From Escherichia phage inny: DNA of 64,000 nucleotides. Below are positions 1-64,000 of this stretch, one piece after another. The DNA is taken from the sequence record MN850601.1; one strand, given 5' to 3'. The notes beneath the pieces were generated by a model. The model saw only the letters and a list, made by a program, of their open reading frames with translations. It was not told the origin of the DNA and did not search any database. A program made the position numbers and the translations under genes. How positions within the stretch are numbered: the stretch's first letter is position 1; the number at the start of each line of letters is the position of its first letter.

Positions 1-100
1 CAAAATCCAGCGGTTTGTCTGTTACTGTGTTCAGTGCGGAAATAGACAGACCATCACCAGAAATCAGGGTTACGCAAGATTTGAAATTTTTAGCAAACAT
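1..100 (-). CDS. hypothetical protein, 5' portion only (gene continues past window start)
   Basis: minus-strand ATG at 100..98 with GAGGAG Shine-Dalgarno upstream; frame open to coordinate 1. Confidence 0.35.
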   Translation of the reverse strand, partial: MFAKNFKSCVTLISGDGLSISALNTVTDKPLDF

Positions 101-110
101 AGTTTTCTCC

Positions 111-389
111 TCAAATAATAACTACAAAATATTTTACACCATCATATTCGACAATATGATCAGGATATTTAAATCCTTTATAAGATTTACCAAACAGACT
201 AACAGCCTCATTAGCTTTGTTTTGCGGATTACTCAGCCACTGTTCTTCTGTGTAAAACTTAAACTCTGTTCTCTTACCTTCTTTTTCTAAACCAACAATT
301 TCCTGTGTGATATCTTCAATACCTGCATTCTTCAAGGATTTGATTACCTGACGCAAACCGTGTTTAAAGATATCTTCTGCTGTTAACAT
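111..389 (-). CDS. hypothetical protein (92 aa)
   Basis: ORF track; minus-strand ATG at 389 preceded by GGAGG; tightly packed with neighbours. Confidence 0.5.
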   Translation of the reverse strand: MLTAEDIFKHGLRQVIKSLKNAGIEDITQEIVGLEKEGKRTEFKFYTEEQWLSNPQNKANEAVSLFGKSYKGFKYPDHIVEYDGVKYFVVII

Positions 390-402
390 AATACCTCCAA
401 TA

Positions 403-420
403 AGCCCCCGAAGGGGCTTT
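403..420. terminator. GC hairpin AGCCCCCGAAGGGGCT, intrinsic terminator candidate
   Basis: perfect GC stem just downstream of the stop of the 426..1148 gene; T-rich run on plus strand; same hairpin in reverse complement recurs at 48041..48056. Confidence 0.5.
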
Positions 421-425
421 ATTTC

Positions 426-1148
426 TTAAGCAATGATTGCTGCGATATTAGGTTTAACAAAGGTAGATGGTTTCATAATTTTACCTTTGTCATCAAAGAA
501 TACGTATACCTTTTGAACTTCGTTATATACAGCATGTACCCCAGTATAAGAACCTTCTGCACGATCTTTGCTTCGCATCTCGATAGCATCGCACTCTTTT
601 TCAAGAGCTTCAATAATATCCTTAGTTTCCCAAATAGCCAGGAGTTGCTTCTTGGTAGGATACTTGGACTCATTGCTATTCAACACTTCACGCATAACCT
701 TCTTCTCGTTATAAACAGAACGCACCAAAGTATCTCGTGCCATACGGGTAAGTGTAAGAGACATTAAGGCAAATTGCAAGTCATTTTCTACCATTTTATC
801 AAATTCAATGATAACATCGTAAATGTTCTCTGCCAGAACATCTCCTGTTGGCATTTCCAGAGCTTTATCAACACCTTCTTTACCAAAGAACATAAATGCC
901 AGGTAGGATGCTACCACAAAAATATCTGCTGCTGCATCAAGTAATTCAACGTGATCATTTTCCTGTGCTGCTGCTTGAAACTCTTTAAGTTCTTCTCGTA
1001 CAAAAGAAAGTTGAGCTTCAAACATCTCTTGAGTAAATTCTGGGGTTACTCCACCACGTGCCTTAGCATTCCAAGCAACAATTTGATCGGCAGTTTTGAT
1101 AAAGAAGCTATTGTCCACTTTTACTTGTTTGAAAAAATTCTCGATCAT
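426..1148 (-). CDS. putative nucleotide pyrophosphohydrolase (MazG-like) domain protein
   Basis: 240 aa; acidic helix pair REELKEFQAA / HVELLDAAADIF resembles MazG/HisE-type NTP pyrophosphatase metal-binding helices; motif-level call only. Confidence 0.4.
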   Translation of the reverse strand: MIENFFKQVKVDNSFFIKTADQIVAWNAKARGGVTPEFTQEMFEAQLSFVREELKEFQAAAQENDHVELLDAAADIFVVASYLAFMFFGKEGVDKALEMPTGDVLAENIYDVIIEFDKMVENDLQFALMSLTLTRMARDTLVRSVYNEKKVMREVLNSNESKYPTKKQLLAIWETKDIIEALEKECDAIEMRSKDRAEGSYTGVHAVYNEVQKVYVFFDDKGKIMKPSTFVKPNIAAIIA

Positions 1149-1157
1149 TGTTTCTCC

Positions 1158-1337
1158 TTATTTAAAATATTGTTCTAACAAAACACTAATGCGAACTACC
1201 GATTCGCCCATATACGCCCCAGCACAGAGGAAAACAACAAATCTACAAAAATTGCAGTACCATTTGTCCACTGGAAACGAGGCTAACATTATAATTGCAA
1301 TAGCAATTAACATCATAAGAACTGTTACTAATACCAT
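1158..1337 (-). CDS. small hydrophobic membrane protein (59 aa)
   Basis: ATG at 1337 with AAGAGG SD; long hydrophobic segment VLVTVLMMLIAIAIIMLA; ORF track 1158..1364 trimmed to first SD-backed ATG. Confidence 0.4.
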   Translation of the reverse strand: MVLVTVLMMLIAIAIIMLASFPVDKWYCNFCRFVVFLCAGAYMGESVVRISVLLEQYFK

Positions 1338-1345
1338 ATTACCTC

Positions 1346-2461
1346 TTACTCTGCTGGTTCCCAAGTACCTGGAATCATCTTACGTACACGTACCCCAACA
1401 GGCTTGGTAGGAATACCTTCGTCTGAAAATTCTTCGTACTCTATTTCAACAAATTGACCAATAAGTGTCAAAGCATTTTCTTCTTTACGATAGTTAATGG
1501 TTTCATCTGAATCCTTACGCATCAGGAATTCGACTACTTTACCATTTTCCATCTCTCCTGTCAATACCCCGTCACCATTTTTATCACGCTTTGCACTTAC
1601 CACTTTAACTTCAAGCGTCTGCCGTGGTTTACGTTTAATAACATCATAAGAACGTTTATCGAATTCGTAAACACCTTTTGCGTTACGATACACCACACCT
1701 TCCGCTTTCTCACGTAGAGCTTTTGCATAGAAAGCATCAAACTGTTCTTGGTTTTCAATGTACTCTGTATGTACTACACAAATAAGTTCATCTAAACCTT
1801 TATCTTCAACAACTTCTTTTAGAGCAGCCAAAACTTGAACCCTCTTCTCAAATGGTACAGATGCCACAGGAACATCATATACATAGTATTTAAGAAGTGG
1901 TGTGTTAGCATTATGCTTTTTCCACGCACTATTAATTTGTTGAAGGCTAAGGACACCCAAACCAGCAAAAACTTCACCGTCAAGAGGATGACCAACTACT
2001 TCTTTAATGAAGGTTGGAATTTCTTCCCAGTGAGGTGGAAGTTTATATACCTCCCCAGCTTTAGATAAACATTCACCTTGCATGTTAATCATTGAACGTA
2101 GACCATTCAATTTATATTGTGCATAACCAGGGAACAAAACACGATCAGCATAATCTTTATAATCCTGACATTTCATGGGTGTGGAAGGAACATGGTTTTC
2201 AGCTTCCTCTTTTGTTTTATAGTACCCATTCTTAAGTTGCTTTGTCCATTTGGCAAGAGCTTCTATTTCAGCTTGTTCTTCTGCTGTTGTTTCATTTGAG
2301 CGACCAATATTTTTAGGTTCTGCCGTATAAGATTTGCTAGTGATCTTTCCACCTAATTGACCATGAGCAACAGTTACAACACTACCTTCGGTATAGACTG
2401 ACCACTGTCTAATTTTACCTGTAGAAGTTTTACCATATAATGTAGGATTAGTTTGTTTCAT
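1346..2461 (-). CDS. ATP-dependent polynucleotide ligase (putative DNA ligase)
   Basis: 371 aa from GGAGG-backed ATG at 2461; nucleotidyltransferase motif I candidate YKLNGLR (K-x-[DN]-G-x-R); ORF track start 2509 judged an upstream extension overlapping the previous gene. Confidence 0.6.
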   Translation of the reverse strand: MKQTNPTLYGKTSTGKIRQWSVYTEGSVVTVAHGQLGGKITSKSYTAEPKNIGRSNETTAEEQAEIEALAKWTKQLKNGYYKTKEEAENHVPSTPMKCQDYKDYADRVLFPGYAQYKLNGLRSMINMQGECLSKAGEVYKLPPHWEEIPTFIKEVVGHPLDGEVFAGLGVLSLQQINSAWKKHNANTPLLKYYVYDVPVASVPFEKRVQVLAALKEVVEDKGLDELICVVHTEYIENQEQFDAFYAKALREKAEGVVYRNAKGVYEFDKRSYDVIKRKPRQTLEVKVVSAKRDKNGDGVLTGEMENGKVVEFLMRKDSDETINYRKEENALTLIGQFVEIEYEEFSDEGIPTKPVGVRVRKMIPGTWEPAE

Positions 2462-2651
2462 CTTTAACCTCCAGTTGCGAAAGAACCCATTTAGCCATTT
2501 CAATTTCACCGTGTAGTCTGCCTAGTTCATAGGCATCATCAATATTACCACCAGTGTAATCATCCACCATAAAGTAAGGATCTTCACTACTGTTAGGCGC
2601 GTTTGCAATTCTCGTTAGTTCTTCAATAAATGTCATAGTTAACCTTACCAA
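2448..2651 (-). CDS. hypothetical protein (67 aa)
   Basis: ORF track; stop overlaps ligase start region; compact operon spacing. Confidence 0.4.
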   Translation of the reverse strand: MVRLTMTFIEELTRIANAPNSSEDPYFMVDDYTGGNIDDAYELGRLHGEIEMAKWVLSQLEVKDETN

Positions 2652-2869
2652 TTATACACAAGAGTTTGAATTTCTTCCATCAAATCTTCAAGATCTGTAT
2701 CAACATATTCAGAAGATGTTGCCATAAAGTATGTAATCATTGTGAACCCTTCCGAAGAAAGGGCATCAAGGATATCATTAAACATATCTTCCATTTCAGT
2801 ATTCTCACCAAATGAAAATAACATTTGTTGATCTTCGCTTACACCTTTAACATAGATAGCTGTGCTCAT
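2645..2869 (-). CDS. hypothetical acidic protein (74 aa)
   Basis: ORF track; tight coupling with flanking ORFs. Confidence 0.4.
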   Translation of the reverse strand: MSTAIYVKGVSEDQQMLFSFGENTEMEDMFNDILDALSSEGFTMITYFMATSSEYVDTDLEDLMEEIQTLVYNW

Positions 2870-2872
2870 ATA

Positions 2873-3193
2873 TTAATCCTTAAGACGTTCATTTAAATCT
2901 GCAATAACATCATTTAAATCTTCACATTCCAGTGTTAACTCTGAAACTTGTTCATTCAAACAAGAAACTTCTTCATTTAGATCTGAAATAATGTTTTCTA
3001 ATGAATCTACTTGATCATCATATGAACGTTTTGTTTCTTCAAGGTCTTCCATAAGACTATCAATCAAATGCAGCAAAGATAAGATATAGCCGTCTCCTGT
3101 TTCGTTCCTCCACTCACTTCCGTAGCGATAAATAATAATTTCACCATCATCGACTACTGTAAAATACTTACCTTTACCAGAATAAATTTCCAT
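2873..3193 (-). CDS. hypothetical protein with acidic coiled-coil C-terminus (106 aa)
   Basis: ORF track; heptad-like acidic repeats (DSLENIISDLNEEVSCLNEQVSELTLECEDLNDVIADLNERL). Confidence 0.45.
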   Translation of the reverse strand: MEIYSGKGKYFTVVDDGEIIIYRYGSEWRNETGDGYILSLLHLIDSLMEDLEETKRSYDDQVDSLENIISDLNEEVSCLNEQVSELTLECEDLNDVIADLNERLKD

Positions 3194-3202
3194 AAACTCT
3201 CC

Positions 3203-3607
3203 TTATTGTAGCTTAAGTGAACTGCGAAGACGTTCCTCTTGCTGATCACGAATATGTTGTGGAACCTCATGAATTGAATCGTTACCGTGCCTATTCTCCA
3301 CAACTAAAGAAATAACTTGATAACCAAACTCTTCAGCAAGAGTTAAATAAGGTTTAAGTTCTTTTTCTGTAGTAGAGGTATTAGAAACAATAATCTTTTC
3401 AACACCATACTGCATATATTTTTGTACTTTGACACGACACCATTGGTGTGCTTTATGGATATTCTCTTGTTTCCACTCATACACACCATCTTCAGTGTAG
3501 TGGTATTGATCTGCCTCACAAATAGGCCAATGATTTTCAGAGATAATTTCTGCTACTGTAGATTTACCTGCACCTGAAACACCACGTAAAATGATAAGTT
3601 GTTTCAT
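3203..3607 (-). CDS. P-loop kinase (putative polynucleotide 5'-kinase)
   Basis: 134 aa; Walker A GVSGAGKST at N-terminus; stop/start directly adjacent to the ligase-like gene upstream. Confidence 0.55.
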   Translation of the reverse strand: MKQLIILRGVSGAGKSTVAEIISENHWPICEADQYHYTEDGVYEWKQENIHKAHQWCRVKVQKYMQYGVEKIIVSNTSTTEKELKPYLTLAEEFGYQVISLVVENRHGNDSIHEVPQHIRDQQEERLRSSLKLQ

Positions 3608-4540
3608 TTAGCCTCCAAAGAAGTTTTCTATTTCTTTACGTCGCTCTTGTGGATCGAGAGCAGCCCATTGAGCCTTCGTAAATTTATTTCGAAGCCATTC
3701 TAGCAAAGTATAATATTCTTCGTCAACAATTTGTTTAGCATTGTTTGGGTTGTCCCAAATCATATCCCACTTCTTATTGCCACCACGCATAAGGAATTTC
3801 TTAGCAAGATAGTATGGTGACTTAATCTTTAAGAGTAAGTTAAACGGATAGTTTGTTTCACGAACAACAAAGCCTTCGTGTCTACAATGTTTAGACATTT
3901 CAACAACATCTGAAAATTTAATCATTGGATAAACTTCAGGACGTTTAAATTTTGTAATAGATGCAATCCCATCAAGAACACCTTCAGGTAACATGAAACT
4001 TGTCCCATCAAGATTTTGAATTCTTGCTCCAATTAAGTATGCGCCTGGTTCTTCTTCGACAATATGTGGATCAGAAGGATCACAGATTTCAAAAAGGAAA
4101 GTTGCTTTTGCACTTTCTGTCCACTTAATGAAATACTCTATGTCATCACACTCGGAAACAATACGGTTCTTGGCAATAGTTGCAAAGTCTGACTCTAGGC
4201 TCCCTGTTGTTGATACAACAAGTTGCCCTTTGTACACACCTACAGATGCCATAAAACCGTTTACTTTACGGACAGCATCTACAAATTCATCTCCTGGAAG
4301 ATCTGTACCATTCTCAAAACGATTAAAGATTTTAGTAAAAGGCCAAATAACAATATTATCTTCTGAATCAACAACCAACCCACGACAATCTAAAAGTCGT
4401 TTGTCAACGTTCCACAAGTTATCCCAGAATACATTGTTTTTGTATTTAAGTACAGCAAGACCAGCATACTCTCCAGATTTAACTTCTTTTTTATGCACTA
4501 AACCTTTTGCAATCAGGTCATCACAATTGAACTTAGCCAC
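3608..4540 (-). CDS. nucleotidyltransferase, RNA ligase-like
   Basis: 310 aa; candidate motif I lysine in RKVNGFM; flanked by kinase and metallophosphoesterase genes. Confidence 0.5.
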   Translation of the reverse strand: MAKFNCDDLIAKGLVHKKEVKSGEYAGLAVLKYKNNVFWDNLWNVDKRLLDCRGLVVDSEDNIVIWPFTKIFNRFENGTDLPGDEFVDAVRKVNGFMASVGVYKGQLVVSTTGSLESDFATIAKNRIVSECDDIEYFIKWTESAKATFLFEICDPSDPHIVEEEPGAYLIGARIQNLDGTSFMLPEGVLDGIASITKFKRPEVYPMIKFSDVVEMSKHCRHEGFVVRETNYPFNLLLKIKSPYYLAKKFLMRGGNKKWDMIWDNPNNAKQIVDEEYYTLLEWLRNKFTKAQWAALDPQERRKEIENFFGG

Positions 4541-4541
4541 C

Positions 4542-5093
4542 TTAATCTCCTTTGATTATCTTATGATGATCTACAACAATAATATCACGCTTATCCATAA
4601 TAGAGATGATTTCGTCAAAATGTAAGATTTTCCCGTGTGCATCCCAACCAACATCCAACATTTTCCCATACAAATGATCAGGGAATGATCCGTGAGAGTG
4701 TCCGTGTAGCATGATTGATCCATGCCCTTGTTTATTCCAGGCAGCCATAGGGTAATGACTTAAGACGAAGAACAGCTTCTGATATTTCACTTCGTCATAA
4801 TACACAACTTCTCCATACTCTGCAAGCACTTTTCTGTGTTTACTGTAATCATGGTTCCCAACACAGTAAGTAATATCCCCTTGGAGACGGGAAGCAATCT
4901 TACGGGTATCTTCTTCAGTCCCGAAACAGAAGTCCCCAAGATGGTACATCTTTACTCCTGGTGTTGTGGCACATTTATTCCATGCTTCGATCAGTGCTTC
5001 TGTCATATGCTCCATATCTTCCCACGGGCGATATTCAGGAGCAAACTCTCGGATACGTTTGTGCATAAAATGCAAATCACTTGTAATAAACAT
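4542..5093 (-). CDS. calcineurin-like metallophosphoesterase
   Basis: 183 aa; MPP signature motifs in canonical order: SDLHF, LGDF, VGNHD, LHGHSHG. Confidence 0.75.
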   Translation of the reverse strand: MFITSDLHFMHKRIREFAPEYRPWEDMEHMTEALIEAWNKCATTPGVKMYHLGDFCFGTEEDTRKIASRLQGDITYCVGNHDYSKHRKVLAEYGEVVYYDEVKYQKLFFVLSHYPMAAWNKQGHGSIMLHGHSHGSFPDHLYGKMLDVGWDAHGKILHFDEIISIMDKRDIIVVDHHKIIKGD

Positions 5094-5455
5094 TAGTATA
5101 ATCCCTCGCTGAATAGTTCACTGTTGTGACCATTTCTTTCGTAGTTAATTTGTTTGGCGTTATCTGCAATGATATAAGCATCTTTGCGACTCCACCAGTT
5201 ATAATACTGATCAATAAACCCTTGATTATCAGGTAAGCAAAACAGTTTATCAATCAATCCTGCATCTTTTAAAACATTAAGTTGTGCAGATAGTACAGGA
5301 TTTGCATGCCTAACACAAGGAATAATTAACTCTTCGCCATTATTGAGAATATACTTATTCGCAGCGCAGACTATAACACGTTGAGCATAGTGATCCTCAC
5401 CAAGCCAAGTAAGAGGTTGGTAACAAATATCATGTTGATTAGTAGCGCACATCAA
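5093..5455 (-). CDS. hypothetical protein (120 aa)
   Basis: ORF track; start overlaps stop of next gene. Confidence 0.5.
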   Translation of the reverse strand: MMCATNQHDICYQPLTWLGEDHYAQRVIVCAANKYILNNGEELIIPCVRHANPVLSAQLNVLKDAGLIDKLFCLPDNQGFIDQYYNWWSRKDAYIIADNAKQINYERNGHNSELFSEGLY

Positions 5456-5601
5456 TTTTCTCCATACTCTTTTAATCTATCAGCGAAAAAACTGTAATCA
5501 GGAAGTAAAAGATCATTACTCGTATCGCTACAGTTTTCTTCCTCTTTATAGATAAAATGCCCTTCATCCTCTTCTTGCTCTGACCAAACTGAGTAATGCA
5601 T
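5452..5601 (-). CDS. small acidic hypothetical protein (49 aa)
   Basis: unlisted short ORF read by eye; ATG at 5601, stop overlapping the ATG of the 5093..5455 gene (ATGA-type coupling); weak SD. Confidence 0.25.
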   Translation of the reverse strand: MHYSVWSEQEEDEGHFIYKEEENCSDTSNDLLLPDYSFFADRLKEYGEN

Positions 5602-5610
5602 AATACCTAC

Positions 5611-5952
5611 TTAATAGTTAACACGTTTAATTTCAACACCATAGGATGAAATAAAATTTTCCTTAGCTAACATATATTTACCAGCAGCAGAAGGATTTGA
5701 TGTATGAACATAGATAGTTTTAAGAGCATCCCATTCACCAGCGTACAACATACATTCTACATCTAAGAACGCATGATAGCCTTCTTGATCTTCTCCAAGA
5801 TCATTATCGAAGTGTATTTCTGAGATATTATTGAAATTATCTTCATCTGAAACAAAAGATGACCAATCCCCAAAAGATTTTAACCAAATGGCATCCTCAT
5901 AACCATAATCTTTAGGATCTCTTAAATCGTCTAACCAAATAATTTTAGCCAC
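5611..5952 (-). CDS. hypothetical protein
   Basis: ORF track 5611..5985 trimmed to GTG at 5952 preceded by GGAAGGGGG SD and lying 3 nt after the upstream gene stop. Confidence 0.45.
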   Translation of the reverse strand: MAKIIWLDDLRDPKDYGYEDAIWLKSFGDWSSFVSDEDNFNNISEIHFDNDLGEDQEGYHAFLDVECMLYAGEWDALKTIYVHTSNPSAAGKYMLAKENFISSYGVEIKRVNY

Positions 5953-5954
5953 TA

Positions 5955-6146
5955 TCAACCCCCTTCCTGTTTCTCTTCTTTCCAAGTTTTACCTTTATCT
6001 ACCAATTGCTTAGAAACAGCAAATCTTTCTCCATTGACATAAAACAGATAAAGAATAAAGGATTTTCCTATAGTTACAGTATCTACTACTTCTACACGCT
6101 TTACACCTTGCATGTATTTGGCTTTACCTGAATAAATAAGGAACAT
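5955..6146 (-). CDS. hypothetical protein (63 aa)
   Basis: ORF track. Confidence 0.4.
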   Translation of the reverse strand: MFLIYSGKAKYMQGVKRVEVVDTVTIGKSFILYLFYVNGERFAVSKQLVDKGKTWKEEKQEGG

Positions 6147-6424
6147 TATTTATTCCTTTTGTTGTTGATCACATCTAAAGCTGTATAAGGTTTGTTTGTA
6201 CCGCTGTATTCAAGAATAATTGGTGCATGTTCATAGACAAACTCAAAAGTACCATACACAGAATCTGCAACTGAAATAAGCATTTCAGTGCCTTCATCGT
6301 TCTTAATTAATGAAAACCTTGCCCCTGGTTTATTGAGCACTTCATATTTCTTACCTACTGTCAGCAAACCTGAATACCATTCATTTTGCACAACAGACAA
6401 ACACTTCAGATAGGTTTTTCTCAT
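6146..6424 (-). CDS. hypothetical protein (92 aa)
   Basis: ORF track; start overlaps upstream stop. Confidence 0.5.
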   Translation of the reverse strand: MRKTYLKCLSVVQNEWYSGLLTVGKKYEVLNKPGARFSLIKNDEGTEMLISVADSVYGTFEFVYEHAPIILEYSGTNKPYTALDVINNKRNK

Positions 6425-6762
6425 TTCTTTTTGCTCCTTCTTTTAGGCTTCTCGTATAAACCTAACACAGCAGACTCTTTTGCACAGATAGGAACTGACT
6501 TCATTCCTCGTTTTTTGGCTTCTGGTAGATTCAAAACCCACCAGCCAAACCAATACAATTCATCTTCTGTGAAAGGATCTGCCATAGGATCTGCATCACG
6601 TTCTTCAAATTTAGCAAGAGCTTCTTCTATCTTTTCTATTGGAGTATCAAAGACAAAAGCCTCTGTGTCAAATTTTTGTTTCTTAGGAGCGGCCTTTGCC
6701 GCCCCCTCTTTAGATGCGTGCTTTGTTACGGATCGCTTCTTCGGTGTTTTCGCCATCAACAA
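6421..6762 (-). CDS. hypothetical protein with lysine-rich N-terminus (113 aa)
   Basis: ORF track; basic N-terminal tail (KTPKKRSVTKHASKEGAAKAAPKKQK) suggests nucleic-acid binding. Confidence 0.5.
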   Translation of the reverse strand: MLMAKTPKKRSVTKHASKEGAAKAAPKKQKFDTEAFVFDTPIEKIEEALAKFEERDADPMADPFTEDELYWFGWWVLNLPEAKKRGMKSVPICAKESAVLGLYEKPKRRSKKK

Positions 6763-6949
6763 CCTCCATACGGTGTAAGAAATCTTGCTGGAATCGCCAA
6801 TACTGTTGACCAGTCCTTACATCTTCGTAGATCACAACAGGATCAAACACTTTAGATACACCCGCTGGTTTAGGAAAACCAACTACACGATATAAACCAC
6901 CTTTACTAATACAAGAATATGTTACATCAGTTAAAATTTCTTTTTTCAT
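6710..6949 (-). CDS. hypothetical protein (79 aa), start uncertain
   Basis: ORF track; overlaps downstream gene by about 50 nt. Confidence 0.35.
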   Translation of the reverse strand: MKKEILTDVTYSCISKGGLYRVVGFPKPAGVSKVFDPVVIYEDVRTGQQYWRFQQDFLHRMEVVDGENTEEAIRNKARI

Positions 6950-7143
6950 TTTTTAATAAACTCCAAAACAGGTACGTGATCAGCAGTCAAAGTTACACAA
7001 TTGTAACTTACCTTTTCAACTTCAGAGAATGCTTCAACCCAAAGCAAGAAATTCTCTTTAGCTTCTTCATAATTCAATGTTGACTTAACAACATGGAACT
7101 CACCAAGAATTACTCTATAGATTGTTTGCATAGTTTGATTCAT
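6946..7143 (-). CDS. hypothetical protein (65 aa)
   Basis: ORF track. Confidence 0.4.
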   Translation of the reverse strand: MNQTMQTIYRVILGEFHVVKSTLNYEEAKENFLLWVEAFSEVEKVSYNCVTLTADHVPVLEFIKK

Positions 7144-7209
7144 TTATTTTTCCTTTGTTTAAAATGTGTTAAACAATCGCAAATGCTCGTGACGCACTTT
7201 GTGATCCCA

Positions 7210-7578
7210 CTAATTAACGTCAGCACTATGATTGTTGAGAGTATAGGATACTCCATCGCCCAAGTCAACATGAATCTCAACTCCTAACTGTCTTTCTAAT
7301 GGTAAACGTTTTGAGAATTGATAATTACAAAGTTTGCAATCTAAGTCAAGCAACTCATGTTTGCTTAAACCTGGGATGATAACTTTGCTTCCCACTGTCC
7401 ACTCAATACCTTCAAAGTTATCTCTTCTTTTCAAAATGTCAAGTAAGAAGATGATTTGTTGCCATTCCGTAGACAAGTCTTCTTCATAGAACGCAGAACA
7501 AAAAGTTTTATCATCGTAGAAAGCATACATTATGCCTCCATCTACTGTTTCACTTCTAACGTAACGTGTGACCCTCAT
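7210..7578 (-). CDS. hypothetical protein (122 aa), first gene of the minus-strand block
   Basis: ORF track; AGGAGGG SD upstream of ATG at 7578. Confidence 0.5.
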   Translation of the reverse strand: MRVTRYVRSETVDGGIMYAFYDDKTFCSAFYEEDLSTEWQQIIFLLDILKRRDNFEGIEWTVGSKVIIPGLSKHELLDLDCKLCNYQFSKRLPLERQLGVEIHVDLGDGVSYTLNNHSADVN

Positions 7579-7931
7579 TATTCCCTCCTGTATAGCTCTG
7601 TAACGAGCTAATGGCCTTTAAGATATGCAATCACCTTACCTCACAGTAAAACTCGTTACAATCGTTTTTAGGAGGTTTAGGTTGTACTTAAAAATAATCT
7701 AAAAAGGTGTTGACAAACGCAAAAAAGTATGCTACCCTAACCCCCGAAAAACGCCGAGCGCAGCGAGGGGGTGTTATCTAATCTTGTGATACATGATCTA
7801 ACAGACAACTGAGTAGTCTACATATAGCACTATGTTATGTCTATAATACTAACATACATACTCTATACTAACAATAGATTCTTTATTAATTTTATTATTA
7901 ATTAAATAATAAATTAAATAATAAATATCTA

Positions 7932-7960
7932 TTGACTTTAGATCTATCTGTATGTAGAGT
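7932..7960 (+). promoter_or_regulatory. sigma70-like promoter TTGACT-N17-TGn-TAGAGT
   Basis: -35 at 7932..7937, TG at 7953..7954, -10 at 7955..7960; 40 nt upstream of the prs-like gene. Confidence 0.55.
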
Positions 7961-7999
7961 AGAGAACATAAAGTCCTAACTCAACTAAGGAGATAAACA

Positions 8000-8893
8000 A
8001 TGAAAGTTAGTATTCTACATGGTGTTGACTGTTATGTTACTGATGTAGACGTTAAAGTCTTTACATTCTCTGGTGGAGAACAACATGTTCAACTAGACAC
8101 GAATCTATCAGGTTTCAATCATGCTACAGACAGAATCTTACTCTCTTTAGAAGTAAGATCTGCTAAAGACTTGATGACTTTGGTTATGACTAAGAATGCA
8201 TTGGACAATATGCTATATCATAAACCATATTGTGTTGATTTACTCATGTTGTATGTGCCGTATGCACGACAAGACAGAGTGTGTGAGCCTGGGGAAGCAT
8301 TCGGAGTTAAAGCCTTTGCTTCTATAATTAATTCATTAAATTTCTCACGTGTTATCGTTGCTGATCCACATAGTGATGTTACTCCGGCAGTGTTTGACAG
8401 ACTCTGTGTAATACCTCAAGAAGAGATTGCTTACGAAACTTTAAAGTGGAAGTTACGTATGGAGAATTTTGCTCTTGTTAGTCCTGATGGTGGTGCTCTT
8501 AAGAAAATATTTAAATTATCTAAGAAAATGTCTTTAGATGTGTTCTGTGCAGAGAAGGTTAGAGATACTGCAACAGGTGCTATTGTTCGTACAGACATTT
8601 CTGTACAGGATTTCAATAAGCGTAACCTGATGATCGTAGATGATATCTGTGACGGCGGTAGAACTTTTATTGAATTGGCTAAAGTGCTACGTGCTCGTAA
8701 CGCAGGTAAGATTGAGTTATATGTTACACACGGTATCTTTTCTAAAGGTCTTAAAGAGTTAAGTGAGCACTTTGACTGCATTCATTCTCTTAATGTGTGG
8801 GAAGATAACATCCAAGAAGATTCCGGTGTTCTTGTTAAGAATCAGTCAGATTTGCAACAACAAATTGTATCTCCATACGTGTGGAATTTTTAA
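8000..8893 (+). CDS. prs: ribose-phosphate pyrophosphokinase family protein (Prs-like; possibly an ADP-ribose pyrophosphokinase)
   Basis: 297 aa; Prs hallmark YVPYARQDR and PRPP-binding loop NLMIVDDICDGGRTF; AAGGAG SD. Confidence 0.85.
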   Translation: MKVSILHGVDCYVTDVDVKVFTFSGGEQHVQLDTNLSGFNHATDRILLSLEVRSAKDLMTLVMTKNALDNMLYHKPYCVDLLMLYVPYARQDRVCEPGEAFGVKAFASIINSLNFSRVIVADPHSDVTPAVFDRLCVIPQEEIAYETLKWKLRMENFALVSPDGGALKKIFKLSKKMSLDVFCAEKVRDTATGAIVRTDISVQDFNKRNLMIVDDICDGGRTFIELAKVLRARNAGKIELYVTHGIFSKGLKELSEHFDCIHSLNVWEDNIQEDSGVLVKNQSDLQQQIVSPYVWNF

Positions 8894-8903
8894 ATAATAA
8901 GTG

Positions 8904-8932
8904 TTGACAATAGGGAGTATGCTTAGTAAGAT
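8904..8932 (+). promoter_or_regulatory. sigma70-like promoter TTGACA-N17-TAAGAT embedded in an 8-bp inverted repeat
   Basis: -35 at 8904..8909, -10 at 8927..8932; GGGAGTAT (8912..8919) and ATACTCCC (8930..8937) form a perfect palindrome across the -10. Confidence 0.55.
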
Positions 8933-8964
8933 ACTCCCACACTAACAAACAAGGAGACATAACT

Positions 8965-10698
8965 ATGAATATTTTTGCACCTTTTGCTACTGATTGGTAT
9001 AAACCTGGTCACAAGCAGATGTACAACCAAAATACAAAACTCATTTTCTCTAATTTAACTCCTCGTAATGATAAAAACTTTGCACACTATGCAGATCGTG
9101 AAGCACGTGGTGTAATTGTTTTAGGTATTCGTCGAGCAGTTACTGATGCTCTTGTAACTATGTGGGATAGCTTCTTTAAAATGTCTCGTAGTGCAGCAGT
9201 AAATAAATTTTATCGTATGTCTAAAAATGCATTAGGTGCTTCTGCTCCTTCTGCTGAATGTTGGGGAGAATTGCACGATTTAGGTTATCTTCCGCTGGAA
9301 GTTCGATCTCTGCCAGAAGGTGTTTTGTGTCCTATTGGTGTTCCTGTGTTTACTGTGCATAATACTTTAGAAAAATTCTTTTGGTTAACTAACTATGTGG
9401 AAACACTATTGTCAGATGAAACTTGGAAGACAATGACTAATGCTACAGCAGCTTTTCAGTATAAGCGTATTGCTATGGCATATGCGATGGCAACGTGTGA
9501 TAATATTGATCATGTTAACTTCCAGTGTCATGATTTTAGCCTACGTGGTTTAAGTAATATCGAAGATGGTTATAAGAGTGGTATCGCTCATTTGGCATCT
9601 TTCACAGGAACAGATAACATTCTGGCTATTGAGACTGTGCATGATTATTATGGTATTGATTATGATCAGTTTGTTGCAGGTTCTATTCCGGCAACAGAAC
9701 ATTCAGTAGCAACGACTAACATTGGAGCTATTGTTGAAGATCTGAAGAAACATTTCCCACATCTTAAAGATGATGTTGATGGGCTTCGTTATGTAGCAGA
9801 GAAAGAGTTTCTTCGCCGCTATATTGAAGAAATTGTTCCAGAAGGTTTTTGTTCATATGTAGCAGATTCTTATGACTACTGGGCTGTCTTGACTCGCATT
9901 CTGGTCGAGTTGAAAGATTCCATTATGTCACGAAATGGTCGTCTTGTTATTCGTCCAGATTCAGGAGATCCGGTTAAAGTTGTTGCAGGATACAATGTTG
10001 AATCTTTTGATAACTATGAAGACCTTTTAAATAATGGTATTGCTACAGCCACTGAAGTAGTTCATTTGGCTGATGTTAATAAGTATTACAATGTTCTTCA
10101 GGATTGCAGTGTTGCTGATTGTATTGATGAAACTTATGAGATTCCTTATTGTGAAGCAGTAGGTTCTATTCAAATCCTTTGGGAAGTGTTTGGTGGTACT
10201 ATCAACCGAAAAGGCTACAAGGTTCTTGATCAGCACATCGGTATGATTTATGGTGATTCTATTACTGTTGAACGAGAACACGAAATCTTACGCCGACTGA
10301 AGAAGAAAGGTTTTGCAGCTTCCAATATTGTATTTGGTGTTGGTAGTTATACTTATCAGTTCAATACACGAGATACTTTTGGTTTTGCTGTTAAAGCAAC
10401 AGGTAGTATCATCGGTGAACACGAAATTTTGGTAAGTAAGGAGCCTAAAACTGATCCTGGTAAACGTTCTGCAAAAGGTTTTATTAAGGTTGTTAAGGAT
10501 ACAAACGGTAAACTTTCTCTCGTGGATAATCTTTCTTTTAAAGATATTCAAGATGAAGACAATGAGTTAAAAGTTATCTTCAGGGATGGTACGGTTATTA
10601 CACCACAAGTAGAAGGACGTGATGAAACATTTACGGATATCCGCAATCGTGTTGATGTAGAGGTTCTTCGTACTATGGGAACCATCCAGGTTGACTAA
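8965..10698 (+). CDS. nadV: nicotinamide phosphoribosyltransferase family protein (NAMPT/NadV-like)
   Basis: 577 aa; N-terminal ATDWYKPGHKQMY matches the NAMPT ATDSYK...H.KQY signature; adjacent to the Prs-like gene. Confidence 0.85.
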   Translation: MNIFAPFATDWYKPGHKQMYNQNTKLIFSNLTPRNDKNFAHYADREARGVIVLGIRRAVTDALVTMWDSFFKMSRSAAVNKFYRMSKNALGASAPSAECWGELHDLGYLPLEVRSLPEGVLCPIGVPVFTVHNTLEKFFWLTNYVETLLSDETWKTMTNATAAFQYKRIAMAYAMATCDNIDHVNFQCHDFSLRGLSNIEDGYKSGIAHLASFTGTDNILAIETVHDYYGIDYDQFVAGSIPATEHSVATTNIGAIVEDLKKHFPHLKDDVDGLRYVAEKEFLRRYIEEIVPEGFCSYVADSYDYWAVLTRILVELKDSIMSRNGRLVIRPDSGDPVKVVAGYNVESFDNYEDLLNNGIATATEVVHLADVNKYYNVLQDCSVADCIDETYEIPYCEAVGSIQILWEVFGGTINRKGYKVLDQHIGMIYGDSITVEREHEILRRLKKKGFAASNIVFGVGSYTYQFNTRDTFGFAVKATGSIIGEHEILVSKEPKTDPGKRSAKGFIKVVKDTNGKLSLVDNLSFKDIQDEDNELKVIFRDGTVITPQVEGRDETFTDIRNRVDVEVLRTMGTIQVD

Positions 10699-10719
10699 AT
10701 AAAAACTTCGTGATAAGAT
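10691..10719 (+). promoter_or_regulatory. sigma70-like promoter TTGACT-N17-TAAGAT overlapping the nadV stop
   Basis: -35 at 10691..10696, extended TG, -10 at 10714..10719. Confidence 0.5.
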
Positions 10720-10769
10720 TAAGGTAAGGAGAGCCTGCAACTGCCCTGGATGGGCTTCACGAAGGATTT

Positions 10770-10991
10770 ATGAAACAACATAATTTTTATTTTCGTTGCC
10801 GAGCCTGTAACAGACACTTGACTAATCATTCCCGTAGAGACAGGAATGGTAATATTCAAGAGTCGGATCTATGCTCGATTTGTACAAGTTTGGCATTCGA
10901 CGACAGTCCCGAAAGGGTTTATCAACATCAAAGTGTAACTGATCTTCTTCTAAATTACACAGCACCAGAGGAGGAATTAGATTTCACATAA
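10770..10991 (+). CDS. hypothetical zinc-ribbon protein (73 aa)
   Basis: ORF track; CRAC...CSIC cysteine pairs. Confidence 0.5.
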   Translation: MKQHNFYFRCRACNRHLTNHSRRDRNGNIQESDLCSICTSLAFDDSPERVYQHQSVTDLLLNYTAPEEELDFT

Positions 10992-11004
10992 TTAAGGAAA
11001 CAGT

Positions 11005-11115
11005 ATGTCTACAGAAATTATTTTTGGCTTATCTGTTTTTATTGCTATTGTATCTTTTGTATGCGGTTATACACTAGGTTACAGATCAAGAAAAAATATT
11101 GTAAAAACTAGTTGA
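11005..11115 (+). CDS. small hydrophobic protein (36 aa)
   Basis: unlisted short ORF; AAGGAAA SD 7 nt upstream of ATG; single hydrophobic helix IIFGLSVFIAIVSFVCGYTLGY. Confidence 0.3.
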   Translation: MSTEIIFGLSVFIAIVSFVCGYTLGYRSRKNIVKTS

Positions 11116-11141
11116 CAACATAGCTAGTTATTTGCTAAGAT
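11112..11141 (+). promoter_or_regulatory. sigma70-like promoter TTGACA-N18-TAAGAT
   Basis: -35 at 11112..11117, -10 at 11136..11141. Confidence 0.5.
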
Positions 11142-11171
11142 AAGCACAAGTTAAACAAAAAGGAGAAAACT

Positions 11172-11438
11172 ATGACAGAAAAGACTTATGGTAAAGAATT
11201 GATTGAGAAGCACGTATTGATTGATAATAAAGGTGGAGCAATCTTTATTTTTGAACCTGAATCAGTTCTTACTGAAAACGAAAATGGTAGCGTTAGCCTT
11301 AAAACAGAAAGTTTGGTAATTGACTTCCTTGCTCTTCTGGATGAAATGGGGCTTCCTCACGAAGAAGAAGCAGCTATTGCTTTGATTGCAGTTCTTCTGG
11401 AGAAACGCGAAGCTGGTGAAATGACCCAGTATGCTTAA
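11172..11438 (+). CDS. hypothetical protein (88 aa)
   Basis: ORF track; AAAGGAG SD. Confidence 0.55.
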   Translation: MTEKTYGKELIEKHVLIDNKGGAIFIFEPESVLTENENGSVSLKTESLVIDFLALLDEMGLPHEEEAAIALIAVLLEKREAGEMTQYA

Positions 11439-11445
11439 TATTCAA

Positions 11446-11521
11446 GGTTCCATAGCTCACTGACGAGAGCGCACACCTCATAAGTGTCGAGGGCAGGGAT
11501 TGTAACCCTGGGGAACCACCA
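11446..11521 (+). tRNA. tRNA-Met/Ile2-type (anticodon CAT), non-canonical T-loop
   Basis: hand-folded cloverleaf: acceptor GGTTCC/GGAACC, D-stem GCTC/GAGC, anticodon loop CTCATAA, encoded CCA; T-loop ATTGTAA (A54, T58) instead of TTCGAAT. Confidence 0.6.
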
Positions 11522-11552
11522 TTTAAAAGGAGGTGCTATGCATCTCCTATAT

Positions 11553-11638
11553 GCAAGTGTGGTGGAATTGGTGATACACATTGTGCTTAAAACGCAACGC
11601 TTAAATGATTGAGGGTTCGAATCCCTCCACTTGCACCA
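11553..11638 (+). tRNA. tRNA-Leu (anticodon TAA), type II
   Basis: acceptor GCAAGTG/CACTTGC, 3-bp D-stem, anticodon loop CTTAAAA, long variable arm, T-arm GAGGG-TTCGAAT-CCCTC, A73, CCA. Confidence 0.85.
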
Positions 11639-11640
11639 AC

Positions 11641-11746
11641 GCCTAGTAGGGTATTTGGTAATTCCGAGGCCATCAAAGCCTGAAAAATATGTTAGACCGT
11701 TTTGTCTAACTAAATACGAAATATGGTTCGATTCCATAACTAGGCT
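11641..11746 (+). tRNA. atypical 106-nt tRNA-like element (candidate anticodon TCA)
   Basis: perfect 7-bp acceptor GCCTAGT/ACTAGGC, D-like arm with GG loop, 4-bp stem with loop CATCAAA, extra 7-bp hairpin GTTAGAC-CGTTTT-GTCTAAC, canonical T-arm TATGG-TTCGATT-CCATA; no CCA encoded; too long for a standard tRNA. Confidence 0.3.
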
Positions 11747-11781
11747 CCCGATTTAAATAGTAATTTTTTAATAAAAATATC

Positions 11782-11810
11782 TTGACATTTACTTAGTTTT
11801 TTGTTATAGT
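11782..11810 (+). promoter_or_regulatory. sigma70-like promoter TTGACA-N17-TATAGT with extended TG
   Basis: -35 at 11782..11787, TG at 11802..11803, -10 at 11805..11810; 12 nt upstream of the tRNA at 11822. Confidence 0.6.
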
Positions 11811-11821
11811 CATTATGAAAA

Positions 11822-11903
11822 CGGGGTGTATCTCACCTGACTTCTAATCAGGCGTTAACCGAGTAATTGGAGTATGCAGGTTCGAATCCTGTCACCCCGG
11901 CCA
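11822..11903 (+). tRNA. tRNA-Arg-like (anticodon TCT) lacking a canonical D-arm
   Basis: acceptor CGGGGTG/CACCCCG, only 7 nt (TATCTCA) before a perfect anticodon arm CCTGA-CTTCTAA-TCAGG, 23-nt variable region with CCGA-GTAA-TTGG hairpin, T-arm GCAGG-TTCGAAT-CCTGT, G73, CCA. Confidence 0.45.
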
Positions 11904-11921
11904 AAAAGTTTTAAAAACTAC

Positions 11922-11951
11922 TTGACAAGCAAGATAGTTTTATGTTAGATT
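11922..11951 (+). promoter_or_regulatory. sigma70-like promoter TTGACA-N17/18-TTAGAT
   Basis: -35 at 11922..11927, TG then -10 around 11945..11951. Confidence 0.55.
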
Positions 11952-11966
11952 TAAAGTATGGTAACA

Positions 11967-12056
11967 GGAAGGTAGGGCGCAGCGGTGCGCAACCAGGTTT
12001 GAACCCTGGCCCATTGTAGCGATACGGTGATGGTTCGACTCCATTATCTTCCTCCA
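11967..12056 (+). tRNA. tRNA-Ser (anticodon TGA), type II
   Basis: acceptor GGAAGGT/ATCTTCC, anticodon arm CCAGG-TTTGAAC-CCTGG, 19-nt variable arm, T-arm GATGG-TTCGACT-CCATT, CCA. Confidence 0.85.
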
Positions 12057-12075
12057 AATTCGCTTAGGAGCTTTA

Positions 12076-12227
12076 TGAATTATAAAACTATTGGACAGAT
12101 TGTTACCGGAGTTAAGATTGTAAATAATAAAGTTGTTTATGAGTATTCTAATCTTCAACAATCTGAAGATGGTAAGAATATTCGTATGGTAAAAGCAGAA
12201 CAAAAAGATTCCGGTTGTTTTGAATAA
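12076..12227 (+). CDS. small hypothetical protein (50 aa)
   Basis: ORF track 12027..12227 starts inside tRNA-Ser; trimmed to ATG at 12076 behind TAGGAG SD. Confidence 0.3.
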
Positions 12228-12235
12228 TTAAGAAC

Positions 12236-12321
12236 GGTAGATTGGTGAAATGGTAGCCACAACAGTTTGCTAAACTGTCGTCGGAAACGGCGTGTAGGTT
12301 CAAGTCCTACATCTACCGCCA
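12236..12321 (+). tRNA. tRNA-Ser (anticodon GCT), type II
   Basis: acceptor GGTAGAT/ATCTACC, 3-bp D-stem GTG/CAC, anticodon arm ACAGT-TTGCTAA-ACTGT, long variable arm, T-arm GTAGG-TTCAAGT-CCTAC, G73, CCA. Confidence 0.85.
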
Positions 12322-12377
12322 AGTTATCTTTAATGTAGCTTGTTGCTCTTAGTTGCTTGGTGTAACTTTTTGGAAGG

Positions 12378-12439
12378 ATGGCTGCAACCATCTTACTTTA
12401 ATAGAGTAAACTTTCGGCAGATGGCCCCCACCATCTTAC
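12378..12439 (+). repeat. two near-identical hairpins (GGATGG-loop-CCATCTTAC), spaced about 45 nt
   Basis: 12378..12397 AAGGATGG-CTGCAA-CCATCTT and 12422..12439 AGATGG-CCCCCA-CCATCT; both followed by TTAC; stems resemble the T-stem of the upstream tRNA-Ser. Confidence 0.5.
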
Positions 12440-12491
12440 CGATACCTCATAGTTAGTGGTGCGAACACTGGCTATTTTAAAGATAATTTAT

Positions 12492-12567
12492 ACATCGTTA
12501 GCTTAGTTGGTAGAGCAAGGGGCTTTTAACTCCAAGGTCGAAGGTTCGAATCCTTCACGATGTACCA
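12492..12567 (+). tRNA. tRNA-Lys (anticodon TTT)
   Basis: perfect acceptor ACATCGT/ACGATGT, D-arm GCTT-AGTTGGTA-GAGC, anticodon loop CTTTTAA, T-arm GAAGG-TTCGAAT-CCTTC, A73, CCA. Confidence 0.8.
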
Positions 12568-12572
12568 AACAC

Positions 12573-12659
12573 GTAGGTATCGCATAGCGGCAATTGCTGG
12601 AGACTGTAAATCTCCTGCCCTTCGGGGCTTCGTTGGTTCGAGTCCAACTACCTGCACCA
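12573..12659 (+). tRNA. tRNA-Tyr (anticodon GTA), type II
   Basis: acceptor GTAGGTA/TACCTGC, anticodon arm GGAGA-CTGTAAA-TCTCC, variable hairpin GCCC-TTCG-GGGC, T-arm GTTGG-TTCGAGT-CCAAC, A73, CCA. Confidence 0.85.
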
Positions 12660-12666
12660 AATTAAA

Positions 12667-12751
12667 GATGGATTGGCCTAGTGGTTGGGCGACGGACTGT
12701 TAATCCGTGAACGAAAGTTCTAGCAAGGTTCAAATCCTTGATCCATCGCCA
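12667..12751 (+). tRNA. type II (Ser-like architecture) tRNA with anticodon GTT (Asn-type)
   Basis: acceptor GATGGAT/ATCCATC, 3-bp D-stem GCC/GGC, perfect anticodon arm ACGGA-CTGTTAA-TCCGT, 15-nt variable arm with GAAC-GAAA-GTTC hairpin, T-arm CAAGG-TTCAAAT-CCTTG, G73, CCA. Confidence 0.7.
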
Positions 12752-12830
12752 AATAGTGCTTGTAGAGTTAATAGAAACCTCTAGAATTTTCTAGAATTGT
12801 AGGTATCAAATCCTACCAAGCAAATATTTT

Positions 12831-12905
12831 GCTCCTATCGTATAACGGCTATTACGGTTGCCTTGTAAGCAACTTATCAGGGTTCGAGTCCTTGTGGGAG
12901 CACCA
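12831..12905 (+). tRNA. tRNA-Thr (anticodon TGT)
   Basis: acceptor GCTCCTA/TGGGAGC (one G-U), anticodon arm GTTGC-CTTGTAA-GCAAC, T-arm CAGGG-TTCGAGT-CCTTG, A73, CCA. Confidence 0.8.
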
Positions 12906-12927
12906 ATTTAACTCTAAAGGAGTGTAT

Positions 12928-13251
12928 GTGACAGAAAAAGAGTTAGAGAAATATTTTAATATCAATGTTTTCGATGGTTTTGATGATATTGAAGATGTTG
13001 AAAGATATTATGAAGTAGAGTTAGATAAGGATAACATTGTAATTCTTTCTGCCACTTATGATTGTGCATATTATGAAGGCGAATCTCACGTTTATTTCTA
13101 TGATATGAAAACATCTTTGTTTTATGAAGTACACGCATATCATTGTTCTTGTTATGGCTTAGAAGGTCAGTGGGAACCTGAAGAAATAGGTGATTTGAGC
13201 TTTACGGTTGCATATCTAAACAGACGTGGTGCATCTACTATTTTAAAATAA
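12928..13251 (+). CDS. hypothetical protein (107 aa)
   Basis: ORF track 12829..13251 begins inside tRNA-Thr; trimmed to GTG at 12928 behind AAGGAG SD. Confidence 0.5.
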   Translation: MTEKELEKYFNINVFDGFDDIEDVERYYEVELDKDNIVILSATYDCAYYEGESHVYFYDMKTSLFYEVHAYHCSCYGLEGQWEPEEIGDLSFTVAYLNRRGASTILK

Positions 13252-13265
13252 ATATTAAAAGCCTC

Positions 13266-13295
13266 TTGACAAAGGGGCTAATAATATGTTAGAGT
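13266..13295 (+). promoter_or_regulatory. sigma70-like promoter TTGACA-N18-TGT-TAGAGT
   Basis: -35 at 13266..13271, TG at 13287..13288, -10 at 13290..13295; upstream of tRNA-Gly. Confidence 0.55.
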
Positions 13296-13306
13296 AATAT
13301 TGTTAA

Positions 13307-13381
13307 GCGGGTATAGTGTTAATGGTAGCATATGAGGTTTCCACCCTCCAGGTGCAGGTTCAAGTCCTGTTACTCGCTCCA
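13307..13381 (+). tRNA. tRNA-Gly (anticodon TCC)
   Basis: acceptor GCGGGTA/TACTCGC, anticodon loop TTTCCAC, T-arm GCAGG-TTCAAGT-CCTGT, U73, CCA. Confidence 0.8.
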
Positions 13382-13480
13382 AGATTATTTAAATGGAATC
13401 GCTAGAGAAAATTTCTCTTTTCGCTCATGGTTTTCTCCTTCAAACTCTAGCGGTTCTTTTTAAGTGATTTTTAGTTTTAT

Positions 13481-13555
13481 TGGAGATTAGCCTAGTGGGA
13501 AGGCAACGGCCTTTGAAGTCGTGATGACTAGGTTCGATTCCTAGATCTCCAGCCA
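13481..13555 (+). tRNA. tRNA-Gln (anticodon TTG)
   Basis: acceptor TGGAGAT/ATCTCCA with U1-A72, D-arm GCC-TAGTGGGAA-GGC, anticodon arm ACGGC-CTTTGAA-GTCGT, T-arm CTAGG-TTCGATT-CCTAG, G73, CCA. Confidence 0.8.
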
Positions 13556-13562
13556 ATATTTA

Positions 13563-13638
13563 CAGTGCGTAGCGCAGTTGGTAGCGTGGGAGCCTTGGAC
13601 GCTTCAGGTCGCAGGTTCGAGTCCTGCCGCACTGACCA
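13563..13638 (+). tRNA. tRNA-Pro (anticodon TGG)
   Basis: acceptor CAGTGCG/CGCACTG, D-arm GCGC-AGTTGGTA-GCGT, anticodon arm GGAGC-CTTGGAC-GCTTC, T-arm GCAGG-TTCGAGT-CCTGC, A73, CCA. Confidence 0.85.
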
Positions 13639-13643
13639 AATTT

Positions 13644-13718
13644 GCAGAGATAGCTGAGACGGATTAGTGCTACCCTGAAAAGGTAGAAAGGATGGATCGT
13701 TACCATCTCTCTGCACCA
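13644..13718 (+). tRNA. tRNA-Phe (anticodon GAA), non-canonical T-loop
   Basis: perfect acceptor GCAGAGA/TCTCTGC, perfect anticodon arm CTACC-CTGAAAA-GGTAG, T-arm GATGG-ATCGTTA-CCATC (A54 and T58 swapped relative to consensus), A73, CCA. Confidence 0.7.
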
Positions 13719-13795
13719 GATAACACCATCCAAGGAGAATACTTGGTTAACTGTCAATAGCACATTGAGGCTTCTTACAGTGGTGTACTTATTAT

Positions 13796-13880
13796 GGCTA
13801 AGTGGTGGAATGGTATACACGATACGCTTAGAACGTATTGCCCCAAGGGATTGTGAGTTCGAGTCTCACCTTAGCTACCA
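13796..13880 (+). tRNA. tRNA-Leu (anticodon TAG), type II
   Basis: acceptor GGCTAAG/CTTAGCT, 3-bp D-stem GTG/CAC, anticodon arm ATACG-CTTAGAA-CGTAT, variable hairpin, T-arm GTGAG-TTCGAGT-CTCAC, A73, CCA. Confidence 0.85.
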
Positions 13881-13895
13881 AATTATTACAGGTTT

Positions 13896-13974
13896 CGCGG
13901 GATAGAGGAGTCTGGTCGTCCTCGCCAGTTTCATATGCTGGAGATCGTAGGTTCAAATCCTACTCCCGTTACCA
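13896..13974 (+). tRNA. tRNA-Met/Ile2-type (anticodon CAT), second copy, unpaired 1-72
   Basis: acceptor CGCGGGA/TCCCGTT with C1 opposite U72, D-arm GAGG-(11 nt)-CCTC, anticodon arm CCAGT-TTCATAT-GCTGG, T-arm GTAGG-TTCAAAT-CCTAC, A73, CCA. Confidence 0.65.
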
Positions 13975-14032
13975 ATAAATACCTCCCTTCTGGTGTAATG
14001 ATTAAATTACATTGACACTTCAAGGAACTCAT

Positions 14033-14115
14033 AGCCGGGTAGATTTAAAAGAGTATGGTACTCAATATGGCTCCAAACCATAGATCAGGGGGTTCGATTC
14101 CTCACCTTGCTGCCA
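14033..14115 (+). tRNA. tRNA-Trp-like (anticodon CCA) with expanded D region
   Basis: anticodon arm TATGG-CTCCAAA-CCATA, T-loop TTCGATT, G73, CCA; best acceptor AGCCGGG/CCTTGCT has one C-U mismatch and leaves about 9 extra nt before the D-stem GAGT/ACTC. Confidence 0.4.
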
Positions 14116-14120
14116 ATTAT

Positions 14121-14196
14121 TGTGGTATCGTACAGATGGTTAGTACACTCGACCGATAATCGAGAAACAACGGTTCGACTCCGTTTACCACGACCA
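14121..14196 (+). tRNA. tRNA-Ile (anticodon GAT)
   Basis: acceptor TGTGGTA/TACCACG, D-arm GTAC-AGATGGTTA-GTAC, anticodon arm CTCGA-CCGATAA-TCGAG (C33), T-arm AACGG-TTCGACT-CCGTT, A73, CCA. Confidence 0.75.
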
Positions 14197-14310
14197 AACT
14201 CCGTGCCAGCGGTGTCTTCGAAGAACAAGCCTAGTTCCTTCTGAGATGGAGGGGTGCGACTCCTTAACGCACAACATACTACTACTACTAAATACTTATC
14301 AGGAGATATC

Positions 14311-14580
14311 ATGTATACTTTAAAAGTAATTCGCAAGTTTCCTCAAGAAGAGGAAGTAAGAATTTATAACACTGTACCATTCGTAGTAAATGAAGAAGAA
14401 TTCTTTTATTGCTTAGAAGATGAAGTAATTATTCAATATCATTGGGAAGGTTACGACAGACAAGATGGTGTTGTAGCTTCTGTGCTTGCTGGTGACAGAG
14501 TGTTATTCATTCACAAAACTGAATCAGCATATTTAATGAATGATAAAGGACAAACTGTTAAAGTAATTAACAGACCATAA
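14311..14580 (+). CDS. hypothetical protein (89 aa)
   Basis: ORF track 14254..14580 trimmed to ATG at 14311 behind AGGAG SD. Confidence 0.5.
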   Translation: MYTLKVIRKFPQEEEVRIYNTVPFVVNEEEFFYCLEDEVIIQYHWEGYDRQDGVVASVLAGDRVLFIHKTESAYLMNDKGQTVKVINRP

Positions 14581-14593
14581 AGAATTTTATAAA

Positions 14594-24363: not shown

Positions 24364-24392
24364 TTGCAATAAGTCTGTTTTTGATGTATACT
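24364..24392 (+). promoter_or_regulatory. sigma70-like promoter TTGCAA-N17-TG-TATACT
   Basis: -35 at 24364..24369, -10 at 24387..24392. Confidence 0.5.
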
Positions 24393-24406
24393 AAAAAGGA
24401 GATACA

Positions 24407-24823
24407 ATGCTATTAGACCAATTTACTCTCCTTGATCTAACAACGTATCAGGGTCGTAAAAGAACCTATGTTCAAGATCCTGATTCGCCAATTTCCAATA
24501 TGGGTAATACAGTAGCATACGAAGACTTTACAATAGAGGCTGCAAGTTTGCAACCAATATCAGGTAGAACACTTCAAGCACTGCCAGAAGGATACAGATC
24601 TAAGGCACAATATAGCTTCTGGACAAAAACAGAAATCAGAGGCATCCAGCAAGGATCAGATCAATTATCTGACCAAATACTAATAGATGGACAATGGTTT
24701 TCCATTTATTCTTTGAAAGACTGGACAAGAACATCTTTCTTAATACACACACATTGTGTTGCTATTCTAGATGACCAGAATAACACCTACTCATATTCTG
24801 AGGAGGGTGGTAATTTTGGCTAA
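24407..24823 (+). CDS. hypothetical structural protein (138 aa)
   Basis: ORF track; AAAGGAG SD. Confidence 0.45.
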   Translation: MLLDQFTLLDLTTYQGRKRTYVQDPDSPISNMGNTVAYEDFTIEAASLQPISGRTLQALPEGYRSKAQYSFWTKTEIRGIQQGSDQLSDQILIDGQWFSIYSLKDWTRTSFLIHTHCVAILDDQNNTYSYSEEGGNFG

Positions 24824-25472
24824 TATCTATGAACAAATTGAATTGTATGAAAATACGATATTATTAAATATCGCTAAGTTCTTACAAAGACTAGTGGGGC
24901 TTCCGGTTTATGTTATGGATAAACCATTTGTTAAACCAACAACCCCATATCTGACATTACGTATTGTATCATCTGATGATTCAGGTGGTTGGTCACAAAA
25001 ATATTCTTTTAGTGAAGATGCGTTTTCCTATCTAATGGACAATAAGTATGAAATAGAACTTATGGCTTTTAGAGGAAGACCAATGACACTTTTAAGTTAT
25101 GTTCTTGCGGCACTTCGTGGTGCAGATGAATTAAAATACCAGTATCTTTATTCCAAAGGTATTAGCTTCTTATCTGCAACAAATGTTGCACAGGCTAACA
25201 CTGTTCTGGATGGAGATAAAACTGAACAAAGAGCGAGAATATTTCTTACATTCAATACTACGATGGTTATTGAGGATTTAGTAACTACCGAAATTGAAGC
25301 AATTAATATGAACATTCATTCGTTCAGAGATGATTACGATGATCCTACTCCAATAGATCTTCCTTTGGATAAGATTTACATTGTTGCTCACAGAAGTAAA
25401 ACTTATTACTTTACGACGACTGATGATGGATCATTAATTAAGTATATCCCAACGGATAATTCATTGGAATAA
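24816..25472 (+). CDS. hypothetical structural protein
   Basis: ORF track 24771..25472 trimmed to TTG at 24816 behind AGGAGGG; overlaps previous stop. Confidence 0.4.
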   Translation: MANIYEQIELYENTILLNIAKFLQRLVGLPVYVMDKPFVKPTTPYLTLRIVSSDDSGGWSQKYSFSEDAFSYLMDNKYEIELMAFRGRPMTLLSYVLAALRGADELKYQYLYSKGISFLSATNVAQANTVLDGDKTEQRARIFLTFNTTMVIEDLVTTEIEAINMNIHSFRDDYDDPTPIDLPLDKIYIVAHRSKTYYFTTTDDGSLIKYIPTDNSLE

Positions 25473-25492
25473 AGTTTCTAACAGGAGCATAA

Positions 25493-26899
25493 ATGGCAAC
25501 TTTTCGTGATAAGGTAGTTTCCGTAACCCTTACCTACGGTGCTACTTCAATTAGTGAAACACAGTTTGATATCCCTCTAATTCTTACAGGGCATAACGTT
25601 ACTGGCAATCTTGTAGATTATTTCACTTCTTCAGACGCACTTCTGCAAGCAGGTTTTGGCACTGCCGATCCAGCTTATAAAATGGCAAAACTACTATTTG
25701 ACGGTCTGTTCGCACCAGAACAAGTTATCGTCGGTAAGCGTGATGTTTCTAAAACAACTCTAACTCCAGTAGTTGAAGATAGTGCAACTTACGTTATCAC
25801 TATTAAAGCAAATTCAAAAAGCAAGGACTTCAAGTTTGTTGCCGATGATACTGCAACTGCTCAAGAGATTGTTGTTGGTTTAACAGAAATGATCAACGCA
25901 GACCTAGTGTATAAAGAATTTTTCACTGTGTCAAACGATGGTAGTGTTATCACTGTAACTCCAGTTGCAGGTAAATACGCTACTATGGATAGTTCAGGAT
26001 TCACAACTAAAGTAGAATATGCAAATGATATCTTAGAAGATATTGCTAAAATTGCAGACTATGAAAACAGTTGGTTCTGGTTACTATCTGATTCTCACGC
26101 AGAACAAGATATTATCGATCTAGCAGGTTATGTAGAAGAGCACGATAAAGTGTATTTCTTCTCTACCTCGCAACCAGGTGTTCTAACTAAAGAAGAAGAT
26201 AACATTCTAGAACGCTTAGGTGATATGGGCTACAATAACACTTGTATGGCACTGTGGATGACTAACGCTGATACAGTGTTCCCAGAAGCTGCTGTAGTTG
26301 GTTCTATCTGCTCTGCAACACCAGGTACTACTACCCTGCATGGTAAAACCCTTGTTGGTATCGAGATTGAAAAACTTGGTCAGACAGCAGAAAACTTTAT
26401 CGTTCAACAGAATGGTAATATTTACCGTAAAGAACACGGTGTTCTGTTCTACCGTGATGGCTTCATGGTTAGTGGTTTCTATGTTGACTATGTGGTACAC
26501 GCTCTGTGGTTCAAAGCTCGCGTAGAAGAATCTCTGTTCGCTCTATTCAAGCAGCAATCTATGCTTGGTAGTGGTGTTAGAGCAACTTCTGCTGGTCTTG
26601 CTTTGATTCGTCAGGCTGTTACTGCAAACCCAATCCAAGTAGGTATTAACAATGGTTCTATTGCCAATGAGGTAGTAACTTCAGAGGAAACAGGACTTCT
26701 GGTAAGCCTTAAACCTACTATCTATATCCCATCTCGTGCAGATATGACTGATGCTCAAATCAATGCACGTTTGGTTGATGGTATGGTTATTGAATACGTA
26801 TATGCTGGATTCTTCCACTATGTTAAAGTGCAGGTAAACGTTCTGACGAACCGCACTGCAAATAGCCAGAATTCCAATAGCTCTACTGTATCTTCATAA
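25493..26899 (+). CDS. tail sheath protein (putative)
   Basis: 468 aa; position immediately upstream of tube and tape-measure genes; size typical of contractile sheath proteins. Confidence 0.7.
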   Translation: MATFRDKVVSVTLTYGATSISETQFDIPLILTGHNVTGNLVDYFTSSDALLQAGFGTADPAYKMAKLLFDGLFAPEQVIVGKRDVSKTTLTPVVEDSATYVITIKANSKSKDFKFVADDTATAQEIVVGLTEMINADLVYKEFFTVSNDGSVITVTPVAGKYATMDSSGFTTKVEYANDILEDIAKIADYENSWFWLLSDSHAEQDIIDLAGYVEEHDKVYFFSTSQPGVLTKEEDNILERLGDMGYNNTCMALWMTNADTVFPEAAVVGSICSATPGTTTLHGKTLVGIEIEKLGQTAENFIVQQNGNIYRKEHGVLFYRDGFMVSGFYVDYVVHALWFKARVEESLFALFKQQSMLGSGVRATSAGLALIRQAVTANPIQVGINNGSIANEVVTSEETGLLVSLKPTIYIPSRADMTDAQINARLVDGMVIEYVYAGFFHYVKVQVNVLTNRTANSQNSNSSTVSS

Positions 26900-26907
26900 T
26901 TAAAAGC

Positions 26908-26930
26908 AGCGGGGGAAACCCCGCTTATAT
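26908..26930 (+). terminator. hairpin GCGGGG-GAAA-CCCCGC, weak terminator/attenuator
   Basis: perfect 6-bp GC stem after sheath stop; downstream T-run is weak. Confidence 0.4.
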
Positions 26931-26957
26931 GAAAAGTAGTATAAAAGGAGATCCACT

Positions 26958-27437
26958 TTGGATAAAATGCTTACTGGCGTAATGGCCTATGATCCTTCTC
27001 AAGTAATCCTGTCTTTGGGTGGTTGGGAACCTTGGGGTTTCGCCGCAGATACCAAAATTGTTATTAACAAAACTAACGATATCATCAACCCATATTCAGG
27101 TACTGATGGTGACGTTTCCTTGGCGCTTAGTCGTAACCGTTTAGGTACGCTAACAATGTCACTGCAACGTACTTCCCCAGCAAACGAAGTTCTTGCTGCT
27201 TATGCACAAACGATGTATTCTACTCGTCAAGTAGCATTTAGCGTATATCTGGAAGACCCTCGCGGATATTATATCAGCACAATTGGTTGGATTCAAAGCC
27301 AACCGGACGATACTATTGGTGAAACTATTCAAGAAAACCAATGGGTAATTGGTCTTAAAGATGCAAGCCTACTTCGTTCTACTGTAGGTGTTGGTGTTAA
27401 CGCACTTAACTCTATTAGTGCTCTAACTATTCAGTAA
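26958..27437 (+). CDS. tail tube protein (putative)
   Basis: 159 aa; TTG start behind AAGGAG; located between sheath and chaperone/tape-measure genes. Confidence 0.6.
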   Translation: MDKMLTGVMAYDPSQVILSLGGWEPWGFAADTKIVINKTNDIINPYSGTDGDVSLALSRNRLGTLTMSLQRTSPANEVLAAYAQTMYSTRQVAFSVYLEDPRGYYISTIGWIQSQPDDTIGETIQENQWVIGLKDASLLRSTVGVGVNALNSISALTIQ

Positions 27438-27440
27438 TAA

Positions 27441-27466
27441 AAAGGGCAGAAATGCCCTTTATTTTT
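27441..27466 (+). terminator. intrinsic terminator (GGGC-AGAAAT-GCCC + T-run)
   Basis: hairpin followed by TTTATTTTT. Confidence 0.6.
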
Positions 27467-27480
27467 AAAGAGAGGAAATA

Positions 27481-27963
27481 ATGGAACAACAAAAAGATAA
27501 TACTATTGCAAAATTTGCTCGTCCAGAAGTAATGGTTGAAATTGATCTGGATGAAGGACGCAGTGTAAAATTTAGAGTTCTCAAGTGGAGTCCAACTAAA
27601 GTTTTTGAAAGGATTCCAGAACTAGGTAGTGTACTGGCTGTTCCTATGACAATGTATAATACTGCTCTTATGTCAGCAGACGAAGATCTAGAAGCTCGTA
27701 TTGCTATGGCGCTGATCCAGTTATTCAGTGGTCTGGAAGAAAAAAACTTAGCCGCATTCTTACGTAAAATTTTAGATGAAGTTTACACAGAAGCAGGACA
27801 CAGTGTTTCCGATAATTTTGATGAATTGTTTTTTGCTCACCCAGAATTAGTTGTTGACTTAGCTGCAAAAGTTCTTGAGGTGAACTATGCCCCTTTTTTC
27901 AAACGAGGTTTCGGAAAACTGTTGACCCAATTTCAAGGAATAGAGACTCTAGCGAAGAGTTAA
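27481..27963 (+). CDS. tail assembly chaperone (putative)
   Basis: 160 aa acidic protein immediately upstream of the tape-measure gene. Confidence 0.5.
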   Translation: MEQQKDNTIAKFARPEVMVEIDLDEGRSVKFRVLKWSPTKVFERIPELGSVLAVPMTMYNTALMSADEDLEARIAMALIQLFSGLEEKNLAAFLRKILDEVYTEAGHSVSDNFDELFFAHPELVVDLAAKVLEVNYAPFFKRGFGKLLTQFQGIETLAKS

Positions 27964-28238
27964 GTCCGGCAATTAAATCAGCAATTGAAATTGCCTCACA
28001 AACCCTTAGCTTGACATGGTATGAAGTAATTCTTTGTAAGGTAATTAAGAATACCTCCGAAACCTTGTCCTCGTTAGATAATTATGGTGTAGATTATCTA
28101 CTTAAAATTTATGAATATTTAACATTTGAAGACTATGTACAAGATCTTCACGTTAAAGATGCGGATATTAAACGTGGTCAACAGAGAACAATAAGAGAAC
28201 TGGATACGGCTATGAAAAAATTAATTCCAGATTCATAA
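27879..28238 (+). CDS. -1 frame extension ORF (candidate frameshift product of the tail assembly chaperone)
   Basis: -1 frame is open from 27879 and overlaps the chaperone 3' end; slippery heptamer T-TTT-TTC at 27894..27900 in the zero-frame phase; ORF track lists 28011..28238. Confidence 0.4.
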   Translation, partial: GELCPFFQTRFRKTVDPISRNRDSSEELSPAIKSAIEIASQTLSLTWYEVILCKVIKNTSETLSSLDNYGVDYLLKIYEYLTFEDYVQDLHVKDADIKRGQQRTIRELDTAMKKLIPDS

Positions 28239-28257
28239 GTAATACGGAGGATTACCC

Positions 28258-30237
28258 TTGTTAGAAATTAACACTTCCAAGATTAAGAATACAGTAACGT
28301 TTACTGTAGATAAAGATAGTTTAAAAAATACTAAAGACGCAATTAAAAACCTTAAAACTTTTACAGAATCTATTGAACCATCTTTAAATATGACTAAAAT
28401 GCGTCGTCAATTTAAAAGTATGGAAGAGTATGCTAAAAGAATAAGGCAGCAAATGTCAGGTCTTGGCGGCGGTAATCCTCCACCAATCCCACCAACCGGA
28501 GGTTCAAGCGGTGGTGGAAAAGGAGGAAGTGGTAGAGGTGGTTCTGGATCTTCTGGAGGACGTAAAACACCAGAGGAAAGAGCCGCAGAAGCCGCCGCTA
28601 AACGTGCAGCACTTGCTAATATGAAGCAAGACGATTTTAGTTTTAAAGCTATGCCTTTTACAAAAGCAGACAGCAGAATTCTAGAAAAATCTAAAAAGAT
28701 TGTAGAAGAAACTGTTGAACTTTATCGTAAAGGTGTAATCACTAGCCAACAAATGAATAATACTTTGGCTAGACAGTTAGAAGAACTACGAAGATCTCAT
28801 AAAGAGAAGAATGCACAACTTCTTGATGAAGAGAGAGCTAGACGTAGAATTGCCCGTCTGCAAGAAGCAGAAGATAAAAGAAGACAGCGTATCCGAGAAA
28901 GAGAAAGAAAGGATTTCGAACGTCAGCAAAGAAGAGAAAAAGAAGCAAGACAACGCGACAGACAACGTAAGCTATCTGGTGTAGGTAATGCTGCTATTGC
29001 TCTTAACCCTGCTATGTTTGGTGCTGCTCTTTTAGGTGCTGGTTTATATCAAGGTATAAGTAAAATTGCCGAAGGTATTACTGCATCGGCAGAGCGTGTT
29101 AATATGGTTAGTAGAGGTGGTCAGAACGTACAGGTAAACCCTAACGCAATCTTAACAATGCGTACTTGGGGTGAAATGAACGGTGTAGACTCTGCTAGTA
29201 TTATTAAAGCTATTGATAACCTTAAAGACGTTCGTGAACGTTTAGGTAACACTGTACTCCACTCTGAATTTGATGAAAAATCAGGTAAATGGAAAGGTGG
29301 AGATAGTGGTATTAATGAAATCATGAACCAATTTGGTTGGACAAAAGAAGATGTTGCTAAATTCCAGAATAGACCTTTAGACTTTGTTCAAGCACTTGTT
29401 AATGAAGGTCAAAAAAGAGGAATGAACTCTGCGCAAATTGGTCGTCTGATGGAAAACCTTGGTGATGACTTAATGCACTACCAACGTATGTTTTTGGACA
29501 ATGGTAAAGAGTTTATGGAAGTCCTGGGAATGTTAAGTAATTCAGGCGCAACTCTTAACGACGAAAACATCCAAGCAGCACAAGATTTTGTTAAATTAAG
29601 AGCAAAAATCGATGCAGCAGGAGAAGGTTTTACCAATAACTTACTTGTAGGGTTTATGGATGGTTTAAAATCTGCACCAGATTTTGCAGAAAATATGAAA
29701 ACTTTCCAAGAAGCTGCTCGTGGTCTTGGTGAAATGTCTGGTAGTATTGTAAGTAGCCTTGCAAAAATTGCGAAATATTTCCTTGATTTTTCAAATAAGG
29801 TTGGGCCAAAAAACAATACTAAAGAAGCTGTAAGAGATTATTATAATGGTACGCAGTATGGGTACGATGCACAGGTTGGTGGTAATCCTTGGGCTTATTG
29901 GCCTATTGGAAGAGATCAACATCTGCCTGAAAATCAACCTTTAGGTAACTTTGATAGTAGTTTCTTAACTAGTGCCTTAAATCCAAGTGCTTCTAGTATT
30001 GGTTACAATAGACCTGATTTAACAGCATCTATGCTAACACCACGCCAAGGTGTTCCAATACCGTTAAGTCTAGAGAATACGGTTGTTATCCCAGACAACG
30101 CATTCCAGATTAATGTTATTCCAGATGGTTATGGTTTTAGTAATTATCTAGATGCGACAATGAATACCAGTTTTAGTAACTTCTCACAAGGTTTAACTCT
30201 TCAGTTAAGCAGTGGACAATCTTCTACTGGTGGTTAA
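28258..30237 (+). CDS. tail tape measure protein
   Basis: 659 aa; Gly/Pro low-complexity tract, Arg/Glu-rich coiled coil, hydrophobic segment; canonical position after chaperone genes. Confidence 0.75.
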   Translation: MLEINTSKIKNTVTFTVDKDSLKNTKDAIKNLKTFTESIEPSLNMTKMRRQFKSMEEYAKRIRQQMSGLGGGNPPPIPPTGGSSGGGKGGSGRGGSGSSGGRKTPEERAAEAAAKRAALANMKQDDFSFKAMPFTKADSRILEKSKKIVEETVELYRKGVITSQQMNNTLARQLEELRRSHKEKNAQLLDEERARRRIARLQEAEDKRRQRIRERERKDFERQQRREKEARQRDRQRKLSGVGNAAIALNPAMFGAALLGAGLYQGISKIAEGITASAERVNMVSRGGQNVQVNPNAILTMRTWGEMNGVDSASIIKAIDNLKDVRERLGNTVLHSEFDEKSGKWKGGDSGINEIMNQFGWTKEDVAKFQNRPLDFVQALVNEGQKRGMNSAQIGRLMENLGDDLMHYQRMFLDNGKEFMEVLGMLSNSGATLNDENIQAAQDFVKLRAKIDAAGEGFTNNLLVGFMDGLKSAPDFAENMKTFQEAARGLGEMSGSIVSSLAKIAKYFLDFSNKVGPKNNTKEAVRDYYNGTQYGYDAQVGGNPWAYWPIGRDQHLPENQPLGNFDSSFLTSALNPSASSIGYNRPDLTASMLTPRQGVPIPLSLENTVVIPDNAFQINVIPDGYGFSNYLDATMNTSFSNFSQGLTLQLSSGQSSTGG

Positions 30238-30244
30238 TGCATAA

Positions 30245-30270
30245 AGCCTCGCTTCGGCGGGGCTTTTTAT
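30245..30270 (+). terminator. intrinsic terminator (AGCCTCGC-TTCG-GCGGGGCT + T5)
   Basis: GC hairpin with TTCG loop plus U-tract after tape-measure stop. Confidence 0.7.
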
Positions 30271-30275
30271 TTGTC

Positions 30276-30305
30276 TTGACAAAGAGTTGTTTTTCGTGAT
30301 AAAAT
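30276..30305 (+). promoter_or_regulatory. sigma70-like promoter TTGACA-N18-TG-TAAAAT
   Basis: -35 at 30276..30281, -10 at 30300..30305. Confidence 0.55.
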
Positions 30306-30352
30306 GAGTGATAAGGGAGAAGGTTTCTTATCACATTAAGAGGTAAAATTAT

Positions 30353-31069
30353 ATGGCAGCAAACACTCCAGAACAACACGTTCAAGCGGTTTATAAAGCG
30401 GAACAAGAAATAAATTCTACAAAAAACACAAATAACTCTGCCTCTACTGTGAAAGGGGAGAATGGTTTTTGTATTTTAGCAAGTGTTTACAATAGTGCAA
30501 GTGATCAATATATTCAAAACTACCAAGCTATAGTTTTTGATGCTGTTCCAAATATCGGTGTAAAACGTCAAGCTGATGTTACGAGCTATCCTGTAGAAAA
30601 TGGTGCTAATGTATCGGATCACGTTCAAGTTAAAAATAATACTTTCTCTTTATCAGGAATGATTACAGAGACACCTGTAAGATTGATGCGAGATATGCTA
30701 TATAGTGCTGGTGTTAACGGTACTCGTATCAGTCAAGCAATTACTTACTTAGATAAAATATTTGATCAAAGACAGCCTATCATTTTAATAACAGAACATA
30801 AGGTGTATGAGAATGTTATTTTGAAAGGCATATCATATGAATATCAAACAGAGTATGCAATGCAATTTGACTTGGAATTTGAACAAGTAAGATTAGTTTC
30901 TTACGGAGAAACCAACGCTATTGCACTTAAGACTCAACCAAATAAAAACACAGGTGTTAAGAACAAAACAAACGCAACAGGTAGCAAACCAGATGCTGAT
31001 TTGAACAAACGAGCAGGACAAGCAACAGGCACTGAACATTTGAGTAATGACAGTCCAGATGGTAAGTAA
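30353..31069 (+). CDS. putative tail/baseplate protein (238 aa)
   Basis: ORF track; position in tail module. Confidence 0.45.
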   Translation: MAANTPEQHVQAVYKAEQEINSTKNTNNSASTVKGENGFCILASVYNSASDQYIQNYQAIVFDAVPNIGVKRQADVTSYPVENGANVSDHVQVKNNTFSLSGMITETPVRLMRDMLYSAGVNGTRISQAITYLDKIFDQRQPIILITEHKVYENVILKGISYEYQTEYAMQFDLEFEQVRLVSYGETNAIALKTQPNKNTGVKNKTNATGSKPDADLNKRAGQATGTEHLSNDSPDGK

Positions 31070-31083
31070 TAAGGAGTAATATT

Positions 31084-31503
31084 TTGGCTATTTCATCTTA
31101 TTCAAGAGTAAGTAGAAGCACTTCAAATAGCGGATATAACGCGGTATTTATTGATCAAAAGTTAGGTTATTCTTCTTGGTACTTACCTACAGAACAGTAC
31201 CCAGATCAAACATATACAGTAACTCTCGATGGAGTAGATTATGATATACGTTTGAGATGGAATACAAGAGATCAAGCGTGGCAAATGCAATTAGGATTAT
31301 CAGGAGACAATCCTAGTGTAACTTTTAAAGTAACCAATGGTTTAGATCTTCTAGAACCATATAAGTATATAGAATCTGTGCCGGATGGTCAACTTTATTT
31401 GGTAGATACTGTTAAAATAAACGGTAGACCTAATTACTATGACACAGGTGTAGATAAAAGATTTGCTTTGGTTTATATCGACGCTCTTCCATATCAAGCA
31501 TGA
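31084..31503 (+). CDS. putative tail/baseplate protein (139 aa)
   Basis: ORF track; TTG start. Confidence 0.4.
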   Translation: MAISSYSRVSRSTSNSGYNAVFIDQKLGYSSWYLPTEQYPDQTYTVTLDGVDYDIRLRWNTRDQAWQMQLGLSGDNPSVTFKVTNGLDLLEPYKYIESVPDGQLYLVDTVKINGRPNYYDTGVDKRFALVYIDALPYQA

Positions 31504-31519
31504 TAAAAGGAGTTTTTAA

Positions 31520-32530
31520 ATGGCAGAAGAAAGAAATTACACAAAAGCTCCTGCACCAAATCTAAACAGAGCATACAAACTATTAATAGGTACAGCTACT
31601 AATACTAAAGAAAAAAGGACAAAAAATTCCTCTTTCAAATCTACAGTAGACTTAGATACTAAATTAGGGGATGCTAAAAAATCAACCCCTAATTTGTATG
31701 TTATTACGGAGCACCAAATATCTTTCACAATAAGAAAAGATAATAATAAAGATCCTAATCAAGCCGAGATAACTATTTATAACCTAAGTGATGATACTGT
31801 TAATTATATTAACAAGGGTATTCGTAACAACTTGGCTGTTGCTTTGGCGGTAGGTTATGAAGGTCAAGAGTTAATTATGATCTTTAAGGGAACGGTGCAA
31901 TGGGTGAGTGATACCTTTAACAATACAGACAGACGTACAGTGTTACATTGTCTGGATGGTGGTATTAACATCTCCGAAGCAAGGACAAGCAGAAGTTATC
32001 CGAAAGGTACAAAAGTAAGTAAGGTTGTTAAAGATTTAGTTAAAGATTTAGGTACTACAGAAGGTAATATTCACGTAGACACAGAGAAAACTTTATCATC
32101 TGCAACAGCTATGTGTGGGAACACATCACATTACTTAGAAAGTATCTGTAAAGGTATTGATCACAATGTGTCGATACAAGATGGATCTGTTTACGTAACA
32201 CCAAGATCACAAATGTCTAGCGCAAGATGCGCATATATTAGTGCAGAAACAGGTTTAATTGGTAGTCCAGAACCTTTCCACAACGATATTAAACCGACAC
32301 AAAAAGTAACTAAATCTTCTAAGAAAGCTAAAAAGCCTACAGATGGTGTTAAGTTCAGATGTGAGATGAACGGTGCTATCCTACCAGAAAAAACTGTTTG
32401 GCTCAAGAGCCATAACTACGATGGTGGTTTTAAGGTAGTATCTGTTGTTCATACAGGAGATAGGGAAGGTAAAGACTGGACAACTGAAGTAGAGTCTGTA
32501 TCTGTATCTGCAATTATTAAGAAGGGCTAG
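31520..32530 (+). CDS. putative baseplate protein (336 aa)
   Basis: ORF track; tail module. Confidence 0.45.
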   Translation: MAEERNYTKAPAPNLNRAYKLLIGTATNTKEKRTKNSSFKSTVDLDTKLGDAKKSTPNLYVITEHQISFTIRKDNNKDPNQAEITIYNLSDDTVNYINKGIRNNLAVALAVGYEGQELIMIFKGTVQWVSDTFNNTDRRTVLHCLDGGINISEARTSRSYPKGTKVSKVVKDLVKDLGTTEGNIHVDTEKTLSSATAMCGNTSHYLESICKGIDHNVSIQDGSVYVTPRSQMSSARCAYISAETGLIGSPEPFHNDIKPTQKVTKSSKKAKKPTDGVKFRCEMNGAILPEKTVWLKSHNYDGGFKVVSVVHTGDREGKDWTTEVESVSVSAIIKKG

Positions 32531-32532
32531 AA

Positions 32533-33270
32533 ATGGATGCTTTAAATTTTGTAACAGCAATCCGTGGATTAATCAACGAGCAAGTTGCGGAAGTACATAC
32601 ATCTTTACCTGTAAGGGTAATTGGTGTAGATTATGGATCTAAGACAGTAACTTTAGAATCTATCGTAAAAAATACCAGATCTACTGAAGATGAAATAGAT
32701 TACCCAACATTCCACGATGTTCCTTTTATGGTAAATGGTGGCGGTACAGGTAGAATTTCATTCCCAATCAAAGCAGGAGATATTGGTGTTGTTGTCTTTT
32801 CAGAAAGAGATCCGTCGAATGCTTTCCAGACAGACGGAGATACAGCCAGCAGCGGAACATTAATTCAACCTTGTGGTTTGTATCCAGCCTGTTTTATTCC
32901 TAAGATAGCAACAGCTACAGATTCTTCAGAAGAAGTAGACTCTGAAAAAGTTGTTATCTCAAATAATAAGCAAACTTACGCTTCGTTTGATCCTAACGGT
33001 AATATATCTGTGTACAACACACAAGGTATGAAAATAGATATGACACCAAACAGTATCGTTCTTACTGATGCAGGAGGAGGAAAACTTACACTGCAAGGTG
33101 GGACTATGACATATAAAGGTGGTACTGTAAATTTAAACGGTTTAACAATCACACCTGACGGTCGTATGAAAGATAGTGGTGGCATTGGTTTACACACACA
33201 TACACACCCTGTACGCGGTGTTGAAACTGGTGGTAGCACTGTTACTTCCGACAAACCAAATGGAGGTTAA
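32533..33270 (+). CDS. putative baseplate central spike protein (gpV-like)
   Basis: 245 aa; beta-rich Gly-rich protein with C-terminal HTHTHP histidine cluster typical of metal-binding spike tips; position. Confidence 0.4.
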   Translation: MDALNFVTAIRGLINEQVAEVHTSLPVRVIGVDYGSKTVTLESIVKNTRSTEDEIDYPTFHDVPFMVNGGGTGRISFPIKAGDIGVVVFSERDPSNAFQTDGDTASSGTLIQPCGLYPACFIPKIATATDSSEEVDSEKVVISNNKQTYASFDPNGNISVYNTQGMKIDMTPNSIVLTDAGGGKLTLQGGTMTYKGGTVNLNGLTITPDGRMKDSGGIGLHTHTHPVRGVETGGSTVTSDKPNGG

Positions 33271-33273
33271 CAG

Positions 33274-33909
33274 ATGGGAATACCATTTGATTTAAAACTT
33301 GATGGTTCTAATGATTTAGTGATGGTGGATGGTGATTTAACACTAACCACAACTAAAAGTGAAATTGCATCACAGACGCTTGGAATAACACTTAGAACTT
33401 TCCGTGGAGAATGGTTCCTCAATTCTAATTTTGGGGTTCCATATCTGCAAGAGATTATTGGTGTTGCCAAGAAGAAAGAGATTGTTGATCGCATTTTCTT
33501 ATCAACTATAGCAAGTAATGTTTATATAGATAATATCAATTCCTACACATCCTCTTATGATAGAGATGATAGGTATTACTCAATGAACGTTACTGTTACA
33601 GTTGGTGAACAAGTTGTTAGTGCTCTATTCAGTACACAGCCGTCTGAAGAATATATCTATCCAGAAGCTGGTGATGATAATGCAGCAATCACTTGTGAAG
33701 CATTTGAAATTGTTGAATCTGCAAATAGACTCTATCGCTTTATTAACATTGTTGGTCTTCCTAAAGATACTTATTCTACTTGGTGGAATGAGTGGTCTAA
33801 CGAGGCATTGATTGAAAAATACCTTGTTAACGAAGCCAATAAAGGTCTTGCAACCAATTACAACTATGCTATAACAGCAACAATGGGAGCTACAAATAAT
33901 AATGGCTGA
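33274..33909 (+). CDS. putative baseplate protein (211 aa)
   Basis: ORF track; tail module. Confidence 0.4.
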   Translation: MGIPFDLKLDGSNDLVMVDGDLTLTTTKSEIASQTLGITLRTFRGEWFLNSNFGVPYLQEIIGVAKKKEIVDRIFLSTIASNVYIDNINSYTSSYDRDDRYYSMNVTVTVGEQVVSALFSTQPSEEYIYPEAGDDNAAITCEAFEIVESANRLYRFINIVGLPKDTYSTWWNEWSNEALIEKYLVNEANKGLATNYNYAITATMGATNNNG

Positions 33910-34375
33910 TTTAACTACAATCAAGGTGACTGATCTACCTGTAACAACATCTGTTTCAGACACAGATTATTTTGTAACAGATCAATCAGGCATCACTAAG
34001 AAAACATCATTACGTGTTCTTCTTGCGGGTGCTGGTGTTACACGAAATCGTCTTTCTGCAAGGGGTACTGTTACAAATACCCTAGCTTTAGATATTAGCA
34101 CGGCAGAGTATTTCTCTGCCACTTTATCTAGTCCAACTTGCAGTATTTCATTTAGTAATGTTCCAGTTACAACTAACATTGTTCAAAACTTTACGCTATC
34201 CCTACGTCAAGGCAGTGGAGCAAATAAAGTAACGTGGCCTCAATCTGTTAAATGGAGTTTTGGTCGCGCTCCTGTTTTGAGTTATAAACAGGGAGCTACA
34301 GATATTTTTGAATTTGTTAGTTATGATAATGGAGCTACCTGGATAGGTAGTTTAGTGATGGCAGGAGTGATTTAA
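33902..34375 (+). CDS. putative tail protein (157 aa)
   Basis: ORF track; overlaps neighbours by a few nt. Confidence 0.4.
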   Translation: MADLTTIKVTDLPVTTSVSDTDYFVTDQSGITKKTSLRVLLAGAGVTRNRLSARGTVTNTLALDISTAEYFSATLSSPTCSISFSNVPVTTNIVQNFTLSLRQGSGANKVTWPQSVKWSFGRAPVLSYKQGATDIFEFVSYDNGATWIGSLVMAGVI

Positions 34376-37251
34376 TGTCAAGAATTAAGCACAGAATTGA
34401 CAATGTTTTTCAACTGATCGATGGACATATTCAGTTCTTAGATCGTAATACAGGTTTAACTGTAGATCCTACAGTGCAACACTATGTATTAAACCCACAA
34501 AACGTTCTAGCTAATAACAGACACTTTATAAACTGGACTGCTCAAGAAGGGCAACCAAACGGGGATGCTACAACAGAAGGTCAATCCGTGCTTATTCTTG
34601 GTTGCGCTTATGCATACCTAGCTTCCGGCGATACAAAGTATTTAGACTCTGCTAAAAAATATTGGCAAGCCTATATAGATTACTTCTTTGGTGGTCAACC
34701 TATCCCAGATCCGCCAGCAAAGTATCGCCCTAACTGGATTATTAACGGTAAAGAACCACGTCTTGCACATTATCCTCTTACAGATGATGGCTACCCTACA
34801 CACGGAGGTTTTAAGGGTAGCTTAATGACGTGGACTAACGGTAGAACAGTTATTCCTCATGGTGCTCCACATTGGGGAGAATACCTTGACAAAGCATGGT
34901 TTGCTTTTAATGGTAATCTAGGATGGAACTCTGTAAACGCTACAGTATATGCTGTTAATGCAGATGGTACAACAGATTGGTCTAAGAAGGGAGATCAATG
35001 GGATGTTGATTGGATCATTGATCGCCTAGGACGTAAAGTTGATTGGGATGGAAATATCTTAGAAGAAGGTTTTCCAACATCTCAATACGGAACAGTTCAA
35101 CTAAAAAATACTTCTGTAAATGGTACATATAAATTTAACTACGCGACTTGTAACCCTGTTGAACACGGTGGTTATTTAATGGAGCGTAACACTATGTGGC
35201 ATAACAGACCAGTTAACGTTCCGGTAGAAATGGGTTTTCAGGATAATGCGTCAGATGCTGAAACTTGGTGGTGTGATGCTAATTACCTGATGTACCAAAT
35301 TACAGGAGAAAGAAAATATTGGCTATGCTGGCAGTCTTCACTGTTAGTGTGTCAAGATTATTCAAACATTGATATGTTTGATAAATTCTTCCGTAAGTCT
35401 ACATATGCAACTATTCCGTTTACAGATGGCATCTCTTACGATTATTCGTATCCATCTACAGCAATACCTAAATATTCAAGAGATACTTTAGGTTATATTG
35501 TTATTAGACAAGATGTTGCTGCTCAAACAACATTAGAACAGCAATCCATTTGGTTTAAAGTTGATCAGAACTCTAAGTTACGAGTTCAGTTCCAAGGTGT
35601 AGATGACGCAGGACATGGTATTCTTTTCCGTCCAGAATTGGAGCTAAGTAAGACCAAAGATGAAAATAACACAGTAACTTACCGTTGTGGCTTACCATTA
35701 GGTACAGCTAATATGACAAGCATGGATATTCCATTATCCAGCTTTATGAGAAGTACCCCTCCAAATGGTGGAACATATATTATCGCAGATCCGCGAATTA
35801 TTGTTGACTGGGGTGACAATACTGTGGTACAATTTAAGTATGTAACAGGTATTACTGGAACTAATGATGACCAGATTGTTACTGCATCAATGGATACGGA
35901 TGGTGGTGTCACTGTTGGTTTTTGGTTAACCCCTACATCAAAAGCTAATGTTAAGTCTATCACATATAGAACATATGAAGATGACTTTAACATGACTATC
36001 ACGGATGCTCAAGGTTGGAGATGGTGGGCTATGCTACCTAAAACGCAAGGAGCATGGAGTACGAAGACTTTATCAGCCTCTGATTTTAAGTTAAGTGCTT
36101 ACCAGCCTAATCATCCAGAAACAGATCCTAAACCTTCAGCAATAAATCTTACTGCTGTAGATCAGGTAAATTTAGTTCTCGATACGGCTCCTGTCAATGG
36201 TTTAACAGGAACAATAGATTTCTATTGTATTAACGATGTGCCTGAAAGATATTCGTCATCTTCTGGTGATGATTATACCATGTACTTCCGTATCACTGTA
36301 CAGGCTTCAAGTCCTCATACTGCTAAGTTAGGTGATTGTACTATTATTGACTATAAGTTAAATAGTCTTAATTACACACCAGGAATAATTCCATTCTCTA
36401 ATATTAGTGACCCAAACACTGCATTGTATGATGGCTGGCGTGGTATTCCATACCCAGGATACCAATACCCTTCCTTATACTGTTTTGCAGGTAGAGATAT
36501 TGATTGGACGCGTTTAAATAACAGTATCAATTTCTTGTATGATTCTCAAATGTGGTTTTATAACACATTCGATCCTGTGATGCCTGGGCCTATGGCACAA
36601 GCGTATGTGTGGGATCGTTGGGATGCAAGAAAATACGGTGAACCAAATACGTTCACAATGAAACACTGGAATGAAAAAGCGTGGGATGGTTATGAAGCTC
36701 GTGCATTCTACTGTGCTTGTCATGCTGTATACGAACTTGTACAAAGAGGAGAAACACCTCCTGAAAAACTAGTAACAGTTTGTAAAAATTGGATCAACTA
36801 TCTTAAATGGTTCCAAGACAATAATGATGGAAGAACACCAACTATCTTTAACCCAGATGGTACAGTTCTTGCGCCTATAGATGACTTTACTAGTCATATG
36901 TCTGCACTGTTTATGGCGGGTTGTTCAATCATGGGCTTGGCAGGTTATGATTCACAAATTCCAAACATTGGTATTGTAGCAGACAGATGTTTTGATCTGA
37001 TTCAGCAAAACTATATTGTGCTTTCCCCTAACCATCCGATGAATGGTTCCTGGAGTGTTGCACCACGCCCAGATTCAGATAACGGAATGTTCTTTGGTTT
37101 CCATGCTGGAGAACTATTACGTGGTTTTGGTTTATATGCCTTGTATCGTAAACTAAACCCTCAAAACGCTTTACCAATTTTGGATAATAGTAACATACCA
37201 ACACTAACTGTTCTAACTATGAATGATATTAGTGTTGATGTAACCAAATAA
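34375..37251 (+). CDS. large tail/baseplate structural protein (958 aa)
   Basis: ORF track; Trp/Tyr/Asn-rich composition typical of carbohydrate-interacting tail proteins. Confidence 0.5.
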   Translation: MSRIKHRIDNVFQLIDGHIQFLDRNTGLTVDPTVQHYVLNPQNVLANNRHFINWTAQEGQPNGDATTEGQSVLILGCAYAYLASGDTKYLDSAKKYWQAYIDYFFGGQPIPDPPAKYRPNWIINGKEPRLAHYPLTDDGYPTHGGFKGSLMTWTNGRTVIPHGAPHWGEYLDKAWFAFNGNLGWNSVNATVYAVNADGTTDWSKKGDQWDVDWIIDRLGRKVDWDGNILEEGFPTSQYGTVQLKNTSVNGTYKFNYATCNPVEHGGYLMERNTMWHNRPVNVPVEMGFQDNASDAETWWCDANYLMYQITGERKYWLCWQSSLLVCQDYSNIDMFDKFFRKSTYATIPFTDGISYDYSYPSTAIPKYSRDTLGYIVIRQDVAAQTTLEQQSIWFKVDQNSKLRVQFQGVDDAGHGILFRPELELSKTKDENNTVTYRCGLPLGTANMTSMDIPLSSFMRSTPPNGGTYIIADPRIIVDWGDNTVVQFKYVTGITGTNDDQIVTASMDTDGGVTVGFWLTPTSKANVKSITYRTYEDDFNMTITDAQGWRWWAMLPKTQGAWSTKTLSASDFKLSAYQPNHPETDPKPSAINLTAVDQVNLVLDTAPVNGLTGTIDFYCINDVPERYSSSSGDDYTMYFRITVQASSPHTAKLGDCTIIDYKLNSLNYTPGIIPFSNISDPNTALYDGWRGIPYPGYQYPSLYCFAGRDIDWTRLNNSINFLYDSQMWFYNTFDPVMPGPMAQAYVWDRWDARKYGEPNTFTMKHWNEKAWDGYEARAFYCACHAVYELVQRGETPPEKLVTVCKNWINYLKWFQDNNDGRTPTIFNPDGTVLAPIDDFTSHMSALFMAGCSIMGLAGYDSQIPNIGIVADRCFDLIQQNYIVLSPNHPMNGSWSVAPRPDSDNGMFFGFHAGELLRGFGLYALYRKLNPQNALPILDNSNIPTLTVLTMNDISVDVTK

Positions 37252-37259
37252 GGAAAATA

Positions 37260-39335
37260 ATGAAACAGGCTATTTTTACTGTAACTCGAAATACGAGAGT
37301 AAATGCCAGTTCATTCAGCTATAAGACCGTCGATGGAACGGCGGTCGCTGGTAGAGATTATGTAGCTAAACAGGGAACAGTAACGTTCCCTTCTGATGCA
37401 GATTCTGTTACTGTAGTAGTTGATGTATATGAACGTCCGGCAAACTCTTTAGATCTTTATTTTACTCTTGAGATTACTAGCATAAGTCAAAATAACATGA
37501 TGATCAATGAAGAAATTCGTTGTGTTATTACGACTAATCAATCGAATACAACCCCGCTAACTTGGCCTGTTGTGAAGTCTAGAATGTTTGATCCTAAGTT
37601 TTGGACAATAGATTCTCAAGCAACAGAGAGTTGTTCTATTATCTCTAATGGTGATTCTTTCACAGCAAGAATGGTTAATAGGACAGTGGCTGGTCTTGCT
37701 GGGATTATTTGGTCAACTTACGATAAATATGATCACAAAGGATTAGGCTACCAAGAACATTCTGACTTAAGTAAAGAGAAACTTTGGTTTAAAATGGAAC
37801 TTAGTCAAGGTGTTCCTGGATTAAAAGAAGAAAAATTATTGCCATCCTTAACAGTGACACTGAAGGATGAAACAGTTCATTATGTATCTCTAAACTTTTA
37901 TGCAGAAGAAGTTTCAGAGGACGGTAAAACAGCAATAATCAAATTAGATTTCTCAAATTTAAAATCTGGGCCAGAAAATGATATTGTTGTTGACACTACA
38001 CAGATAGATAACATGTTCTTCTCCTTGATTTCCGCAAGGTATCAAGAAATTGAAGATGTTATACCAGTAGACAATATAGATCTTTCCTTTAAGTTTACCA
38101 TACTAGAGCCTGATACTGGTTACAGTATGATGAATATGGGTAATTTAAATGTTCCGGCGCACACCATAAGAATGTGTACATCTTATGATGATATGTATAA
38201 CCTAACCCCAGAGCGAGTTATTTCTAACACCTATAGATTAGGTTATAGAGATATGATTAACCATTATAATGGTATGTCACACTATTATCAATTTAGTTGG
38301 GATGCTGGATCTAATAAATGGGCTTTGAACAGAACAGAATATTTAAACCCAGCAACAGAAGCCTGGTTTGATAATTTCCACGCTAATGCAAAAGCTATGG
38401 GCTACACAGTAATGAACTCCTTAAGTTTTGAAATTATGAGTACAGTGTGTCCTGTAGAATGGGTACAACATACTTGGAATGATGATCTGGCTGCTACAGG
38501 TTATGAGCCACCAAGTTATGTTTTATCTCCTTCAATTGATGAAGGGATGAATTATTTACAAGGTGTAATAAATAAGATAGCTTCTATATCCGCTGCTAAT
38601 GATCTTCCGGTTATTATTCAGGTTGGTGAACCGTGGTGGTGGTATAACACAGCTACCAATCTACCGTGTATTTATGATTATGCAACCAAAGTTGCATTTA
38701 ATAATGAAACTGGGTTATATGCACAAGATGTTGGTACAGTTAAGAATTATAAAACTGGTACACCATATGATGAATATTATGCATTCCTATCTAAAACATT
38801 AGGACTGCGTGTTGCTAAATTTGCAACAGATACTAAATTAGCCTATCCTGGAGCTAAAGTTACATTATTACCATTTGTGCCATCCATTTTAGGTAATGGT
38901 ATGATGGAGTTTGTTAACTTCCCTAAAGATTATTATATCCCAGAAAACTTTGACTTTTATTGTTCAGAATGTTATGACTGGTTGTTGGAAGGTCAGATGG
39001 AAAGATCTTTCGACGCTATTAAAATACCTAATGAGCAACTAGGTTTTAGTTATGATAAGATACATTATCTTGCAGGGTTTGTTCCAGATGCAACTCTAGC
39101 ACCATTATATGGCTTTGATCCTGAATCAGACTACAGAACATATTTGTGGAAAATGATTATAGGTAATATCGTATTGAACGACCAGAAGTTTGTTGGTTTG
39201 TATCAATACATATGGGCTTATCCACAAATTATGGCAGATTCATTAACTGTTCTTAATTCAAAATCCCAAGTTTTTTATATGGGTAACGTACCTCTGAATG
39301 TCTTTTTACAAGATACAGTATATGTTTCTTCTTAA
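37260..39335 (+). CDS. tail/baseplate structural protein (691 aa)
   Basis: ORF track. Confidence 0.5.
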   Translation: MKQAIFTVTRNTRVNASSFSYKTVDGTAVAGRDYVAKQGTVTFPSDADSVTVVVDVYERPANSLDLYFTLEITSISQNNMMINEEIRCVITTNQSNTTPLTWPVVKSRMFDPKFWTIDSQATESCSIISNGDSFTARMVNRTVAGLAGIIWSTYDKYDHKGLGYQEHSDLSKEKLWFKMELSQGVPGLKEEKLLPSLTVTLKDETVHYVSLNFYAEEVSEDGKTAIIKLDFSNLKSGPENDIVVDTTQIDNMFFSLISARYQEIEDVIPVDNIDLSFKFTILEPDTGYSMMNMGNLNVPAHTIRMCTSYDDMYNLTPERVISNTYRLGYRDMINHYNGMSHYYQFSWDAGSNKWALNRTEYLNPATEAWFDNFHANAKAMGYTVMNSLSFEIMSTVCPVEWVQHTWNDDLAATGYEPPSYVLSPSIDEGMNYLQGVINKIASISAANDLPVIIQVGEPWWWYNTATNLPCIYDYATKVAFNNETGLYAQDVGTVKNYKTGTPYDEYYAFLSKTLGLRVAKFATDTKLAYPGAKVTLLPFVPSILGNGMMEFVNFPKDYYIPENFDFYCSECYDWLLEGQMERSFDAIKIPNEQLGFSYDKIHYLAGFVPDATLAPLYGFDPESDYRTYLWKMIIGNIVLNDQKFVGLYQYIWAYPQIMADSLTVLNSKSQVFYMGNVPLNVFLQDTVYVSS

Positions 39336-39346
39336 GGATCTCTAGT

Positions 39347-39592
39347 ATGAGAAAATTTTTAATAGGTATGTTTTGTACATATCCTGATAATAAAGTCAGT
39401 TCTACTAAAGTTTGGAATGCTATTGGTATGATTGTTATGTCCAGTATGTTTATTTATTTGGGAATTGATAAAGAAATTCCTGAGTGGATGGGCTGGGCTT
39501 TTGTTTTTATGATCACACCATCCAGACTAATGAAGAATTTAATAGATTTACGTTGGGGCAGATCACCTGCCCCTGATAAGGAGGATAACTAA
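39347..39592 (+). CDS. small membrane protein (81 aa)
   Basis: ORF track; hydrophobic segments VWNAIGMIVMSSMFIYLGI and WMGWAFVFMITP. Confidence 0.45.
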   Translation: MRKFLIGMFCTYPDNKVSSTKVWNAIGMIVMSSMFIYLGIDKEIPEWMGWAFVFMITPSRLMKNLIDLRWGRSPAPDKEDN

Positions 39593-41079
39593 TGGCAGAT
39601 TATGGTTTAACAGATGCTGGTTTTGTCATTCCAACGTTTGATGATATTTTAAATAATTATATGACAGCATTGAAAAACACTTTTGGTGCAGATACAGCTA
39701 CATCTGAAGATACTGTCTTTGGTCAACTGTTTCGTATTATTGCATATACAGATTACACCCTTTGGGAAGGTATGCAAGGTGTTTACAATACCCAAACCTT
39801 AGATGGTGCAGAAGGTATTTACCTTGATGAAATTTTCTCTAAGAGAGGTTTTTATCGTAAGGCAGCTTCTGCTGGTAGTGGTTATGCTTATGTTAAATCT
39901 AACAATAAGGCAGCTTGGACTTATGAACTAAGCACCGATGTTTATTTTAATGCCGATAACGATTTGACATATTATGTCAGTGCACCAACAATGTTGAATG
40001 CTAAGATTGGAGCATATACCATTTCTAAAGCAAACGCAACAGCTTCTGGTGAAACTTCTATTACTTTCTACATTCAAAGTGCTATTGACGGTGGTCTTAA
40101 CAGTAAAACACTAAGTCCTAGCAATACAAACTTTATTTTAGATCTCACGAATTTCATTAAAGCTAACGTATCAACAACAGATCGTGCTTTAGTATGGAAT
40201 GATGCTAGTAATGTTTACATGGGTTATAATCCAGAAGATAATGTTAACCCAATAGGTCTAGTAACACCAGTGAAATTTTACGCATCTATTGCAATTGGTA
40301 CAAAATGGAGTGAAATTCCAGTTACGTGTTCAGACGTTGGTTATAATCCAGTAGGTACAGAAAGTATTACAGGTATTTCTTCAACGTTTACAGGCTTTTT
40401 AGATACAGGTAACTTCTACCCATTCTCTCCAGGTACGGATGTTGAAACAGATGCAGAATTCCGTTCTCGTTTCAATGATAATATGGATGAAGCTAATGCT
40501 GCTACTCGTGCTGCTATTGTTAAAGCTCTGCTACTGACAGATGGTGTGACAAAGGTTAAGATTTATGATAACCCTACATTACATGATCAGGAACATGCTC
40601 CAGCTATGACATTCCAGACTATTGTGTATGGCGGTACAGCAGAAGAAGTTGCACAGGTTATTTATAATACTAAGCCTATTAACACCTTAACCTATGGTAC
40701 AACAGCAATTACTATTATAACAGAAGACGGCGGTCAAGAAGTAATTCGTTTTTCTCCTGGTGACAATGCTGAATATTCACTTAGACTAGTATATCAAACT
40801 GGCAATGGTAGTGTGTTAAGTACAACAGAAAGAGAAAATATTGTTTCTGCTCTTTCAAATCTACAGGCTTATTTTGAGCTAGGGTCAACAGTAACTAACG
40901 ATCAGATAAAAGGTGTAATTTATTCTGCACTTGCGTTCGGACGCTTGACTTCTCTCCGTGTTTATGTTAAACTTAATACTGAGGATGACAGTAAATATAA
41001 TGAGGGAGATATCACTCCAGCGTACAATGTTGTACCATCCTTTGACCTTGATAATATTTCCTACGAGTACGGAGTCTAA
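39592..41079 (+). CDS. putative baseplate wedge protein (495 aa)
   Basis: ORF track; AGGAGG SD; tail module. Confidence 0.4.
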   Translation: MADYGLTDAGFVIPTFDDILNNYMTALKNTFGADTATSEDTVFGQLFRIIAYTDYTLWEGMQGVYNTQTLDGAEGIYLDEIFSKRGFYRKAASAGSGYAYVKSNNKAAWTYELSTDVYFNADNDLTYYVSAPTMLNAKIGAYTISKANATASGETSITFYIQSAIDGGLNSKTLSPSNTNFILDLTNFIKANVSTTDRALVWNDASNVYMGYNPEDNVNPIGLVTPVKFYASIAIGTKWSEIPVTCSDVGYNPVGTESITGISSTFTGFLDTGNFYPFSPGTDVETDAEFRSRFNDNMDEANAATRAAIVKALLLTDGVTKVKIYDNPTLHDQEHAPAMTFQTIVYGGTAEEVAQVIYNTKPINTLTYGTTAITIITEDGGQEVIRFSPGDNAEYSLRLVYQTGNGSVLSTTERENIVSALSNLQAYFELGSTVTNDQIKGVIYSALAFGRLTSLRVYVKLNTEDDSKYNEGDITPAYNVVPSFDLDNISYEYGV

Positions 41080-41081
41080 AA

Positions 41082-41711
41082 ATGGCAGTGAGTGTTGACC
41101 ATGTGACAACGTGGGATAGTATCAATGAAGATGTTAAAGACCTACTGATTGAAGATTTTAAATCTTCTCCGAACATTGTCAAACTACTCTATATCATTTC
41201 TAGCGAAAAACAAAAGATAGATCAGGCAATGATCTATCTTGCCAAACACCGCTTGATCTCTACTGCAACTGGTAAGTATTTAGATCTTATTGGTGAAGAG
41301 ATGGGGATGGAAAGAAATGGTGCTACAGATGAAGAGTATCGTACAATATTAAAAATCAGGGCTTATCGTGTTGCGTCTTCTGGTACGCGAGATGATATCA
41401 TTGATATGTTCGCTCGTTTTACAGGAACAGAAAAAGAAACGATCAATACATACGTTGGATTAAATAAAACATTCGACGTATTCTTTTATAATTTGTGTCT
41501 ACAATCCGATCAGGCAGTAGCACAGTTACTTAACGTTTTCCCGATCCTAAGTAGTTATCGCTTAGGTGCGAAAGCGGGTTCAGCCTTTGGTTTCACTTCC
41601 TATTATGCCACAACTCCACCTCATGGCATAGGTGGTTTAGGTTCTCTTTACACAGAGGCTGAAGGAGATGATACAGGGCGAATGACTATGCTGATAGCTC
41701 AAATAGAATAA
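41082..41711 (+). CDS. putative baseplate/tail protein (209 aa)
   Basis: ORF track. Confidence 0.4.
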   Translation: MAVSVDHVTTWDSINEDVKDLLIEDFKSSPNIVKLLYIISSEKQKIDQAMIYLAKHRLISTATGKYLDLIGEEMGMERNGATDEEYRTILKIRAYRVASSGTRDDIIDMFARFTGTEKETINTYVGLNKTFDVFFYNLCLQSDQAVAQLLNVFPILSSYRLGAKAGSAFGFTSYYATTPPHGIGGLGSLYTEAEGDDTGRMTMLIAQIE

Positions 41712-41724
41712 GGAGTTACCCTTA

Positions 41725-42705
41725 ATGGCAAAGCCACAATACTACCCTGACTGGGCGACACAAACAGTAACCCTCCCAGGAACGGGAAACACAAACAAGA
41801 TTAGACCAAAAGAAACCATCCGTAATGTTGGTATGGACTTTGGTCAGATTATGACTTGTGAAGAAATGAACTGGATCTTAAACAATATTGGGTCTTGGAT
41901 TCGCTATATGCAAGATGAATTCTTCCCAACATTGCCTACTACATATCTTCCTATAGTCGGTACTAAAATTACAATGGCAGGTGATGCTACAGGTGAAGTT
42001 ACATGGAATGGTAATGCTGCTGTAACATTATCTATTCAAGTAGTAGATAACAGTCATAATCACTTATCAGCTAACATTACAGACGCAACATCGAACCAAG
42101 TTGTAGGAAATGTCCTTGTTAAGCGTGATAATGGTGGTGCTATCTATGCAGGTGATATTTACACTTGTGGTACAGGTGCTACAGATCCTGCAACATTATT
42201 TTTTAGAAACTATAATGGACAAACAGTAGGCAATATGTCTTCTGAACCAGGTGCAGGTGGTCAACTCTATATTTATAGAATAAATCCATCTACTGGAGGA
42301 ACATCTTGTGGAGTCCGTTTGTATGATGCAGGTTATGTTTTAATAGACAATCCTCGTTCTAATTCTGGTCAAGATACTGGCAATGGTAATGCTCTTGTAA
42401 GATTAGATTATCTTAACTCAAGACTAAACTCATTGCAAAGTACACTGCAAAATAATATTAACAACGTTAATAGCAACTTGCAAGGCCAAATTAATAACAT
42501 TAACAACAGAGTTTCTTCTGTTGTGTCTTCTATCCGTCTAGGTACACGTATTAAAGCTGGTGTATCTGAATCTCCTTTCTATGCTGGTCACGTGATCACA
42601 GGTTGGGGTTTTGGTGATAAGAAAGAACTTCGTGGTGCTTGGTATTGGTCTGCTCCGCTACAATATTACATTAATGGTAGCTGGATAACAGTAACCAACG
42701 TTTAG
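41725..42705 (+). CDS. putative tail fibre protein with Asn-rich coiled coil (326 aa)
   Basis: ORF track; NSRLNSLQSTLQNNINNVNSNLQGQINNINNRVSSV heptad segment. Confidence 0.45.
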   Translation: MAKPQYYPDWATQTVTLPGTGNTNKIRPKETIRNVGMDFGQIMTCEEMNWILNNIGSWIRYMQDEFFPTLPTTYLPIVGTKITMAGDATGEVTWNGNAAVTLSIQVVDNSHNHLSANITDATSNQVVGNVLVKRDNGGAIYAGDIYTCGTGATDPATLFFRNYNGQTVGNMSSEPGAGGQLYIYRINPSTGGTSCGVRLYDAGYVLIDNPRSNSGQDTGNGNALVRLDYLNSRLNSLQSTLQNNINNVNSNLQGQINNINNRVSSVVSSIRLGTRIKAGVSESPFYAGHVITGWGFGDKKELRGAWYWSAPLQYYINGSWITVTNV

Positions 42706-42717
42706 TAAGGAGAACAC

Positions 42718-43269
42718 ATGAAAAAAGATGTTATTTACACTGGCTTTGAACTATATCAACCAGAATTGACAGAAGAAAATGTCATCTATCTTTCAATAGG
42801 TGCTGGTTTTCTTAAAGATAAAGATGGTAATGATTGGTACGAAATTCAGAAATATTTATCCAAAAATTACCCTGATGCCTATTTCTTAACTCTAGATCAC
42901 AACAATGTAGTTGTTGCAGCTACGAAAGATGTTTCTACATATTTTCCCGCTGGTCTTACTGTTCTTGTAACATACAATGTTCCAGATAAAATAGAAGAAG
43001 AAAGCAACCTAGGGTCGTGGAGATATGACAATGGTAAGTTTATTTCTCATAATGGGTTTGCAATAGAAGATGCCAACCTTAAAATGGAAAAAGAATTAAC
43101 TTGGGCCACAAATCAAATATCTGCAATTCAAGATTTAGAGGAATTACAAGGTTTATCTGAAGAACAAAAAGATTGGTTAGGAAAAGTTAAACTCTATCGT
43201 GCAACATTAATTCAAATTAACGTTGAAGATGCACCTAATATAACTTGGCCTACAAGACCTAAGAAATAG
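42718..43269 (+). CDS. hypothetical tail-associated protein (183 aa)
   Basis: ORF track. Confidence 0.4.
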   Translation: MKKDVIYTGFELYQPELTEENVIYLSIGAGFLKDKDGNDWYEIQKYLSKNYPDAYFLTLDHNNVVVAATKDVSTYFPAGLTVLVTYNVPDKIEEESNLGSWRYDNGKFISHNGFAIEDANLKMEKELTWATNQISAIQDLEELQGLSEEQKDWLGKVKLYRATLIQINVEDAPNITWPTRPKK

Positions 43270-43278
43270 GGGCAATGT

Positions 43279-43620
43279 ATGGAGCTAACAGAAGTATGGG
43301 ATATCGCTAAAGAGGCGATTATCCCTCTTATTGGCGTAATCTGGGTGGTCTTCAAACAGAAGATAGATGATATGGCAAGTGATTTGGATAAAATGGAAGA
43401 CAAATACCGCGAACTAGAAAAGAAGTTGGTGTTTGTTGAATCCACTTATGCTACCAAAGCAGAACTTGCTCAAATGCTTAACCAGATCAACTCTACATTA
43501 ATGGCAAATAATACTGCCTTAGAACAGAAGATTGAAAAAATAATGGATTTAAAAAATGCTCCTGTTCAATTAATGCTAGAGGAGATTACAAAGCGCACAC
43601 AAAGTAAGGACAAAAATTAA
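43279..43620 (+). CDS. hypothetical coiled-coil protein (113 aa)
   Basis: ORF track. Confidence 0.4.
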   Translation: MELTEVWDIAKEAIIPLIGVIWVVFKQKIDDMASDLDKMEDKYRELEKKLVFVESTYATKAELAQMLNQINSTLMANNTALEQKIEKIMDLKNAPVQLMLEEITKRTQSKDKN

Positions 43621-46034
43621 TGGCGAATTTTCCAACATATCCTGCTACGACACTAGAACAAGGTGTTGATCTGGTTATATTCTCGTCTAACCAGATGCAT
43701 GATGTTATTAATGGGGATGCTACAGCAACTGTAGAAACCGAAACAGGTTTAATACCTACACTGCGTAAAGCACTTGTTGATAACTTCTTCTTTAAGAGTC
43801 CTGTTGCTTGGTCAGCAGGATCAACTGAAACTGTATTTAACCAGTTACGTTATTTTGAAAACGGTATCTTGAGTGGGTACTATTATGCCCCATCTGCCAC
43901 TACTGCGAACCCTGTACCTATGCAGGGCACACCTGTAGGGGACAGTAACTGGACTCTGTACGCTCTTAAAACTGAACAGTTAGCTTCAGATGTGTATCCT
44001 TGGTATTTTAAAGGTGCTACAGGATATGAAACAGAAATCAGTCCTCCTTATATCTTTGATAATGCTATTGTCACCATTAACGGTGTAATTCAGATTCAAG
44101 GTGAAGCATTTACTATCAAAGATAGTAAAATTATTCTGGCAGAACCATTAGGTTTAGATCCGTCTACTGGTCTACCTAACAAATTGTTTGCTTTTATTGG
44201 TAAAACAACAGCCTCTACTTCTTACGTAGAGAAAAACCTTTTGTCATCTACCACTGGTGCAGCAATGGTTGGTCTTCCATCTGGAGGCAACCTGTTACAA
44301 GCTCAATACTTTGTAACGCCTGAGCAGTTTGGTGCAATTGGTGATGGAGTTACCGATGATACTCAAGCAATTTTAAAAACTATTACTTTCGCTAACACGA
44401 ATAACATTCAAGTACGTGCAGATAAGAATTATAGATTCACAAGCTCAATTGCTATGTCTGGTATTCGTTGGTATGGTGGTACATTCACTGGTAACGGTGG
44501 AACAATGATTTCTACTGTGTCCTGTTGGATGGAAAACGTTCGCTTTGAAAAATGTTATGTTAAGATGTTAGGTGGTGATTGCCGATTCTATCGTAATATC
44601 TTCTCCAACGCAACATCTACAGCAGCATTCTTAATGCAAGCAATGACAAGTGAAGGTACGTTGGACTTCAGTTACAACGAAATGTATGGTTGTAAATATG
44701 CGATCCTGCAACAAGGTACTGGAGAAGTAATGACCTACGGGCGTTACTCTAACAACTATATTCACGATATTAAAGGTGATGCTATTGAACTTAACGTAGT
44801 TCAAAAACACTACACTGAAGGTTTGATTATCGAGAATAACCACATTGCTAACGTAGATGCTTCTGGACAAGGGGCAAACTGGGGTATTGGTATTGGTGTA
44901 GCAGGTAGTGGCCCATATGGTGTTGATGTTCCTGATTCACAATATGTACGTAACTTCAGTATCGTTGGGAATAGGGTTTACAATTGCCGTCAATGTTTAC
45001 ACGTTGAAATGGGTAAAAACTTCACAATACGTGATAATGAAGTTTATCCTAACACAGCAGTTTCAACAGGTACAGGTTTAACTACTTGTGGTGTTGCATT
45101 ATACGGATGCCAAGATTTTGAAGTTGATGGTTTAACTGGTTATCTGCTTAATGATCCGTCTGTTTCAACACGCATGGTCTTTATTGATTGGGGTGTTAAC
45201 AGTGGAAGATATGCGGGGCCACCAATTAACTTTACAATTAAGAATTTGGATATTCCAGAATCCTCAATTGAGATTGCAACCTCTGGATCAGATGCTTGGG
45301 AAAACTCTACAATTGTTAGTAATATCAATTGTAATGTTTTTAAATGGCGTGGGCTACCATCTAGCTCTACTTTTAATAATATTCGTTGCCGTAGTATTGA
45401 CTTTATTGGTCAACACGGAAGCGGAGAAGGAAGTGGTGGCGGTTTCTATACTCGCAGCCAATTCACGTATATGAAGTGGGTAGGATGTACAGCACTTAGC
45501 GGAGATGAAACAACAGTTTCTTTTGCTAAAATCTACACTGATCGTTGCGATCAGGTTGGAAATAACTTTGGTGTTCCAACTGCTGTTGATGGTACAGGTC
45601 ATCGTGGGCCAGTTTTAACTACTATTTCTGAACAATATTTTACAGCTTATGATGAATTCCCAGGTGGGCGTGAATTCCCTACTGGAACAGTTATTCATTG
45701 TGCAAGCGGTAAAAAACATGTTGTTACAGTAGGTGGTGCTTTCTTTAGTGCCAACGAGAAAATAAAAGCAACTGTTACAGGTCAAACCTATCTACAGTCT
45801 AATGCTTTAAACTGGGCTAGTAATGGCTACGCTAAAGCAGCAGGTACTAAAATTGTTATTCCAGGTGCAGGTGCAAATGGCGGCGATCTTGTGACAACTA
45901 TAGCACGTGCTACATACGTGACAAATAGTTTGTACACAATAGATATTGCAGATCCAATTGTAACACCTACAGCAGAGAATACACAAATTAAAGCTCTGAA
46001 TCCTGTTACTTTTGTTACTGTCAACAATGCTTAA
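43620..46034 (+). CDS. tailspike-like protein with parallel beta-helix (pectate-lyase-fold) repeats
   Basis: 804 aa; repeated N/G/I-rich beta-helix rungs (IIENNHIANVDASGQG, FSIVGNRVYNCRQCLHVEMGKNFTIRDNEVYPN); followed by terminator. Confidence 0.55.
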   Translation: MANFPTYPATTLEQGVDLVIFSSNQMHDVINGDATATVETETGLIPTLRKALVDNFFFKSPVAWSAGSTETVFNQLRYFENGILSGYYYAPSATTANPVPMQGTPVGDSNWTLYALKTEQLASDVYPWYFKGATGYETEISPPYIFDNAIVTINGVIQIQGEAFTIKDSKIILAEPLGLDPSTGLPNKLFAFIGKTTASTSYVEKNLLSSTTGAAMVGLPSGGNLLQAQYFVTPEQFGAIGDGVTDDTQAILKTITFANTNNIQVRADKNYRFTSSIAMSGIRWYGGTFTGNGGTMISTVSCWMENVRFEKCYVKMLGGDCRFYRNIFSNATSTAAFLMQAMTSEGTLDFSYNEMYGCKYAILQQGTGEVMTYGRYSNNYIHDIKGDAIELNVVQKHYTEGLIIENNHIANVDASGQGANWGIGIGVAGSGPYGVDVPDSQYVRNFSIVGNRVYNCRQCLHVEMGKNFTIRDNEVYPNTAVSTGTGLTTCGVALYGCQDFEVDGLTGYLLNDPSVSTRMVFIDWGVNSGRYAGPPINFTIKNLDIPESSIEIATSGSDAWENSTIVSNINCNVFKWRGLPSSSTFNNIRCRSIDFIGQHGSGEGSGGGFYTRSQFTYMKWVGCTALSGDETTVSFAKIYTDRCDQVGNNFGVPTAVDGTGHRGPVLTTISEQYFTAYDEFPGGREFPTGTVIHCASGKKHVVTVGGAFFSANEKIKATVTGQTYLQSNALNWASNGYAKAAGTKIVIPGAGANGGDLVTTIARATYVTNSLYTIDIADPIVTPTAENTQIKALNPVTFVTVNNA

Positions 46035-46036
46035 TT

Positions 46037-46060
46037 AAAAAGGGGCGAAAGCCCCTTTAT
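46037..46060 (+). terminator. intrinsic terminator (AGGGGC-GAAA-GCCCCT + T-run)
   Basis: GC hairpin after tailspike stop. Confidence 0.65.
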
Positions 46061-46075
46061 AAAAGGAGTAGTAAA

Positions 46076-48037
46076 GTGATTTTAACACGTCCAAATAGTG
46101 CCATTGCAGACATGGTAGAGTCTCGCTATAGAAAGCGTAGAAGTTTTGCAAGTGGTTTTACCTTAAGAGATGCTCGTGAAGCATTGCTCTTTGAAACTGA
46201 CGGTAACTACTATCAGTGGAAAGGTTCTCTACCTAAAGTTGTACCTGCTAACTCTACTCCTACATCTACTGGAGGGATTTCAGATACAGCTTGGAAAAAT
46301 GTGGGTAATGCAGATGACATTGCTCAAATAGAATCAGAATTAGATGCTATTGAAGCTGAAATTGAAGATCTTAGAGAATCCATTCCAGAAGCTGGTAAAT
46401 CAGCTTACCAGATTGCCGTAGACAATGGTTTCCAAGGTACTGAGACAGACTGGTTGGCTTCTTTAAAAGGTGATCCAGGTGCTCCATTAAAGCTGCTAGG
46501 GACGCTATCTAATACCAACCAATTACCTACAACTGGAAACAATGCAGGAGATGCATGGATTGTAGGCGAGAATATGTATGCTTGGGATGGTACTGCTTGG
46601 AGAAAAGTAAACTCACAGGGGCCAGAAGGTAAATCAGCTTATCAAGTTTGGCTTGCAGCAGGAAACCAAGGTACAGAACTAGATTATCTTGCTTCAATTA
46701 AAGGTGATAAAGGGGAGCCTGGCCCAGAGGGGCCACAAGGTGTGCCAGGTAACAATGCTAATGGTTTTGATTACCAAGGTGCAGCTAATTCCGTTTCAGA
46801 TCTTCCTTCTGCATCTCCTGGAAACACATCTCAAGCATGGAGTATTGGTACATATCTATACGTGTCAAACGGTGTAGAATGGATCAATATGGGTGCTATA
46901 GTGGGGCCAAAAGGAGATAAAGGCGACAAAGGAGATAAGGGTAACACTGGTGATTCAGCTTATCAAGTCTGGTTAAATGCTGGTAACGTTGGTACTATTG
47001 ACGAATATATTGCCTCTCTGAAAGGAGAAAAAGGTGATAAGGGAGACAAGGGTGATCAAGGTGAGCAGGGTATACAAGGCTTGACGGGGCCAACTGGTGC
47101 AGGGTTGACCATTATTGATATTCTGACTGACACTTCTGAACTACCAGGAACTGGAGAAGATGGTGATGGTTATCTGATCAATAATGAACTTTGGGTTTGG
47201 TTGCAAGGAGCCACACAGTGGACAAATGTTGGTCGTTTAGCTGGTACTCCAATCACTGCAAAAGGACACGTTGCATCTGCAAGTGCACTTCCTCCTACAT
47301 CCAATTACGGTGATGCTTATCTGACGGAAGATACAGGTCATCTTTACATTTACACCTATGATGAACAAACTCAAACTGCTGAATATGTAGATATGGGTAG
47401 TTTGAAAGGTGATAAGGGTGAGAAAGGTGACGCTGGTACTAACGGTACGGATGGCGCAACTTGGATTGTTAAAACAACAGATCCAATCTCTAGGGATGGT
47501 AAACAAGGGGATTATGCCTTTAATATCTCCACTGGCGAGGTGTTCTTAAAAACATCTGCAACTGTCTGGACTTCTCAAGGTACACTACCTAGCATCACAG
47601 ATGCACCTAGTGACGGTAAAATCTATGCTCGTAAAGATGGAGCATGGGAAGAACTCACTAGTTCTGTAGATGGTCAAGATATAGTTCCAACAAAAGTAAC
47701 AACTAATTTTATAGAGGTTACAGCATACACCAACAACTCTGTTACAGGGGACTGGACACCTCCAGGAACACATAACATGAATGTGTTGAATCTTACTGGT
47801 AACTCTACTATAAAAGCATGGCCTGGTGTCGAAGATAGCACAAAACCTAAACCATTCTCTGCAATAGTTTATCTTATCCAAGATGCCACTGGGGGTCGTA
47901 CTGTTACTTTAGACCCATCTTACAAAGTAATTGGTTCTAGTGATATTAATACAGATCCTAACGGAGTAACAATACTACAACTAACATATTGTGGTGTTGG
48001 TGATTACGTGGATGCTATTGTTGCTAAACGCACATAA
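46076..48037 (+). CDS. tail fibre protein with collagen-like Gly-X-Y tracts
   Basis: 653 aa; GTG start behind AAGGAG; tracts GPKGDKGDKGDKGNTGD and KGEKGDKGDKGDQGEQGIQGLTGPTG; internal repeats SAYQ(I/V)..(N/D)..G(T/N)...(Y/W)LAS(L/I)KG. Confidence 0.6.
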   Translation: MILTRPNSAIADMVESRYRKRRSFASGFTLRDAREALLFETDGNYYQWKGSLPKVVPANSTPTSTGGISDTAWKNVGNADDIAQIESELDAIEAEIEDLRESIPEAGKSAYQIAVDNGFQGTETDWLASLKGDPGAPLKLLGTLSNTNQLPTTGNNAGDAWIVGENMYAWDGTAWRKVNSQGPEGKSAYQVWLAAGNQGTELDYLASIKGDKGEPGPEGPQGVPGNNANGFDYQGAANSVSDLPSASPGNTSQAWSIGTYLYVSNGVEWINMGAIVGPKGDKGDKGDKGNTGDSAYQVWLNAGNVGTIDEYIASLKGEKGDKGDKGDQGEQGIQGLTGPTGAGLTIIDILTDTSELPGTGEDGDGYLINNELWVWLQGATQWTNVGRLAGTPITAKGHVASASALPPTSNYGDAYLTEDTGHLYIYTYDEQTQTAEYVDMGSLKGDKGEKGDAGTNGTDGATWIVKTTDPISRDGKQGDYAFNISTGEVFLKTSATVWTSQGTLPSITDAPSDGKIYARKDGAWEELTSSVDGQDIVPTKVTTNFIEVTAYTNNSVTGDWTPPGTHNMNVLNLTGNSTIKAWPGVEDSTKPKPFSAIVYLIQDATGGRTVTLDPSYKVIGSSDINTDPNGVTILQLTYCGVGDYVDAIVAKRT

Positions 48038-48040
48038 TCA

Positions 48041-48066
48041 AAGCCCCTTCGGGGGCTTATTGTTTA
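48041..48066 (+). terminator. intrinsic terminator (AGCCCC-TTCG-GGGGCT + T-run)
   Basis: hairpin is the exact reverse complement of the one at 403..420. Confidence 0.65.
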
Positions 48067-48076
48067 AGGAGATTAA

Positions 48077-50896
48077 ATGTATCCTATTCCTTTATTTATG
48101 TCAACAACATCAGCTTCAGTAGTAACAGCTACATCTATAACTACTTCCTCTATTGGTATTGCAATAGTTGGTGGTAAAAAACAACTGACATACACAGTTA
48201 CACCGGAAGATGGTGCATTATTTGATATAGCTTTTTCATCTTCAGATAATACCAAAATGGTTATAGATAATAGTGGTATGATGGAGTTTGTTGCCGAAGG
48301 TGGTTTTGATGCAATAATGACAGCTAAAAATAATTTAGGTGCTGTCTTAACTGATCAATCTGGTGGTTATGCTTCAGAATTAAGTGTGTACACTGAAAGT
48401 CTATCGGCTATGGATGTAGGCACTACTCAACAGTTGGTTGCTACAATCAGTCCAGAAGGTGCTAAAGACCTTCCAGATATGGTAATTACATACACCACAA
48501 CAGATCCAGAAGTAGCTACTGTAAGCCCTACAGGGTTAATAACTGCTCTTAAAGATGGCGGTTGCCGTATAGGTTGTACTGCAACGTATCAAGGAACAGT
48601 TGTGGCCTCTGATAGTTCTTATTTAGGTGTTAATGCTATTCCTGTTATTTCTAATGTAACAGCCGTGGCAAACAGCTATGGAGACGTTCGTGTTGCTTGG
48701 GATGTAACTGATCCTCTAGATGGTGATACTTATACTGTAGAAGTATTAGATTTAAGTAATAATAGTGTTCAGTGGACTACAACAACCACGAATACTCATG
48801 CTTACTTTGATATCTCTGACTCTATTCCTCTTTATGGGTTTGCTCCAACATACCTTAAAATTAGCGTTAAGAGCACCAAAGCAGCAGCCGTTATCTTTAA
48901 TAACTCAATAGCTACAGATGATTCGTTCATTAAAGAAGTTATTGTCTTTGCTGGACAAGATAACGTAAATGCACACTTTACAGAACTATCTGGTGCAAAT
49001 AAAGCAGCAATGGGTAGCACAACAGCCCGTAATGCATATGCTACGCAACGTGGTTTAGCAAATGCTGAAGTTCTTCCGTTAAATACAGCTTCTGGATCAT
49101 CAGCAGCAGATAAATATGCTGACGATAAAGCTGGAACAGGTACACCAGATAACTACTGGTATGATCTGGATAACACAGCAGATGGGCCATGCTTAACTAA
49201 CTTTATCACTAAAGTCACACCTTATGCAAGTAAGGTTAAAGCAATTATTTGGGGACAAGGTGAAAATGATGCTGTATCAGCATCTTCGACTGTTGCAGGT
49301 AGGTACAGTAACACTACACGTTACCATGATGCTACGATAGCTATCTTTGATAAGATGCGTACAATAGTTCCTGCTTCTCAAGCAAAAATTGTTTGGCAGA
49401 TCCTAGGACGTTCTTATTTATATGGTGTAGAAGTTAATGGTGTGGATTGGCAGAAGTACAGAAATGTACAAAGAACCATCTCTACAGCACGTGATGATGT
49501 TATCATTGGTTCTTGGGTAGATGGTGCTGAACGTTACAGTGGTTATGTTTATGAAGAAGGTATTGATGGTCGTATCCATTATATTTCTTCTGTATACCAA
49601 ACAGCAGCTACAAAACTTGCTAAATCAGCAGCAGACGGTACAGACTTAACATCAACGTCACCTGTTTGGGTTGATATGGCTGTTCCAACTGGAGCAACAG
49701 CTACTTCCCAACCTAATCAAGATACAATTTTAGCATGGGATGCTCAAGGCTATAGTAAACACTACTTCCGTAATATTAACGTCTTAACCGCATCTGTATT
49801 AACTGAACAAACGCTTAATACGAACAGTTATACGTTTACCTATGCAGATCAAGTAGAACAATATGGTTTTGCAGCAGGAACTACTATATTTGATGTTGCA
49901 TATTATGACGAAGCAAATGATGTGTTATCTCCTTTAGTACGTTTTAATGTTAACGTTACAGCAGGAACCGTAGAAGATAAACCTGTCGTGATGGACTATG
50001 ATTTGACGCAAGAAACTCTTCCATCAGATGTTAAGGTTAATGGTGGGAACTCTTTTGCTCGTGCTTCTGGAGATATACTTGTAGCCACTAACACCTTGGT
50101 TGCTCCGTTGGAGTATGTTGGTAATACCCCTGTAGGTAGACGTGTAACAGCTAACACAGCTTCACAAATTTTTGTCAACAACGCCTTAACAAGTGCAAGC
50201 CCGTGGGTAAAGACCAACTTAACTGTTGCAGCTTCATCTGATAAATCTCCGGCTGGAACTACTGCCAATGTATTCAAATTAACTCCGACTACAACCTCTG
50301 GTAGTCATATCTTAACTGCAACATATACTAACGCGTACAACATATCTGCCGGACGTAACTGGTCTGCCTCTGTTTTCTTGAAAGCAAACGGGATTACTAA
50401 GGCCAAACTAAGATTAAAAGCAGGAACTGAAGTTAATGAGGGTACTTTTGATTTAGCAGCAGGTACATTCACAGGAAGTGAAGCTAATATTATATCTATG
50501 GGCAACGGTTGGTATCGTGCTATTCTGCATAAAACAGGGATAGCCAAACAGTCCTTCATAAGTTTTGAAATAATTGCCTTGGATGCAACTGGTGCGGAGA
50601 TTTTCGCTGGAGATGGTACTAGTAACCTTGCAGTTTGGTTGCCACAGCTTGAAGGTGCTTCTACAGGAGAAACATCAAAAGCTGGATCGCCTTATGTCTG
50701 CACATATCCTGGAAATTTAGGAGGAGTATCCTTCACTATACCAAGGAACGGACATACTGGTGTGGATGTTTACTATTCCAACGGAGACGTTGTTCGTGAC
50801 GTATTCTCTGGTACGGCATCTACTTGGACAATAAACTACTCCAGTTTGTACGATTGGGGATCAGTCTTTATTACAGGTTTGAAATATTACGACTAA
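48077..50896 (+). CDS. tail fibre/receptor-binding protein with sialate-O-acetylesterase-like (SASA) domain
   Basis: 939 aa; AAGGAG SD; Thr/Ser-rich Ig-like N-terminal repeats; esterase-type motifs VFAGQDNVNAHF and IIWGQGENDA. Confidence 0.5.
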   Translation: MYPIPLFMSTTSASVVTATSITTSSIGIAIVGGKKQLTYTVTPEDGALFDIAFSSSDNTKMVIDNSGMMEFVAEGGFDAIMTAKNNLGAVLTDQSGGYASELSVYTESLSAMDVGTTQQLVATISPEGAKDLPDMVITYTTTDPEVATVSPTGLITALKDGGCRIGCTATYQGTVVASDSSYLGVNAIPVISNVTAVANSYGDVRVAWDVTDPLDGDTYTVEVLDLSNNSVQWTTTTTNTHAYFDISDSIPLYGFAPTYLKISVKSTKAAAVIFNNSIATDDSFIKEVIVFAGQDNVNAHFTELSGANKAAMGSTTARNAYATQRGLANAEVLPLNTASGSSAADKYADDKAGTGTPDNYWYDLDNTADGPCLTNFITKVTPYASKVKAIIWGQGENDAVSASSTVAGRYSNTTRYHDATIAIFDKMRTIVPASQAKIVWQILGRSYLYGVEVNGVDWQKYRNVQRTISTARDDVIIGSWVDGAERYSGYVYEEGIDGRIHYISSVYQTAATKLAKSAADGTDLTSTSPVWVDMAVPTGATATSQPNQDTILAWDAQGYSKHYFRNINVLTASVLTEQTLNTNSYTFTYADQVEQYGFAAGTTIFDVAYYDEANDVLSPLVRFNVNVTAGTVEDKPVVMDYDLTQETLPSDVKVNGGNSFARASGDILVATNTLVAPLEYVGNTPVGRRVTANTASQIFVNNALTSASPWVKTNLTVAASSDKSPAGTTANVFKLTPTTTSGSHILTATYTNAYNISAGRNWSASVFLKANGITKAKLRLKAGTEVNEGTFDLAAGTFTGSEANIISMGNGWYRAILHKTGIAKQSFISFEIIALDATGAEIFAGDGTSNLAVWLPQLEGASTGETSKAGSPYVCTYPGNLGGVSFTIPRNGHTGVDVYYSNGDVVRDVFSGTASTWTINYSSLYDWGSVFITGLKYYD

Positions 50897-50898
50897 TA

Positions 50899-50930
50899 AA
50901 AAAGGAGCCATTAGGCTCCTTTTCTTTTAT
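50899..50930. terminator. bidirectional terminator (AGGAGCC-ATTA-GGCTCCT flanked by A-run and T-run)
   Basis: sits between convergent plus-strand fibre gene and minus-strand genes. Confidence 0.7.
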
Positions 50931-50931
50931 C

Positions 50932-51363
50932 TTAATCAGTGAAAATTACGCTTACATCTTCTTTAGAGAAGAGTTTATGATCTTCACCTTTTGTCTCAAG
51001 AGTTTCATACAGGTTAAGAAGTTCTGAAACATCTTTCTCTACCAGTTTCTTCAATGTTGCAATTTTCTGTTTGCGACTCTTAATACGTTCAGCTACAACC
51101 TTACGCTGGTATCCGGCAGTACGATAACCTGAGAAAGTTACACCAGTGAGACTTGCAGTTACAGGATCGTAGTGACGTTCAATCTGAAACTTATTAAAAG
51201 GTACAGCGTCATCACGAATAATCTTACCGCCATTACTTACCTGACGAAGACCAGTAACTTGTTCCAGTCGTGCCATAGAAATCTTTGGAGACAGACCAGA
51301 GTCCAGGTTCATACCGTTGTTAATCAGTGCTTTCAGGGTGATTTTGCTGTTCAGTGTACTCAT
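50932..51363 (-). CDS. hypothetical protein (143 aa)
   Basis: ORF track; ATG at 51363 behind GGAGGAA; overlaps methyltransferase stop. Confidence 0.5.
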   Translation of the reverse strand: MSTLNSKITLKALINNGMNLDSGLSPKISMARLEQVTGLRQVSNGGKIIRDDAVPFNKFQIERHYDPVTASLTGVTFSGYRTAGYQRKVVAERIKSRKQKIATLKKLVEKDVSELLNLYETLETKGEDHKLFSKEDVSVIFTD

Positions 51364-52051
51364 TTAGTCGTTCCTCCGCTTGCTTAAAAATATTTACATC
51401 GGCTTCACAGCCTAAGTATTCTCTACCTGTTAAAAGTGCCGCAACTTGTGTTGTTGCACTTCCAGAGAAGAAGTCTAAGACTACATCTCCTTCGTTGGTG
51501 TGTATATTAATAAGGTCACAAAACAAAGTCAAGTGTTTTTGTGTTGGATGAAAACGATCTGCTCCTTGATAGATAGGATACTCAAACACACCCTTATGGT
51601 AGGAAGCATTGAAGGTTGGCTTCGAACCTTTAACACAAACAATAGCCATCTCTTTAGCGTTACTAAGATAGTTAACACCACTGTTGATGGGTACAGGGTT
51701 TGTTTTAATCCATTCGATAGTACGGAACATACGAAAACCAAGCGGTTCAAGGATTTCACGTAGCTCCTGGATCTTCCAGATATCATACCAAACTATGCAA
51801 GTACCACCTTTTCTAAGCACCCTGTAGGCTTCTTTGAATACTTCTTTAAAATAAGGAATATCTACAACATCCCAATCACCGAAGTTGTAAGATACACGGA
51901 ATCTATCCGTATCTTTTCCAGTAGGCTCTCCAGACTGAAAATTTGTGTCACGAGAAATAGCATATGGTGGGTCAGTAAGAATCAAATCTACACTATTGCT
52001 TTCGAGGGTTTGCAGGTAGTTTAATGCAGTGTTGTTTACAAATTCGCTCAT
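51320..52051 (-). CDS. DNA methyltransferase (N6-adenine/N4-cytosine class, DPPY motif)
   Basis: 243 aa; motif IV LILTDPPYAIS preceding motif I VVLDFFSGSATT. Confidence 0.85.
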   Translation of the reverse strand: MSEFVNNTALNYLQTLESNSVDLILTDPPYAISRDTNFQSGEPTGKDTDRFRVSYNFGDWDVVDIPYFKEVFKEAYRVLRKGGTCIVWYDIWKIQELREILEPLGFRMFRTIEWIKTNPVPINSGVNYLSNAKEMAIVCVKGSKPTFNASYHKGVFEYPIYQGADRFHPTQKHLTLFCDLINIHTNEGDVVLDFFSGSATTQVAALLTGREYLGCEADVNIFKQAEERLNEYTEQQNHPESTD

Positions 52052-52070
52052 TATATCTCCTTCAAAGAAA

Positions 52071-52088
52071 AGGAGCCGTTAGGCTCCT
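52071..52088 (-). terminator. intrinsic terminator hairpin AGGAGCC-GTTA-GGCTCCT
   Basis: near-identical to hairpin at 50903..50920; A-run on plus strand gives U-tract for minus-strand transcripts ending after the SSB-like gene. Confidence 0.55.
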
Positions 52089-52111
52089 TATATTCACACA
52101 ATACTTAACTA

Positions 52112-53059
52112 TTAGAAACAGTGCAGGAAGTTTCGACCATACTGCAAACCAATAGGAGCAAATGGGATATCATCATCGAAATCTTGAACAACAGGTTCTG
52201 GTTCTTTCGGTGCTGGTTCTTTCTTCTCTACTTTTTTAGTTTCTTTCTTAACTTCTTGTACTGGGGTAGACATTCCACGGATAGCAGCAGCTACTTTATC
52301 AGACAAAGCAAGAACTTCACGAGCAGCTTCAATAATCTCTTCTGCCGTTACAGTTTTACCTGTATGATCACGACAAGCGTTAAGAATTGCGTGTCCAACT
52401 GAAGCACCAAGATCATAGTCAGTCACATCAACGCCACGATCTTTAGCAATTTCTGCTTTCAGAGTAACAGTTGCAGATTGTACCACACCAGCCAAGTCGA
52501 AAGCATCACCTTTCACACCAGCACGTAGAAGCTCCAGAGCGCCGTTTACAGCGTGTCCTGTTTCAATCCCTACGGTATCACGTTTTTTGTAGTTAGGCTT
52601 GCTACCTTCGTTATTAGATGGCTTATTTCCACCTTTTGAAGAAGATTGTGCTTGCTGAACACCTTCTGTTGAAAGAATAGTGATTTTACCTTTAGAGGAA
52701 TTGTAGTATGTTTTGCCATTCCATTCAGAAGGTTTAACATCCATAGTTAGTTCTACACCTTTTTCGATAGTAACCCACTTATCACCATCTTTAACTTGCA
52801 GGTTTTCATGTTCTGGGTGCAGTTTAACTTCACCTAGGCTAACCCAAACACCTTTATCATCAGCACCAGCACCTTTCTCTTTAATAAGCAGGGATGCTTT
52901 GTGAGTTGATTCAATTTTCTTATCTGGTTGACCTGCAACCTTAATATAAGAGACTTTCATTTCATCAAACTTATCCAGTTTGACATATTCAACGATACCT
53001 TCAGCCCAGAATGCTTCTTTTTTAGTACGACGGTCGATTTCAGAATTAATTACTGGCAT
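52112..53059 (-). CDS. putative single-stranded DNA-binding protein
   Basis: 315 aa; acidic DFDDDIPF motif (classic SSB tail) 15 residues from the C-terminus; Gly/Ser/Asn-rich linker; replication-module context. Confidence 0.5.
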   Translation of the reverse strand: MPVINSEIDRRTKKEAFWAEGIVEYVKLDKFDEMKVSYIKVAGQPDKKIESTHKASLLIKEKGAGADDKGVWVSLGEVKLHPEHENLQVKDGDKWVTIEKGVELTMDVKPSEWNGKTYYNSSKGKITILSTEGVQQAQSSSKGGNKPSNNEGSKPNYKKRDTVGIETGHAVNGALELLRAGVKGDAFDLAGVVQSATVTLKAEIAKDRGVDVTDYDLGASVGHAILNACRDHTGKTVTAEEIIEAAREVLALSDKVAAAIRGMSTPVQEVKKETKKVEKKEPAPKEPEPVVQDFDDDIPFAPIGLQYGRNFLHCF

Positions 53060-53075
53060 AAATTCTCCTCTATAA

Positions 53076-53474
53076 TTACATTACTTTAACACAAAACTCT
53101 CGTAAAAGAGTAGCGTCAGTTTCTTCCAACAGGTATTTACCAAGACCAATACCAAATCCTATTTCACCACTTTCGAAATGGAGGATTTGTATCTTTTCTC
53201 CACCAAGATTAATTACTTTTGCTTTTCCAGGATTATCCAAAACATCTCGTATTGTATCCTGTAGTAACATAAGCTCACGTTTTGTGATAGTGGTTTCAGA
53301 TATCTCTTTGTTTTCTACTCTCACTGTTAAACGATTGTATCCACCAAAGAGACATAGTATTTGAATAAAAAAGGTATTATCTTGAGGTTCAACATCTTTT
53401 TTGGTTAGCTCAAGACGATTAGTTTCTCTACTGTAGAACGTCTCGACTAAGATTTTAGAACGATTATCTGTCAT
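53076..53474 (-). CDS. hypothetical protein (132 aa)
   Basis: ORF track. Confidence 0.5.
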   Translation of the reverse strand: MTDNRSKILVETFYSRETNRLELTKKDVEPQDNTFFIQILCLFGGYNRLTVRVENKEISETTITKRELMLLQDTIRDVLDNPGKAKVINLGGEKIQILHFESGEIGFGIGLGKYLLEETDATLLREFCVKVM

Positions 53475-53517
53475 TCAAGTCCTCATAATAACACATAATT
53501 ATAATGTTTGTCAACAC

Positions 53518-54111
53518 TTAAATTTTAAATTCTTCATTGTTAAATGAATCCAGTGTACGTACTTCTGGTTCTTTGGGAATGAAAACGTCTTTTACAAAAC
53601 GGAACATAGGGAAACGTTCTGCCATTTTACGGACGTGTGCTTCTTTACCCGTGTATCGGTGATTAATAGTACAAATATTAGTTTTCAGTGCAAATTCAAA
53701 ATCTGGATGATATACGTAATTTTGACCATCCCAGTAACACAAGCAAATAGCTACATCAAAGTTCCATACGATTTCACTGCGTACACCTTCTTCCATGATC
53801 ATAAAGTTAAACTTAAGATCTTTATAGTATGCTTCAAATACCCATTTCAAATGTGGTAGTTCGGCATAAGTGTGTTCTGTTTGCTTAGTAAGTTGTTTAA
53901 CATTACGTGCACCAACACCCAACATCAAAAATTTCTCTACTAGTACGAGTGTATTGTGGTTAGGCATACGCAAGTAAATATCAATATCTTGCGCAGGTTT
54001 CTCTAATCGCCAGTCACGTACAGCGCCGCCAGCTACAATTGCAAACGGATCTACCAGTTGGCACATACGTAATACTTCTAAAGCTCGTACTTTTTGATCT
54101 TCAATATTCAT
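53518..54111 (-). CDS. Pol-beta-superfamily nucleotidyltransferase, CCA-adding-enzyme head-domain-like
   Basis: 197 aa; N-terminal IVAGGAVRDWRL...DIDIYL matches the GG(A/S)VRD...DxD motif of class II tRNA nucleotidyltransferases. Confidence 0.5.
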   Translation of the reverse strand: MNIEDQKVRALEVLRMCQLVDPFAIVAGGAVRDWRLEKPAQDIDIYLRMPNHNTLVLVEKFLMLGVGARNVKQLTKQTEHTYAELPHLKWVFEAYYKDLKFNFMIMEEGVRSEIVWNFDVAICLCYWDGQNYVYHPDFEFALKTNICTINHRYTGKEAHVRKMAERFPMFRFVKDVFIPKEPEVRTLDSFNNEEFKI

Positions 54112-54250
54112 ATTTTCTCCTATCTCTTATGGTCTTTGCGTTATTCTAGATGTTCAAACATCTAATTATGAAATGGTTTAAAAGTGCGGAACAACCTTGG
54201 CAATCACAGATTGTTCCACATAAAAACTCCTTATAAAACAATATGTTAGA

Positions 54251-56830
54251 CTAGTGACAAGACGCCCATGAGTTACCAACATCGTAACCAGCAGTGAGAG
54301 GTACATTAAGATTGTAATACTCACCAGCTTTATTAACAGCGATAGATGCTAATTCTCCAGCACGACTGTAGGCTGTAAACCAACCACCTTTCGGAGATTC
54401 ATGTACGTTAGCCCAAATCTTGCCAGTACGTTTCTCTTCCTCTTCTTTCCAGGCATTAACCTTATCCAAACATTCTTTATCAATTTTCTTTTGTTCTTCT
54501 GGATCATCAACTTGAGTCCAACCTAAAGATTCTTTAGAAAACCATTTAAAATGCACCAGATCACGAGTTACTTCAAGCTGTGCTTCATCGTGATATGCAA
54601 TCATTTGTTGAACGAATGACTTATTTTTCCAGTCATCAACAAAAAAGTCAACAGCTAATCCTTCTTCTTCGATAAGATCGTCGTAGATAACCATTGCTCT
54701 TTTTGCACAAATAACACCACCACTCTGGAACAGAGAGTTAAGTATTGCGTGTGCAGATCGTGTAGGTACTTTTCTACCATCAATACCAAGAATGTATTTC
54801 TTACCTGTTTTAACCCAAAAATCATGCAGACGTTCTTTAAGAAGCGCAAGAGGTTTTGCAGCTTCCCAGAAAGCATCGTATACAAGTTGTCCTGTATACA
54901 TATCACTACCTATAGTTTTTGCTACTTTTGCAGCTTGAGCACCATAAGTAATACCATACTTAACAGATTTAGCAGGGCTTCGTTCAAACTTACGACCAAT
55001 AGTGTCAGAAATACGTCGAGCCATCATTGTATGAACATCATTAGGTTTTTCCAATAATAGAGCATTACAATATTCGTGTGGTTCCTGCTCGTACCGCCAA
55101 CAGTAGTGTGATTCTATTTTTGCCTCAAGAGAATCAAAGTCATAACCAATTTGGAAGTATTTTGGAACTTCTACACCAAATAAGTTACGCATTTCATATC
55201 CGTACAGAGATGTTACACGTGGGATATTTGCTACTAACCTATGTTTCATACGAGACGTAGCTGCATCACACGTTGCAGCAGGGGTTGGTATACGACCATC
55301 AGCCCTTACTGCCGCCAGATAACCTTTATCGTAATCCTCTTCATCTTCTTCCCAATCAGCACCACCACCTAGGATAGAGTTTCTACGATGTTTATACGTA
55401 AGATATTGCACAATCTGCGTAGCATAAGGAAACTTTTCACCCAGTGCTTCCAAGTTAGGACAAATATCTTTCTCTTGCCCTTTTGTAAAGGAAGGGTTAG
55501 TAAGCACTTTAACACCACGACCTTTAGCTTTAGCAATACGATCTCTTAGTTTCCATTCCAAAGTTTCTGGTGTGCACTCCAGATGATCACATCTGTCCTG
55601 GCAGAAGTTAGATGCTAATGTTTGATCAACATAGTCACGAATAGCTTTCTCCATTTGTGCTTCATCTTTCTTAATCTTAGTGCCAGATTTAAGAGTGATA
55701 TCTTTATCTTTATATTCAGATGGACTCCAACCTAAACCAACTAACCAGTTTTTAATATGTGTAGTGTCGTCTAAAGTAGCAGGTACTGTAGGATCACAAA
55801 TAGGTTCTTCTGCTGGAATAGGGAGTTTAAACTCTTTACCTAATGCAAATAGCCACCAACCATCTTCTTTTTGTACAAGTTCACCAGAATGTTTCTCTGC
55901 AAACTTTATCATGTTACTTGAAGGTTCACCATTCTTTTTAAACTGTAGTTTAGGTGGAATGAATGATTTCAAATAACCTTTAGTAGCAGGTTTAGGAGGT
56001 AACACAGGTTCTGCCTCTAAACGACATGCTTCCATTCGAGCATCCAGATCACGAATATTATCTTCTGCTTGTTTCATATTGAAAGCAAAGCCACGGTGCT
56101 CTTGACGTGTAATAATATCAGCTACACGTTGTTCTAAGTTAAAGGGTTCAGACCATTTATTATAATCACCCCACTCTTCCATCAAATAACGGAATACTGC
56201 GGTGTTAGCTTTGTTATCGTAAATACAGTAATACAGCATATCTGCTGCAAATGTTTTAAATCTTTCAGTTTCAGGAATGTTTTTTCTAAAATCAATTTTA
56301 ACATCCCCTCCAGCTTTCTTAGATAACTCTGCCAGACTATGACCACCGAAGCGATCAGGGTTTAGTGTCTTACTTAAGATCATAGTATCACAAATTTCAA
56401 TGTTACTATTACCCCAAGTATTGTACTTAATACTGTAGTTGAGTTTAAAAAATAATTTAATTGCCAGTAAGTCAAAGTTAATGATGTTATGTCCAACTAC
56501 TTTGGTAATTTTATAGTTTGAATTACCTTTAAATTTACCTGTTCCATTTACAAAATCAGGAAAATCTTTAAGAGGGAAATGGGTATATTCTAAATGCTCA
56601 TATTCCTCCAGTCGGTATTCATACTTTCCGTCAGTCTCAACATACGGACGACCATCGAAAAGATATTTATCACCATCATGGAAAGCAATAATCTCTCCAG
56701 TATCATGACTTTCGCACACAATACAGTGCATTGCAAAACTATCTTTTAAACGATATGGACTTGCCAAGTAATCTACACTTTCGTCATTAAGCAAGTTGTT
56801 ACTTTCAATGTCGAAAGTAAAAGCTCCCAT
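54251..56830 (-). CDS. DNA polymerase, family A, with 3'-5' exonuclease domain
   Basis: 859 aa; Exo I FDIES near N-terminus; motif B KSVKYGITYGA and motif C YHDEAQLE. Confidence 0.9.
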   Translation of the reverse strand: MGAFTFDIESNNLLNDESVDYLASPYRLKDSFAMHCIVCESHDTGEIIAFHDGDKYLFDGRPYVETDGKYEYRLEEYEHLEYTHFPLKDFPDFVNGTGKFKGNSNYKITKVVGHNIINFDLLAIKLFFKLNYSIKYNTWGNSNIEICDTMILSKTLNPDRFGGHSLAELSKKAGGDVKIDFRKNIPETERFKTFAADMLYYCIYDNKANTAVFRYLMEEWGDYNKWSEPFNLEQRVADIITRQEHRGFAFNMKQAEDNIRDLDARMEACRLEAEPVLPPKPATKGYLKSFIPPKLQFKKNGEPSSNMIKFAEKHSGELVQKEDGWWLFALGKEFKLPIPAEEPICDPTVPATLDDTTHIKNWLVGLGWSPSEYKDKDITLKSGTKIKKDEAQMEKAIRDYVDQTLASNFCQDRCDHLECTPETLEWKLRDRIAKAKGRGVKVLTNPSFTKGQEKDICPNLEALGEKFPYATQIVQYLTYKHRRNSILGGGADWEEDEEDYDKGYLAAVRADGRIPTPAATCDAATSRMKHRLVANIPRVTSLYGYEMRNLFGVEVPKYFQIGYDFDSLEAKIESHYCWRYEQEPHEYCNALLLEKPNDVHTMMARRISDTIGRKFERSPAKSVKYGITYGAQAAKVAKTIGSDMYTGQLVYDAFWEAAKPLALLKERLHDFWVKTGKKYILGIDGRKVPTRSAHAILNSLFQSGGVICAKRAMVIYDDLIEEEGLAVDFFVDDWKNKSFVQQMIAYHDEAQLEVTRDLVHFKWFSKESLGWTQVDDPEEQKKIDKECLDKVNAWKEEEEKRTGKIWANVHESPKGGWFTAYSRAGELASIAVNKAGEYYNLNVPLTAGYDVGNSWASCH

Positions 56831-56898
56831 TCTCCCTCCTTAAAATATTTCTAAAGTCTTAATTTGTTAATACTGTACCACAAATTAATTGTTTTGTA

Positions 56899-56925
56899 AA
56901 GGGGCTTTCGCCCCTTCTTGTTATT
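56899..56925. terminator. GC hairpin GGGGC-TTTC-GCCCC with T-run
   Basis: between DNA polymerase start and the stop of the 56921..57316 gene. Confidence 0.5.
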
Positions 56926-57316
56926 TATTGTCAGCACTTAGTTGTACTTTAATAAGGCAATTAGGGACACCATTGGTATTTCTCAAGCCTACACGTTCAA
57001 TTTTAACAGTGCCTGTCAAACCATTAAAAGTGGAAACAATGTTATTAATGTTTTCATCCTTACTAGTGATATCAAGAATAACTTTATCACTAACATTTTT
57101 CAACATACGATCTACAAGCTCTCCCACAAAACCACTGGTAGTTTGAATGAGAAGGTATAGACAACCATCTTCAAACCACAAATGTTCACCATAAGCATAA
57201 CCGTATGGTTCTAATTCTGATCCGTCTTGAAATTTAAACTTAGCAATAGTTTTCGTATAATCATACGCTAAAGCAGAAGGGCATACCCCATAGAGGATAT
57301 TTTCGTTGTCTTTCAT
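56921..57316 (-). CDS. hypothetical protein (131 aa)
   Basis: ORF track 56921..57445 trimmed to ATG at 57316 behind AAGGAG, removing overlap with primase-helicase. Confidence 0.5.
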   Translation of the reverse strand: MKDNENILYGVCPSALAYDYTKTIAKFKFQDGSELEPYGYAYGEHLWFEDGCLYLLIQTTSGFVGELVDRMLKNVSDKVILDITSKDENINNIVSTFNGLTGTVKIERVGLRNTNGVPNCLIKVQLSADNK

Positions 57317-57326
57317 ATTTTTCTCC

Positions 57327-59099
57327 TTAATAAGAACCAGCAGAAATATTTTCTGGGTTACTTGTGTATTGATCGTAATCGTGAAGTGTAGCTGTTTTAA
57401 TCTCATAAAAGAAACTACCTGCTGCACCAGTCTCTGAAAACTCACGGTTCTTTAGAATGTAGCAATATGTGCGGTTACGTTCCATAGGATCTTCAGCTTG
57501 TTTATCACGCTCCAGCGCAATTGTGATACCAGCACCTTTAGCAAGGAAGCTACTACCCATTGCATCATCTTCTACAATATGTTCATTACTATTGTTAGAA
57601 GACTTTTTAACGTGTGAAATTACAACAATGGTTATTGCGTACTCTTTCATAATGCGTTTCAGCCACGTCGCAAGTTCCTCTTGTTGTGACACGTCCATAC
57701 CAGAAAGCAAGTCAGAATAAGGGTCGATAACAAGAATGGTTACTCCGAAATAAATAATCATTTCCAGAACCTTCTCTTTAATCACATCTACGTTAGCTCC
57801 ACGATCATCACAAACATAGAAACGTGGTGTTCCATCTTCTCGTTCGTAAAAATCACGAATCTTTTCTTCATTATCTTTTAAAATCTTTTCCTTCTCTTCT
57901 TTCGTTTTACGGTGAAGAGGGATATGCAAGAATGAAGACAGTAAGTTACGAGAATACTTCTTATACGTTGCCTCCAAAGATAAAATACCAAGAGTATGTT
58001 CTGGGTGTGCAAGAATAATGTGTTTCGTAATCTCGTTAACCAACAGTGTCTTACCGATACTTGTTTTTGCAAGTATAACAGTAATTTCTTCTTCTACCAA
58101 GCCTCCACCTAACATATTTGAAGCAACACGCATGAATGGAGGAAGGGTGATCATTTTAGCTTCCAGGCATTCCAAGGCTGCTTCATACAGTACGTTAGAA
58201 GCGTAAACACCAGCAGGTGTGTACAGTTTAGCTTTGAAAAAGCGATCAATAAAATGATCAATTTTTCCTTCTACTAGTGCCTGGTTAGGATCTTTAACAT
58301 CAGTTAGTTCCATCACGTAAACTTTATTACGTGGTAAGATTTTAACACATTTCTCAACTGCTGCACGTCCAGCTTCATCATTATCCATACATAGAACAAT
58401 CTTTTTAAATTGGTCTAAGAATTTATAACGATGTTGAAGCTGCTTATGCAGAGATGTTTCGCCACAAGTACCAGATACTACAGCAGGAACAGGATATTTA
58501 CCACCCTTGTTATAATCTTTTAGCATCTGTGTTGCAGCCAGCATATCGTGTTCACCACCAACGATTAGAATAGTACCGCTGTGGTTACGATATTTAAACT
58601 CCCCAAAAAGATCACAATCCTTTCCTGTTTCACCGATAGGATGTGAGAAATCTTTTGGATCGATACGTTGTTTATACCCAGCAATATTGTAATCTTTAGT
58701 TGTAGGGTATAGTGTTGAAATTACTTCGCCAGTAGCTTCATCGTACATATAACGTACACCGAAAGGCTTAGAGATATCTTCACGAATACCGCGATAACCT
58801 TTTGGATTAGTTCCAGTGCTGGCTTTTAGTTTATCATGTACTTCTGGATTAAACTCACTACCCAAGATATCCTCCTCTTCAATTTCTTCGCCGTGTGCAT
58901 TTAACCATTTTTGATCAGGGATAGTAAAGCCACAAGAAAAACAATGTGCGCCTCGATGGTCTTCATCGGCATCTAAGCCATATACCATCAAATTGTTTTG
59001 TGATCGATCACGCCCTCCTTTCATACAACGAGGACACCCAGTATGTCCTTCTTGACTCAGATCAATGTTATACCCATATTTATTTACAACATAAGACAC
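57327..59099 (-). CDS. DNA primase-helicase (zinc-ribbon plus DnaB-like P-loop helicase)
   Basis: 590 aa; N-terminal CPRC...CFSC zinc ribbon; Walker A AKTSIGKT; Walker B-like VLVIDPYSD. Confidence 0.8.
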   Translation of the reverse strand: MSYVVNKYGYNIDLSQEGHTGCPRCMKGGRDRSQNNLMVYGLDADEDHRGAHCFSCGFTIPDQKWLNAHGEEIEEEDILGSEFNPEVHDKLKASTGTNPKGYRGIREDISKPFGVRYMYDEATGEVISTLYPTTKDYNIAGYKQRIDPKDFSHPIGETGKDCDLFGEFKYRNHSGTILIVGGEHDMLAATQMLKDYNKGGKYPVPAVVSGTCGETSLHKQLQHRYKFLDQFKKIVLCMDNDEAGRAAVEKCVKILPRNKVYVMELTDVKDPNQALVEGKIDHFIDRFFKAKLYTPAGVYASNVLYEAALECLEAKMITLPPFMRVASNMLGGGLVEEEITVILAKTSIGKTLLVNEITKHIILAHPEHTLGILSLEATYKKYSRNLLSSFLHIPLHRKTKEEKEKILKDNEEKIRDFYEREDGTPRFYVCDDRGANVDVIKEKVLEMIIYFGVTILVIDPYSDLLSGMDVSQQEELATWLKRIMKEYAITIVVISHVKKSSNNSNEHIVEDDAMGSSFLAKGAGITIALERDKQAEDPMERNRTYCYILKNREFSETGAAGSFFYEIKTATLHDYDQYTSNPENISAGSY

Positions 59100-59111
59100 A
59101 GGATTCTCCTA

Positions 59112-59381
59112 CTAAAATGATTCGTTTGTCTCCATAATATATTGCATTTCCAAATCTTCCATATGTTTCTTAAATTGGTAAACAATTTCCGATGGGGAAA
59201 TATCTATATCAAAAAGTTCTTTTGTACCAGAATAAAATCTAATACCATCAACAATAAGACCACCATAATAATCCCAATCACTTTCTCGTGAGAAAGGGTT
59301 AGGTTCTTCATAATAGTAATCTACTTCAACAATAATAGGTTCTTTATTATCTTGTTTATACTCAAAATCAAAAGTGTTCAT
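59112..59381 (-). CDS. hypothetical protein (89 aa)
   Basis: ORF track. Confidence 0.45.
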   Translation of the reverse strand: MNTFDFEYKQDNKEPIIVEVDYYYEEPNPFSRESDWDYYGGLIVDGIRFYSGTKELFDIDISPSEIVYQFKKHMEDLEMQYIMETNESF

Positions 59382-60325
59382 TATAAATCCTCGATAAGCA
59401 GTCTGCGGGTTTCATTTAAATCATCAATATTGTAGTTATCTCTTACATACTTAGCAAGAGCCAATCCCTTCTCAATACAAACATCAGGAGATTCGATTAA
59501 GTATTCTACAATATCTTTCCACTCTTTAACTGAATCAGCAAAGAAGATTAGATCTTTAAATTCTTCAGTATAATAGTTCTCTCGTGGTGAACAAACGAGT
59601 GGCAAACCTTTAGCACCAGCTTCAAGAATTTTTAAATTACTTTTGGCATTATTAAAATGATTATTTACTAATGGAGCTATGGAGATTTGATGACCATCGT
59701 ATGCTTCCATATAACACTCATAAGGACGAATACCTTCATAAACACAATCTGGTTGAATATCTTCTTTAATTTGCAACCATTGAGCACTACTTAACTCTTC
59801 GTGATCTCTACGAAATCCACATAAAGTTAAATCTTTACCAAAACCAGGAAGAATTGCTAAATCATGTTTATGTGTTTCACTTCCCGCCCAAACTAGTGGA
59901 CTTTTAGAATAACGGTCTTTCGTAAGAACAAACTGTCCTTCATCAAAAGGTAATCCGTTAGGCACAATATGTACATTATCATTGTATTGGCTTAATTCAA
60001 CCTTTAATGCCGGAGTTGTTGTAGTTACAAGATCGCTTCTTTCAAGGAACCATTTTAGGTCATCTCGGATTTGATTTTCAAATAGTCCTTCAAGCATATG
60101 CCCTTCAGGAATAATTAAAGAATCATCCAGATCCATTACCAATTTAAACCCAAGTTGTTTAAGAGCCAGGAAACCTGGCTTTCCACGTGTTGGTACTCCA
60201 TTGAACACAAAAATATTATGCTTAGGATTAATTGTCAGTTTGCGTTTATATGGCAAAATGATTCTATGAAAATCACATATACTATACTTTTCATTTCCGC
60301 GTGTGTCAAGAATAATATTAGGCAT
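59381..60325 (-). CDS. glycosyltransferase-like protein, paralogue 1 (GT-B-like)
   Basis: 314 aa; shares blocks with the next gene (VFNGVPTRG / VFNRVYSRG; KSNLKILEAGAKGLP identical in both; C-terminal YNxxDxNExRR). Confidence 0.5.
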   Translation of the reverse strand: MPNIILDTRGNEKYSICDFHRIILPYKRKLTINPKHNIFVFNGVPTRGKPGFLALKQLGFKLVMDLDDSLIIPEGHMLEGLFENQIRDDLKWFLERSDLVTTTTPALKVELSQYNDNVHIVPNGLPFDEGQFVLTKDRYSKSPLVWAGSETHKHDLAILPGFGKDLTLCGFRRDHEELSSAQWLQIKEDIQPDCVYEGIRPYECYMEAYDGHQISIAPLVNNHFNNAKSNLKILEAGAKGLPLVCSPRENYYTEEFKDLIFFADSVKEWKDIVEYLIESPDVCIEKGLALAKYVRDNYNIDDLNETRRLLIEDL

Positions 60326-60336
60326 ATATCTCCTTG

Positions 60337-61350
60337 TTAAAGACTTTCAATAACTTGACGACGCAGTTCATTGGCATCTGCAAGATTATAATTAAGACGA
60401 ACGTGTTCTGCAAGCATCATACCACGATCTTCTGTGTATCTAGGGTTCCTCATTAGCTTGACAACTTCATAATGCCAAGATGCTTTAGAGTCTGCATAGA
60501 TAACAGCCTTTGCATCTACCGGATTGAAGTACGGCAGCACAGGAGAACAGATAATAGGAAGACCCTTTGCACCTGCTTCCAAAATCTTCAAATTGCTTTT
60601 ACAGTTGTTGAAGTCATTATCTACCAGGGGAGCAATTGCAATACTGTGACCGTCATACACAGACATATACTCACCTAAATTTTTAATAGCTGGTTTATAC
60701 TGTGCATTTGGAATCTTACGTTTTATTTTAACCCACTCCGCAGTAGTTAGATACTGACTATTATTTCCAACAGGTGCAGAAGGATACACTTCATACCCTG
60801 CAATTGTCAATAGTGTATCATCAAATGTATTAGCTACAAGAGATAAATCAGGTTCGTGGCTTGCTCCTCCAGCCCAGATAATAGGCGTGTCAGAATTACG
60901 GTCTTTTGTCAAAGTAAATTGACCTTCGTCGTAAGGTAGTGCGTTTCTAATAACGACAACATTACGATTTAAATGACGAATTTTGTAAGCTAGGTATTCT
61001 GTTGTTACAGTAACAACATCTGCTAACTTGACCATCTCTACAATAGTCTTTGAGTGATTAGTAAATACGCCAGCCATATAATGTTCAGGATTAAGTGAAT
61101 AAAAATCATCTAAATCAACAATAATCTTAACACCTTGTGCCTTCAGGCGTTTAACCTCGTCTGCTCCACGAGAATACACTCTATTAAAAACTAAAACGTC
61201 TTTCTTAGGTTTAAACGTATTTCCAGCAAATGGCATTACAATACGATGGTAATCACAACCACTGCCTAACTTATTATCACACTTAAGTACAGGAGTATTA
61301 GGATTTACCATATTTTTGAGCCTCCTCATAAGAGATAAAAGTTTTACCAT
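60337..61350 (-). CDS. glycosyltransferase-like protein, paralogue 2 (GT-B-like)
   Basis: 337 aa; tandem paralogue of 59381..60325 with conserved KSNLKILEAGAKGLP block. Confidence 0.5.
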   Translation of the reverse strand: MVKLLSLMRRLKNMVNPNTPVLKCDNKLGSGCDYHRIVMPFAGNTFKPKKDVLVFNRVYSRGADEVKRLKAQGVKIIVDLDDFYSLNPEHYMAGVFTNHSKTIVEMVKLADVVTVTTEYLAYKIRHLNRNVVVIRNALPYDEGQFTLTKDRNSDTPIIWAGGASHEPDLSLVANTFDDTLLTIAGYEVYPSAPVGNNSQYLTTAEWVKIKRKIPNAQYKPAIKNLGEYMSVYDGHSIAIAPLVDNDFNNCKSNLKILEAGAKGLPIICSPVLPYFNPVDAKAVIYADSKASWHYEVVKLMRNPRYTEDRGMMLAEHVRLNYNLADANELRRQVIESL

Positions 61351-61984
61351 TGCGAAGATCCTCCAGTGATTGTTTATATTGTTCCCAGTTTACACCAATC
61401 CCCTGTTCTTTCTCTTCTTTTGACAGATTCGCAAAAGGTAAAGGATTATCTCCAAATACATCATCAGGATGGATAAACGCCATAATTCGAATAGGACATG
61501 GCACGCCTTGAATACCTCGGTTCAAACCTGCCAGTGGAACGCGATGAATCCACTCTGCATCTTCATATCCATAACCGTGGGTGTATGAGCGGAAATAGCC
61601 AGCTTTCTCAATAACTGCACGGGAATACATACCAAACTGGCACATACCTAGTTCCCAAATAACCACTTCCCCTTCAATACCTTTTACTTTATCTTTAAAG
61701 TATTCAGGCATACCAAAGAAATCCCAACCATTTTCCTTCGCCTGTTTTACAAAATATGTTTCCCAACCTTGAACAACAGGATAGCAATCATCATCAAAAA
61801 TAAACCAGTAATCATACCCTTCATCATAAAACTTTTTCATCAGTTCATTACGAGCATATGCAACACCTTTTCGTTCACGATCATACTGTACAACAAAAGT
61901 AGCATTAGGATCAGTCACAAGATAATCTTTAAGAGGACGCTTACCTACAGTAATAACACCAACACCAATTTTTGTATTTTCCAA
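61298..61984 (-). CDS. glycosyltransferase, GT-A-like with DxD motif
   Basis: 228 aa; N-terminal GVGVITVGKRP nucleotide-binding start and WFIFDDDCYP acidic motif. Confidence 0.55.
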   Translation of the reverse strand: MENTKIGVGVITVGKRPLKDYLVTDPNATFVVQYDRERKGVAYARNELMKKFYDEGYDYWFIFDDDCYPVVQGWETYFVKQAKENGWDFFGMPEYFKDKVKGIEGEVVIWELGMCQFGMYSRAVIEKAGYFRSYTHGYGYEDAEWIHRVPLAGLNRGIQGVPCPIRIMAFIHPDDVFGDNPLPFANLSKEEKEQGIGVNWEQYKQSLEDLRNGKTFISYEEAQKYGKS

Positions 61985-61993
61985 AATAACTCC

Positions 61994-62557
61994 TTAAATA
62001 ATTTTATTCATGTCTTGACAATGTAAAAGGTGTGAAACAGCTTTTCTAGGATCATCATTACCTAAACGGTAGGTGTGAAATAAATATAACCCACGTAATA
62101 AACCTAGCCTTTTGTTGTTAGCATGTAATGCTTTAGAGAAAATTATATCAAACTGTATTGACCTTTCCTCAAAAGGGATTTCATTCCACAGACTCTTACG
62201 AAAGAGAAGAAAGAATCCTGCTAAGATAGCATCTGTAGGTACTTCCTCTATTGAGTTTCCCCATTCTAGATGTGCTCTTTTTGCAATCTCAATGTGGTGT
62301 AATATATTCGGATCTTCACTTCTTTCATTATTAAATAATTGATATGTTGATCCCAATCTGTTACAAGATGCACCAAGAACATCAAAATCAGGATTTGAAC
62401 GGACAATTGATTCCAGCCAAGCAGGTTGTTCTGGAAGAAGAAACATTGTATCAATGTCTCTTAGGCAAATCCAACTATCTTCTGGTAAGACACTTATTGT
62501 GTCATTGATACCTTTTCCAATATCTCCAGAAAGATAGGGAGTTATGTGAAATATCAT
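61994..62557 (-). CDS. hypothetical protein, possible fourth sugar-transfer enzyme
   Basis: 187 aa; CLRDIDTMF DxD-like motif; co-oriented with the three glycosyltransferase genes. Confidence 0.35.
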   Translation of the reverse strand: MIFHITPYLSGDIGKGINDTISVLPEDSWICLRDIDTMFLLPEQPAWLESIVRSNPDFDVLGASCNRLGSTYQLFNNERSEDPNILHHIEIAKRAHLEWGNSIEEVPTDAILAGFFLLFRKSLWNEIPFEERSIQFDIIFSKALHANNKRLGLLRGLYLFHTYRLGNDDPRKAVSHLLHCQDMNKII

Positions 62558-62614
62558 ACTCCCTCCGTATTATTACTTTAGCATTTTTAGACTAAAAAGT
62601 CCAAATGGTTTTAC

Positions 62615-62809
62615 CTATTGATTACGTTTTGCGAGTTCCATTTGGATAGCTAAACTGTGATCTCGTGCTTCCATATACTCTTTATATGTTTCATTAAGAT
62701 GATCACAACAAACATCACGCAGTTTAATCAGTTTATCTGTAGGGATACCACTAAGATCATCCCAAGATTTTACAACTTCACCAGTATCATTGATCCCAAT
62801 GGTTTTCAT
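62615..62809 (-). CDS. hypothetical protein (64 aa)
   Basis: ORF track. Confidence 0.4.
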   Translation of the reverse strand: MKTIGINDTGEVVKSWDDLSGIPTDKLIKLRDVCCDHLNETYKEYMEARDHSLAIQMELAKRNQ

Positions 62810-63065
62810 CTACAACCTCCTTAATTGCTACAGCACAGTTTTTGCAGATACACTGCCCTTTACCTTTAGAAATCTGAATGTAAGGTTCATTTTCATTTTC
62901 GCCCTTACGTGAGTCATATATTACAGTATTGAAGCACACAACGCAAATATTTTTTAAGATTGTATACTTATCAACTTTCTTTTTTGTTTTAAAGTTAACT
63001 TCAATAACATCAGCCATCAGTGTAACACTCCCAGTATGTTGCTTTGTGACATAACCATAGAACAT
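62787..63065 (-). CDS. hypothetical zinc-ribbon protein (92 aa)
   Basis: ORF track; CVVC...CICKNC cysteine pairs. Confidence 0.4.
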   Translation of the reverse strand: MFYGYVTKQHTGSVTLMADVIEVNFKTKKKVDKYTILKNICVVCFNTVIYDSRKGENENEPYIQISKGKGQCICKNCAVAIKEVVDENHWDQ

Positions 63066-63295
63066 TCAACATTATCGTGACTACGTGAAAAACGTTCCCA
63101 AACCTCTTCATCGACTCGTAAAGCTATACAAGGATAGACGTTATCATTGATCATTTCAATTGAATAAACATCCATATTGTCTTCGTCTTCGATGAACATC
63201 ATTGCAAACTGTTCTAAATGTTTCCTAATGTAATGTACATCCTCTTCTGTAAGACCAATAACAAGATAACTTGCAACGATAACGCCATCTTTCAT
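63017..63295 (-). CDS. hypothetical protein (92 aa)
   Basis: ORF track. Confidence 0.4.
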   Translation of the reverse strand: MKDGVIVASYLVIGLTEEDVHYIRKHLEQFAMMFIEDEDNMDVYSIEMINDNVYPCIALRVDEEVWERFSRSHDNVECSMVMSQSNILGVLH

Positions 63296-63305
63296 CTATA
63301 TCTCC

Positions 63306-63815
63306 TTAGCGATAAAATTGATGTTCTTTGTAGCGGTACACTAGAACCATATCTTTTTCCCAGTGTGCTCTTATTGTAGATTTTTTAAAGTATAATGCTC
63401 CTTTTGTAATATCTAATGCAATTCGTAATTCTGGAAAATGCGTATCGAGATAAAGTAGACGTTCTGCTATAGCCTTAGCTTCCTTCCACTTATCACGTTC
63501 CATAACGTTGAATGTCTTTGTGTAAGAGAATTGTCCTTTTTGAAACAAAACTTCTTTTATAGTATCAGGGAAATATGAATCTCTAGCCCTATTCAATACT
63601 ACATTACCAACAGCAGACATACCGCGCTTTCCTTGATTACGACTTTCTGCATAGATTGCACAAGCTAATAGATTTTCTTTACTATCACGCTTTGTACACT
63701 TGTGAACTACTTTAGCAGTTTTTACGTTTGCAGCTTCGGCTTGCGCCACAACAGGTGTAAATGTAAAAGCAGTTAAGGATAGTAACGCAATTGCGACAAA
63801 GGTTTTTATTGACAA
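63306..63815 (-). CDS. secreted cell-wall hydrolase, SleB-like domain
   Basis: 169 aa; TTG start behind AGGAGG; signal peptide ending VVAQA; SleB-family block AIYAESRNQGKRGMSAVGNVVLNRARDSYFPDTIKEVLFQKGQFS. Confidence 0.55.
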   Translation of the reverse strand: MSIKTFVAIALLSLTAFTFTPVVAQAEAANVKTAKVVHKCTKRDSKENLLACAIYAESRNQGKRGMSAVGNVVLNRARDSYFPDTIKEVLFQKGQFSYTKTFNVMERDKWKEAKAIAERLLYLDTHFPELRIALDITKGALYFKKSTIRAHWEKDMVLVYRYKEHQFYR

Positions 63816-63908
63816 ACTTGCCTCCTATTTTGTTAAACGAACTTTTATTGTAACACAGAAGAGGCTGTTTTGCAAGTGGAGGGGGGATAATCCCCCTCTT
63901 AGACTCTG

Positions 63909-64000
63909 TTAGATATTGTAAACCTTTGTATGAGTTACTACACCATCTTCTACAAAATCAATACGTTCTTGATCCGTAACTAGTGCAGACAACACTTTAA
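63909..64000 (-). CDS. hypothetical protein, 3' end only (gene starts beyond window end)
   Basis: minus-strand frame open from window edge to TAA at 63911..63909; followed by GC hairpin at 63879..63898. Confidence 0.3.
   Translation of the reverse strand, partial: KVLSALVTDQERIDFVEDGVVTHTKVYNI

What the first reader, a model, noticed from the sequence alone, without database searches (positions are those of the whole stretch)
27879..28238. Candidate programmed -1 frameshift between the tail assembly chaperone and a downstream ORF
The -1 frame is open from 27879 to 28238 and overlaps the last 85 nt of the chaperone gene. A slippery heptamer T-TTT-TTC lies at 27894..27900 in the correct phase. 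This mirrors the conserved G/GT-type frameshift found upstream of tape-measure genes in many tailed phages.
Basis: partly seen in the sequence, partly recalled or inferred. Interest (0 to 1): 0.45.

Follow-up and report, generated by a model that had tools for sequence, protein, structure and literature searches.

The report
Unannotated tail-chaperone −1 frameshift site
This phi92-like E. coli phage almost certainly makes a long and a short form of its tail assembly chaperone by letting a few ribosomes slip back one base at TTTTTTC, a well-known phage device that database records for this phage group have not annotated.

Summary
The window is a Justusliebigvirus (phi92-like) myophage. The gene order is sheath, tube, chaperone (27481-27963, Pfam Phage_TAC_15), a −1-frame ORF open from 27879 to 28238, then tape measure. 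T_TTT_TTC at 27894-27900 is in phase.

The heptamer alone is weak evidence (about 0.02-0.12 expected by chance in the overlap). Comparison settles it:
- All 61 related loci checked, down to about 27% chaperone identity and including two Felix O1-like phages, keep an in-phase TTTTTTC and a −1 extension of 206-278 nt.
- Remoter relatives keep the extension but use G_GGA_AAG, A_AAT_TTT or a GTTTTT run.
- The stretch annotated as intergenic (27964-28010) evolves as −1-frame coding sequence.
- The three possible start codons in the −1 ORF have no ribosome-binding site.

The predicted products are a 160-aa chaperone and a 252-aa fusion.

No conserved local downstream hairpin exists. Two candidate stimulators are unproven:
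- a strong Shine-Dalgarno-like GAGGTGA 10 nt upstream;
- a 13-bp long-range helix (27903-27915 with 28056-28068).

None of the 19 records inspected in these two subfamilies joins the ORFs. This is a new member of a known kind. No fusion protein has been observed, so translation of the fusion remains inferred.

The parts
27481..27963 (+). Tail assembly chaperone gene. Its zero-frame product is the short form, 160 aa.
   Evidence: ORF with a strong ribosome-binding site. Matches Pfam PF21822 Phage_TAC_15 at E = 1.6e-22, 80.8 bits against a cut-off of 22, and phrog_3840 'tail assembly chaperone' at 4e-54.
27894..27900 (+). Slippery heptamer T_TTT_TTC, the proposed site of tandem −1 tRNA slippage. 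An overlapping in-phase C_CCT_TTT lies at 27891-27897.
   Evidence: Phase checked. Invariant and in phase in 16 GenBank relatives and 44 IMG/VR loci and in 2 Felix O1-like phages. The preceding codon is CCT, TGT or AGT and always ends in T.
27900..28238 (+). −1-frame extension (the 'T-like' part): 112 codons from CAA at 27900 to TAA at 28236-28238. The fusion is 27481..27900 joined to 27900..28238 and is 252 aa.
   Evidence: Open frame confirmed. Conserved at protein level in all relatives, including the part upstream of the annotated starts. Codon-position differences in 27964-28010 are 386/313/611 for positions 1/2/3, the same pattern as the accepted coding part. Matches phrog_16039 and, from residue 35 of the −1 ORF (10 residues upstream of the TTG at 28011), phrog_10409.
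27877..27883 (+). Shine-Dalgarno-like GAGGTGA, 10 nt 5' of the heptamer. Candidate 5' frameshift stimulator of the dnaX type.
   Evidence: Duplex with the 16S 3' end is −11.5 kcal/mol, in the top 0.14% of all 10-mers in the window and stronger than the SD of any neighbouring gene. 27 of 38 distinct related contexts have −8 kcal/mol or better upstream of the site. The spacing fits the 9-14 nt reported for −1 stimulation (PMC5009743). The signal is confounded by the conserved Glu-Val codons it lies in.
27907..27913 (+). GGTTTCG motif 6 nt 3' of the heptamer. Near-invariant; its role is unresolved.
   Evidence: Invariant in alignment A1 apart from one A in rV5. Absent from L036 and the Felix O1-like loci. 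Also present in Pseudomonas phages Ab03 and PAK_P4. It encodes Gly-Phe in frame 0 and Arg-Phe-Arg in frame −1, so constraint from coding in both frames may be enough to explain it.
27903..27915 (+). 5' arm of a predicted 13-bp long-range helix. Candidate 3' stimulator, unproven.
   Evidence: Pairs with 28056-28068 in both the MFE and the centroid structure of 27901-28080. z = −3.14, and 0 of 200 shuffles fold as well. Arm-versus-downstream duplex test gives p = 0.003. No covariation in 10 Stephanstirmvirinae lineages.
28056..28068 (+). 3' arm of the predicted long-range helix. It lies in the Ser-Glu-Thr-Leu codons of the −1 extension.
26958..27437 (+). Tail tube gene (context).
   Evidence: phrog_280 at 1.8e-36 and Pfam KPP10_Orf10. 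Annotated as tail tube in phage PaulScherrer.
28258..30237 (+). Tape measure gene (context). TTG start with a strong ribosome-binding site.
   Evidence: phrog_16051 'tail length tape measure protein' over its full length. SD duplex −9.5 kcal/mol.

Best explanation

Proposed mechanism:
- Most ribosomes translate 27481-27963 and release the 160-aa chaperone.
- A minority slip back one nucleotide when CCU-UUU-UUC is in the decoding sites, re-pairing tRNA-Phe/tRNA-Phe on UUU-UUU. They then read CAA at 27900 and continue to 28238.
- This gives a 252-aa fusion: 140 N-terminal chaperone residues, a variable linker and a conserved C-terminal domain of about 75 aa.

By analogy with lambda gpG/gpGT, the shared N-terminal part would coat the tape measure protein and the frameshift-only C-terminal part would recruit tube subunits. 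The two forms would be made in a fixed ratio set by frameshift efficiency.

What is shown: the anatomy, the phase, the conservation, the coding signature of the −1 frame, and the lack of initiation signals.

What is inferred: that the shift occurs on the ribosome, its efficiency, the role of the upstream SD-like GAGGTGA and of the long-range helix, and the binding partners of the two products.
For: - Anatomy and phase.
- Chaperone identity and the tube-chaperone-tape measure gene order.
- In-phase TTTTTTC plus a −1 extension of 206-278 nt in the window, 16 GenBank relatives down to 24-29% identity, and 44 IMG/VR loci.
- The same site in Felixounavirus and Kolesnikvirus. Different slippery sites (G_GGA_AAG, A_AAT_TTT) at the equivalent place in Rheinheimera and Vibrio phages, with the −1 extension retained.
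- The third base before the Phe-Phe codons is always T although the residue varies (Pro, Cys or Ser), and the first Phe codon is always TTT. Elsewhere in this genome 33 of 42 Phe-Phe pairs start with TTC.
- A coding substitution pattern in the −1 frame upstream of any start codon.
- Only three candidate starts (TTG 28011, TTG 28065, ATG 28212), with anti-SD duplexes of −0.3, −1.4 and −3.1 kcal/mol. Neighbouring genes with a recognisable ribosome-binding site have −5.4 to −10.5.
- Starts annotated in relatives are scattered, giving products from about 43 to 122 aa.
- In E. coli, U_UU.C is the second most shift-prone A-site tetramer, and all-pyrimidine heptamers are favoured (PMC4066793).
- The same device has been proposed for related Pakpunavirus and Andersonviridae chaperones (PMC12846349) and annotated in the Felix O1-like phage Moogle (PMC4319497).
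Against: - There is no direct protein evidence for the fusion in this or any close relative.
- No conserved local 3' hairpin or pseudoknot was found (z = −0.32; 0 consensus pairs). Lambda G/GT is also thought not to need one (my recollection, not checked here).
- The SD-like element lies in conserved Glu-Val codons and is weak in some Vequintavirinae.
- The long-range helix has no covariation support.
- Conservation of TTTTTTC is partly explained by the conserved Phe-Phe dipeptide.
- Frameshift efficiency is unknown.
Confidence: 0.88

Rival explanations
1. The downstream ORF is a separate small gene translated from its own start (TTG 28011 or TTG 28065), as GenBank records annotate it. On this view the overlap and the heptamer are incidental.
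For: All 19 inspected records in the two subfamilies annotate a separate 'hypothetical protein'. The ORF listing returns a 75-aa ORF starting at TTG 28011.
Against: - No SD precedes any candidate start (−0.3, −1.4 and −3.1 kcal/mol).
- The start position is not conserved: the aligned codon encodes Phe in L026 and L030, and annotated starts differ between relatives.
- The −1 frame is open and evolves as coding sequence from the heptamer onward, including 27964-28010.
- The family phrog_10409 aligns from 10 residues upstream of the TTG.
- The TTG lies 48 nt beyond the chaperone stop codon, which is too far for termination-reinitiation (inference).
Confidence: 0.05
2. The fusion is made by transcriptional slippage. 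RNA polymerase adds an extra U at the T6 run, and normal translation of the edited mRNA gives the same fusion.
For: A homopolymeric T6 run is present and conserved. Transcriptional slippage is known in bacteria and would give an almost identical protein (PMC5009743).
Against: - The bacterial slippage described there involves runs of 9 A or T (PMC5009743). Here the run is 6.
- Relatives with the same architecture use G_GGA_AAG or A_AAT_TTT, which are not homopolymers but are classical tandem-slippage heptamers.
- The phase of the heptamer is strictly kept.
Confidence: 0.05
3. The frame overlap is non-functional, and the −1 ORF upstream of 28011 is open by chance.
For: A single 37-codon open stretch in an AT-rich genome is not rare. 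I estimate a probability of about 0.1 (inference, not computed).
Against: It is open in every one of 68 loci from several subfamilies and genera, and it shows third-position-biased substitution.
Confidence: 0.01

Closest known systems
Phage lambda G/GT tail assembly chaperone −1 frameshift (Levin et al. 1993; Xu, Hendrix & Duda 2004, 2013, 2014, as summarised in PMC5009743)
   Same: Position between the tail tube (major tail) gene and the tape measure gene. [quoted passage not shown] No conserved local downstream structure. The arrangement is conserved despite sequence divergence.
   Different: The heptamer is T_TTT_TTC rather than G_GGA_AAG. The phage is a myophage with a sheath. The chaperone belongs to a different Pfam family (Phage_TAC_15). 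No detectable sequence similarity to gpG or gpT was tested or found. A strong SD-like element lies 10 nt upstream. Efficiency and the ratio of products are unknown.
Phage P2 E / E+E' frameshift (myophage). Efficiency is 2-3 fold higher than lambda according to PMC5009743. I recall the slippery sequence as T_TTT_TTG; this is my memory and was not verified here.
   Same: Contractile-tailed phage. The frameshift lies between the tube gene and the tape measure gene. The heptamer is T-rich.
   Different: No sequence relationship was shown here. The last base of the heptamer and the chaperone family differ.
TAC-N/TAC-NC −1 frameshift proposed for Pakpunavirus and other Vandenendeviridae and for Andersonviridae (PMC12846349, 2025), and the frameshift annotated in the Felix O1-like phage Moogle (PMC4319497, 2015)
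   Same: The same wider tail-module lineage, with homologous sheath and tube genes. The same position in the chaperone (...N-F/Y-G-x-F-F). A T-run slip site. Felixounavirus Alf5 and Kolesnikvirus Fifi318 have the identical in-phase T_TTT_TTC. The GGTTTCG motif is shared with Pakpunavirus and Nankokuvirus.
   Different: Pakpunavirus and Nankokuvirus carry GTT_TTT(_T), which is not a canonical in-phase heptamer. That paper did not cover Stephanstirmvirinae or Vequintavirinae, and records for those groups still split the ORFs.
E. coli dnaX −1 frameshift (A_AAA_AAG with an SD 10 nt upstream and a 3' stem-loop)
   Same: An SD-like sequence with a 10-nt spacer upstream of the heptamer (spacing rule from PMC5009743).
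   Different: Different heptamer. No local 3' stem-loop. The outcome differs too: here the shift extends the protein, whereas in dnaX it truncates it. The stimulatory role of the SD-like element is untested here.

Membership tests
G/GT-type tail assembly chaperone −1 programmed frameshift of tailed phages | The gene pair lies between the major tail/tube gene and the tape measure gene. | tested here: met
   Tube 26958-27437, chaperone 27481-27963, −1 ORF to 28238, tape measure 28258-30237.
G/GT-type tail assembly chaperone −1 programmed frameshift of tailed phages | The downstream ORF is in the −1 frame, overlaps the 3' end of the chaperone gene, and has no translation start signals of its own. 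| tested here: met
   85-nt overlap. The three candidate starts have no SD.
G/GT-type tail assembly chaperone −1 programmed frameshift of tailed phages | An in-phase slippery heptamer X_XXY_YYZ lies within the overlap. | tested here: met
   T_TTT_TTC at 27894-27900.
G/GT-type tail assembly chaperone −1 programmed frameshift of tailed phages | The arrangement is conserved among divergent relatives. | tested here: met
   All 68 loci checked keep the overlap and a −1 extension of 206-278 nt. 65 of them have an in-phase canonical heptamer.
G/GT-type tail assembly chaperone −1 programmed frameshift of tailed phages | Both the short protein and the fusion protein are produced, in a fixed ratio. | not testable with these tools
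   Needs proteomics of infected cells or a reporter assay.
G/GT-type tail assembly chaperone −1 programmed frameshift of tailed phages | The shared N-terminal part binds the tape measure protein, and the frameshift-only part binds the tube protein. | not testable with these tools
   The AlphaFold model of the fusion is of low confidence in the C-terminal part (pLDDT below 50). Foldseek against the PDB found nothing.
Pfam PF21822 Phage_TAC_15 | Score above the family's gathering threshold. | tested here: met
   80.8 bits against 22; E = 1.6e-22; residues 29-144. All 45 database homologues carry the same domain.
dnaX-type stimulated −1 frameshift | An internal Shine-Dalgarno-like sequence 9-14 nt 5' of the shift site. 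| tested here: met
   GAGGTGA at 27877-27883, 10-nt spacer, −11.5 kcal/mol. Only its presence is shown, not its function.
dnaX-type stimulated −1 frameshift | A stable stem-loop a few nucleotides 3' of the shift site. | tested here: inconclusive
   No local hairpin. A 13-bp long-range helix starts 2-5 nt after the site (z = −3.14) but has no covariation support and only patchy support across lineages.
Transcriptional slippage recoding | A long homopolymeric A or T run (about 9 in the bacterial cases described in PMC5009743). | tested here: not met
   The run is T6. Relatives use non-homopolymeric heptamers.

The most novel reading that the evidence does not exclude
The frameshift may not rely on the heptamer alone. 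It may be tuned by an unusual pair of stimulators.

- The first is a dnaX-like internal Shine-Dalgarno sequence 10 nt upstream.
- The second is a long-range RNA helix whose 5' arm (27903-27915) contains the deeply conserved GGTTTCG motif and begins 2-5 nt after the slip site, closing a domain of about 140 nt onto 28056-28068.

If so, part of the conservation of GGTTTCG across several phage families would reflect a role at the RNA level rather than only coding in two frames.
Probability: 0.15. Interest if true: 0.5.

Novelty: new member of a known kind. Interest (0 to 1): 0.3.

Why it matters
Stephanstirmvirinae (phi92-like and phAPEC8-like) and Vequintavirinae (rV5-like) phages are widely isolated and used in phage-therapy and biocontrol collections. 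The tblastn search found 362 records with this chaperone.

The records I inspected split the chaperone into a 'tail assembly chaperone' or 'hypothetical protein' plus a short orphan ORF with an arbitrary start. Recognising the frameshift has three consequences:
- It corrects the annotation.
- It gives a function to phrog_16039, phrog_10409 and phrog_8811, which are listed as 'unknown function'.
- It extends the G/GT rule to another large group of myophages.

It does not change the understanding of frameshifting itself, unless the candidate stimulators prove to be real.

Tried and rejected
- Local 3' stimulatory structure. Folding 27901-27990 gave z = −0.32. RNAalifold on 14 lineages gave 0 pairs. 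Rejected as a conserved feature.
- Rfam scan of 27400-28400. Nothing reached a gathering score. The hits to SraG, a CRISPR direct repeat and Atu_C9 are sub-threshold chance matches.
- Search of the 5.8-billion-protein set for an annotated or naturally in-frame fusion. All 45 hits are 151-175 aa and cover at most 60% of the fusion.
- PDB sequence search with the fusion. Only chance hits, with E of 0.17 or worse.
- Structure prediction. A model built with N-terminal homologues only reached mean pLDDT 62.6, with the C-terminal part below 50. Foldseek against the PDB gave no hit at E ≤ 0.001, so there is no structural inference.
- Covariation test of the long-range helix. 0 compensatory pairs, and no better than shuffles.
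- An apparent two-pair compensatory change between Seunavirus-like and POP15-like Vequintavirinae 5' and 3' arms. I rejected it because the 3' arms are not at homologous positions, the complements are only 6 nt long, and their duplex scores are no better than shuffles.
- Vladimirov et al. 2022 on T4-like chaperones could not be read; it is not held in the library.

Full report
**What the window is.** The 5-kb stretch around the finding is 98-99% identical to Escherichia phages of the genus Justusliebigvirus (phi92-like, subfamily Stephanstirmvirinae), for example phiWec187, ALITA, PHB05 and PaulScherrer. The local gene order is that of a myophage tail module:
- sheath, 25493-26899 (phrog_205)
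- tube, 26958-27437 (phrog_280, Pfam KPP10_Orf10)
- a 160-aa tail assembly chaperone, 27481-27963 (Pfam PF21822 Phage_TAC_15, E = 1.6e-22; phrog_3840)
- a short ORF in another frame
- tape measure, 28258-30237 (phrog_16051)

**Check of the observation.** All coordinates are correct.
- The −1 frame has TGA at 27876-27878 and is open from 27879 to TAA at 28236-28238.
- It overlaps the last 85 nt of the chaperone gene.
- TTTTTTC at 27894-27900 reads as T_TTT_TTC with respect to the chaperone frame (…GCC CCT TTT TTC AAA…, that is A-P-F-F-K).
- An overlapping in-phase C_CCT_TTT at 27891 would give the same product.
- A −1 shift yields a 252-aa protein: residues 1-140 of the chaperone followed by 112 residues (QTRFRKTVDPISRNRDSSEELSPAIKSAIEIASQTLSLTWYEV…IPDS).

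**How much the single-genome evidence is worth.** Taken alone, the heptamer is only moderately unlikely.
- In-phase XXXYYYZ motifs occur at 0.0046 per codon in the window's ORFs, which predicts about 0.12 in the overlap. Homopolymeric ones occur at about 0.0007 per codon.
- In-phase T_TTT_TTC occurs twice in 18,234 codons.
- TTTTTTC occurs three times on the + strand of 64 kb and is under-represented overall, 18 observed against 28 expected.
- The phage generally avoids this codon pair. 33 of 42 Phe-Phe dipeptides begin with TTC, although TTT is the commoner Phe codon, 488 to 288.

**Comparative evidence.**
- I examined 16 GenBank relatives chosen across the range of chaperone identity (100% down to 24%) and 44 IMG/VR loci.
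- Every T_TTT_TTC-type locus has a −1 ORF that overlaps the chaperone's 3' end by 85-181 nt. The ORF extends 206-278 nt beyond the chaperone stop and ends just before the tape measure gene. In-phase TTTTTTC sits at the same place in the protein motif …(E/Q)(V/I)NYGxFF.
- The codon before the Phe-Phe pair encodes Pro, Cys or Ser in different lineages, but it always ends in T. The first Phe codon is always TTT. That is conservation at the nucleotide level, not the protein level.
- Through the tube protein I reached more distant tail modules.
  - Felixounavirus Alf5 and Kolesnikvirus Fifi318 have the identical in-phase T_TTT_TTC.
  - Rheinheimera Barbavirus has G_GGA_AAG, the lambda heptamer.
  - Vibrio phages S4-7 and qdvp001 have A_AAT_TTT.
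  - Nankokuvirus, Pakpunavirus and Acinetobacter phage P577 have a GTTTTT(T)C run out of canonical phase.
  - All of them keep a −1 extension of 209-260 nt.
- The slip site changes between lineages while the architecture stays the same. That is what a programmed frameshift predicts.

**The −1 frame is translated from the shift site, not from an internal start.**
- Only three start codons exist in the −1 ORF: TTG 28011, TTG 28065 and ATG 28212. Their best anti-Shine-Dalgarno duplexes are −0.3, −1.4 and −3.1 kcal/mol. Neighbouring genes with a recognisable ribosome-binding site have −5.4 to −10.5.
- Starts annotated in relatives are scattered, giving products of about 43-122 aa. The codon aligned with TTG 28011 encodes Phe in some lineages.
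- Across 11 Stephanstirmvirinae-type lineages, the stretch that records call intergenic (27964-28010) shows differences at −1-frame codon positions 1/2/3 of 386/313/611. The accepted coding part shows the same pattern, 1603/1143/2437.
- In the true overlap the pattern follows the zero frame. This fits a constrained chaperone C-terminus lying over a loosely constrained linker.
- phrog_10409 aligns from 10 residues upstream of the TTG.

**Stimulatory signals.**
- There is no stable or conserved local structure 3' of the site. Folding gave z = −0.32. RNAalifold found 0 pairs over 14 lineages. Rfam had nothing above threshold.
- Upstream, GAGGTGA (27877-27883) pairs with the 16S 3' end at −11.5 kcal/mol. 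That is in the top 0.14% of 10-mers in the window and stronger than any neighbouring ribosome-binding site. It lies 10 nt before the heptamer.
  - The Atkins et al. review gives 9-14 nt as the stimulatory spacing for −1 shifts, and 10 nt for dnaX (PMC5009743).
  - 27 of 38 distinct related contexts have −8 kcal/mol or better in the same zone.
  - Glu is encoded by GAG at this position, although GAA is four times commoner in the structural genes.
  - The element lies in conserved Glu-Val codons and is weak in some Vequintavirinae. I therefore treat it as a candidate only.
- Downstream, 27903-27915 pairs with 28056-28068 (13 bp, 10 of them perfect Watson-Crick). The helix appears in the MFE and centroid structures of every range folded. 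z = −3.14, and 0 of 200 shuffles fold as well.
  - There is no covariation: 73% of cells are paired, there are 0 compensatory pairs, and the result is no better than shuffles.
  - In a duplex-versus-shuffle test, only 3 of 26 lineages (the window, L035 and A73) reach p = 0.003. Most give p above 0.1.
  - The helix may be lineage-specific or fortuitous.
- The near-invariant GGTTTCG motif (27907-27913) forms part of the 5' arm of that helix. It is shared even with Pseudomonas phages. It encodes Gly-Phe in frame 0 and a near-invariant Arg-Phe-Arg in frame −1. Constraint from coding in both frames can account for it.

**Mechanism proposed.** Tandem −1 slippage of two tRNA-Phe on U_UUU_UUC. In E. 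coli, U_UU.C is the second most shift-prone A-site tetramer after A_AA.G. [quoted passage not shown] By analogy with lambda, the short and long forms would be made in a set ratio. The shared N-terminal part would bind the tape measure protein, and the frameshift-only part would recruit tube subunits. Neither form would be present in virions (PMC5009743). These functional statements are inferences from the analogy, not results obtained here.

**Rival explanations.**
- Independent initiation, as annotated in GenBank, is contradicted by the absence of initiation signals and by the coding signature upstream of the starts.
- Transcriptional slippage would need a longer homopolymer. The bacterial cases described involve runs of about 9 (PMC5009743). 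It also cannot explain relatives that use G_GGA_AAG or A_AAT_TTT. A minor contribution at the T6 run is not excluded.

**Novelty.**
- The G/GT frameshift is textbook knowledge.
- It was annotated in the Felix O1-like phage Moogle in 2015 (PMC4319497).
- It was argued for Pakpunavirus and Andersonviridae in 2025 on the basis of a conserved GTTTTT motif (PMC12846349).
- For Stephanstirmvirinae and Vequintavirinae I found no paper describing it.
- None of the 19 inspected records in these two subfamilies joins the ORFs. That includes RefSeq entries and records curated by the Center for Phage Technology.
- No fused protein exists among the homologues in a set of 5.8 billion proteins.
- The finding is therefore real, well supported and useful for annotation, but it is a new member of a known kind.

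Noticed in passing
window 27441-27460: A terminator-like hairpin (AAAGGGCAGAAATGCCCTTT followed by a T-run) lies between the tube gene and the chaperone gene. It would lower transcription of the chaperone and tape measure genes relative to sheath and tube. phAPEC8, rV5-like Murica and PAK_P4 have a terminator annotated at the same place.
   Followed up: partly
window 27741-27747: A second in-phase heptamer, A_AAA_AAC, lies inside the chaperone gene. A −1 shift there would stop after 6 codons at TAA 27765-27767 and give a truncated chaperone. It is probably incidental.
   Followed up: partly
window, all ORFs of at least 100 aa: Phe-Phe dipeptides are encoded TTC-first in 33 of 42 cases, although TTT is the commoner Phe codon (488 to 288). 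TTTTTTC is also under-represented, 18 observed against 28 expected. This looks like genome-wide avoidance of slippery T-runs.
   Followed up: partly
window 27907-27913; L063 and L064 (Pseudomonas phages Ab03 and PAK_P4): The motif GGTTTCG lies 6-9 nt after the slip site. It is near-invariant across Stephanstirmvirinae and Vequintavirinae and is also present in Nankokuvirus and Pakpunavirus. It encodes Gly-Phe in frame 0 and Arg-Phe-Arg in frame −1. Whether the constraint acts on the RNA or on the proteins is unresolved.
   Followed up: partly
L065, L016, L067, L063, L064, L068: The slip site differs between homologous tail modules: G_GGA_AAG in Rheinheimera Barbavirus, A_AAT_TTT in Vibrio phages S4-7 and qdvp001, and a non-canonical GTT_TTT(_T) in Nankokuvirus, Pakpunavirus and Acinetobacter phage P577. 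All keep the −1 extension.
   Followed up: partly
GenBank MG0656xx records (for example MG065656 'Campylobacter phage C3', MG065645 'A145'): About 23 records named as Campylobacter jejuni phages encode chaperone and tube proteins 99-100% identical to phi92-like, phAPEC8-like or rV5-like coliphages. The host labels look wrong, or the records may be contaminants.
   Followed up: no
L015 2246-3346 (phiTE) and L065 3731-4408 (Barbavirus): In phiTE, two extra ORFs lie between the −1 extension and the tape measure gene. In the Rheinheimera phage, a reverse-strand 'DNA binding protein' gene lies there. These are insertions into an otherwise fixed gene order.
   Followed up: no
window 24771-25472 and 24407-24823: The 233-aa ORF listed from ATG 24771 overlaps the preceding 138-aa ORF by 53 nt and has no SD-like sequence (−1.7 kcal/mol). 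Its true start is probably further downstream.
   Followed up: no

Follow-up and report, generated by a model that had tools for sequence, protein, structure and literature searches.

A gp150-type colanidase tailspike gene in a phi92-like Justusliebigvirus

In this report, we examine a tailspike gene in a 64,000-nucleotide stretch of Escherichia phage inny (MN850601.1; hereafter the window) and assign its product, at a probability of roughly 0.93, as the colanidase tailspike found in phi92-like myophages (Justusliebigvirus) of E. coli and Salmonella. Colanic acid is the M-antigen exopolysaccharide. The protein is already known, with a crystal structure and a published activity for a protein identical at 801 of 804 residues, and dozens of near-identical entries carry the annotations ‘colanidase tailspike’ or ‘colanic acid degradation’, leaving little discovery value. 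The practical worth lies in annotation, as the window is fixed as that of a phi92-like Justusliebigvirus without a K1/K92 endosialidase.

Gene, operon and genomic context

The 804-aa ORF is exactly as the first-pass annotation had described it, and its ribosome-binding site lies at the position annotated in phi92. It is also, as claimed, the first of three consecutive large ORFs, the third being a putative receptor-binding protein:

43606..43610, plus strand: ribosome-binding site AAGGA of the tailspike gene, by direct reading
43620..46034, plus strand: tailspike coding sequence, ATG start, 804 aa, ortholog of phi92 gp150
46035..46062, plus strand: GC-rich stem-loop 3' of the tailspike stop, core 46039-46058, GGGGC-GAAA-GCCCC with a GNRA loop
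46076..48037, plus strand: collagen-repeat tail fiber, 653 aa, phi92 gp151 ortholog (639/653), TSP1/gp66-type N-terminal domain
48041..48058, plus strand: terminator-like hairpin after the gp151 ortholog, by terminator scanner and folding
48077..50896, plus strand: 939-aa ORF carrying Ig domains of the Big_2 type and, at its C-terminus, a GTA head-spike-fiber-like domain; an intact phi92 gp152+gp153
50900..50923, plus strand: strong terminator-like hairpin with a T-tract, ending the rightward tail operon before converging leftward genes

The tailspike ORF is far beyond chance, since its DNA is 95-99.6% identical across 55 phage records and the identical 804-aa protein (P0001) is present in a public protein collection. 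Its ATG shares one base with the TAA of the upstream 113-aa gp149-like ORF (TAATG), suggesting translational coupling. Two small ORFs overlapping the gene, at 45151-45474 (plus strand) and 45354-45602 (minus strand), were taken as chance ORFs.

The protein aligns with phi92 gp150 (YP_009012482) gap-free and at equal length (804 aa), with 801 identical residues and 99.3% nucleotide identity between the genes. Relative to the PDB 6E0V/6E0W chain, which comprises residues 180-804, the three substitutions are I282V, S528N and A711D, and none touches the invariant motifs described below. Moreover, PHROG 6117, ‘colanic acid degradation’, matches at E = 5e-270, with profile positions 98-710 of 711 covered. 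The window as a whole is ~98% identical over 24 kb to the phages phiWec187, KMB37 and Paula, and positions 39352-48666 are collinear with phi92 gp144-gp152 at 98.7%. Within the baseplate/fibre operon, the tailspike gene lies between the gp149 and gp151 orthologs, in the synteny of phi92 gp144-gp151. phi92 gp150 thus shares its length, genomic position and three-part architecture with the window protein, whose AF2 model superposes on 6E0V.

The two phages differ in that the gp143 endosialidase of phi92 is absent from the window phage, whereas the separate phi92 gp152 and gp153 are one intact 939-aa ORF in the window. An ORF at 37260-39335 (Pfam NCTSP, ‘non-contractile tail sheath’) was considered as an endosialidase replacement and rejected, as alignment identifies it as the gp142 ortholog, with gp143 absent. 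The 939-aa ORF has a weak, sub-threshold SASA-type esterase match (E = 0.0085), reading GQDN in place of the GQSN of SASA esterases, and is annotated in phage KMB37 as a ‘tail carbohydrate esterase’, making it no more than a putative esterase.

Two further suggestions of the first-pass annotation fared less well. A modular host-range region had been proposed, whereas the gene is among the most conserved receptor-binding proteins of the genus (95-100% identity in 55 genomes) and not a variable cassette; the variable locus is gp143, with the gp150-type gene highly conserved (PMC12210895). Each of the three ORFs had also been given its own terminator. A stable GC-rich hairpin does follow all three, with a folding energy of -14.5 kcal/mol (z = -3.1) after the first ORF, -13.1 kcal/mol (z = -1.8) after the second and -15.4 kcal/mol (z = -4.5) after the third. 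However, a terminator pattern scanner called the second and third but not the first, which is followed by UUUAUAAAA and not by a U-tract (the GGAG ribosome-binding site of the next gene lies at 46065-46068), so the claim is not accepted as stated.

Fold, active site and substrate

The protein consists of three parts, an N-terminal adaptor, a beta-helix glycanase and a C-terminal Ig-like domain:

43620..44294, plus strand: N-terminal adaptor, residues ~1-225, with a predicted helix at 12-24, a small beta domain and a linker
44307..45599, plus strand: right-handed parallel beta-helix catalytic domain, residues ~230-660, from AF2, Foldseek and homolog conservation
45729..45995, plus strand: Ig-like domain at the C-terminus, residues 704-792, matching TSP_Ig-like (PF20745) at E = 2e-14 and exceeding the gathering score

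Pfam searches of the sequence, at default settings and at E ≤ 10, returned only sub-threshold beta-helix matches, at residues 236-296 (Pect-lyase_RHGA_epim, PF12708, E = 0.037; End_N_terminal, E = 0.004); PF12708 scored 14.3 bits against a gathering cutoff of 27, and PF13229 was not reported in this search. As Pfam detected no beta-helix family on the sequence, the fold was tested by structure. Structure prediction, which the first-pass annotation had itself proposed as a check, gives a beta-helix, and Foldseek ranks 6E0V first (E = 3e-85; TM 0.81, target-normalised), deposited as the apo crystal structure of gp150 under the name ‘colanidase tailspike protein’. The AF2 model has a mean pLDDT of 86.6, exceeding 90 over most of residues 230-650, with lower values at 411-420, 511-520 and 611-620 and a drop at 198-230, and its beta-helix region is all-beta in secondary structure. 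Below 6E0V, Foldseek returned right-handed parallel beta-helix proteins only, including AlgE4/6, CBA120 TSP1-4 and the Sf6, HK620 and Det7 tailspikes. The ‘beta-helix rung signatures’ reported earlier are thus borne out for the fold, but not by sequence models. With the fold shared and the Pfam threshold missed, the sequence is too divergent for the Pfam models; the relatives P0017, P0004 and P0041 do exceed the gathering threshold.

The activity and biological role of colanic-acid degradation have been described (PMC13450770, PMC10975011, PMC4179555), and for phi92 gp150 the reported reaction is hydrolysis of colanic acid at the beta-1,4 linkage between Glc and Fuc (Xu et al. 2025, cited in PMC13450770). 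The earlier reading of a parallel beta-helix tailspike acting as a polysaccharide depolymerase is therefore upheld, given 801/804 identity to gp150 (6E0V), a reported colanic acid hydrolase, while O-antigen as the proposed substrate gives way to colanic acid, as reported for gp150. The ‘pectate-lyase fold’ invoked earlier fits the fold only, and the chemistry is probably that of a hydrolase, by extension from gp150.

The catalytic domain carries three invariant motifs, GDAIELNV (386-393), NWGIGIG (420-426) and RQxxHxE (457-463). Residues D387, E390, E463, W421, R457 and H461 are all kept, being invariant or near-invariant in 31 homologs, a set that reaches down to ~24% identity in the catalytic region. 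The conservation of D387, E390 and E463 in these homologs and in the host protein WcaM (see “Relatives in other phages and in the host”) points to them as likely catalytic or substrate-binding carboxylates.

A polysaccharide lyase that attacks colanic acid at its glucuronic acid by beta-elimination could use the same fold: AlgE4/AlgE6, an alginate epimerase/lyase, K5 lyase-type tailspikes and the RbmB lyase are among the structural matches, and colanic acid includes a uronic acid (PMC10975011). This mechanism was dropped as very improbable, however, since the reported bond is Glc-Fuc, with no uronate linkage (Xu et al. 2025, cited in PMC13450770). Furthermore, Pfam finds no lyase family by sequence, and the conserved D387, E390 and E463 are carboxylates typical of glycoside hydrolases. 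Lyases usually depend on Lys/Arg/His plus Ca2+.

Alternatively, colanic acid could be a receptor and not a barrier, with the protein a virion-attached binder serving mainly as a primary receptor-binding protein; on non-mucoid hosts, its enzymatic turnover would then be of secondary importance or even dispensable. Non-mucoid K-12 is a routine isolation host for Justusliebigviruses, which still keep the gene at the 95-100% identity given above, and a different phage has colanic acid as its proven receptor (PMC6390001). Yet binding and cleavage by a tailspike are not mutually exclusive, enzymatic activity is reported for gp150 (as cited in PMC13450770), and genome-wide screens give the NGR glycan, via gp142, as the K-12 receptor for the genus; we consider a mainly binding role highly unlikely beside that of a colanidase.

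Relatives in other phages and in the host

The catalytic beta-helix is homologous to that of the NST1 enzyme (HM214492; Firozi et al. 2010) and of the Bonnellvirus colanidases J8-65, Lidtsur and mellemsur, at 31-34% identity over 91% of residues 225-804 (E = 6e-51 to 1e-71). The biochemically characterised NST1 enzyme marks the lower end, at 31% identity (E = 6e-51) across 91% of the catalytic part, and colanic acid degradation by this type of enzyme has been shown experimentally (PMC4179555). Unlike the window protein, to which their identity is only ~31%, the NST1/Bonnellvirus proteins are tailspikes of podoviruses, and their N-terminal adaptor is a different one. The same catalytic family is found with different N-terminal modules in the Asteriusvirus jumbo phages PBECO4 and 121Q (58% identity) and in Seunavirus 4MG (37%), and other relatives, P0045 and P0058, carry a P22-type head-binding domain. 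In Phapecoctavirus phAPEC8 the catalytic identity is 33%, whereas the Phapecoctavirus proteins have the N-terminal adaptor in common at 70-83%, extend to 1010-1060 aa and contain an additional TSP1/gp66-type domain. The tailspikes of P22, Sf6, HK620 and Det7 and CBA120 TSP1-4 share the general fold and the strategy of a virion-borne depolymerase, but their identity in structural alignments is only 9-12%, and their substrates and active sites differ; the likeness to O-antigen/capsule tailspikes is one of fold level, not of family membership.

A relative also exists in the host. The wcaM gene is the last of the host colanic acid cluster. E. coli WcaM (b2043) is 32% identical to the phage protein over ~200 beta-helix core residues (360-556; E = 1e-26), and both contain the motifs GDAIE-NV, NWGIGIG-AGS and CRQ-HVE-GK. 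WcaM differs in being a 464-aa host protein without the phage adaptor or the C-terminal Ig-like domain. Against the WcaM equivalog (TIGR04004 / NF007517), the phage protein scores 100.9 bits with a cutoff of 794.6, aligning only with WcaM positions 165-351. Orthology to WcaM was accordingly rejected (101 bits vs 795), the phage protein being a homolog of the WcaM core only. Annotation gives WcaM no more than a ‘putative’ biochemical function, and a search of the accessible literature found no paper tying WcaM to colanidase or gp150. The shared invariant carboxylate motifs hint that WcaM may be an unrecognised colanic-acid glycanase of the biosynthetic cluster.

Attachment to the virion and role in infection

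Residues 12-126 match residues 15-130 of the 793-aa tail fiber of phage phiTE in the baseplate model 9CUY (E = 1e-18). Since the residues matched are also those modelled, the adaptor-matched phiTE fibre end is probably that of the LTF. The adaptor is common to proteins with unrelated C-terminal parts, at 45-84% identity, and myophage contigs of ~145 kb encode many other beta-helix depolymerases to which it is fused; adaptor and catalytic module are each found with other partners in other phages. Sequence comparison thus suggests that residues ~1-225 form a baseplate-attachment module.

During infection, these N-terminal ~225 residues would anchor the spike, a trimer as in other tailspikes, to the baseplate periphery. 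The central beta-helix would act as a glycoside hydrolase cutting the colanic acid backbone, as has been demonstrated for a protein with 3 substitutions in 804 residues. Colanic acid, as the Rcs-induced slime layer of Enterobacteriaceae, would shield cells from phages, and its depolymerisation would let the virion tunnel to the cell surface, where the NGR glycan would be the target of the gp142 ortholog and the outer membrane that of the gp147 short fibres, which would trigger contraction. The gene that would let phi92-like phages cross colanic acid slime is hereby identified, which is relevant to phage therapy of mucoid or biofilm-forming Enterobacteriaceae; a second use would be the enzymatic production of colanic acid oligosaccharides.

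PHROGs files PHROG 6117 under ‘moron, auxiliary metabolic gene and host takeover’, not under tail. This category would suit a soluble ‘moron’-type enzyme outside the virion, freed at lysis to strip colanic acid from neighbouring cells; in addition, gp150 was not placed in the particle by 2026 cryo-EM (PMC13450770), and other phages benefit from the free enzyme of a colanidase phage (PMC4179555). Such a role is nevertheless extremely improbable: the gene is part of the baseplate/fibre operon, with apparent translational coupling to the gene before it, the first 126 residues of the protein share homology with the end of the phiTE fibre that is embedded in the baseplate, the adaptor recurs on the depolymerases of ~145-kb myophages, and ‘tailspike’ is the PDB depositors’ own name for gp150.

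For the virion-borne colanidase, a more specific position can be proposed. In the 2026 cryo-EM study of phi92, the gp150 model could not be fitted into the ‘fiber II’ density (PMC13450770). The joint proposal that the colanidase, if docked like the phiTE fibre end homologous to its residues 12-126, is ‘fiber II’ of phi92-like baseplates, and that WcaM is a colanic-acid glycanase of recent common origin with phage colanidases, is tentative, and we judge it rather doubtful. If the ‘fiber II’ reading is true, engagement of colanic acid would be mechanically coupled to the contraction trigger.

Identity and fold of the tailspike

The 804-aa product of the ORF at 43620..46034 is identical, without gaps, at 801/804 positions to phi92 gp150, which RefSeq annotates as 'colanic acid degradation; colanidase tailspike'. 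The chain in PDB 6E0V/6E0W ('Bacteriophage Phi92 gp150') equals residues 180-804 except for I282V, S528N and A711D, and the protein falls in PHROGs family phrog_6117 'colanic acid degradation' (E 5e-270). The ORF is no chance product: its full-length DNA occurs in 55 phage genome records at 95-99.6% identity and an identical 804-aa protein is already public (collection entry P0001, in a cluster of 180 members). Sequence, structure and reported activity of this tailspike type were on record before, and its orthology to gp150 supports the tailspike and depolymerase interpretation of the first-pass annotation. Two further large ORFs come next, as that annotation had said:

43606-43610, + strand: ribosome-binding site of the tailspike ORF (AAGGA)
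43620..46034, + strand: tailspike ORF, 804 codons, ATG start
46076..48037, + strand: ORF 2, 653 aa, GTG start
48077..50896, + strand: ORF 3, 939 aa

The tailspike start codon overlaps the stop of a preceding 113-aa ORF (TAATG). This small ORF, a gp149 ortholog at 43279-43620, lies with a tail fibre assembly protein on one side and the tailspike on the other, the overlap suggesting translational coupling to the latter; PHROGs labels it 'lipoprotein', and it is weakly Rz-like (spanin). Over 24 kb (33000-57000), the window is collinear with and 97.5-98.6% identical to Escherichia phages phiWec187, vB-Eco-KMB37, Paula, ALITA, alia and others, all of them Justusliebigvirus (Stephanstirmvirinae), the genus typified by phi92. 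The tailspike gene also occurs, at ~98.8% protein identity, in four to five 'Campylobacter phage' records (host C. jejuni, ~146 kb), including MG065639.1 (Campylobacter phage A150); their host label looks doubtful, or these may be co-isolated coliphages.

Sequence profiles cannot verify the 'beta-helix rung signatures' described earlier, and the fold was therefore tested directly with an AlphaFold2 model built from a 54-sequence alignment. The model is nearly all beta (mean pLDDT 86.6; above 90 across most of 230-650, with dips at 411-420, 511-520 and 611-620). Its top Foldseek match in the PDB is 6E0V, the apo crystal structure of the phi92 colanidase tailspike gp150 (E 3e-85), and the matches that follow are exclusively right-handed parallel beta-helix proteins, namely AlgE4/AlgE6 epimerases, CBA120 TSP1-4, the Sf6, HK620 and Det7 tailspikes, and GH87 glucanases. 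The proposed beta-helix, whose absence from a predicted structure had been named as the outcome that would count against the reading, is thus present in the model; the signatures themselves were not recovered by profiles, with Pfam giving only sub-threshold matches to a pectate-lyase-like helix start at residues 236-296. Pfam does detect a TSP_Ig-like domain at the C-terminus (residues 704-792, E 2e-14), and some relatives 49-67% identical to the tailspike score above the Beta_helix or Pect-lyase_RHGA thresholds. By score, the tailspike belongs to no Pfam pectate-lyase family; it does belong to the gp150/NST1 colanidases, as judged by sequence and fold, by synteny and by the conserved motifs.

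Activity, candidate active site and a host homolog

A passage of the 2026 phi92 cryo-EM paper (PMC13450770), citing Xu et al. 2025, describes gp150 as an enzyme that breaks down colanic acid, cuts the beta-1,4 glucose-fucose bond by hydrolysis and has been used for making colanic acid oligosaccharides. Moreover, the NST1 colanic-acid-degrading enzyme HM214492, the first colanidase to be characterised biochemically (PMC4179555), aligns with 91% of the tailspike's catalytic part at 31% identity (E 6e-51). Phages such as T7 are kept from mucoid cells by colanic acid, a shield that a phage with a colanidase strips away (PMC4179555); in phi92, the enzyme clears the way for secondary spikes, according to a review (PMC10975011). 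Across 31 homologs, the most distant of them ~24% identical in the catalytic region, little or no variation is seen at D387, at E463 or in the motifs GDAIELNV, NWGIGIG and RQxxHxE; E390 is kept in 30, and D383 and D439 are almost always acidic. We infer that D387, E390 and E463 are putative catalytic or substrate-binding carboxylates.

Residues 360-556 (44697-45287) align with E. coli K-12 WcaM (record L003:6506-7897, - strand) at 32% identity across 200 residues (E 1e-26), with the motifs GDAIE-NV, NWGIGIG-AGS and CRQ-HVE-GK in common; the tailspike core is clearly homologous to WcaM. WcaM is the product of the final gene in the colanic acid cluster of the host, and its annotated function is just 'putative'. 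On this homology, WcaM may be a colanic acid glycanase of the host in its own right, a modest side lead for which no paper linking WcaM to colanidases was found in the literature searched. The tailspike was rejected as a WcaM equivalog, scoring 101 bits where the cutoff is 795.

Modular build and probable baseplate attachment

Alignment resolves the tailspike into two independently travelling modules. Many 740-980-aa proteins from phage contigs of ~140-150 kb share its N-terminal ~225 residues at their own N-termini (45-84% identity); beyond this stretch, those proteins are unrelated (15-22%) and often belong to other beta-helix families. Conversely, the catalytic module (30-59% identity) is elsewhere fused to a P22-type head-binding domain (P0045, P0058), to the adaptor seen here together with a TSP1/gp66 domain (Phapecoctavirus, P0012-P0024), or to short N-termini (jumbo Asteriusviruses). 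The two modules meet where the AlphaFold2 model has a linker of low confidence (residues 198-230).

In the phiTE baseplate model 9CUY, residues 12-126 (43620-43997) find their match in the baseplate-embedded N-terminus of a 793-aa 'putative tail fiber protein' (its residues 15-130, E 1e-18). The phiTE long tail fibre is modelled at residues 14-171, and its N-terminal helices bundle with the sheath initiator's C-terminal helix; the coinciding residue ranges suggest that the matched chain is this long fibre. Given the N-terminal match, the colanidase is most likely attached directly to the baseplate, although gp150 could not be fitted into the low-resolution 'fiber II' density of the 2026 phi92 cryo-EM study (PMC13450770). 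The phiTE homology could help to assign that density.

Neighbouring genes and differences from phi92

The view of three receptor-binding proteins holds unevenly. ORF 2, a gp151 ortholog (639/653 identical), combines collagen-like repeats with an N-terminal TSP1/gp66-type domain (PF18668, E 4e-21) and is a credible fibre. ORF 3 has Big_2 Ig-like domains and a C-terminal 'GTA head spike fiber' domain (NF048003, E 1e-18), and a receptor-binding role is plausible. KMB37 annotates it as 'tail carbohydrate esterase', and its SASA esterase signal is sub-threshold (E 0.0085). By eye, it has GQDN in place of the GQSN of SASA esterases and may therefore lack the nucleophile. Folding places stable hairpins 3' of all three ORFs, which bears out the proposed terminators in part: the first lacks a U-tract, abuts the ORF 2 ribosome-binding site and may be a weak terminator or RNA-stabilising element, and only that after ORF 3 looks like a strong terminator. 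Furthermore, 'modular host-range region' suits the region overall; the colanidase, however, is among the genus's most conserved receptor-binding proteins (95-99.6%, 55 records; PMC12210895), and hypervariability is found at the gp143 locus (PMC7552041).

At that locus, the ~2.9-kb phi92 endosialidase gene gp143 is entirely absent here (39315 joins 39352), and, unlike in phi92, the gp142 ortholog is followed directly by that of gp144. The window phage should therefore not degrade K1/K92 polysialic acid capsules. By homology to N4 gp65, a 2026 preprint identifies phi92 gp142 as the fibre with which Vequintavirus and Justusliebigvirus bind NGR glycan; the predicted NCTSP domains of the window ortholog fit this N4 gp65 homology. 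Finally, the intact 939-aa ORF 3 corresponds to gp152 and gp153, split and truncated in phi92, which lacks 218 bp (48667-48884) and the last 938 bp (49961-50898).

Coding direction flips 3' of ORF 3, where the - strand genes of 50932-56830 converge on the tail operon. Other features of the window are:

11446-14196, + strand: 15 tRNA genes (Met x2, Leu x2, Ser x2, Lys, Tyr, Asn, Thr, Gly, Gln, Pro, Phe, Ile)
37260-39335: gp142 ortholog, 691 aa, with Calx-beta and Pfam 'non-contractile tail sheath' (NCTSP) N-terminal and TIM-barrel domains (E 1e-81)
51320-52051, - strand: methyltransferase ortholog (gp155)
54251-56830, - strand: 859-aa ORF matching DNA polymerase

Blocks of tRNA genes are common in such ~145-kb myophages. 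In the relatives PaulScherrer and SD2, the polymerase is annotated as intein-containing, and matches there come in several pieces.

Follow-up and report, generated by a model that had tools for sequence, protein, structure and literature searches.

Collagen-like fibres of known phages and the fibre of phage inny

Collagen-like side-tail proteins encoded by E. coli prophages carry a collagen domain together with separate trimerisation domains (PMC3368898), and experiments on one of them, EPclA, demonstrated both trimerisation and the triple helix (Ghosh et al. 2012, PMC3368898). In phages of Streptococcus thermophilus, AlphaFold2 models of the Tal extensions contain trimeric collagen-like linkers of variable length, small '3-beta' domains, and terminal binding modules (PMC9437275). 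The closest described protein is gp151 of phi92, whose record names it a 'potential tail fiber'. Here we analyzed the fibre gene of Escherichia phage inny within a window of 64,000 nucleotides (MN850601.1), to which all coordinates refer; all features described are on the plus strand.

The fibre gene (46076..48037) has a GTG start and encodes 653 aa. The protein matched phrog_15437 (tail fiber protein) over its full length (aa 1–653 vs. positions 1–656 of the 656-position profile, 1343.6 bits), and the gene was 97.6% identical to that of phi92 gp151 at the nucleotide level (FR775895.2), with 100% of the gene covered. The two proteins have the same length of 653 aa, occupy the same slot after the colanidase tailspike (gp150 in phi92), and differ by few substitutions and in nothing essential. 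The inny gene is the orthologue of gp151 of phi92, a Justusliebigvirus (phi92-like) myophage of E. coli. Orthologues within phrog_15437 come from Justusliebigvirus and Phapecoctavirus, and members of the sister genus shared the module order at ~60% identity. The gene is labelled 'lateral tail fiber protein with type I collagen domain' in the BASEL collection and in the GenBank entries of close relatives. It is a catalogued modular fibre and not a new one; its repeat architecture is real and tidy, but ordinary among phage fibres. The original prediction of a tail fibre was borne out by the full-length phrog match, the phi92 orthology, the N-terminal Tail_spike_N domain, and the location of the gene downstream of the colanidase tailspike.

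In architecture, the inny fibre resembles EPclA and EPclB of E. coli O157:H7, which are of the side-tail-fibre type and combine a Gly-X-Y domain with separate trimerisation domains. However, the EPcl proteins have one collagen domain placed between PfN, PCoil, and PfC, whereas the inny fibre has four short tracts amid two kinds of small modules (A and B), a Tail_spike_N domain, and a different knob. The Tal extensions of S. thermophilus phages follow the same building principle of alternating collagen-like linkers and small beta domains (PMC9437275), but they belong to phages of a Gram-positive host, are carried by a siphophage Tal, and end in carbohydrate-binding modules. The branched tailspikes of CBA120 (TSP1-4) and G7C (gp63.1/gp66) have the Tail_spike_N domain in common with the inny fibre, at ~40% identity over ~70 residues; after this anchor they continue as enzymatic beta-helix spikes, while the inny protein continues as a non-enzymatic collagen-and-bead shaft. 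A like logic is found in T4 fibritin and in molecules of the C1q/collectin type, where a small C-terminal folding nucleus sets the register of a trimeric rod that ends in a globular head.

Gene neighbourhood and expression signals

Within a tail-fibre cluster, the fibre gene is preceded by the colanidase tailspike gene and followed by another fibre gene. The upstream open reading frame (43620–46034) matched phrog_6117 (colanic acid degradation), and the order of colanidase tailspike followed by fibre gene was common to phi92, EmilieFrey, PHB05, and alia. A ribosome-binding site, AAGGAG (46063..46068), was read from the sequence 7 nt before the GTG start, and AGGAG is annotated at the equivalent site in the phi92 record. 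In the gap between the tailspike and fibre genes, a stable hairpin (46039..46058; RNA fold −14.4 kcal/mol, z = −3.2 vs. shuffles) may act as a weak terminator or as a transcript-stabilising element. A second stable hairpin, immediately 3' of the fibre stop codon (48041..48058), was picked up by a scan for terminator-like structures (−13.1 kcal/mol, z = −3.5). Open reading frames of 60–98 aa on the opposite strand across the region were taken as chance.

Two families of repeated modules form the shaft

The shaft had the order A1-B1-A2-c1-B2-c2-A3-c3-B3-B4-c4-B5, where c stands for a collagen tract. Three copies of a ~25-residue motif had been predicted, and we found them at aa 109–133, 187–211, and 294–318, within an extended 'SAYQ' motif of ~25–31 aa. 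The three copies, A1 (aa 106–136, 46391..46483), A2 (aa 184–214, 46625..46717), and A3 (aa 291–321, 46946..47038; a collagen tract on each side), had pairwise identities of 64%, 48%, and 68%. The repeats were readily recognised on formal alignment: in local alignments with BLOSUM62, each copy scored 79–89 with its best partner copy, compared to 27 ± 4 when the remainder of the protein was shuffled (n = 500), giving z = 13–16. A profile of the motif recovered all three copies (E = 5e-20, 1e-16, and 3.5e-17 for A1, A2, and A3, respectively) and found zero in 300 protein shuffles. Five glycines, at motif positions 2, 13, 16, 27, and 30 (G-x10-G-x2-G-x10-G-x2-G), were unchanged in 58 of 58 A copies.

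A second repeat family, overlooked in the original prediction, consisted of four beta modules of ~46 aa with the pattern 'LP..G..GDAY...Y.W.G..W...G' and one divergent copy. These were B1 (aa 140–184, 46493..46627; profile E = 7.6e-18, z 5.0–7.5), B2 (aa 233–279, 46772..46912; E = 7e-14), B3 (aa 346–391, 47111..47248; E = 6.6e-15), and B4 (aa 395–447, 47258..47416; E = 7.7e-14), the last with a longer hairpin. Pairwise z values among the B modules were 3.7–7.5, and the observed scores were reached by 0–4 of 1000 shuffles. B3 had a variable loop insertion in the sister-genus orthologues. The divergent unit B5 (aa 463–505, 47462..47590; 'GDYAFNxxTGxVFxKT...W'), for which AF2 also modelled strands, was marginally related to B3 alone (z = 3.4) and to none of the other B copies, and it was deleted in the orthologue P0014.

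The AF2 monomer model showed a helix-turn-helix for each A motif (aa 110–116 and 123–130 in A1) and four strands for each B module, with pLDDT ~80 (80–85 for B1). Pfam scans of single A and B copies gave no family above threshold. DUF2934 (PF11154) was rejected as the identity of the 'SAYQ' motif, at 13.6 bits (cut-off 22), with 3 of 58 copies at E ≤ 0.1. Against PDB sequences, the A-motif profile gave nothing meaningful, the best match being to designed ankyrin-type repeats (E = 0.12), and the B-module profile matched only the internal capsid protein gp184 of phiKZ (E = 1.4e-5) and, weakly, a baseplate protein of JBD30; the B matches confirm a small beta unit and give no function. A literature search with the motif as a text string returned author names only. 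Among ~120 homologues, the A, B, collagen, and foldon pieces were reused at widely differing copy numbers.

Four collagen-like tracts

Two collagen-like tracts had been predicted, but we counted four uninterrupted Gly-X-Y runs of 6, 6, 9, and 6 triplets. A single run of at least six triplets occurred in only 8 of 5000 shuffles, and the protein matched the Pfam Collagen family (PF01391) at 32.4 bits (cut-off 27.2). Tract 1 (aa 210–227, 46703..46756; GDKGEPGPEGPQGVPGNN) was constant in length across all orthologues examined. The other three varied among orthologues: tract 2 (aa 277–294, 46904..46957; GPKGDKGDKGDKGNTGDS), which contains a 9-nt tandem array at 46910–46935, had 5–11 triplets; tract 3 (aa 317–343, 47024..47104), where a repeat_region is annotated in the phage alia record, had 8–10; and tract 4 (aa 445–462, 47408..47461) had 0–13.

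The 27 triplets were rich in charge, with Asp/Glu at X in 14 of 27 and Lys at Y in 10 of 27, and they contained nine K-G-D/E motifs, while prolines made up 6 of 81 residues. We take this composition to be the charge-stabilised pattern of bacterial collagens such as Scl2. The AF2 monomer model was of low confidence exactly over the four Gly-X-Y tracts (pLDDT <50), as would be expected of a triple helix modelled as a monomer. The tracts are flanked by candidate trimerisation or registration elements (an Ile/Leu coiled coil, the A and B modules, and a foldon-like hairpin); from these we infer a trimeric state, in which the tracts would form triple helices.

The N-terminal and C-terminal parts

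A Tail_spike_N domain (Pfam PF18668, TSP1/Gp66 N-terminal domain) occupied aa 11–77 (46106..46306; E = 3.6e-21, 75.5 bits vs. a cut-off of 25). PDB sequence searches matched tailspike N-termini with E values from 4.7e-14 (9vvr) to 2.9e-7, including CBA120 TSP1/3/4 and G7C gp63.1, and Foldseek agreed with the assignment (AF2 pLDDT ~80). It is likely the attachment domain. The alpha-helical segment that follows (aa 81–104, 46316..46387; AF2 helix at aa 81–102) had Ile or Leu at all heptad a/d positions (I83, I86, L90, I93, I97, L100, and I104), and is likely a trimeric coiled coil. This segment had been overlooked in the original prediction, as had a foldon-like hairpin motif near the C-terminus (aa 506–530, 47591..47665; 'DAPSDGKIYARKDGAWEEL'), for which AF2 modelled a hairpin at aa 516–527 with low confidence. 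Fibritin_C (Pfam PF07921) scored 19.1 bits at aa 502–529 (E = 0.0014), below the family cut-off of 21. Tandem copies of the foldon-like motif occurred in hundreds of further fibre proteins.

The protein ends in a beta-sandwich knob, Phage_phiTE_241_C (Pfam PF26209; aa 540–653, 47693..48034); the family assignment was precomputed on the 97%-identical protein P0001 and on orthologues P0002–P0014, P0009, and P0018, and applies to the inny protein by proxy only. The phiTE cryo-EM paper is silent on protein 241, and the Pfam name therefore adds no function. The model of this domain had a pLDDT of 95.8, and its best structural match was the distal end of the trimeric spike of Pa223 (capsid spike gp52). 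With the C-terminal fragment as query, a word-index protein search gave two proteins and an exhaustive HMMER search gave 662 matches, many of which were owed to the foldon-like repeat and not to the knob. In the aligned library matches, the domain was found at the extreme C-terminus.

Length variation in the fibre gene

Repeat-containing fibres had been proposed to vary in length by recombination. Among 55 genus records, the gene was 1962 nt long in 47 and 1971 nt in eight. The extra 9 nt, located in PHB05 as the one aligned of the eight, correspond to one GEK triplet in the tandem array of tract 4, after about nt 47417, and no other length difference was found in these 55 records. In orthologues from the sister genus, most indels were located in collagen tracts 2–4, as whole triplets. 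Across 13 orthologues of 622–681 aa, the collagen tracts accounted for 12% of the length and held 58 of the 126 gap-containing alignment columns. The orthologues thus kept a constant module order with a variable number of triplets. In more distant homologues, the same modules were extensively reshuffled, and the distal ends diverged from tract 4 onward. Phage EP57 had a 486-nt in-frame deletion that removed several modules, and the breakpoints had no evident homology.

Length variation hence stood in a limited form, as triplet indels in the tracts and the EP57 deletion. Homologous recombination between motif copies did not stand as its source. In DNA sequence, the A copies shared 66–72% identity and no long exact repeats; because of this divergence and the EP57 breakpoints, the pattern is more suggestive of slippage or illegitimate deletion.

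Host range and the nature of the fibre

In phages of S. thermophilus, collagen repeats enclose a hypervariable region whose variation follows host range. With this precedent, and in line with the original prediction of host-range switching, the inny fibre could be read as a rapidly switching host-range determinant in which internal repeats drive frequent homologous recombination and altered specificity. The collagen tracts, being sites of indels and the points from which distal ends differ in distant homologues, and the short 9-nt tandem arrays both speak for this reading. However, among nine phages of the genus with different listed hosts (E. coli, Salmonella, Serratia, and Campylobacter, the Campylobacter listing being unverified), 28 of 653 positions were variable and synonymous codon changes outnumbered non-synonymous ones. 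The stretch of B3 and B4 between tracts 3 and 4 was 7.5–8.3% variable in these phages and the C-terminal domain 2.5%, with the knob among the most conserved parts; no hypervariable region between collagen tracts, as in a host-specificity cassette of the S. thermophilus type, was found in the nine phages. The single one-triplet length variant in the genus and the divergence of the A copies likewise argue against frequent recombination. A published comparison of genus members whose gp151 is >97% identical ascribed their differences in host range to the gp143 locus (PMC10269720), and the variable gene in the genus was the downstream neighbour, not the fibre gene. Switching of host range through this gene is largely refuted at the genus level, and we regard a recombination-driven specificity switch as extremely unlikely. 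The apparent grafting of distal ends from tract 4 onward in distant relatives would nevertheless fit the general host-range idea.

The place of the fibre on the virion was considered as well. In a 2026 cryo-EM study of phi92, the AlphaFold3 model of gp151 fitted no baseplate fibre density (PMC13450770), which would suit a fibritin-like head, neck, or whisker fibre that is not part of the baseplate and acts as an accessory adhesin or a sensor of the environment. The coiled coil combined with a foldon-like motif near the C-terminus, an arrangement resembling that of T4 fibritin, the match of the knob to a capsid spike, and the 'potential capsid binding domain' noted at the N-terminus in the phi92 record point the same way. 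Yet the density misfit says little on location, because a thin, flexible collagen-type fibre averages out in cryo-EM anywhere. The N-terminal domain is that of tailspikes attached to the tail or baseplate (CBA120, G7C, K1F, and 9NA), the gene is within the tail-fibre cluster, and the Fibritin_C score was below the cut-off, so that we consider a whisker-type fibre very improbable. Somewhat less remote, though still unlikely, is a branching or adaptor fibre whose knob, instead of binding the cell, provides the docking site for a further fibre or spike in the multivalent phi92-type adsorption apparatus. Against this, the knob takes the usual place of a distal tip, at the extreme C-terminus, and the fold closest to it is that of the distal part of a spike that stands free, Pa223 gp52; the 'proximal subunit' label in jumbo phages is unverified.

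We therefore favour, as the likely explanation, a structural and probably homotrimeric lateral tail fibre with a bead-string shaft, a foldon-like hairpin, and a distal knob. In such a fibre, Tail_spike_N would dock the trimer on the baseplate fibre network, and the three-heptad Ile/Leu coiled coil would initiate trimerisation. The shaft would consist of beads, formed by the helix-turn-helix A motifs and the four-stranded B modules, and of short collagen triple helices of 6–9 triplets. We propose that the folded modules keep the three chains in register, and that collagen segments this short may form because the register is held. The collagen segments would be stiff spacers whose length steps by one triplet. 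The distal end would be made up of the foldon-like hairpin and the beta-sandwich knob; it is most likely there that the fibre meets the cell surface, with the knob as the putative receptor-binding part.

Implications for phi92-like phages

A broader reading, which we offer tentatively and regard as possible but doubtful, is that the 'SAYQ' motif and the 'LP..GDAY..W..G' unit are uncurated mobile modules for trimer registration. Together with charge-stabilised collagen and foldon-like hairpins, they might constitute the construction kit of a very large phage-fibre family, in which gp151 would be a C1q-like adhesin and a flexible fibre of phi92-type virions yet to be placed.

The module map offers a reason why gp151 escaped placement by cryo-EM, namely that its thin, flexible collagen-type segments average out, and it supplies boundaries for fragment expression. 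For protein design, collagen of 6–9 triplets that is almost free of proline and held by small modules would offer a natural model for trimeric rods of tunable length; collagen rises by about 0.29 nm per residue, and at this rise one triplet would add about 0.86 nm. In annotation, the gene is best treated as encoding a conserved, probably structural fibre and not as a host-range hot spot, and host-range studies and engineering of phi92-like therapeutic phages should turn to neighbouring loci, namely the position of gp143 and the variable gene downstream.

Genomic context and existing annotation

The fibre gene of phage inny, a phi92-like myophage belonging to Justusliebigvirus, was exactly one open reading frame (46076-48037, + strand) encoding 653 amino acids. 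Full-length matches to it occurred in 55 phage records, with nucleotide identities of 96.6-99.4%, among them phi92 gp151 (97.6%), and the BASEL collection names it 'lateral tail fiber protein with type I collagen domain'. Existing annotation therefore already covers the gene, its role as a fibre and the collagen domain, and collagen-like repeats are a textbook feature of phage fibres. GenBank records differ in the start codon. The GTG at 46076, with the ribosome-binding site AAGGAG 7 nt upstream, was chosen in the phi92 and EmilieFrey records, and an ATG 36 nt downstream (46112) in those of KKP_3264 and pEC-M2929. We favoured the GTG because the N-terminal sequence LTRPNSAIAD is conserved in distant homologues.

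A colanidase tailspike gene (43620-46034, phrog_6117) directly precedes the fibre gene, and a third large fibre gene (48077-50896) follows it. Stable GC-rich hairpins lay directly 3' of all three, at 46039-46058 (-14.4 kcal/mol), 48041-48058 (-13.1 kcal/mol) and 50900-50923 (-15.4 kcal/mol), with folding z-scores of -3.2 to -4.6 and a clear T-run only after the last. By terminating transcription partially or stabilising transcripts, they may set the stoichiometry of the fibres. GC skew changed sign near ~8000 and ~51000, the latter where the structural genes, on the + strand, give way past the fibre cluster to genes on the - strand. Positions 153-263 of phrog_4549 matched the colanidase N-terminus (aa 9-116), and positions 743-869 matched the fibre C-terminus (47651-48034). 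A sister-group contig (L005, assembled from a sequencing run) carried Phage_phiTE_241_N on the upstream protein and Phage_phiTE_241_C on the fibre, so the N- and C-terminal ends of a single phiTE-type protein are divided between adjoining genes.

Modular architecture of the fibre

We mapped the protein by combining Pfam, repeat profiles and an AlphaFold2 monomer model (mean pLDDT 67.8), in which the folded beads were confident and pLDDT fell below 50 exactly over the collagen tracts. The original prediction counted two such tracts, which was wrong: four Gly-X-Y runs were present, of six triplets (aa 210-227), six (aa 277-294), nine (aa 317-343) and six (aa 445-462). At least one run of six triplets occurred in only 8 of 5000 shuffles. 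Proline was scarce (6 of 81 residues). Of the 27 triplets, 14 had Asp or Glu at X and 10 had Lys at Y, which gave nine K-G-D/E motifs. Charge pairs in this pattern are known to stabilise collagens of bacteria.

A Tail_spike_N domain (aa 11-77, E = 3.6e-21) opens the protein, followed by a helix whose heptad a and d positions are all Ile or Leu (aa 81-102). Two module families then alternate with the collagen tracts: three copies of a 'SAYQ' motif, A1-A3 (aa 106-136, 184-214 and 291-321), and four small beta modules, B1-B4 (aa 140-184, 233-279, 346-391 and 395-447), with a divergent fifth unit, B5 (aa 463-505). A foldon-like hairpin (aa 506-530; Fibritin_C 19.1 bits, just below the cut-off of 21) leads to a C-terminal beta-sandwich, the knob (aa 540-653). 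When 1.84 billion representatives were searched exhaustively, the hits that aligned to the knob had it at the extreme C-terminus of proteins that varied widely in length (for example 373-487 of 487, 608-734 of 734 and 1486-1603 of 1603).

The three motif copies originally described were found at aa 109-133, 187-211 and 294-318 (48-68% identity) and stood out on formal alignment, with local scores of 79-89, whereas shuffles scored 27 ± 4 (z = 13-16). A profile of the motif recovered exactly these copies (E ≤ 1e-16) and nothing in 300 shuffles of the fibre protein. Each copy was modelled as a pair of short helices. Glycines were invariant at positions 2, 13, 16, 27 and 30 in 58 copies from homologues, which defines the motif as G-x10-G-x2-G-x10-G-x2-G, with Gly-X-Y following on directly. 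The B family had been overlooked: four units of ~46 aa (LP..G..GDAY...Y.W.G..W...G) were pairwise significant (z = 3.7-7.5), and the fifth was only marginally related to them. B copies were each modelled with four strands at pLDDT ~80. No family in the Pfam copy searched captured A or B, and sequence searches found no relative of A with a solved structure. The 'SAYQ' motif (46400-46474 and the other A copies) bore a weak, sub-threshold likeness to DUF2934, which was rejected as its identity at 13.6 bits (cut-off 22). DUF2934 was also the sole precomputed Pfam match of homologues made almost wholly of A copies, such as P0024 (~20 copies).

Length variation among relatives

Within the genus, the gene measured 1962 nt in 47 records and 1971 nt in eight. 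In PHB05, the one aligned among the eight, the extra 9 nt was one Gly-Glu-Lys triplet near 47417, within the array of 9-nt tandem repeats in tract 4. Thirteen sister-group orthologues (~60% identical, 622-681 aa) kept the module order and differed mainly in triplet number: always 6 in tract 1, 5-11 in tract 2, 8-10 in tract 3 and 0-13 in tract 4. Of the 126 alignment columns containing gaps, 58 lay in the collagen tracts, which are only 12% of the protein, and one orthologue had wholly lost B5. EP57 (OR544956.1; L004 1501-3039) differed from the full-length sister-group contig (L005 1501-3525) by a clean 486-nt in-frame deletion that removed the end of A3, tract 3, B3, B4 and most of tract 4; identity outside it was 97.3%, and no homology was evident at the breakpoints. 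About 120 more distant homologues used the same pieces in very different numbers (A, 0 to ~20; B, 3-12; foldon-like hairpins, up to 7), with longest collagen tracts of up to 26 triplets. All those with the Tail_spike_N anchor opened A-B-A, six collagen triplets, B. In several of the nearest, collinear similarity stopped at tract 4 and a different distal end followed.

Together, these comparisons bear out the predicted length variation, which clusters in the collagen tracts and proceeds in whole triplets. Homologous recombination between copies of the motif fits less well. Since the A copies are only 66-72% identical at the DNA level and have no long exact repeats in common, slippage in short 9-nt arrays and illegitimate deletion fit better.

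Host range

The suggestion that this gene acts as a fast host-range switch was largely refuted at genus level. Nine members whose listed hosts are E. coli, Salmonella, Serratia and Campylobacter (the last unverified) differed at only 28 of 653 residues, synonymous exceeded non-synonymous codon differences in every pair, and knob variability was only 2.5%. A published comparison found very different host ranges among genus members despite >97% identical gp151 and held the gp143 locus responsible. Receptor work has linked the gp142-type fibre to recognition of the NGR polysaccharide, which the earlier BASEL paper gave as ECA; according to the BASEL paper, phages of this group depend on the LPS core, a dependence to which it assigned no fibre. 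Size changes between genus members fell in the neighbouring downstream gene, not in the collagen fibre gene.

The 939-aa product of that downstream gene (48077-50896) has two Big_2 domains and matches SASA-esterase weakly. Its locus is the variable one in the genus: two short ORFs in phi92 (gp152, 609 nt; gp153, 888 nt), 1887 nt in KKP_3264 and pEC-M2929, 573 nt in UAB_1 and ~2820 nt in PHB05 and EmilieFrey. Justusliebigvirus is also the genus assigned to four 'Campylobacter phage' genomes flagged UNVERIFIED (MG065639.1 and three siblings), in which the fibre gene was 97.5% identical; their host label looks doubtful.

Proposed structure of the fibre

Two other readings were weighed. The knob could be a docking platform for another fibre instead of a receptor binder, as CBA120 TSP4 N-terminal domains and a gp9-like protein are among its fold matches, and its conservation is high. 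The product could also be a neck or head whisker: it has a foldon-like motif, the knob has a capsid-spike match, and gp151 failed to fit baseplate density in phi92. However, a thin flexible fibre would be lost on averaging wherever it was attached, and both the tailspike-type anchor domain and the gene position argue against a whisker.

Of the models considered, a homotrimeric side fibre has the best support. It would be anchored through the N-terminal Tail_spike_N domain, which is also the attachment end of the CBA120 and G7C tailspikes. Trimerisation would start at the Ile/Leu coiled coil, and the shaft would consist of short collagen rods held in register by folded A and B beads and the foldon-like hairpin, with the knob terminating the fibre distally. 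Because only monomers were predicted, trimer and triple-helix formation are inferences, as are a registering function for A and B and the binding of a receptor by the knob. Collagen-like side-tail proteins of E. coli prophages, shown by experiment to be trimeric and to combine a collagen domain with distinct trimerisation domains, are a precedent for such a fibre, and streptococcal phage adhesion devices are predicted to share the 'collagen linker plus small beta domain' design.

The collagen helix rises ~0.29 nm per residue, so the fibre would gain ~23 nm from its 27 triplets and ~0.86 nm from each further one.

Follow-up and report, generated by a model that had tools for sequence, protein, structure and literature searches.

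In the podovirus N4, the tail tube is sheathed by a heterodimer of gp65 and gp64, and an SGNH module occurs twice in gp65, the non-contractile tail sheath and receptor-binding protein (PDB 9LC0, 9YF4 and 9YF5). The N4 papers examined do not describe the gp65 domain as esterase-like. N4 and the phi92-like phages all require wecB/nfrB, i.e. NGR (PMC8669472; PMC11990801). An SGNH fold on an adsorption protein is likewise present in the SGNH esterase tailspikes (G7C gp63.1, Pectobacterium phage Possum, Vi-phage tail proteins and Moo19/B2), and such tailspikes are reported to have measured esterase activity (PMC8594841, PMC9569702, PMC11654681). The conserved blocks of SASA/SGNH proteins have been defined (PMC10792757). 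The block I Gln is the oxyanion-hole residue in the families CE6 and CE20, and the role of the block II Gly is covered by the same source (PMC12313940). NanS and SIAE operate as dyad enzymes (PMC10792757, PMC12313940). Two further cases link the fold to binding: the SGNH-like OSK domain of Oskar (GDDFM) is a non-enzyme (PMC10792757), and the active sites of CE2 esterases are reported to serve also as carbohydrate-binding sites (2w9x, 2wao).

The window, a stretch of 64,000 nucleotides from Escherichia phage inny (MN850601.1), encodes a protein of 939 amino acid residues (Table 1). Its gene is the last of a rightward tail/receptor-binding operon and closes the tail-fibre/tailspike cluster of this phi92-like myovirus (Justusliebigvirus). 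Tail_spike_N, collagen repeats and a pectate-lyase-like spike were found in the adjoining genes, and a TIM-barrel_NCTSP protein is present in the window at 37260-39335. Two GenBank records name the ortholog of the 939-aa protein "tail carbohydrate esterase". The phi92-like phages, which have a multi-fibre adsorption apparatus, are among the coliphages with the broadest host ranges and are considered for therapy.

Table 1 Features of the 939-aa tail protein gene and its flanking signals in the window
Feature	Position	Strand	Remarks
Terminator-like hairpin AAGCCCCTTCGGGGGCTT	48041..48058	+	3' of the preceding tail-fibre gene
Ribosome-binding site AAGGAG	48066..48071	+	5 nt upstream of the ATG of the 48077 CDS
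CDS, 939 aa	48077..50896	+	Identical to QHR69792.1 (Escherichia phage inny inny_122)
N-terminal module, residues 1-189, two Big_2 (bacterial Ig-like) domains	48077..48643	+	Pfam, PHROG
Beta-sandwich domain A, residues 190-279	48644..48913	+	AF2
SASA-type SGNH-fold domain, residues 283-535	48923..49681	+	Sequence and structure comparisons
Block I GQDNV, residues 293-297	48953..48967	+	Asp295 codon GAT 48959-48961
Block II SGSSAA, residues 339-344	49091..49108	+	Gly340 retained
Block III GQGEND, residues 393-398	49253..49270	+	Fully canonical SASA xQGExD
Block V DGRIH, residues 497-501	49565..49579	+	His501 retained
Beta-sandwich domain B, residues 538-628	49688..49960	+	AF2, phmmer
Exchangeable distal C-terminal module, residues 639-939	49991..50893	+	NCBIfam, PDB matches
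Strong terminator-like hairpin	50900..50923	+	10-bp stem then T-run, immediately 3' of the stop codon

The protein is a string of Ig-like and beta-sandwich domains with an SGNH domain and a distal beta domain, an N4 gp65-like layout for which the label "fibre" is putative. Big_2 was matched in two stretches (Pfam, E=1.6e-13), and phrog_215, "structural protein with Ig domain", covers residues 10-206. The full-length AF2 model is confident for residues 190-630 only, hence the folds of Big_2 and of the C-terminal module are assigned from sequence matches; the Big_2 region was modelled as all-beta at low pLDDT. Beta-sandwich domain A consists of strands only (block pLDDT 75-93), and this stretch is missing from the phi92 reference sequence by a deletion of gene nt 591-808. 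In domain B, the beta-sandwich is seen at residues 541-626. N4 gp65-like proteins have inherited this domain jointly with the SGNH domain and contain it in repeated form; a phmmer alignment of residues 191-640 spans both domains in phiAxp-2 and Axy12, in which the downstream domain is repeated. The C-terminal module matched NCBIfam NF048003 (E=1.2e-18) as well as PDB 9occ_C (E=1.4e-19) and 6tb9 (E=4e-14). It shares homology with the RcGTA head-spike fibre and with an unmodelled appendage at the C-terminus of gp17, the distal tail protein of Shigella phage Sf11 (PMC12724387). Pfam, PHROG and NCBIfam detected neither an element for trimerisation (coiled coil, beta-helix or intramolecular chaperone) nor an N-terminal virion or baseplate anchor; such missing hits are weak evidence.

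The first-pass annotation had proposed a SASA-like domain from two short motifs, and the central domain is indeed a genuine SASA-type SGNH-fold domain with the alpha/beta/alpha architecture of SGNH hydrolases. The suggested profile search bore this out for the family and not for the single protein: the partial match to Pfam SASA (PF03629) scored 15.1 bits with the full protein and 16.8 bits with the domain alone, short of the gathering threshold of 24.8 bits, while 21 of 27 relatives matched SASA and hhalign gave 98.2%. Despite the sub-threshold score of the single protein, SASA homology is established at the family level. An exhaustive HMMER search was required; a word-indexed protein search with the domain alone or with the family alignment returned almost no matches, and a search for related loci with the single protein retrieved two near-identical loci only. 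The motif likeness is confirmed. The QGE(S/N)D block is kept as GQGEND; the GQSN block reads GQDN, in which Asp295 takes the position of the catalytic Ser, a substitution overlooked in the first-pass annotation.

Among phage proteins, the domain affiliates with the SGNH-like domains of N4 gp65, which were recovered in two stretches by the profile (E=3.7e-63). In tblastn comparisons the window domain matched N4 at E=4e-4 with 29% identity and gp65-like proteins of Achromobacter, Delftia and Pseudomonas at E=1e-5 to 1e-8. The structural similarity to the gp65 domains concurs (Foldseek, E ~1e-11), and, as in gp65, the SGNH domain lies in a tail protein of many domains and has a homologous beta-sandwich directly downstream. 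Its structural neighbours in BFVD include the Possum and Vi06 tail proteins.

The assignment of Asp295 to the nucleophile column was obtained in every alignment, including those of HMMER to 2apj (GQS31NM) and 1zmb and of hhalign to P0083 (GQSNM). In the AF2 model the residue immediately follows strand 1 and starts helix 1, the canonical nucleophile site. In block V, the Asp column of the DxxH motif is occupied by Gly498, with Asp497 one residue out of register. Both Gln294 of block I and Gly340 of block II are present, and in Justusliebigvirus the residues Gln294, Asn296, Gly340, Gln394-Gly-Glu-Asn-Asp398 and His501 are intact, so that only Ser295 and Asp498 are missing. The loss of the triad Asp would by itself not be disabling, since NanS and SIAE are dyads and Ser-bearing relatives, e.g. 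P0008, also have Gly at this position.

Of about 100 related domain copies, 75 have Ser in the nucleophile column, and Asp is found there in five non-redundant ones. Four of the five belong to the window protein and to the Avunavirus sequences P0004, Av-05 and 19-1-2; the fifth was not traced to a sequence. The Asp-bearing clade of Justusliebigvirus and Avunavirus is monophyletic, and the Asp variant appears restricted to it. Avunavirus has undergone further losses (Gln294 to Gly, Gly340 to Ile and Gln394 to Leu), to which phage 19-1-2 adds His501 to Gln. Taken with these losses, the Asp and Gly substitutions would fit the pattern of a retired active site. Ser and/or His were lost in 13 of 34 copies from proteins larger than 900 aa vs 2 of 20 copies from proteins of at most 500 aa, and the losers include copy 2 of N4 gp65, a known receptor binder; Ser/His loss thus seems recurrent in large multi-domain proteins. 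Asp295 is common to Justusliebigvirus and Avunavirus, which share only 47% identity. Its retention in two genera could point to a separate role for the Asp, but we judge this weak evidence of function because chance retention is plausible at such identity.

The SGNH domain is under purifying selection. Over more than 50 genomes no other part of the protein is as well conserved (dN/dS 0.04-0.09, from few substitutions), and each of the 14 cluster members in which the motif is covered has GQDN. In the comparison with ECGD1 (99.2% amino-acid identity), 15 synonymous and 2 non-synonymous differences correspond to a dN/dS of about 0.04, again from few substitutions. The C-terminal module, in turn, is swapped between phages: it shares 63% identity with that of EmilieFrey and is missing from 628-aa forms, which keep the SGNH domain. 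Homologs in Phapecoctavirus have Big_2 fused directly to the C-terminal module without an SGNH domain. Two orthologs are disrupted. In the phi92 reference, a 218-nt deletion together with a second frameshift has split the ortholog, giving gp152 and gp153, and in the ALITA record the C-terminal module is frameshifted; both breaks may be artefacts of laboratory passage or sequencing. A literature search on phi92 gp152/gp153, which did not reach the original phi92 paper (Schwarzer et al. 2012), retrieved nothing relevant.

The domain had initially been thought to modify the receptor, e.g. by deacetylation, rather than simply to bind it. With Asp295 in the Ser column and Gly498 in the triad-Asp column, this claim is unsupported as stated, and deacetylation is further weakened by the Avunavirus proteins, which bear the same Asp but no longer have the Gln of block I (oxyanion) or block III, the Gly of block II or, in one case, the His. 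From the sequence comparisons, the SGNH domain is probably a non-hydrolytic binding or scaffold module, a likelier role than that of a working deacetylase. As the best explanation we propose, with moderate confidence, a retired esterase domain kept as a non-hydrolytic glycan-binding module in a modular accessory tail protein. The domain descends from enzymes of the sialate/xylan O-acetylesterase type. In the inny lineage, the nucleophile Ser has been replaced by Asp295 and the triad Asp by Gly498, and hydrolysis of acetyl esters by a Ser-His(-Asp) mechanism has most likely been lost. The former substrate groove may now bind a conserved host surface glycan, possibly the NGR glycan needed by N4 and the phi92-like phages, while the swappable C-terminal domain would provide strain-specific binding. 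The accessory tail protein is presumed to be located in the virion.

An active receptor-modifying carbohydrate esterase of non-canonical type, in which Asp295 serves as nucleophile or as a water-activating general base with His501, is unlikely but has arguments on its side. The domain shows very strong conservation, with the His and both block II and block III intact; the intact remaining blocks suggest more conservation than a retired site would strictly require, which counts against retirement. Relatives from SASA/CE20 tolerate dyads and water-mediated triads (PMC12313940; PMC10792757). Tailspikes with an SGNH esterase are a well-established means of phage adsorption, as exemplified by the fold neighbours Possum and Vi06 and by G7C gp63.1 (cited in PMC8594841). 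Moreover, the Achromobacter nfr cluster contains O-acetyltransferase homologs, and NGR-like glycans may be acetylated in some hosts. Against this, only Ser nucleophiles are described for SGNH, CE6 and CE20 enzymes in PMC10792757 and PMC12313940, the sole Ser-to-Asp example there being the non-enzyme OSK. The sister clade in Avunavirus has the same Asp without the oxyanion residues, one member even without the His, and the SASA score is below the Pfam threshold. That Asp295 and His501 act together in catalysis within a SASA site that is otherwise intact, making the domain an active glycan-modifying enzyme, is highly doubtful from the sequence; if true, it would represent a chemistry not described for the SGNH fold, acting on NGR or another surface glycan and helping phi92-like phages past the O-antigen.

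It is quite improbable that the SGNH domain is an inert spacer, or the gene dispensable or being lost, with receptor contact made via the C-terminal module or other fibres. phi92 is viable and has a broad host range in spite of its broken ortholog, the frameshift in ALITA and the Phapecoctavirus homologs without SGNH domain point in the same direction, and the protein is not among the fibre candidates listed in the phi92 cryo-EM study (PMC13450770). However, the strongest conservation of the protein falls on the SGNH domain, the 628-aa forms show the opposite of what is expected if only the C-terminus mattered, and the broken orthologs may be the artefacts mentioned above. Lastly, a chance likeness to SASA on an unrelated fold, e.g. 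the CE4/PgaB-type deacetylase predicted by BASEL for a tail fibre of these phages, would agree with the sub-threshold score of the window protein alone and with BASEL's mention of a "poly-GlcNAc deacetylase" fibre, but has next to no chance of being correct, as it is already refuted by the fold comparison, the SASA matches among the relatives, hhalign and the other alignments. The "glycan deacetylase lateral tail fibre shared with N4 gp64" of BASEL was considered as a match to this gene and rejected; it corresponds to the ORF 37260-39335 (NCTSP_N, TIM-barrel).

The presumably retired, glycan-binding domain can be compared with several described systems. The SASA/DUF303 "putative acetylxylan esterase-like" family (At4g34215 2APJ, 1ZMB, E. 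coli NanS 3PT5 and SIAE) shares 14-17% identity with it; these are free or periplasmic enzymes, whereas the inny domain forms part of a phage tail protein of 939 aa and has Asp for the catalytic Ser and Gly for the DxxH Asp. The SGNH tailspikes are of GDSL-type or other SGNH subfamilies, trimeric and with the Ser kept; the inny domain is of SASA-type and without the Ser. Oskar OSK and the CE2 enzymes are functional analogies, neither being a close relative: OSK binds RNA and has lost most blocks, while the inny domain keeps blocks II and III and the His, and CE2 enzymes, unlike the inny domain, retain the Ser. The gene should not be taken at face value as a deacetylase, despite the two GenBank names. 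N4 gp65 shares only 23-29% direct identity with the inny domain and carries NCTSP_N at its N-terminus as well as part of a TIM barrel, both of which in inny are encoded by a separate gene, 37260-39335. A gp65-like sheath role is unlikely because inny is a contractile-tailed phage. The gene is nonetheless now tied to the family of the N4 gp65 receptor-binding module, in which esterase active sites appear to have been retired repeatedly within phage tail proteins, a caution for automated "depolymerase/esterase" annotation.

The open reading frame at 48077-50896 (+) is genuine: between its ATG and TAA lies the code for the 939-aa protein proposed in the first-pass annotation, with both of the motifs on which an esterase-like domain had been predicted. 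The protein is identical to QHR69792.1, "hypothetical protein inny_122" of Escherichia phage inny. The DNA of the window is 97-99% identical to Justusliebigvirus phages (e.g. ALITA, Paula, alia and PaulScherrer), phi92-like myoviruses of the Stephanstirmvirinae. Orthologs are named hypothetical protein, tail protein, lateral tail fiber protein or "non-contractile tail sheath" in public records, and "tail carbohydrate esterase" in those of ALITA and KMB37. A 98% identical ortholog is present in MG065656.1 and MG065689.1 ('Campylobacter phage C3' and 'A110a', 146,366 bp, host C. jejuni), which look like Justusliebigvirus coliphage genomes, and matches also occur in one Serratia phage and one Acinetobacter phage record. 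The host labels may be erroneous or result from contamination.

Within a rightward block of tail and receptor-binding genes this gene comes last, and it converges with the leftward replication genes. With hairpins on either side, and with a presence and architecture that vary between relatives, it looks like a self-contained cassette closing the tail operon.

Features of the gene, its protein and its neighbours (domain limits marked AF2 are from the full-length AlphaFold2 run, confident for residues 190-630 only)
Feature	Window position	Strand	Residues	Remarks
691-aa ORF	37260-39335	+		Calx-beta; Pfam NCTSP_N (non-contractile tail sheath N-terminal) 8e-21; TIM-barrel_NCTSP 1e-81
Colanidase (colanic-acid-degrading) tailspike, phi92 gp150 ortholog	43620-46034	+		phrog_6117, 5e-270
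653-aa fibre, phi92 gp151 ortholog	46076-48037	+		Tail_spike_N anchor, collagen-like GxY repeats, fibritin-C-like stretch
Upstream terminator-like hairpin	48041-48058	coding		
Ribosome-binding site AAGGAG	48066-48071	+		5 bases 5' of start codon
Beta-sandwich			190-277	AF2
SGNH domain			287-533	AF2
FAGQDNVNAHF			291-301	
IIWGQGENDA			390-399	
Second beta-sandwich			541-626	AF2
C-terminal module	49991-50893		639-939	
Downstream terminator-like hairpin	50900-50923	coding		directly 3' of stop codon

The resemblance of the central SGNH domain to SASA-family esterases is borne out as homology. Pfam SASA matched only partially and remained below its gathering score of 24.8 both with the full-length protein (E = 0.017, 15.1 bits) and with the domain alone (E = 0.0053, 16.8 bits), but the search succeeded with the relatives, 21 of the 27 aligned family members matching individually (best E-value 2e-13). 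An exhaustive HMMER search with residues 278-538 yielded 80 cluster representatives with the consensus GQSN..H, W.QGE.D and (D..)IHY. The family profile reached N4 gp65 (9lc0) in two stretches (E = 3.7e-63) and the SASA/DUF303 structures 2apj (E = 5e-7) and 1zmb (E = 5e-5), and hhalign against P0083, a Pfam-SASA "acetyl xylan esterase", gave a probability of 98.2% (E = 3.8e-14, 201 columns). AlphaFold2 modelled residues 270-543 with confidence (pLDDT 94.1, pTM 0.91), and the top Foldseek match was N4 gp65 (E about 1e-11, TMq 0.75). Together, these profile, alignment and structure matches refute a chance resemblance.

SASA-type enzymes share the blocks GQSNM, xGG(S/T)xx, xQGExD and D-x-(L/I)-H, and the Ser of block I (residues 29-33 in 2APJ, 9-13 in 1ZMB) is the nucleophile (PMC10792757). 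The Gln of this block contributes to the oxyanion hole of CE6 and CE20 enzymes (PMC12313940). The domain behind the proposed receptor-modifying esterase is genuinely of SASA type, but in every alignment made the catalytic Ser column holds Asp295 and the triad Asp column Gly498; the His column holds His501. In the model, residue 295 lies where strand 1 meets helix 1, the canonical nucleophile position. Its codon, GAT, is two substitutions away from any Ser codon, and GQDN is kept in all cluster members covering the motif. Retained are Gln294, Asn296, Gly340, Gln394-Gly-Glu-Asn-Asp398 and His501. Judged by its nucleophile column and Pfam score, the protein would fall outside the functional SASA enzymes; it does belong to the SASA-derived structural superfamily and to the gp65-type tail module.

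Of 112 aligned domain copies, 75 have Ser in the nucleophile column and five non-redundant ones have Asp; A, L, Q, V, H, M, G, E and T occur sporadically in the others. The inny protein and three Avunavirus sequences (P0004, Av-05 and 19-1-2) account for four of the five with Asp; in a neighbour-joining tree Justusliebigvirus and Avunavirus form one clade, sister to sequences with S, A and S. Small free-standing SASA-type proteins have a uniformly intact active site. Ser and/or His are absent from 13 of 34 copies in proteins >900 aa versus 2 of 20 in proteins <=500 aa, and the alignment shows many independent active-site losses in large multi-domain proteins. The second copy in N4 gp65 lacks GQSN and carries Tyr in place of His; gp65 is a known receptor binder, and no esterase role is reported for it in the N4 literature covered.

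We favour, with moderate confidence, a non-hydrolytic mechanism in which the inny protein would be an accessory to adsorption, with its domains arranged in a chain. The SASA-derived one among them would no longer hydrolyse esters via the Ser-His route and would probably be kept as a glycan-binding, lectin-like or at least structured module, and the exchangeable distal domain would contribute strain-specific contacts. A precedent in support of this idea is the SGNH-like OSK domain (GDDFM), a non-enzyme (PMC10792757); a second is the catalytic cleft of CE2 esterases, which according to the titles of entries 2w9x and 2wao doubles as a carbohydrate-binding site. An active enzyme using an Asp-His pair is improbable: the remainder of the active site is intact, but such a pair is without precedent in the literature covered and the site is eroded in the Avunavirus branch of the Asp clade (Gln294 to Gly, Gly340 to Ile, Gln394 to Leu and, in phage 19-1-2, additionally His501 to Gln), the pattern that would be expected after catalysis had been abandoned.

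The phi92 reference (NC_023693; L009, 5911-7573) has its ortholog disrupted into gp152 and gp153, annotated 'no RBS identified; weak prodigal statistics', by a 218-nt deletion that takes out beta-sandwich A and a second frame change near residue 335; the type phage may truly have lost the gene, or the sequencing may be at fault. Such a broken copy would suit an inert spacer or dispensable gene, an even less likely reading given the strong conservation of the SGNH domain, the most conserved region of the protein (99.2% identity to ECGD1 with 15 synonymous and 2 non-synonymous differences, dN/dS about 0.04; dN/dS about 0.085 to EmilieFrey; both from small counts). The domain is maintained rather than decaying.

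Among relatives, the distal C-terminal module acts as a swappable cassette. It is a homologue of the head-spike fibre of RcGTA (6tb9, E = 4e-14; NCBIfam NF048003, E = 1.2e-18) and of the appendage at the C-terminus of gp17, the distal tail protein of Sf11 (9occ, E = 1.4e-19); this appendage is unmodelled in that structure (PMC12724387). The module is 63% identical in the EmilieFrey type (942 aa; dS about 1.5) and absent from the 628-aa forms (ECGD1, arall, phi92 type), and in Phapecoctavirus homologs Big_2 domains are joined directly to it, the SGNH domain being absent. In the ALITA record (L001, 9001-11820), a frame disruption within the module (one in-frame stop; in-frame identity drops to 33%) splits the ortholog into 'tail carbohydrate esterase' and 'tail protein'.

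N4, Vequintavirinae and phi92-like phages have in common a "glycan deacetylase" fibre (BASEL; Sellner et al.) and require wecB and nfrB, i.e. the NGR glycan (PMC8669472, PMC11990801). The protein studied here was rejected as this NGR-targeting fibre, which is the 691-aa ORF with NCTSP_N and TIM barrel. In N4 (L011), the NCTSP TIM-barrel profile is divided between gp65 (3220-7368; residues 374-416, profile positions 4-46) and gp64 (7401-8654; residues 109-407, positions 60-347), with the SASA-like array between the parts. The first SGNH copy of gp65 (431-602; GESQ, QGDQD) lacks its C-terminal third, and residues 15-78 of gp64 match exactly this missing block V third ('IGQIHF', E = 0.007). The split domains, and perhaps a Ser-His pair with them, may thus be restored in the gp65/gp64 heterodimer. 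With the 691-aa ORF and the gene of the inny protein, this myovirus has the two halves of N4's sheath/receptor-binding assembly (gp65 with gp64) in separate genes, which makes it plausible, by inference, that the protein shares a glycan target with N4.

Esterase-type domains on phage adsorption proteins are already well known and the ortholog is labelled esterase in two records, so that the protein is a further, somewhat degenerate example; the useful correction is that this label probably overstates its activity. Its nearest known counterparts are the SGNH-like domains of N4 gp65, homologues that likewise occur in a phage tail. The SASA enzymes 2APJ, 1ZMB and NanS follow, homologous but with a different nucleophile. 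SGNH esterase tailspikes of the G7C gp63.1 type belong to other SGNH subfamilies, are analogous in function and, unlike the inny protein, have kept the Ser.

Follow-up and report, generated by a model that had tools for sequence, protein, structure and literature searches.

In the 64,000-nt stretch of phage DNA analysed here (MN850601.1, hereafter the window), two nearly identical hairpins flank a DNA methyltransferase gene and a small partner gene. We consider it probable (about 0.8) that these hairpins are Rho-independent terminators which insulate, in a lytic phi92-like phage, a small accessory module from the genes on either side, and that their resemblance comes from the re-use of terminator sequences. 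The window was 99% identical to phages ALITA, alia and Paula, which by sequence similarity places it among the phi92-like phages of the genus Justusliebigvirus.

Anatomy of the two hairpins

The first hairpin, T1, was found at 50903-50920 (AGGAGCCATTAGGCTCCT) and the second, T2, at 52071-52088 (AGGAGCCGTTAGGCTCCT), and only a single loop base differed between them. Searching the window with the pattern AGGAGCCNNNNGGCTCCT (AGGAGCC-N4-GGCTCCT) gave 2 matches where 0 were expected, and 0 matches in each of 100 shuffles, which bore out the original prediction that such hairpins flank the cassette one loop base apart. Together with their flanks, T1 and T2 formed a 27-nt direct repeat with 89% identity (50900-50926 and 52068-52094), and because the stems are palindromic they also repeated in the inverted sense, over 26 nt with 85% identity (50902-50927 and 52064-52089).

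Anatomy, fold and the annotation of Paula indicated that T1 (50894..50929, assigned to no single strand) would be a bidirectional intrinsic terminator at the convergent junction of the tail-protein gene and the gp154-like gene. Its core, AGGAGCC-ATTA-GGCTCCT (50903-50920), was lengthened by A/T runs, and the stem had 10 pairs (5 G-C) with a loop of 4 nt. A U-tract stood 3' of the stem on both strands (TTTTCTTTT on the plus strand, TTTTTTATT on the minus strand), and the RNA folded with -15.7 kcal/mol on the plus and -19.1 kcal/mol on the minus strand, with none of the shuffles as stable. The same three kinds of evidence indicated that T2 (52056..52089, minus strand), between the SSB-like gene and the methyltransferase gene, would be an intrinsic terminator or attenuator. 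Along the minus strand its order was AAGGAGCC-TAAC-GGCTCCTT (52070-52089), U-tract TTTTCTTT and methyltransferase ribosome-binding site GAAGGAGA, with 11 nt from the end of T2 to the ribosome-binding site and 23 nt to the ATG. T2 folded with -13.6 kcal/mol (8 pairs, 5 of them G-C, and a 4-nt loop) and was unchanged in 8 of the 8 Justusliebigvirus sequences read.

Both hairpins had what characterises a Rho-independent terminator, that is, a GC-rich stem of at least 5 bp, a loop of 3-8 nt and a 3' U-tract. The Paula record (LR865361) lists T2 under terminator 028 and T1, on both strands, under terminators 029-031, so the two were already known as terminators from the annotation of a public genome nearly identical to the window. 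A search of both strands gave no sigma-70 promoter beside T1 or T2, and the four weak (9/12) matches across 50850-52250 all fell within genes. An Rfam search with the hairpins gave no family at threshold and only sub-threshold matches, to the terminator part of sRNA models, so a known RNA family was rejected.

It is very unlikely in our judgement that the stem-loops serve chiefly in RNA processing or stability, or in controlling translation of the methyltransferase, and not as terminators. T2 does sit directly upstream of the methyltransferase ribosome-binding site, its 5' arm holds a Shine-Dalgarno-like AAGGAG, and CUCCUU in its 3' arm complements the true ribosome-binding site 11 nt downstream; in the metagenomic contig L012, the same 34 nt of hairpin, U-tract and ribosome-binding site also stand intact 5' of the methyltransferase gene, while its coding sequences share no more than 80-90% identity with those of the window. 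But the anatomy of T1 and T2, U-tracts included, is canonical for terminators, Rfam held no family above threshold, and the sequences L011, L020 and L019 have other hairpins at the T2 position, so the sequence-specific pairing is not conserved.

Probable re-use of terminator sequences

For the reading of T1 and T2 as re-used terminators, the terminators of the whole genome are the proper comparison. The 31 annotated terminator loci of Paula group into families sharing identical stem-loops. Within the tested set (n = 29), at least 10 nt were in common for 20 of 406 pairs, and T1 and T2 were the sole adjacent pair of the same family, against 1.37 expected (P 0.78); 13 other pairs shared at least 12 nt, a length which T1 and T2 did not reach. 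Elsewhere in the window, AAGCCCCTTCGGGGGCTTATTG was identical over 22 nt at 398-419 (minus strand) and 48041-48062 (plus strand), where 0 such matches were expected. Both of these hairpins have a UUCG loop when read on the strand of the adjoining genes; the plus-strand copy, AAGCCCC-TTCG-GGGGCTT (+ATTG), lies between two tail genes and the other between two minus-strand genes, and by position the Paula counterpart of the latter appears to be terminator 041, with loop TTCT. The identity of this second pair had been foreseen correctly, while the coordinates given for it (403..420 and 48041..48056) were off by 1-2 nt.

A 61-nt query with T1 had matches in 323 phage records, and in Tlsvirus phSE-5 the T1-like match (36/38 nt) likewise lies between a tail-fibre gene and an SSB gene. 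The T1/T2 stem was also present on five unrelated metagenome contigs. The hairpin repeats are far above random expectation, yet they are ordinary among the terminators of the same genome. On these comparisons, the near-identity of T1 and T2 reads as this phage group's habit of re-using few terminator sequences, and as such is unremarkable. The hairpins themselves are of little consequence, being standard terminators whose likeness follows a genome-wide habit, and look-alike terminators by themselves are no ground for calling mobile-element ends in phage genomes.

T1 and T2 could also be alike through independent recruitment of a very common solution (A-run, GGAGCC, tetraloop, GGCTCC, T-run), which we regard as possible but doubtful. 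The stem recurs in hundreds of unrelated phages and on unrelated metagenome contigs, several further stem-loop sequences are re-used in the genome, and chance gives about 1.4 adjacent same-family pairs per genome, all of which suits convergence; however, T1 is clearly orthologous to the GGGAGCC/GGGAACC-type hairpin of the sister lineages, and T2 is one compensated base pair away from that type, which makes duplication at least as economical. Because AGGAGCC-type hairpins occurred at these two sites only, in the window as well as in the annotated Paula terminator set, a local duplication or recombination origin of the pair is plausible alongside independent recruitment. The T1 of Justusliebigvirus was closer to T2, in stem and loop, than to the orthologous T1 of L011, L012 and ESCO13, and this would fit gene conversion between T1 and T2.

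The gene pair and the tail/SSB junction

Between the two terminators are the two genes of the original prediction, a 143-aa protein and a DPPY-motif methyltransferase, which were confirmed as open reading frames at 50932-51363 and 51320-52051 on the minus strand. The second (51320..52051) encodes a putative orphan beta-class DNA methyltransferase of 243 aa, the orthologue of phi92 gp155. Its match to PF01555 (N6_N4_Mtase; E 1.9e-30, 106.9 bits) was above the gathering cut-off of 26.7, and DPPY (residues 27-30) is N-terminal to FSGS (195-198), which is the DPPY-before-FxGxG order of beta-class N6/N4 methyltransferases. The nearest solved structures were 5hek/5hfj (E 1e-28), an adenine-specific methyltransferase, and type II methyltransferase models were also matched; the enzyme is probably of the N6-adenine type. 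No restriction endonuclease was found beside it, the neighbours being the 143-aa protein and the SSB-like gene, so a restriction-modification system was rejected for want of an adjoining cognate endonuclease. The partner gene (50932..51363, minus strand) encodes the gp154-like protein of 143 aa and starts inside the end of the methyltransferase gene, the two having 44 nt in common. An AF2 model from 4 sequences was unusable (pLDDT 53), but with 29 sequences the pLDDT was 95; the protein is predicted to begin with a winged-helix-like domain and to end in a long coiled coil. A profile search of the PDB with this protein gave coiled-coil noise only, and PADLOC gave no match.

The cassette was present in 55 of 55 Justusliebigvirus records, while two sister phages, Phapecoctavirus ESCO13 and Klebsiella phage phi1_175008, have tail and SSB-like genes that converge on one hairpin without a cassette, the tail-to-SSB gap being 63 nt and 48 nt, respectively. 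The single hairpin of ESCO13, nieznany and the Klebsiella phage has the same flanks as T1 and is orthologous to it, and relative to these sister lineages the gene pair would be an accessory insertion. Among other deposited phages, no close copy of the cassette was found outside Justusliebigvirus: methyltransferase matches were all below 60% identity, and gp154 had one distant match only. A search of 5,426 complete E. coli genomes gave no match, so an E. coli or prophage origin was rejected. The GC content of the cassette (39.1%) was at the 76th percentile of same-size windows and close to that of the window (37.7%), and GC3 of its genes was 0.32 and 0.33 against a gene mean of 0.27 (sd 0.05); a foreign origin from composition was therefore rejected. 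The proposed moron-like insertion stood in so far as the pair is accessory compared with ESCO13 and the Klebsiella phage and the unit recurs elsewhere, but not with regard to composition, which is ordinary, or to a sigma-70 promoter of its own, which it does not have. The original prediction had also named what would speak against it, and that is largely what was found: presence in 55/55 records, ordinary composition, and generic terminators with repeat families genome-wide. The hairpins are ordinary terminators around an accessory pair at an insertion-prone junction, and there is no special mobility signature.

The two genes were found together in unrelated phage contexts, from which they appear to move as a unit. 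A stronger version would be an obligate two-component DNA-modification module, in which a dimeric DNA-binding partner directs or regulates the enzyme and which moves between unrelated phages, settling preferentially at junctions bounded by terminators, through exchange within their short, palindromic and widely shared stems. We regard this as unlikely; if true, landing by exchange in shared terminator stems would account for the likeness of T1 and T2. The methyltransferase is always accompanied by a small uncharacterised DNA-binding-like protein, and the pairing is testable for evasion of host restriction.

The junction itself has taken up more than this cassette. On the plus-strand side, the 939-aa tail protein (48077..50896, with a Big_2 domain) is the last gene of the tail cluster and would be ended by T1; its 3' third (49961-50898) is absent in phi92, and the right boundary of this indel is exactly at T1. 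On the minus-strand side, the gene of the SSB-like protein (52112..53059), the orthologue of phi92 gp156, closes the replication cluster upstream of T2, and several records label the product single-stranded DNA-binding protein. Phage nieznany has a full 164-aa endonuclease gene after its SSB-like gene (phrog_2340, E 1.5e-48), which PHROGs matched and which neither Pfam nor NCBIfam recognised. The window is 88% identical to nieznany over 52112-52180 and, by this identity, keeps a 36-nt 5' remnant of the endonuclease gene (52105..52140, minus strand), the first 11 codons, reading MVETSCTVSNS*, with the rest deleted. In another frame the remnant DNA encodes a 15-aa extension of the SSB-like protein (52115-52159), and in ESCO13, the Klebsiella phage and L011 this protein has the terminus ...DDDIPF. 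At the L012 junction there is endonuclease-like sequence plus the cassette. The tail/SSB junction is thus best read as an insertion hotspot, a recurrent landing site of accessory genes in phi92-like and phAPEC8-like phages, and knowledge of such a site is useful for comparing and engineering these therapy-relevant phages.

That the hairpins are recombination sites for insertion and loss of the cassette, in the manner of the PeSL elements of T4-type phages, is a different claim, and we think it quite improbable. Exchange between the 22-27-nt repeats would give a circle and leave one hairpin, and the reverse would insert the cassette at a single terminator; the expected products are a circle junction TTCAAAGAAAAGGAGCC-N4-GGCTCCTTTTCTTTTATC and a deletion junction ACGACTAATAAAAAAGGAGCC-N4-GGCTCCTTATATTCACAC. 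The 27-nt direct repeat of 89% identity is consistent with this, the empty site in sister phages holds exactly one hairpin, the cargo at the junction varies (endonuclease in nieznany, endonuclease-like sequence with the cassette in L012), on the tail side an indel ends at T1, and T4-type phages have documented PeSL shuffling and mini-circles (PMC2839356, PMC4122927). However, the cassette is kept in all 55 Justusliebigvirus records, the stem-loops have no sigma-70 promoter, which is a defining component of PeSL, and the register of the U-tracts suggests that T1 and T2 are inverted (26 nt), so that exchange would invert the cassette and not excise it. No hybrid junction with T1 on the left and T2 on the right was found in viral and metagenome collections, a weak test as these hold only three Justusliebigvirus-like contigs. 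The cassette is at the same junction in L011, L012 and L020/L021 with non-matching hairpins; L019 has an unrelated hairpin pair around it, and L010 has no hairpin downstream. Matching hairpins would therefore not be a conserved property of the cassette, and the hairpins do not appear to be its ends. Of the proposed recombination hotspot between terminators, what remains is a junction that takes varied genes and T1 as an indel boundary; the non-matching hairpins elsewhere went the other way, as did, more weakly, the failure to find a deletion product in the records and collections searched.

With T1 and T2 taken as re-used terminators, a working order can be proposed. T1 lies where the plus-strand tail cluster meets the minus-strand replication cluster, and since it has a U-tract on both strands, both transcripts would end there. 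The stretch from T2 to the methyltransferase gene holds no sigma-70 promoter, so the module would most likely have low expression, from replication-operon transcripts that read through T2. The methyltransferase would be translationally linked to the winged-helix-like/coiled-coil protein, and the module would presumably modify phage DNA against host restriction. The ancestral order was probably tail gene, one terminator and SSB gene, as in ESCO13 and the Klebsiella phage today; the junction would then have gained the endonuclease gene, now a remnant, and the methyltransferase pair, and T2 would most simply have arrived with those gains, as another copy of the generic terminator (GGAGCC/GGCTCC) of the junction. 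The relationships of DNA polymerase and SSB among the lineages conflict, which points to mosaicism, and either polarity, gain or loss of the cassette, would be compatible with them.

Comparison with known systems

The morons of lambdoid phages are reportedly extra genes, set between two genes that adjoin each other in related phages. The module resembles them in lying between genes adjacent in sister phages and in being delimited by terminator hairpins, but it lacks both a promoter of its own and an atypical composition, and the terminator downstream of it, T1, is the one ancestral to the junction; as the phage is lytic, expression in lysogens does not come into question. The attC site of integrons, which goes with an IntI integrase, has paired core sites and forms an imperfect palindrome some 57-141 nt long. 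T1 and T2 are perfect palindromes of 18-24 nt, the loop of T2 happens to read GTTAGGC but has no partner core site, and the annotation of Paula, whose genome is near-identical, lists no integrase in this region, so attC was rejected on hairpin size and for want of such an annotation.

In T4-type phages, a PeSL combines a strong early promoter of the sigma-70 type with a stem-loop (Arbiol et al. 2010, PMC2839356; see also Comeau et al. 2014, PMC4122927). Like PeSL, T1 and T2 are repeated stem-loop terminators around non-essential genes, with gene content varying between related phages. Unlike PeSL, which has the promoter joined to the stem-loop, T1 and T2 have none, and membership was rejected on this ground. 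PeSL indels also separate very close relatives, whereas the cassette is fixed (55/55) and its indel is seen only against other genera, and PeSL yields mini-circles, whereas for T1/T2 there were no circle or deletion junctions in collections holding three Justusliebigvirus-like contigs.

The free-standing endonuclease genes of large lytic phages have their counterpart in the intergenic insertion at the same junction in nieznany, but the window copy is only a remnant, by which the SSB-like protein is 15 residues longer. The orphan DNA methyltransferases of phages (Murphy et al. 2013, as cited in PMC12210895) and 5hek/5hfj share with the window enzyme the PF01555 domain, DPPY before FxGxG and no adjoining restriction enzyme, and a paper on a related phage gives four methyltransferase genes per genome. 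Unlike them, the window enzyme has a consistent partner, a small winged-helix-like/coiled-coil gene that in most cases overlaps it. The closest comparison for the hairpins is with Rho-independent terminators of the convergent bidirectional type, with which they share the GC-rich stem of 7-10 bp, the 4-nt loop, the intergenic site just past a stop codon and the U-tract (on both strands for T1), with no structural difference.

Hairpins at the tail/SSB junction

Over its whole extent, window region 50000-53200 shared 98-99% identity with Escherichia phages ALITA, alia and Paula and with 15 further Justusliebigvirus genomes, and the window can be assigned to Justusliebigvirus (subfamily Stephanstirmvirinae, phi92 group). 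By correspondence with phi92, the locus comprises the gene for a 939-aa tail protein (48077-50896, plus strand) and, on the minus strand, gp154 for a 143-aa protein (50932-51363), the methyltransferase gene gp155 (51320-52051) and the SSB-like gene gp156 (52112-53059), beyond which lie gp157 and then DNA polymerase. The original prediction was that the gp154-gp155 cassette is bracketed by near-identical hairpins, and both were found, at 50903-50920 (T1, next to gp154) and 52071-52088 (T2, between the SSB-like and methyltransferase genes), with only two AGGAGCCNNNNGGCTCCT matches in 64 kb and none in 100 shuffles. Extended by their flanking bases, the two hairpins make up a direct repeat of 27 nt (89% identity) and, because the stems are palindromic, also an inverted repeat of 26 nt (85% identity). 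A second predicted hairpin pair was likewise present: AAGCCCCTTCGGGGGCTTATTG is perfect over 22 nt at 398-419 (minus) and 48041-48062 (plus), and both copies are intergenic, with a UUCG loop when read on the strand of the neighbouring genes.

Judged by sequence, T1 and T2 have all the features of intrinsic terminators. T1 (50894-50929, both strands) lies between the converging stop codons of the tail-protein gene and gp154, has T-runs on either side and folds at -15.7 and -19.1 kcal/mol on the two strands, and no shuffle was as stable. T2 reads AAGGAGCC-TAAC-GGCTCCTT and then TTTTCTTT on the minus strand, lying 22 nt past the SSB-like stop codon and ending 11 nt ahead of the methyltransferase ribosome-binding site. 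In the Paula record (LR865361), terminator 028 is annotated at T2 and terminators 029-031, covering both strands, at T1; the PATM record has terminator features there too. No sigma-70-like promoter was found beside T1 or T2.

Among eight Justusliebigvirus sequences both stems were invariant and the T2 loop was always GTTA. The T1 loop (window 50910-50913; compared with loci L015, L008, L009 and L016) varied: four sequences had ATTA, and TAAT and TATT occurred in two each. Because TAAT and ATTA are exact reverse complements, the best explanation for TAAT is that the T1 loop was flipped between its palindromic arms. T1 (plus) with the flipped loop matched T2 (minus) in 25 of 26 nt, U-tract included, so the orientation of the repeat is not fixed.

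Distribution and content of the cassette

The proposal of a moron-like insertion was checked by composition and synteny. Cassette DNA was present in 55 records, with 97.9% as the lowest identity, and just as many records matched the adjoining SSB/gp157 region (threshold 95%); within the genus it was present in 55 of 55 records. Its composition was ordinary (GC 39.1% vs 37.7%, 76th percentile of same-size windows; GC3 about 1 sd over the gene mean). Outside the genus, Phapecoctavirus ESCO13 and Klebsiella phage phi1_175008 lacked the cassette and had a single hairpin, with only 63 and 48 nt, respectively, between the tail gene and the SSB-like gene. In ESCO13 this hairpin reads GGGAACC-CGCAA-AGGTTCCC and has the same flanks as T1, TAATAAAAAAGG...TTTTCTTTTAT. 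Of the two window hairpins, it is thus T1 that is orthologous to the ancestral terminator of the junction, and T2 is additional. Across genera the cassette appears as an insertion; within Justusliebigvirus it does not. All 55 deposited genomes retain it. Deletion by exchange between T1 and T2 would place the left flank of T1 next to the right flank of T2, and a scan for RAAAAGGAGCC-N4-GGCTCCTTATATT returned only native T2, in three Justusliebigvirus-like contigs, and unrelated generic hairpins.

Among the remaining deposited phages, tblastn gave no close copy of either cassette protein: the methyltransferase matches there stayed under 60% identity, and for the 143-aa protein one distant match, in a Pseudoalteromonas phage, was the only hit. 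The region is mosaic, with a patchy distribution of the cassette, and its genes give conflicting relationships: the DNA polymerase of the cassette-less Klebsiella phage is nearest to the window (88.6%), followed by that of the cassette-bearing contig L011 (85.5%), but SSB places the two cassette-less phages together.

The two genes also occur as a pair elsewhere. Of 12 further loci, 10 had the 143-aa gene directly after a small PF01555 methyltransferase gene, usually overlapping it; these loci cover at least three unrelated genomic contexts, and two are too short to tell. The exception was Pseudoalteromonas phage J2-1, with no methyltransferase among the neighbouring genes checked. Divergent metagenomic contigs L011 and L020 carry the cassette at the same SSB/tail junction, as does the 5-kb contig L012 with an extra endonuclease-like sequence, while the 2-kb contig L021 has other genes upstream of the methyltransferase. 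The L010 cassette (64% and 44% identity) is set among nucleotide-metabolism genes, and the neighbourhoods in L019, L024/L025 and L026/L027 are also quite different.

In these lineages the flanking hairpins did not match each other. L012 has T2 exactly as in the window and GGGAACCTC-GAAA-GAGGCTCCC as T1; upstream and downstream hairpins are AAGGGGC-TTCG-GCCCCTT and GGGAGCCTC-TTGC-GAGGTTCCC in L011, and GGGGCTG-CTTG-TAGCCCC and AAAGGGAGCC-AAT-GGCTCCCTTT in L020/L021; L019 has another, unrelated pair, and L010 has no downstream hairpin. Therefore, a terminator-like hairpin just before the methyltransferase ribosome-binding site is usual; matching ends are peculiar to Justusliebigvirus, and T1/T2 are not conserved as cassette ends.

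The predicted DPPY-motif methyltransferase matched PF01555 (DPPY at residues 27-30, FSGS at 195) and was nearest to small adenine-specific enzymes (5hek/5hfj, E 1e-28; CcrM N-terminal region) and type II methyltransferase models, with no restriction enzyme next to it. The close relative BME3 is reported to have four methyltransferase genes per genome, ascribed to protection from host restriction (PMC12210895). Paula has two more annotated DNA methyltransferase genes (L005 5349-5858 and 11069-12058, orthologues of phi92 gp056 and gp043), so the cassette enzyme is one of several. The 143-aa protein had no Pfam, NCBIfam or PADLOC match, and its family has only 32 representatives in 1.84 billion proteins. 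An AF2 model from 29 family members (pLDDT 95) has a compact domain at the N terminus and then a helix of 43 residues, a predicted winged-helix-like domain plus coiled coil. One may reasonably guess, but no more than guess, that the protein binds DNA, dimerises and serves the methyltransferase as partner or regulator.

Varied cargo at the junction

The hotspot idea was borne out in that the junction takes varied cargo. In phage nieznany a 164-aa endonuclease gene (phrog_2340, E 1.5e-48) sits between the SSB-like gene and T1. The SSB-like protein terminates in the usual ...DDDIPF in ESCO13, the Klebsiella phage and L011, and that of the window runs 15 residues further (APIGLQYGRNFLHCF). The extension DNA (52112-52180) is 88% identical to nieznany, where the same extension overlaps the endonuclease start, and the window keeps only the first 11 endonuclease codons (52140-52105, minus; MVETSCTVSNS-stop). 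The DNA that encodes the extra residues (52105-52160, minus; vs L018 1852-2400) is the leftover 5' end of an endonuclease gene of which nieznany has an intact copy here. Burying the SSB C-terminal tip might affect SSB partner binding. In L012, the endonuclease-like sequence (...HHEAWHQEHGEGLN) lies between SSB and T2, before the cassette. On the tail side, phi92 has no counterpart of window 49961-50898, which encodes the C-terminal third of the tail protein, and its homology to the window restarts precisely at the foot of T1 (50899). This 939-aa protein, one protein in the window, corresponds to phi92 gp152 plus gp153, with an internal gap (window 48667-48884).

Terminator re-use and known systems

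From the complete Paula genome we took the stem-loops of all 31 loci annotated as terminators. They group into families of re-used sequence: AAAGGGGC-GAAA-GCCCCTTT (four copies), AAACCCGC-TTCG-GCGGGTTT (three), GGCGGGAAA-CCA-TTTCCCGCC (four to five), AGGGCGC-TTNGT-GCGCCCT (three) and the T1/T2 pair. A stem-loop was clear at 29 loci, and of their 406 pairs 20 shared at least 10 nt of stem-loop; one adjacent pair did so (T1/T2), against 1.37 expected by permutation (P 0.78), and 13 other pairs, not T1/T2, shared at least 12 nt. A search with 61 nt around T1 hit 323 phage records of many families, and AAAAAGGAGCC-N4-GGCTCCTTATATT occurred in five unrelated metagenome contigs with no methyltransferase near. 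The T1/T2 resemblance is therefore not special, because the genome re-uses terminator sequences and the hairpin sequence is generic. Salmonella phage phSE-5 (Tlsvirus, Drexlerviridae), an unrelated siphovirus resembling phage T1, has TAATAAAAAAGGAGCC-TTTC-GGCTCCTTTTCTTTTATC, identical in 36 of 38 nt, flanks included (L017 1495-1545 vs window 50894-50931), and again at a tail/SSB junction, where the tail-fibre gene meets an SSB gene whose product ends in DDDIPF; this suggests either exchange of the junction element or strong convergence on it.

The promoter-early stem-loop (PeSL) cassettes of T4-type phages (PMC2839356, PMC4122927) resemble this locus only in having repeated stem-loops around dispensable genes. 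The defining PeSL promoter is absent at T1/T2 and the indel is seen only across genera, not between close relatives, so we rejected a PeSL identity. The Paula early region (L005 28800-38400, beyond the window), where small genes are punctuated each 0.4-3 kb by near-identical terminators of the GGCGGGAAA-CCA-TTTCCCGCC and AGGGCGC-TTNGT-GCGCCCT families, looks more PeSL-like in its terminator layout than the locus described here. As for a moron, the module agrees in position, between genes adjacent in relatives, but it has no promoter of its own and its composition is not atypical. The predicted repeat is real, and the gene pair was rightly taken for an addition at a junction that is plastic, but the hairpins are ordinary, already annotated terminators of a widely shared sequence type and are not conserved as ends of the cassette.
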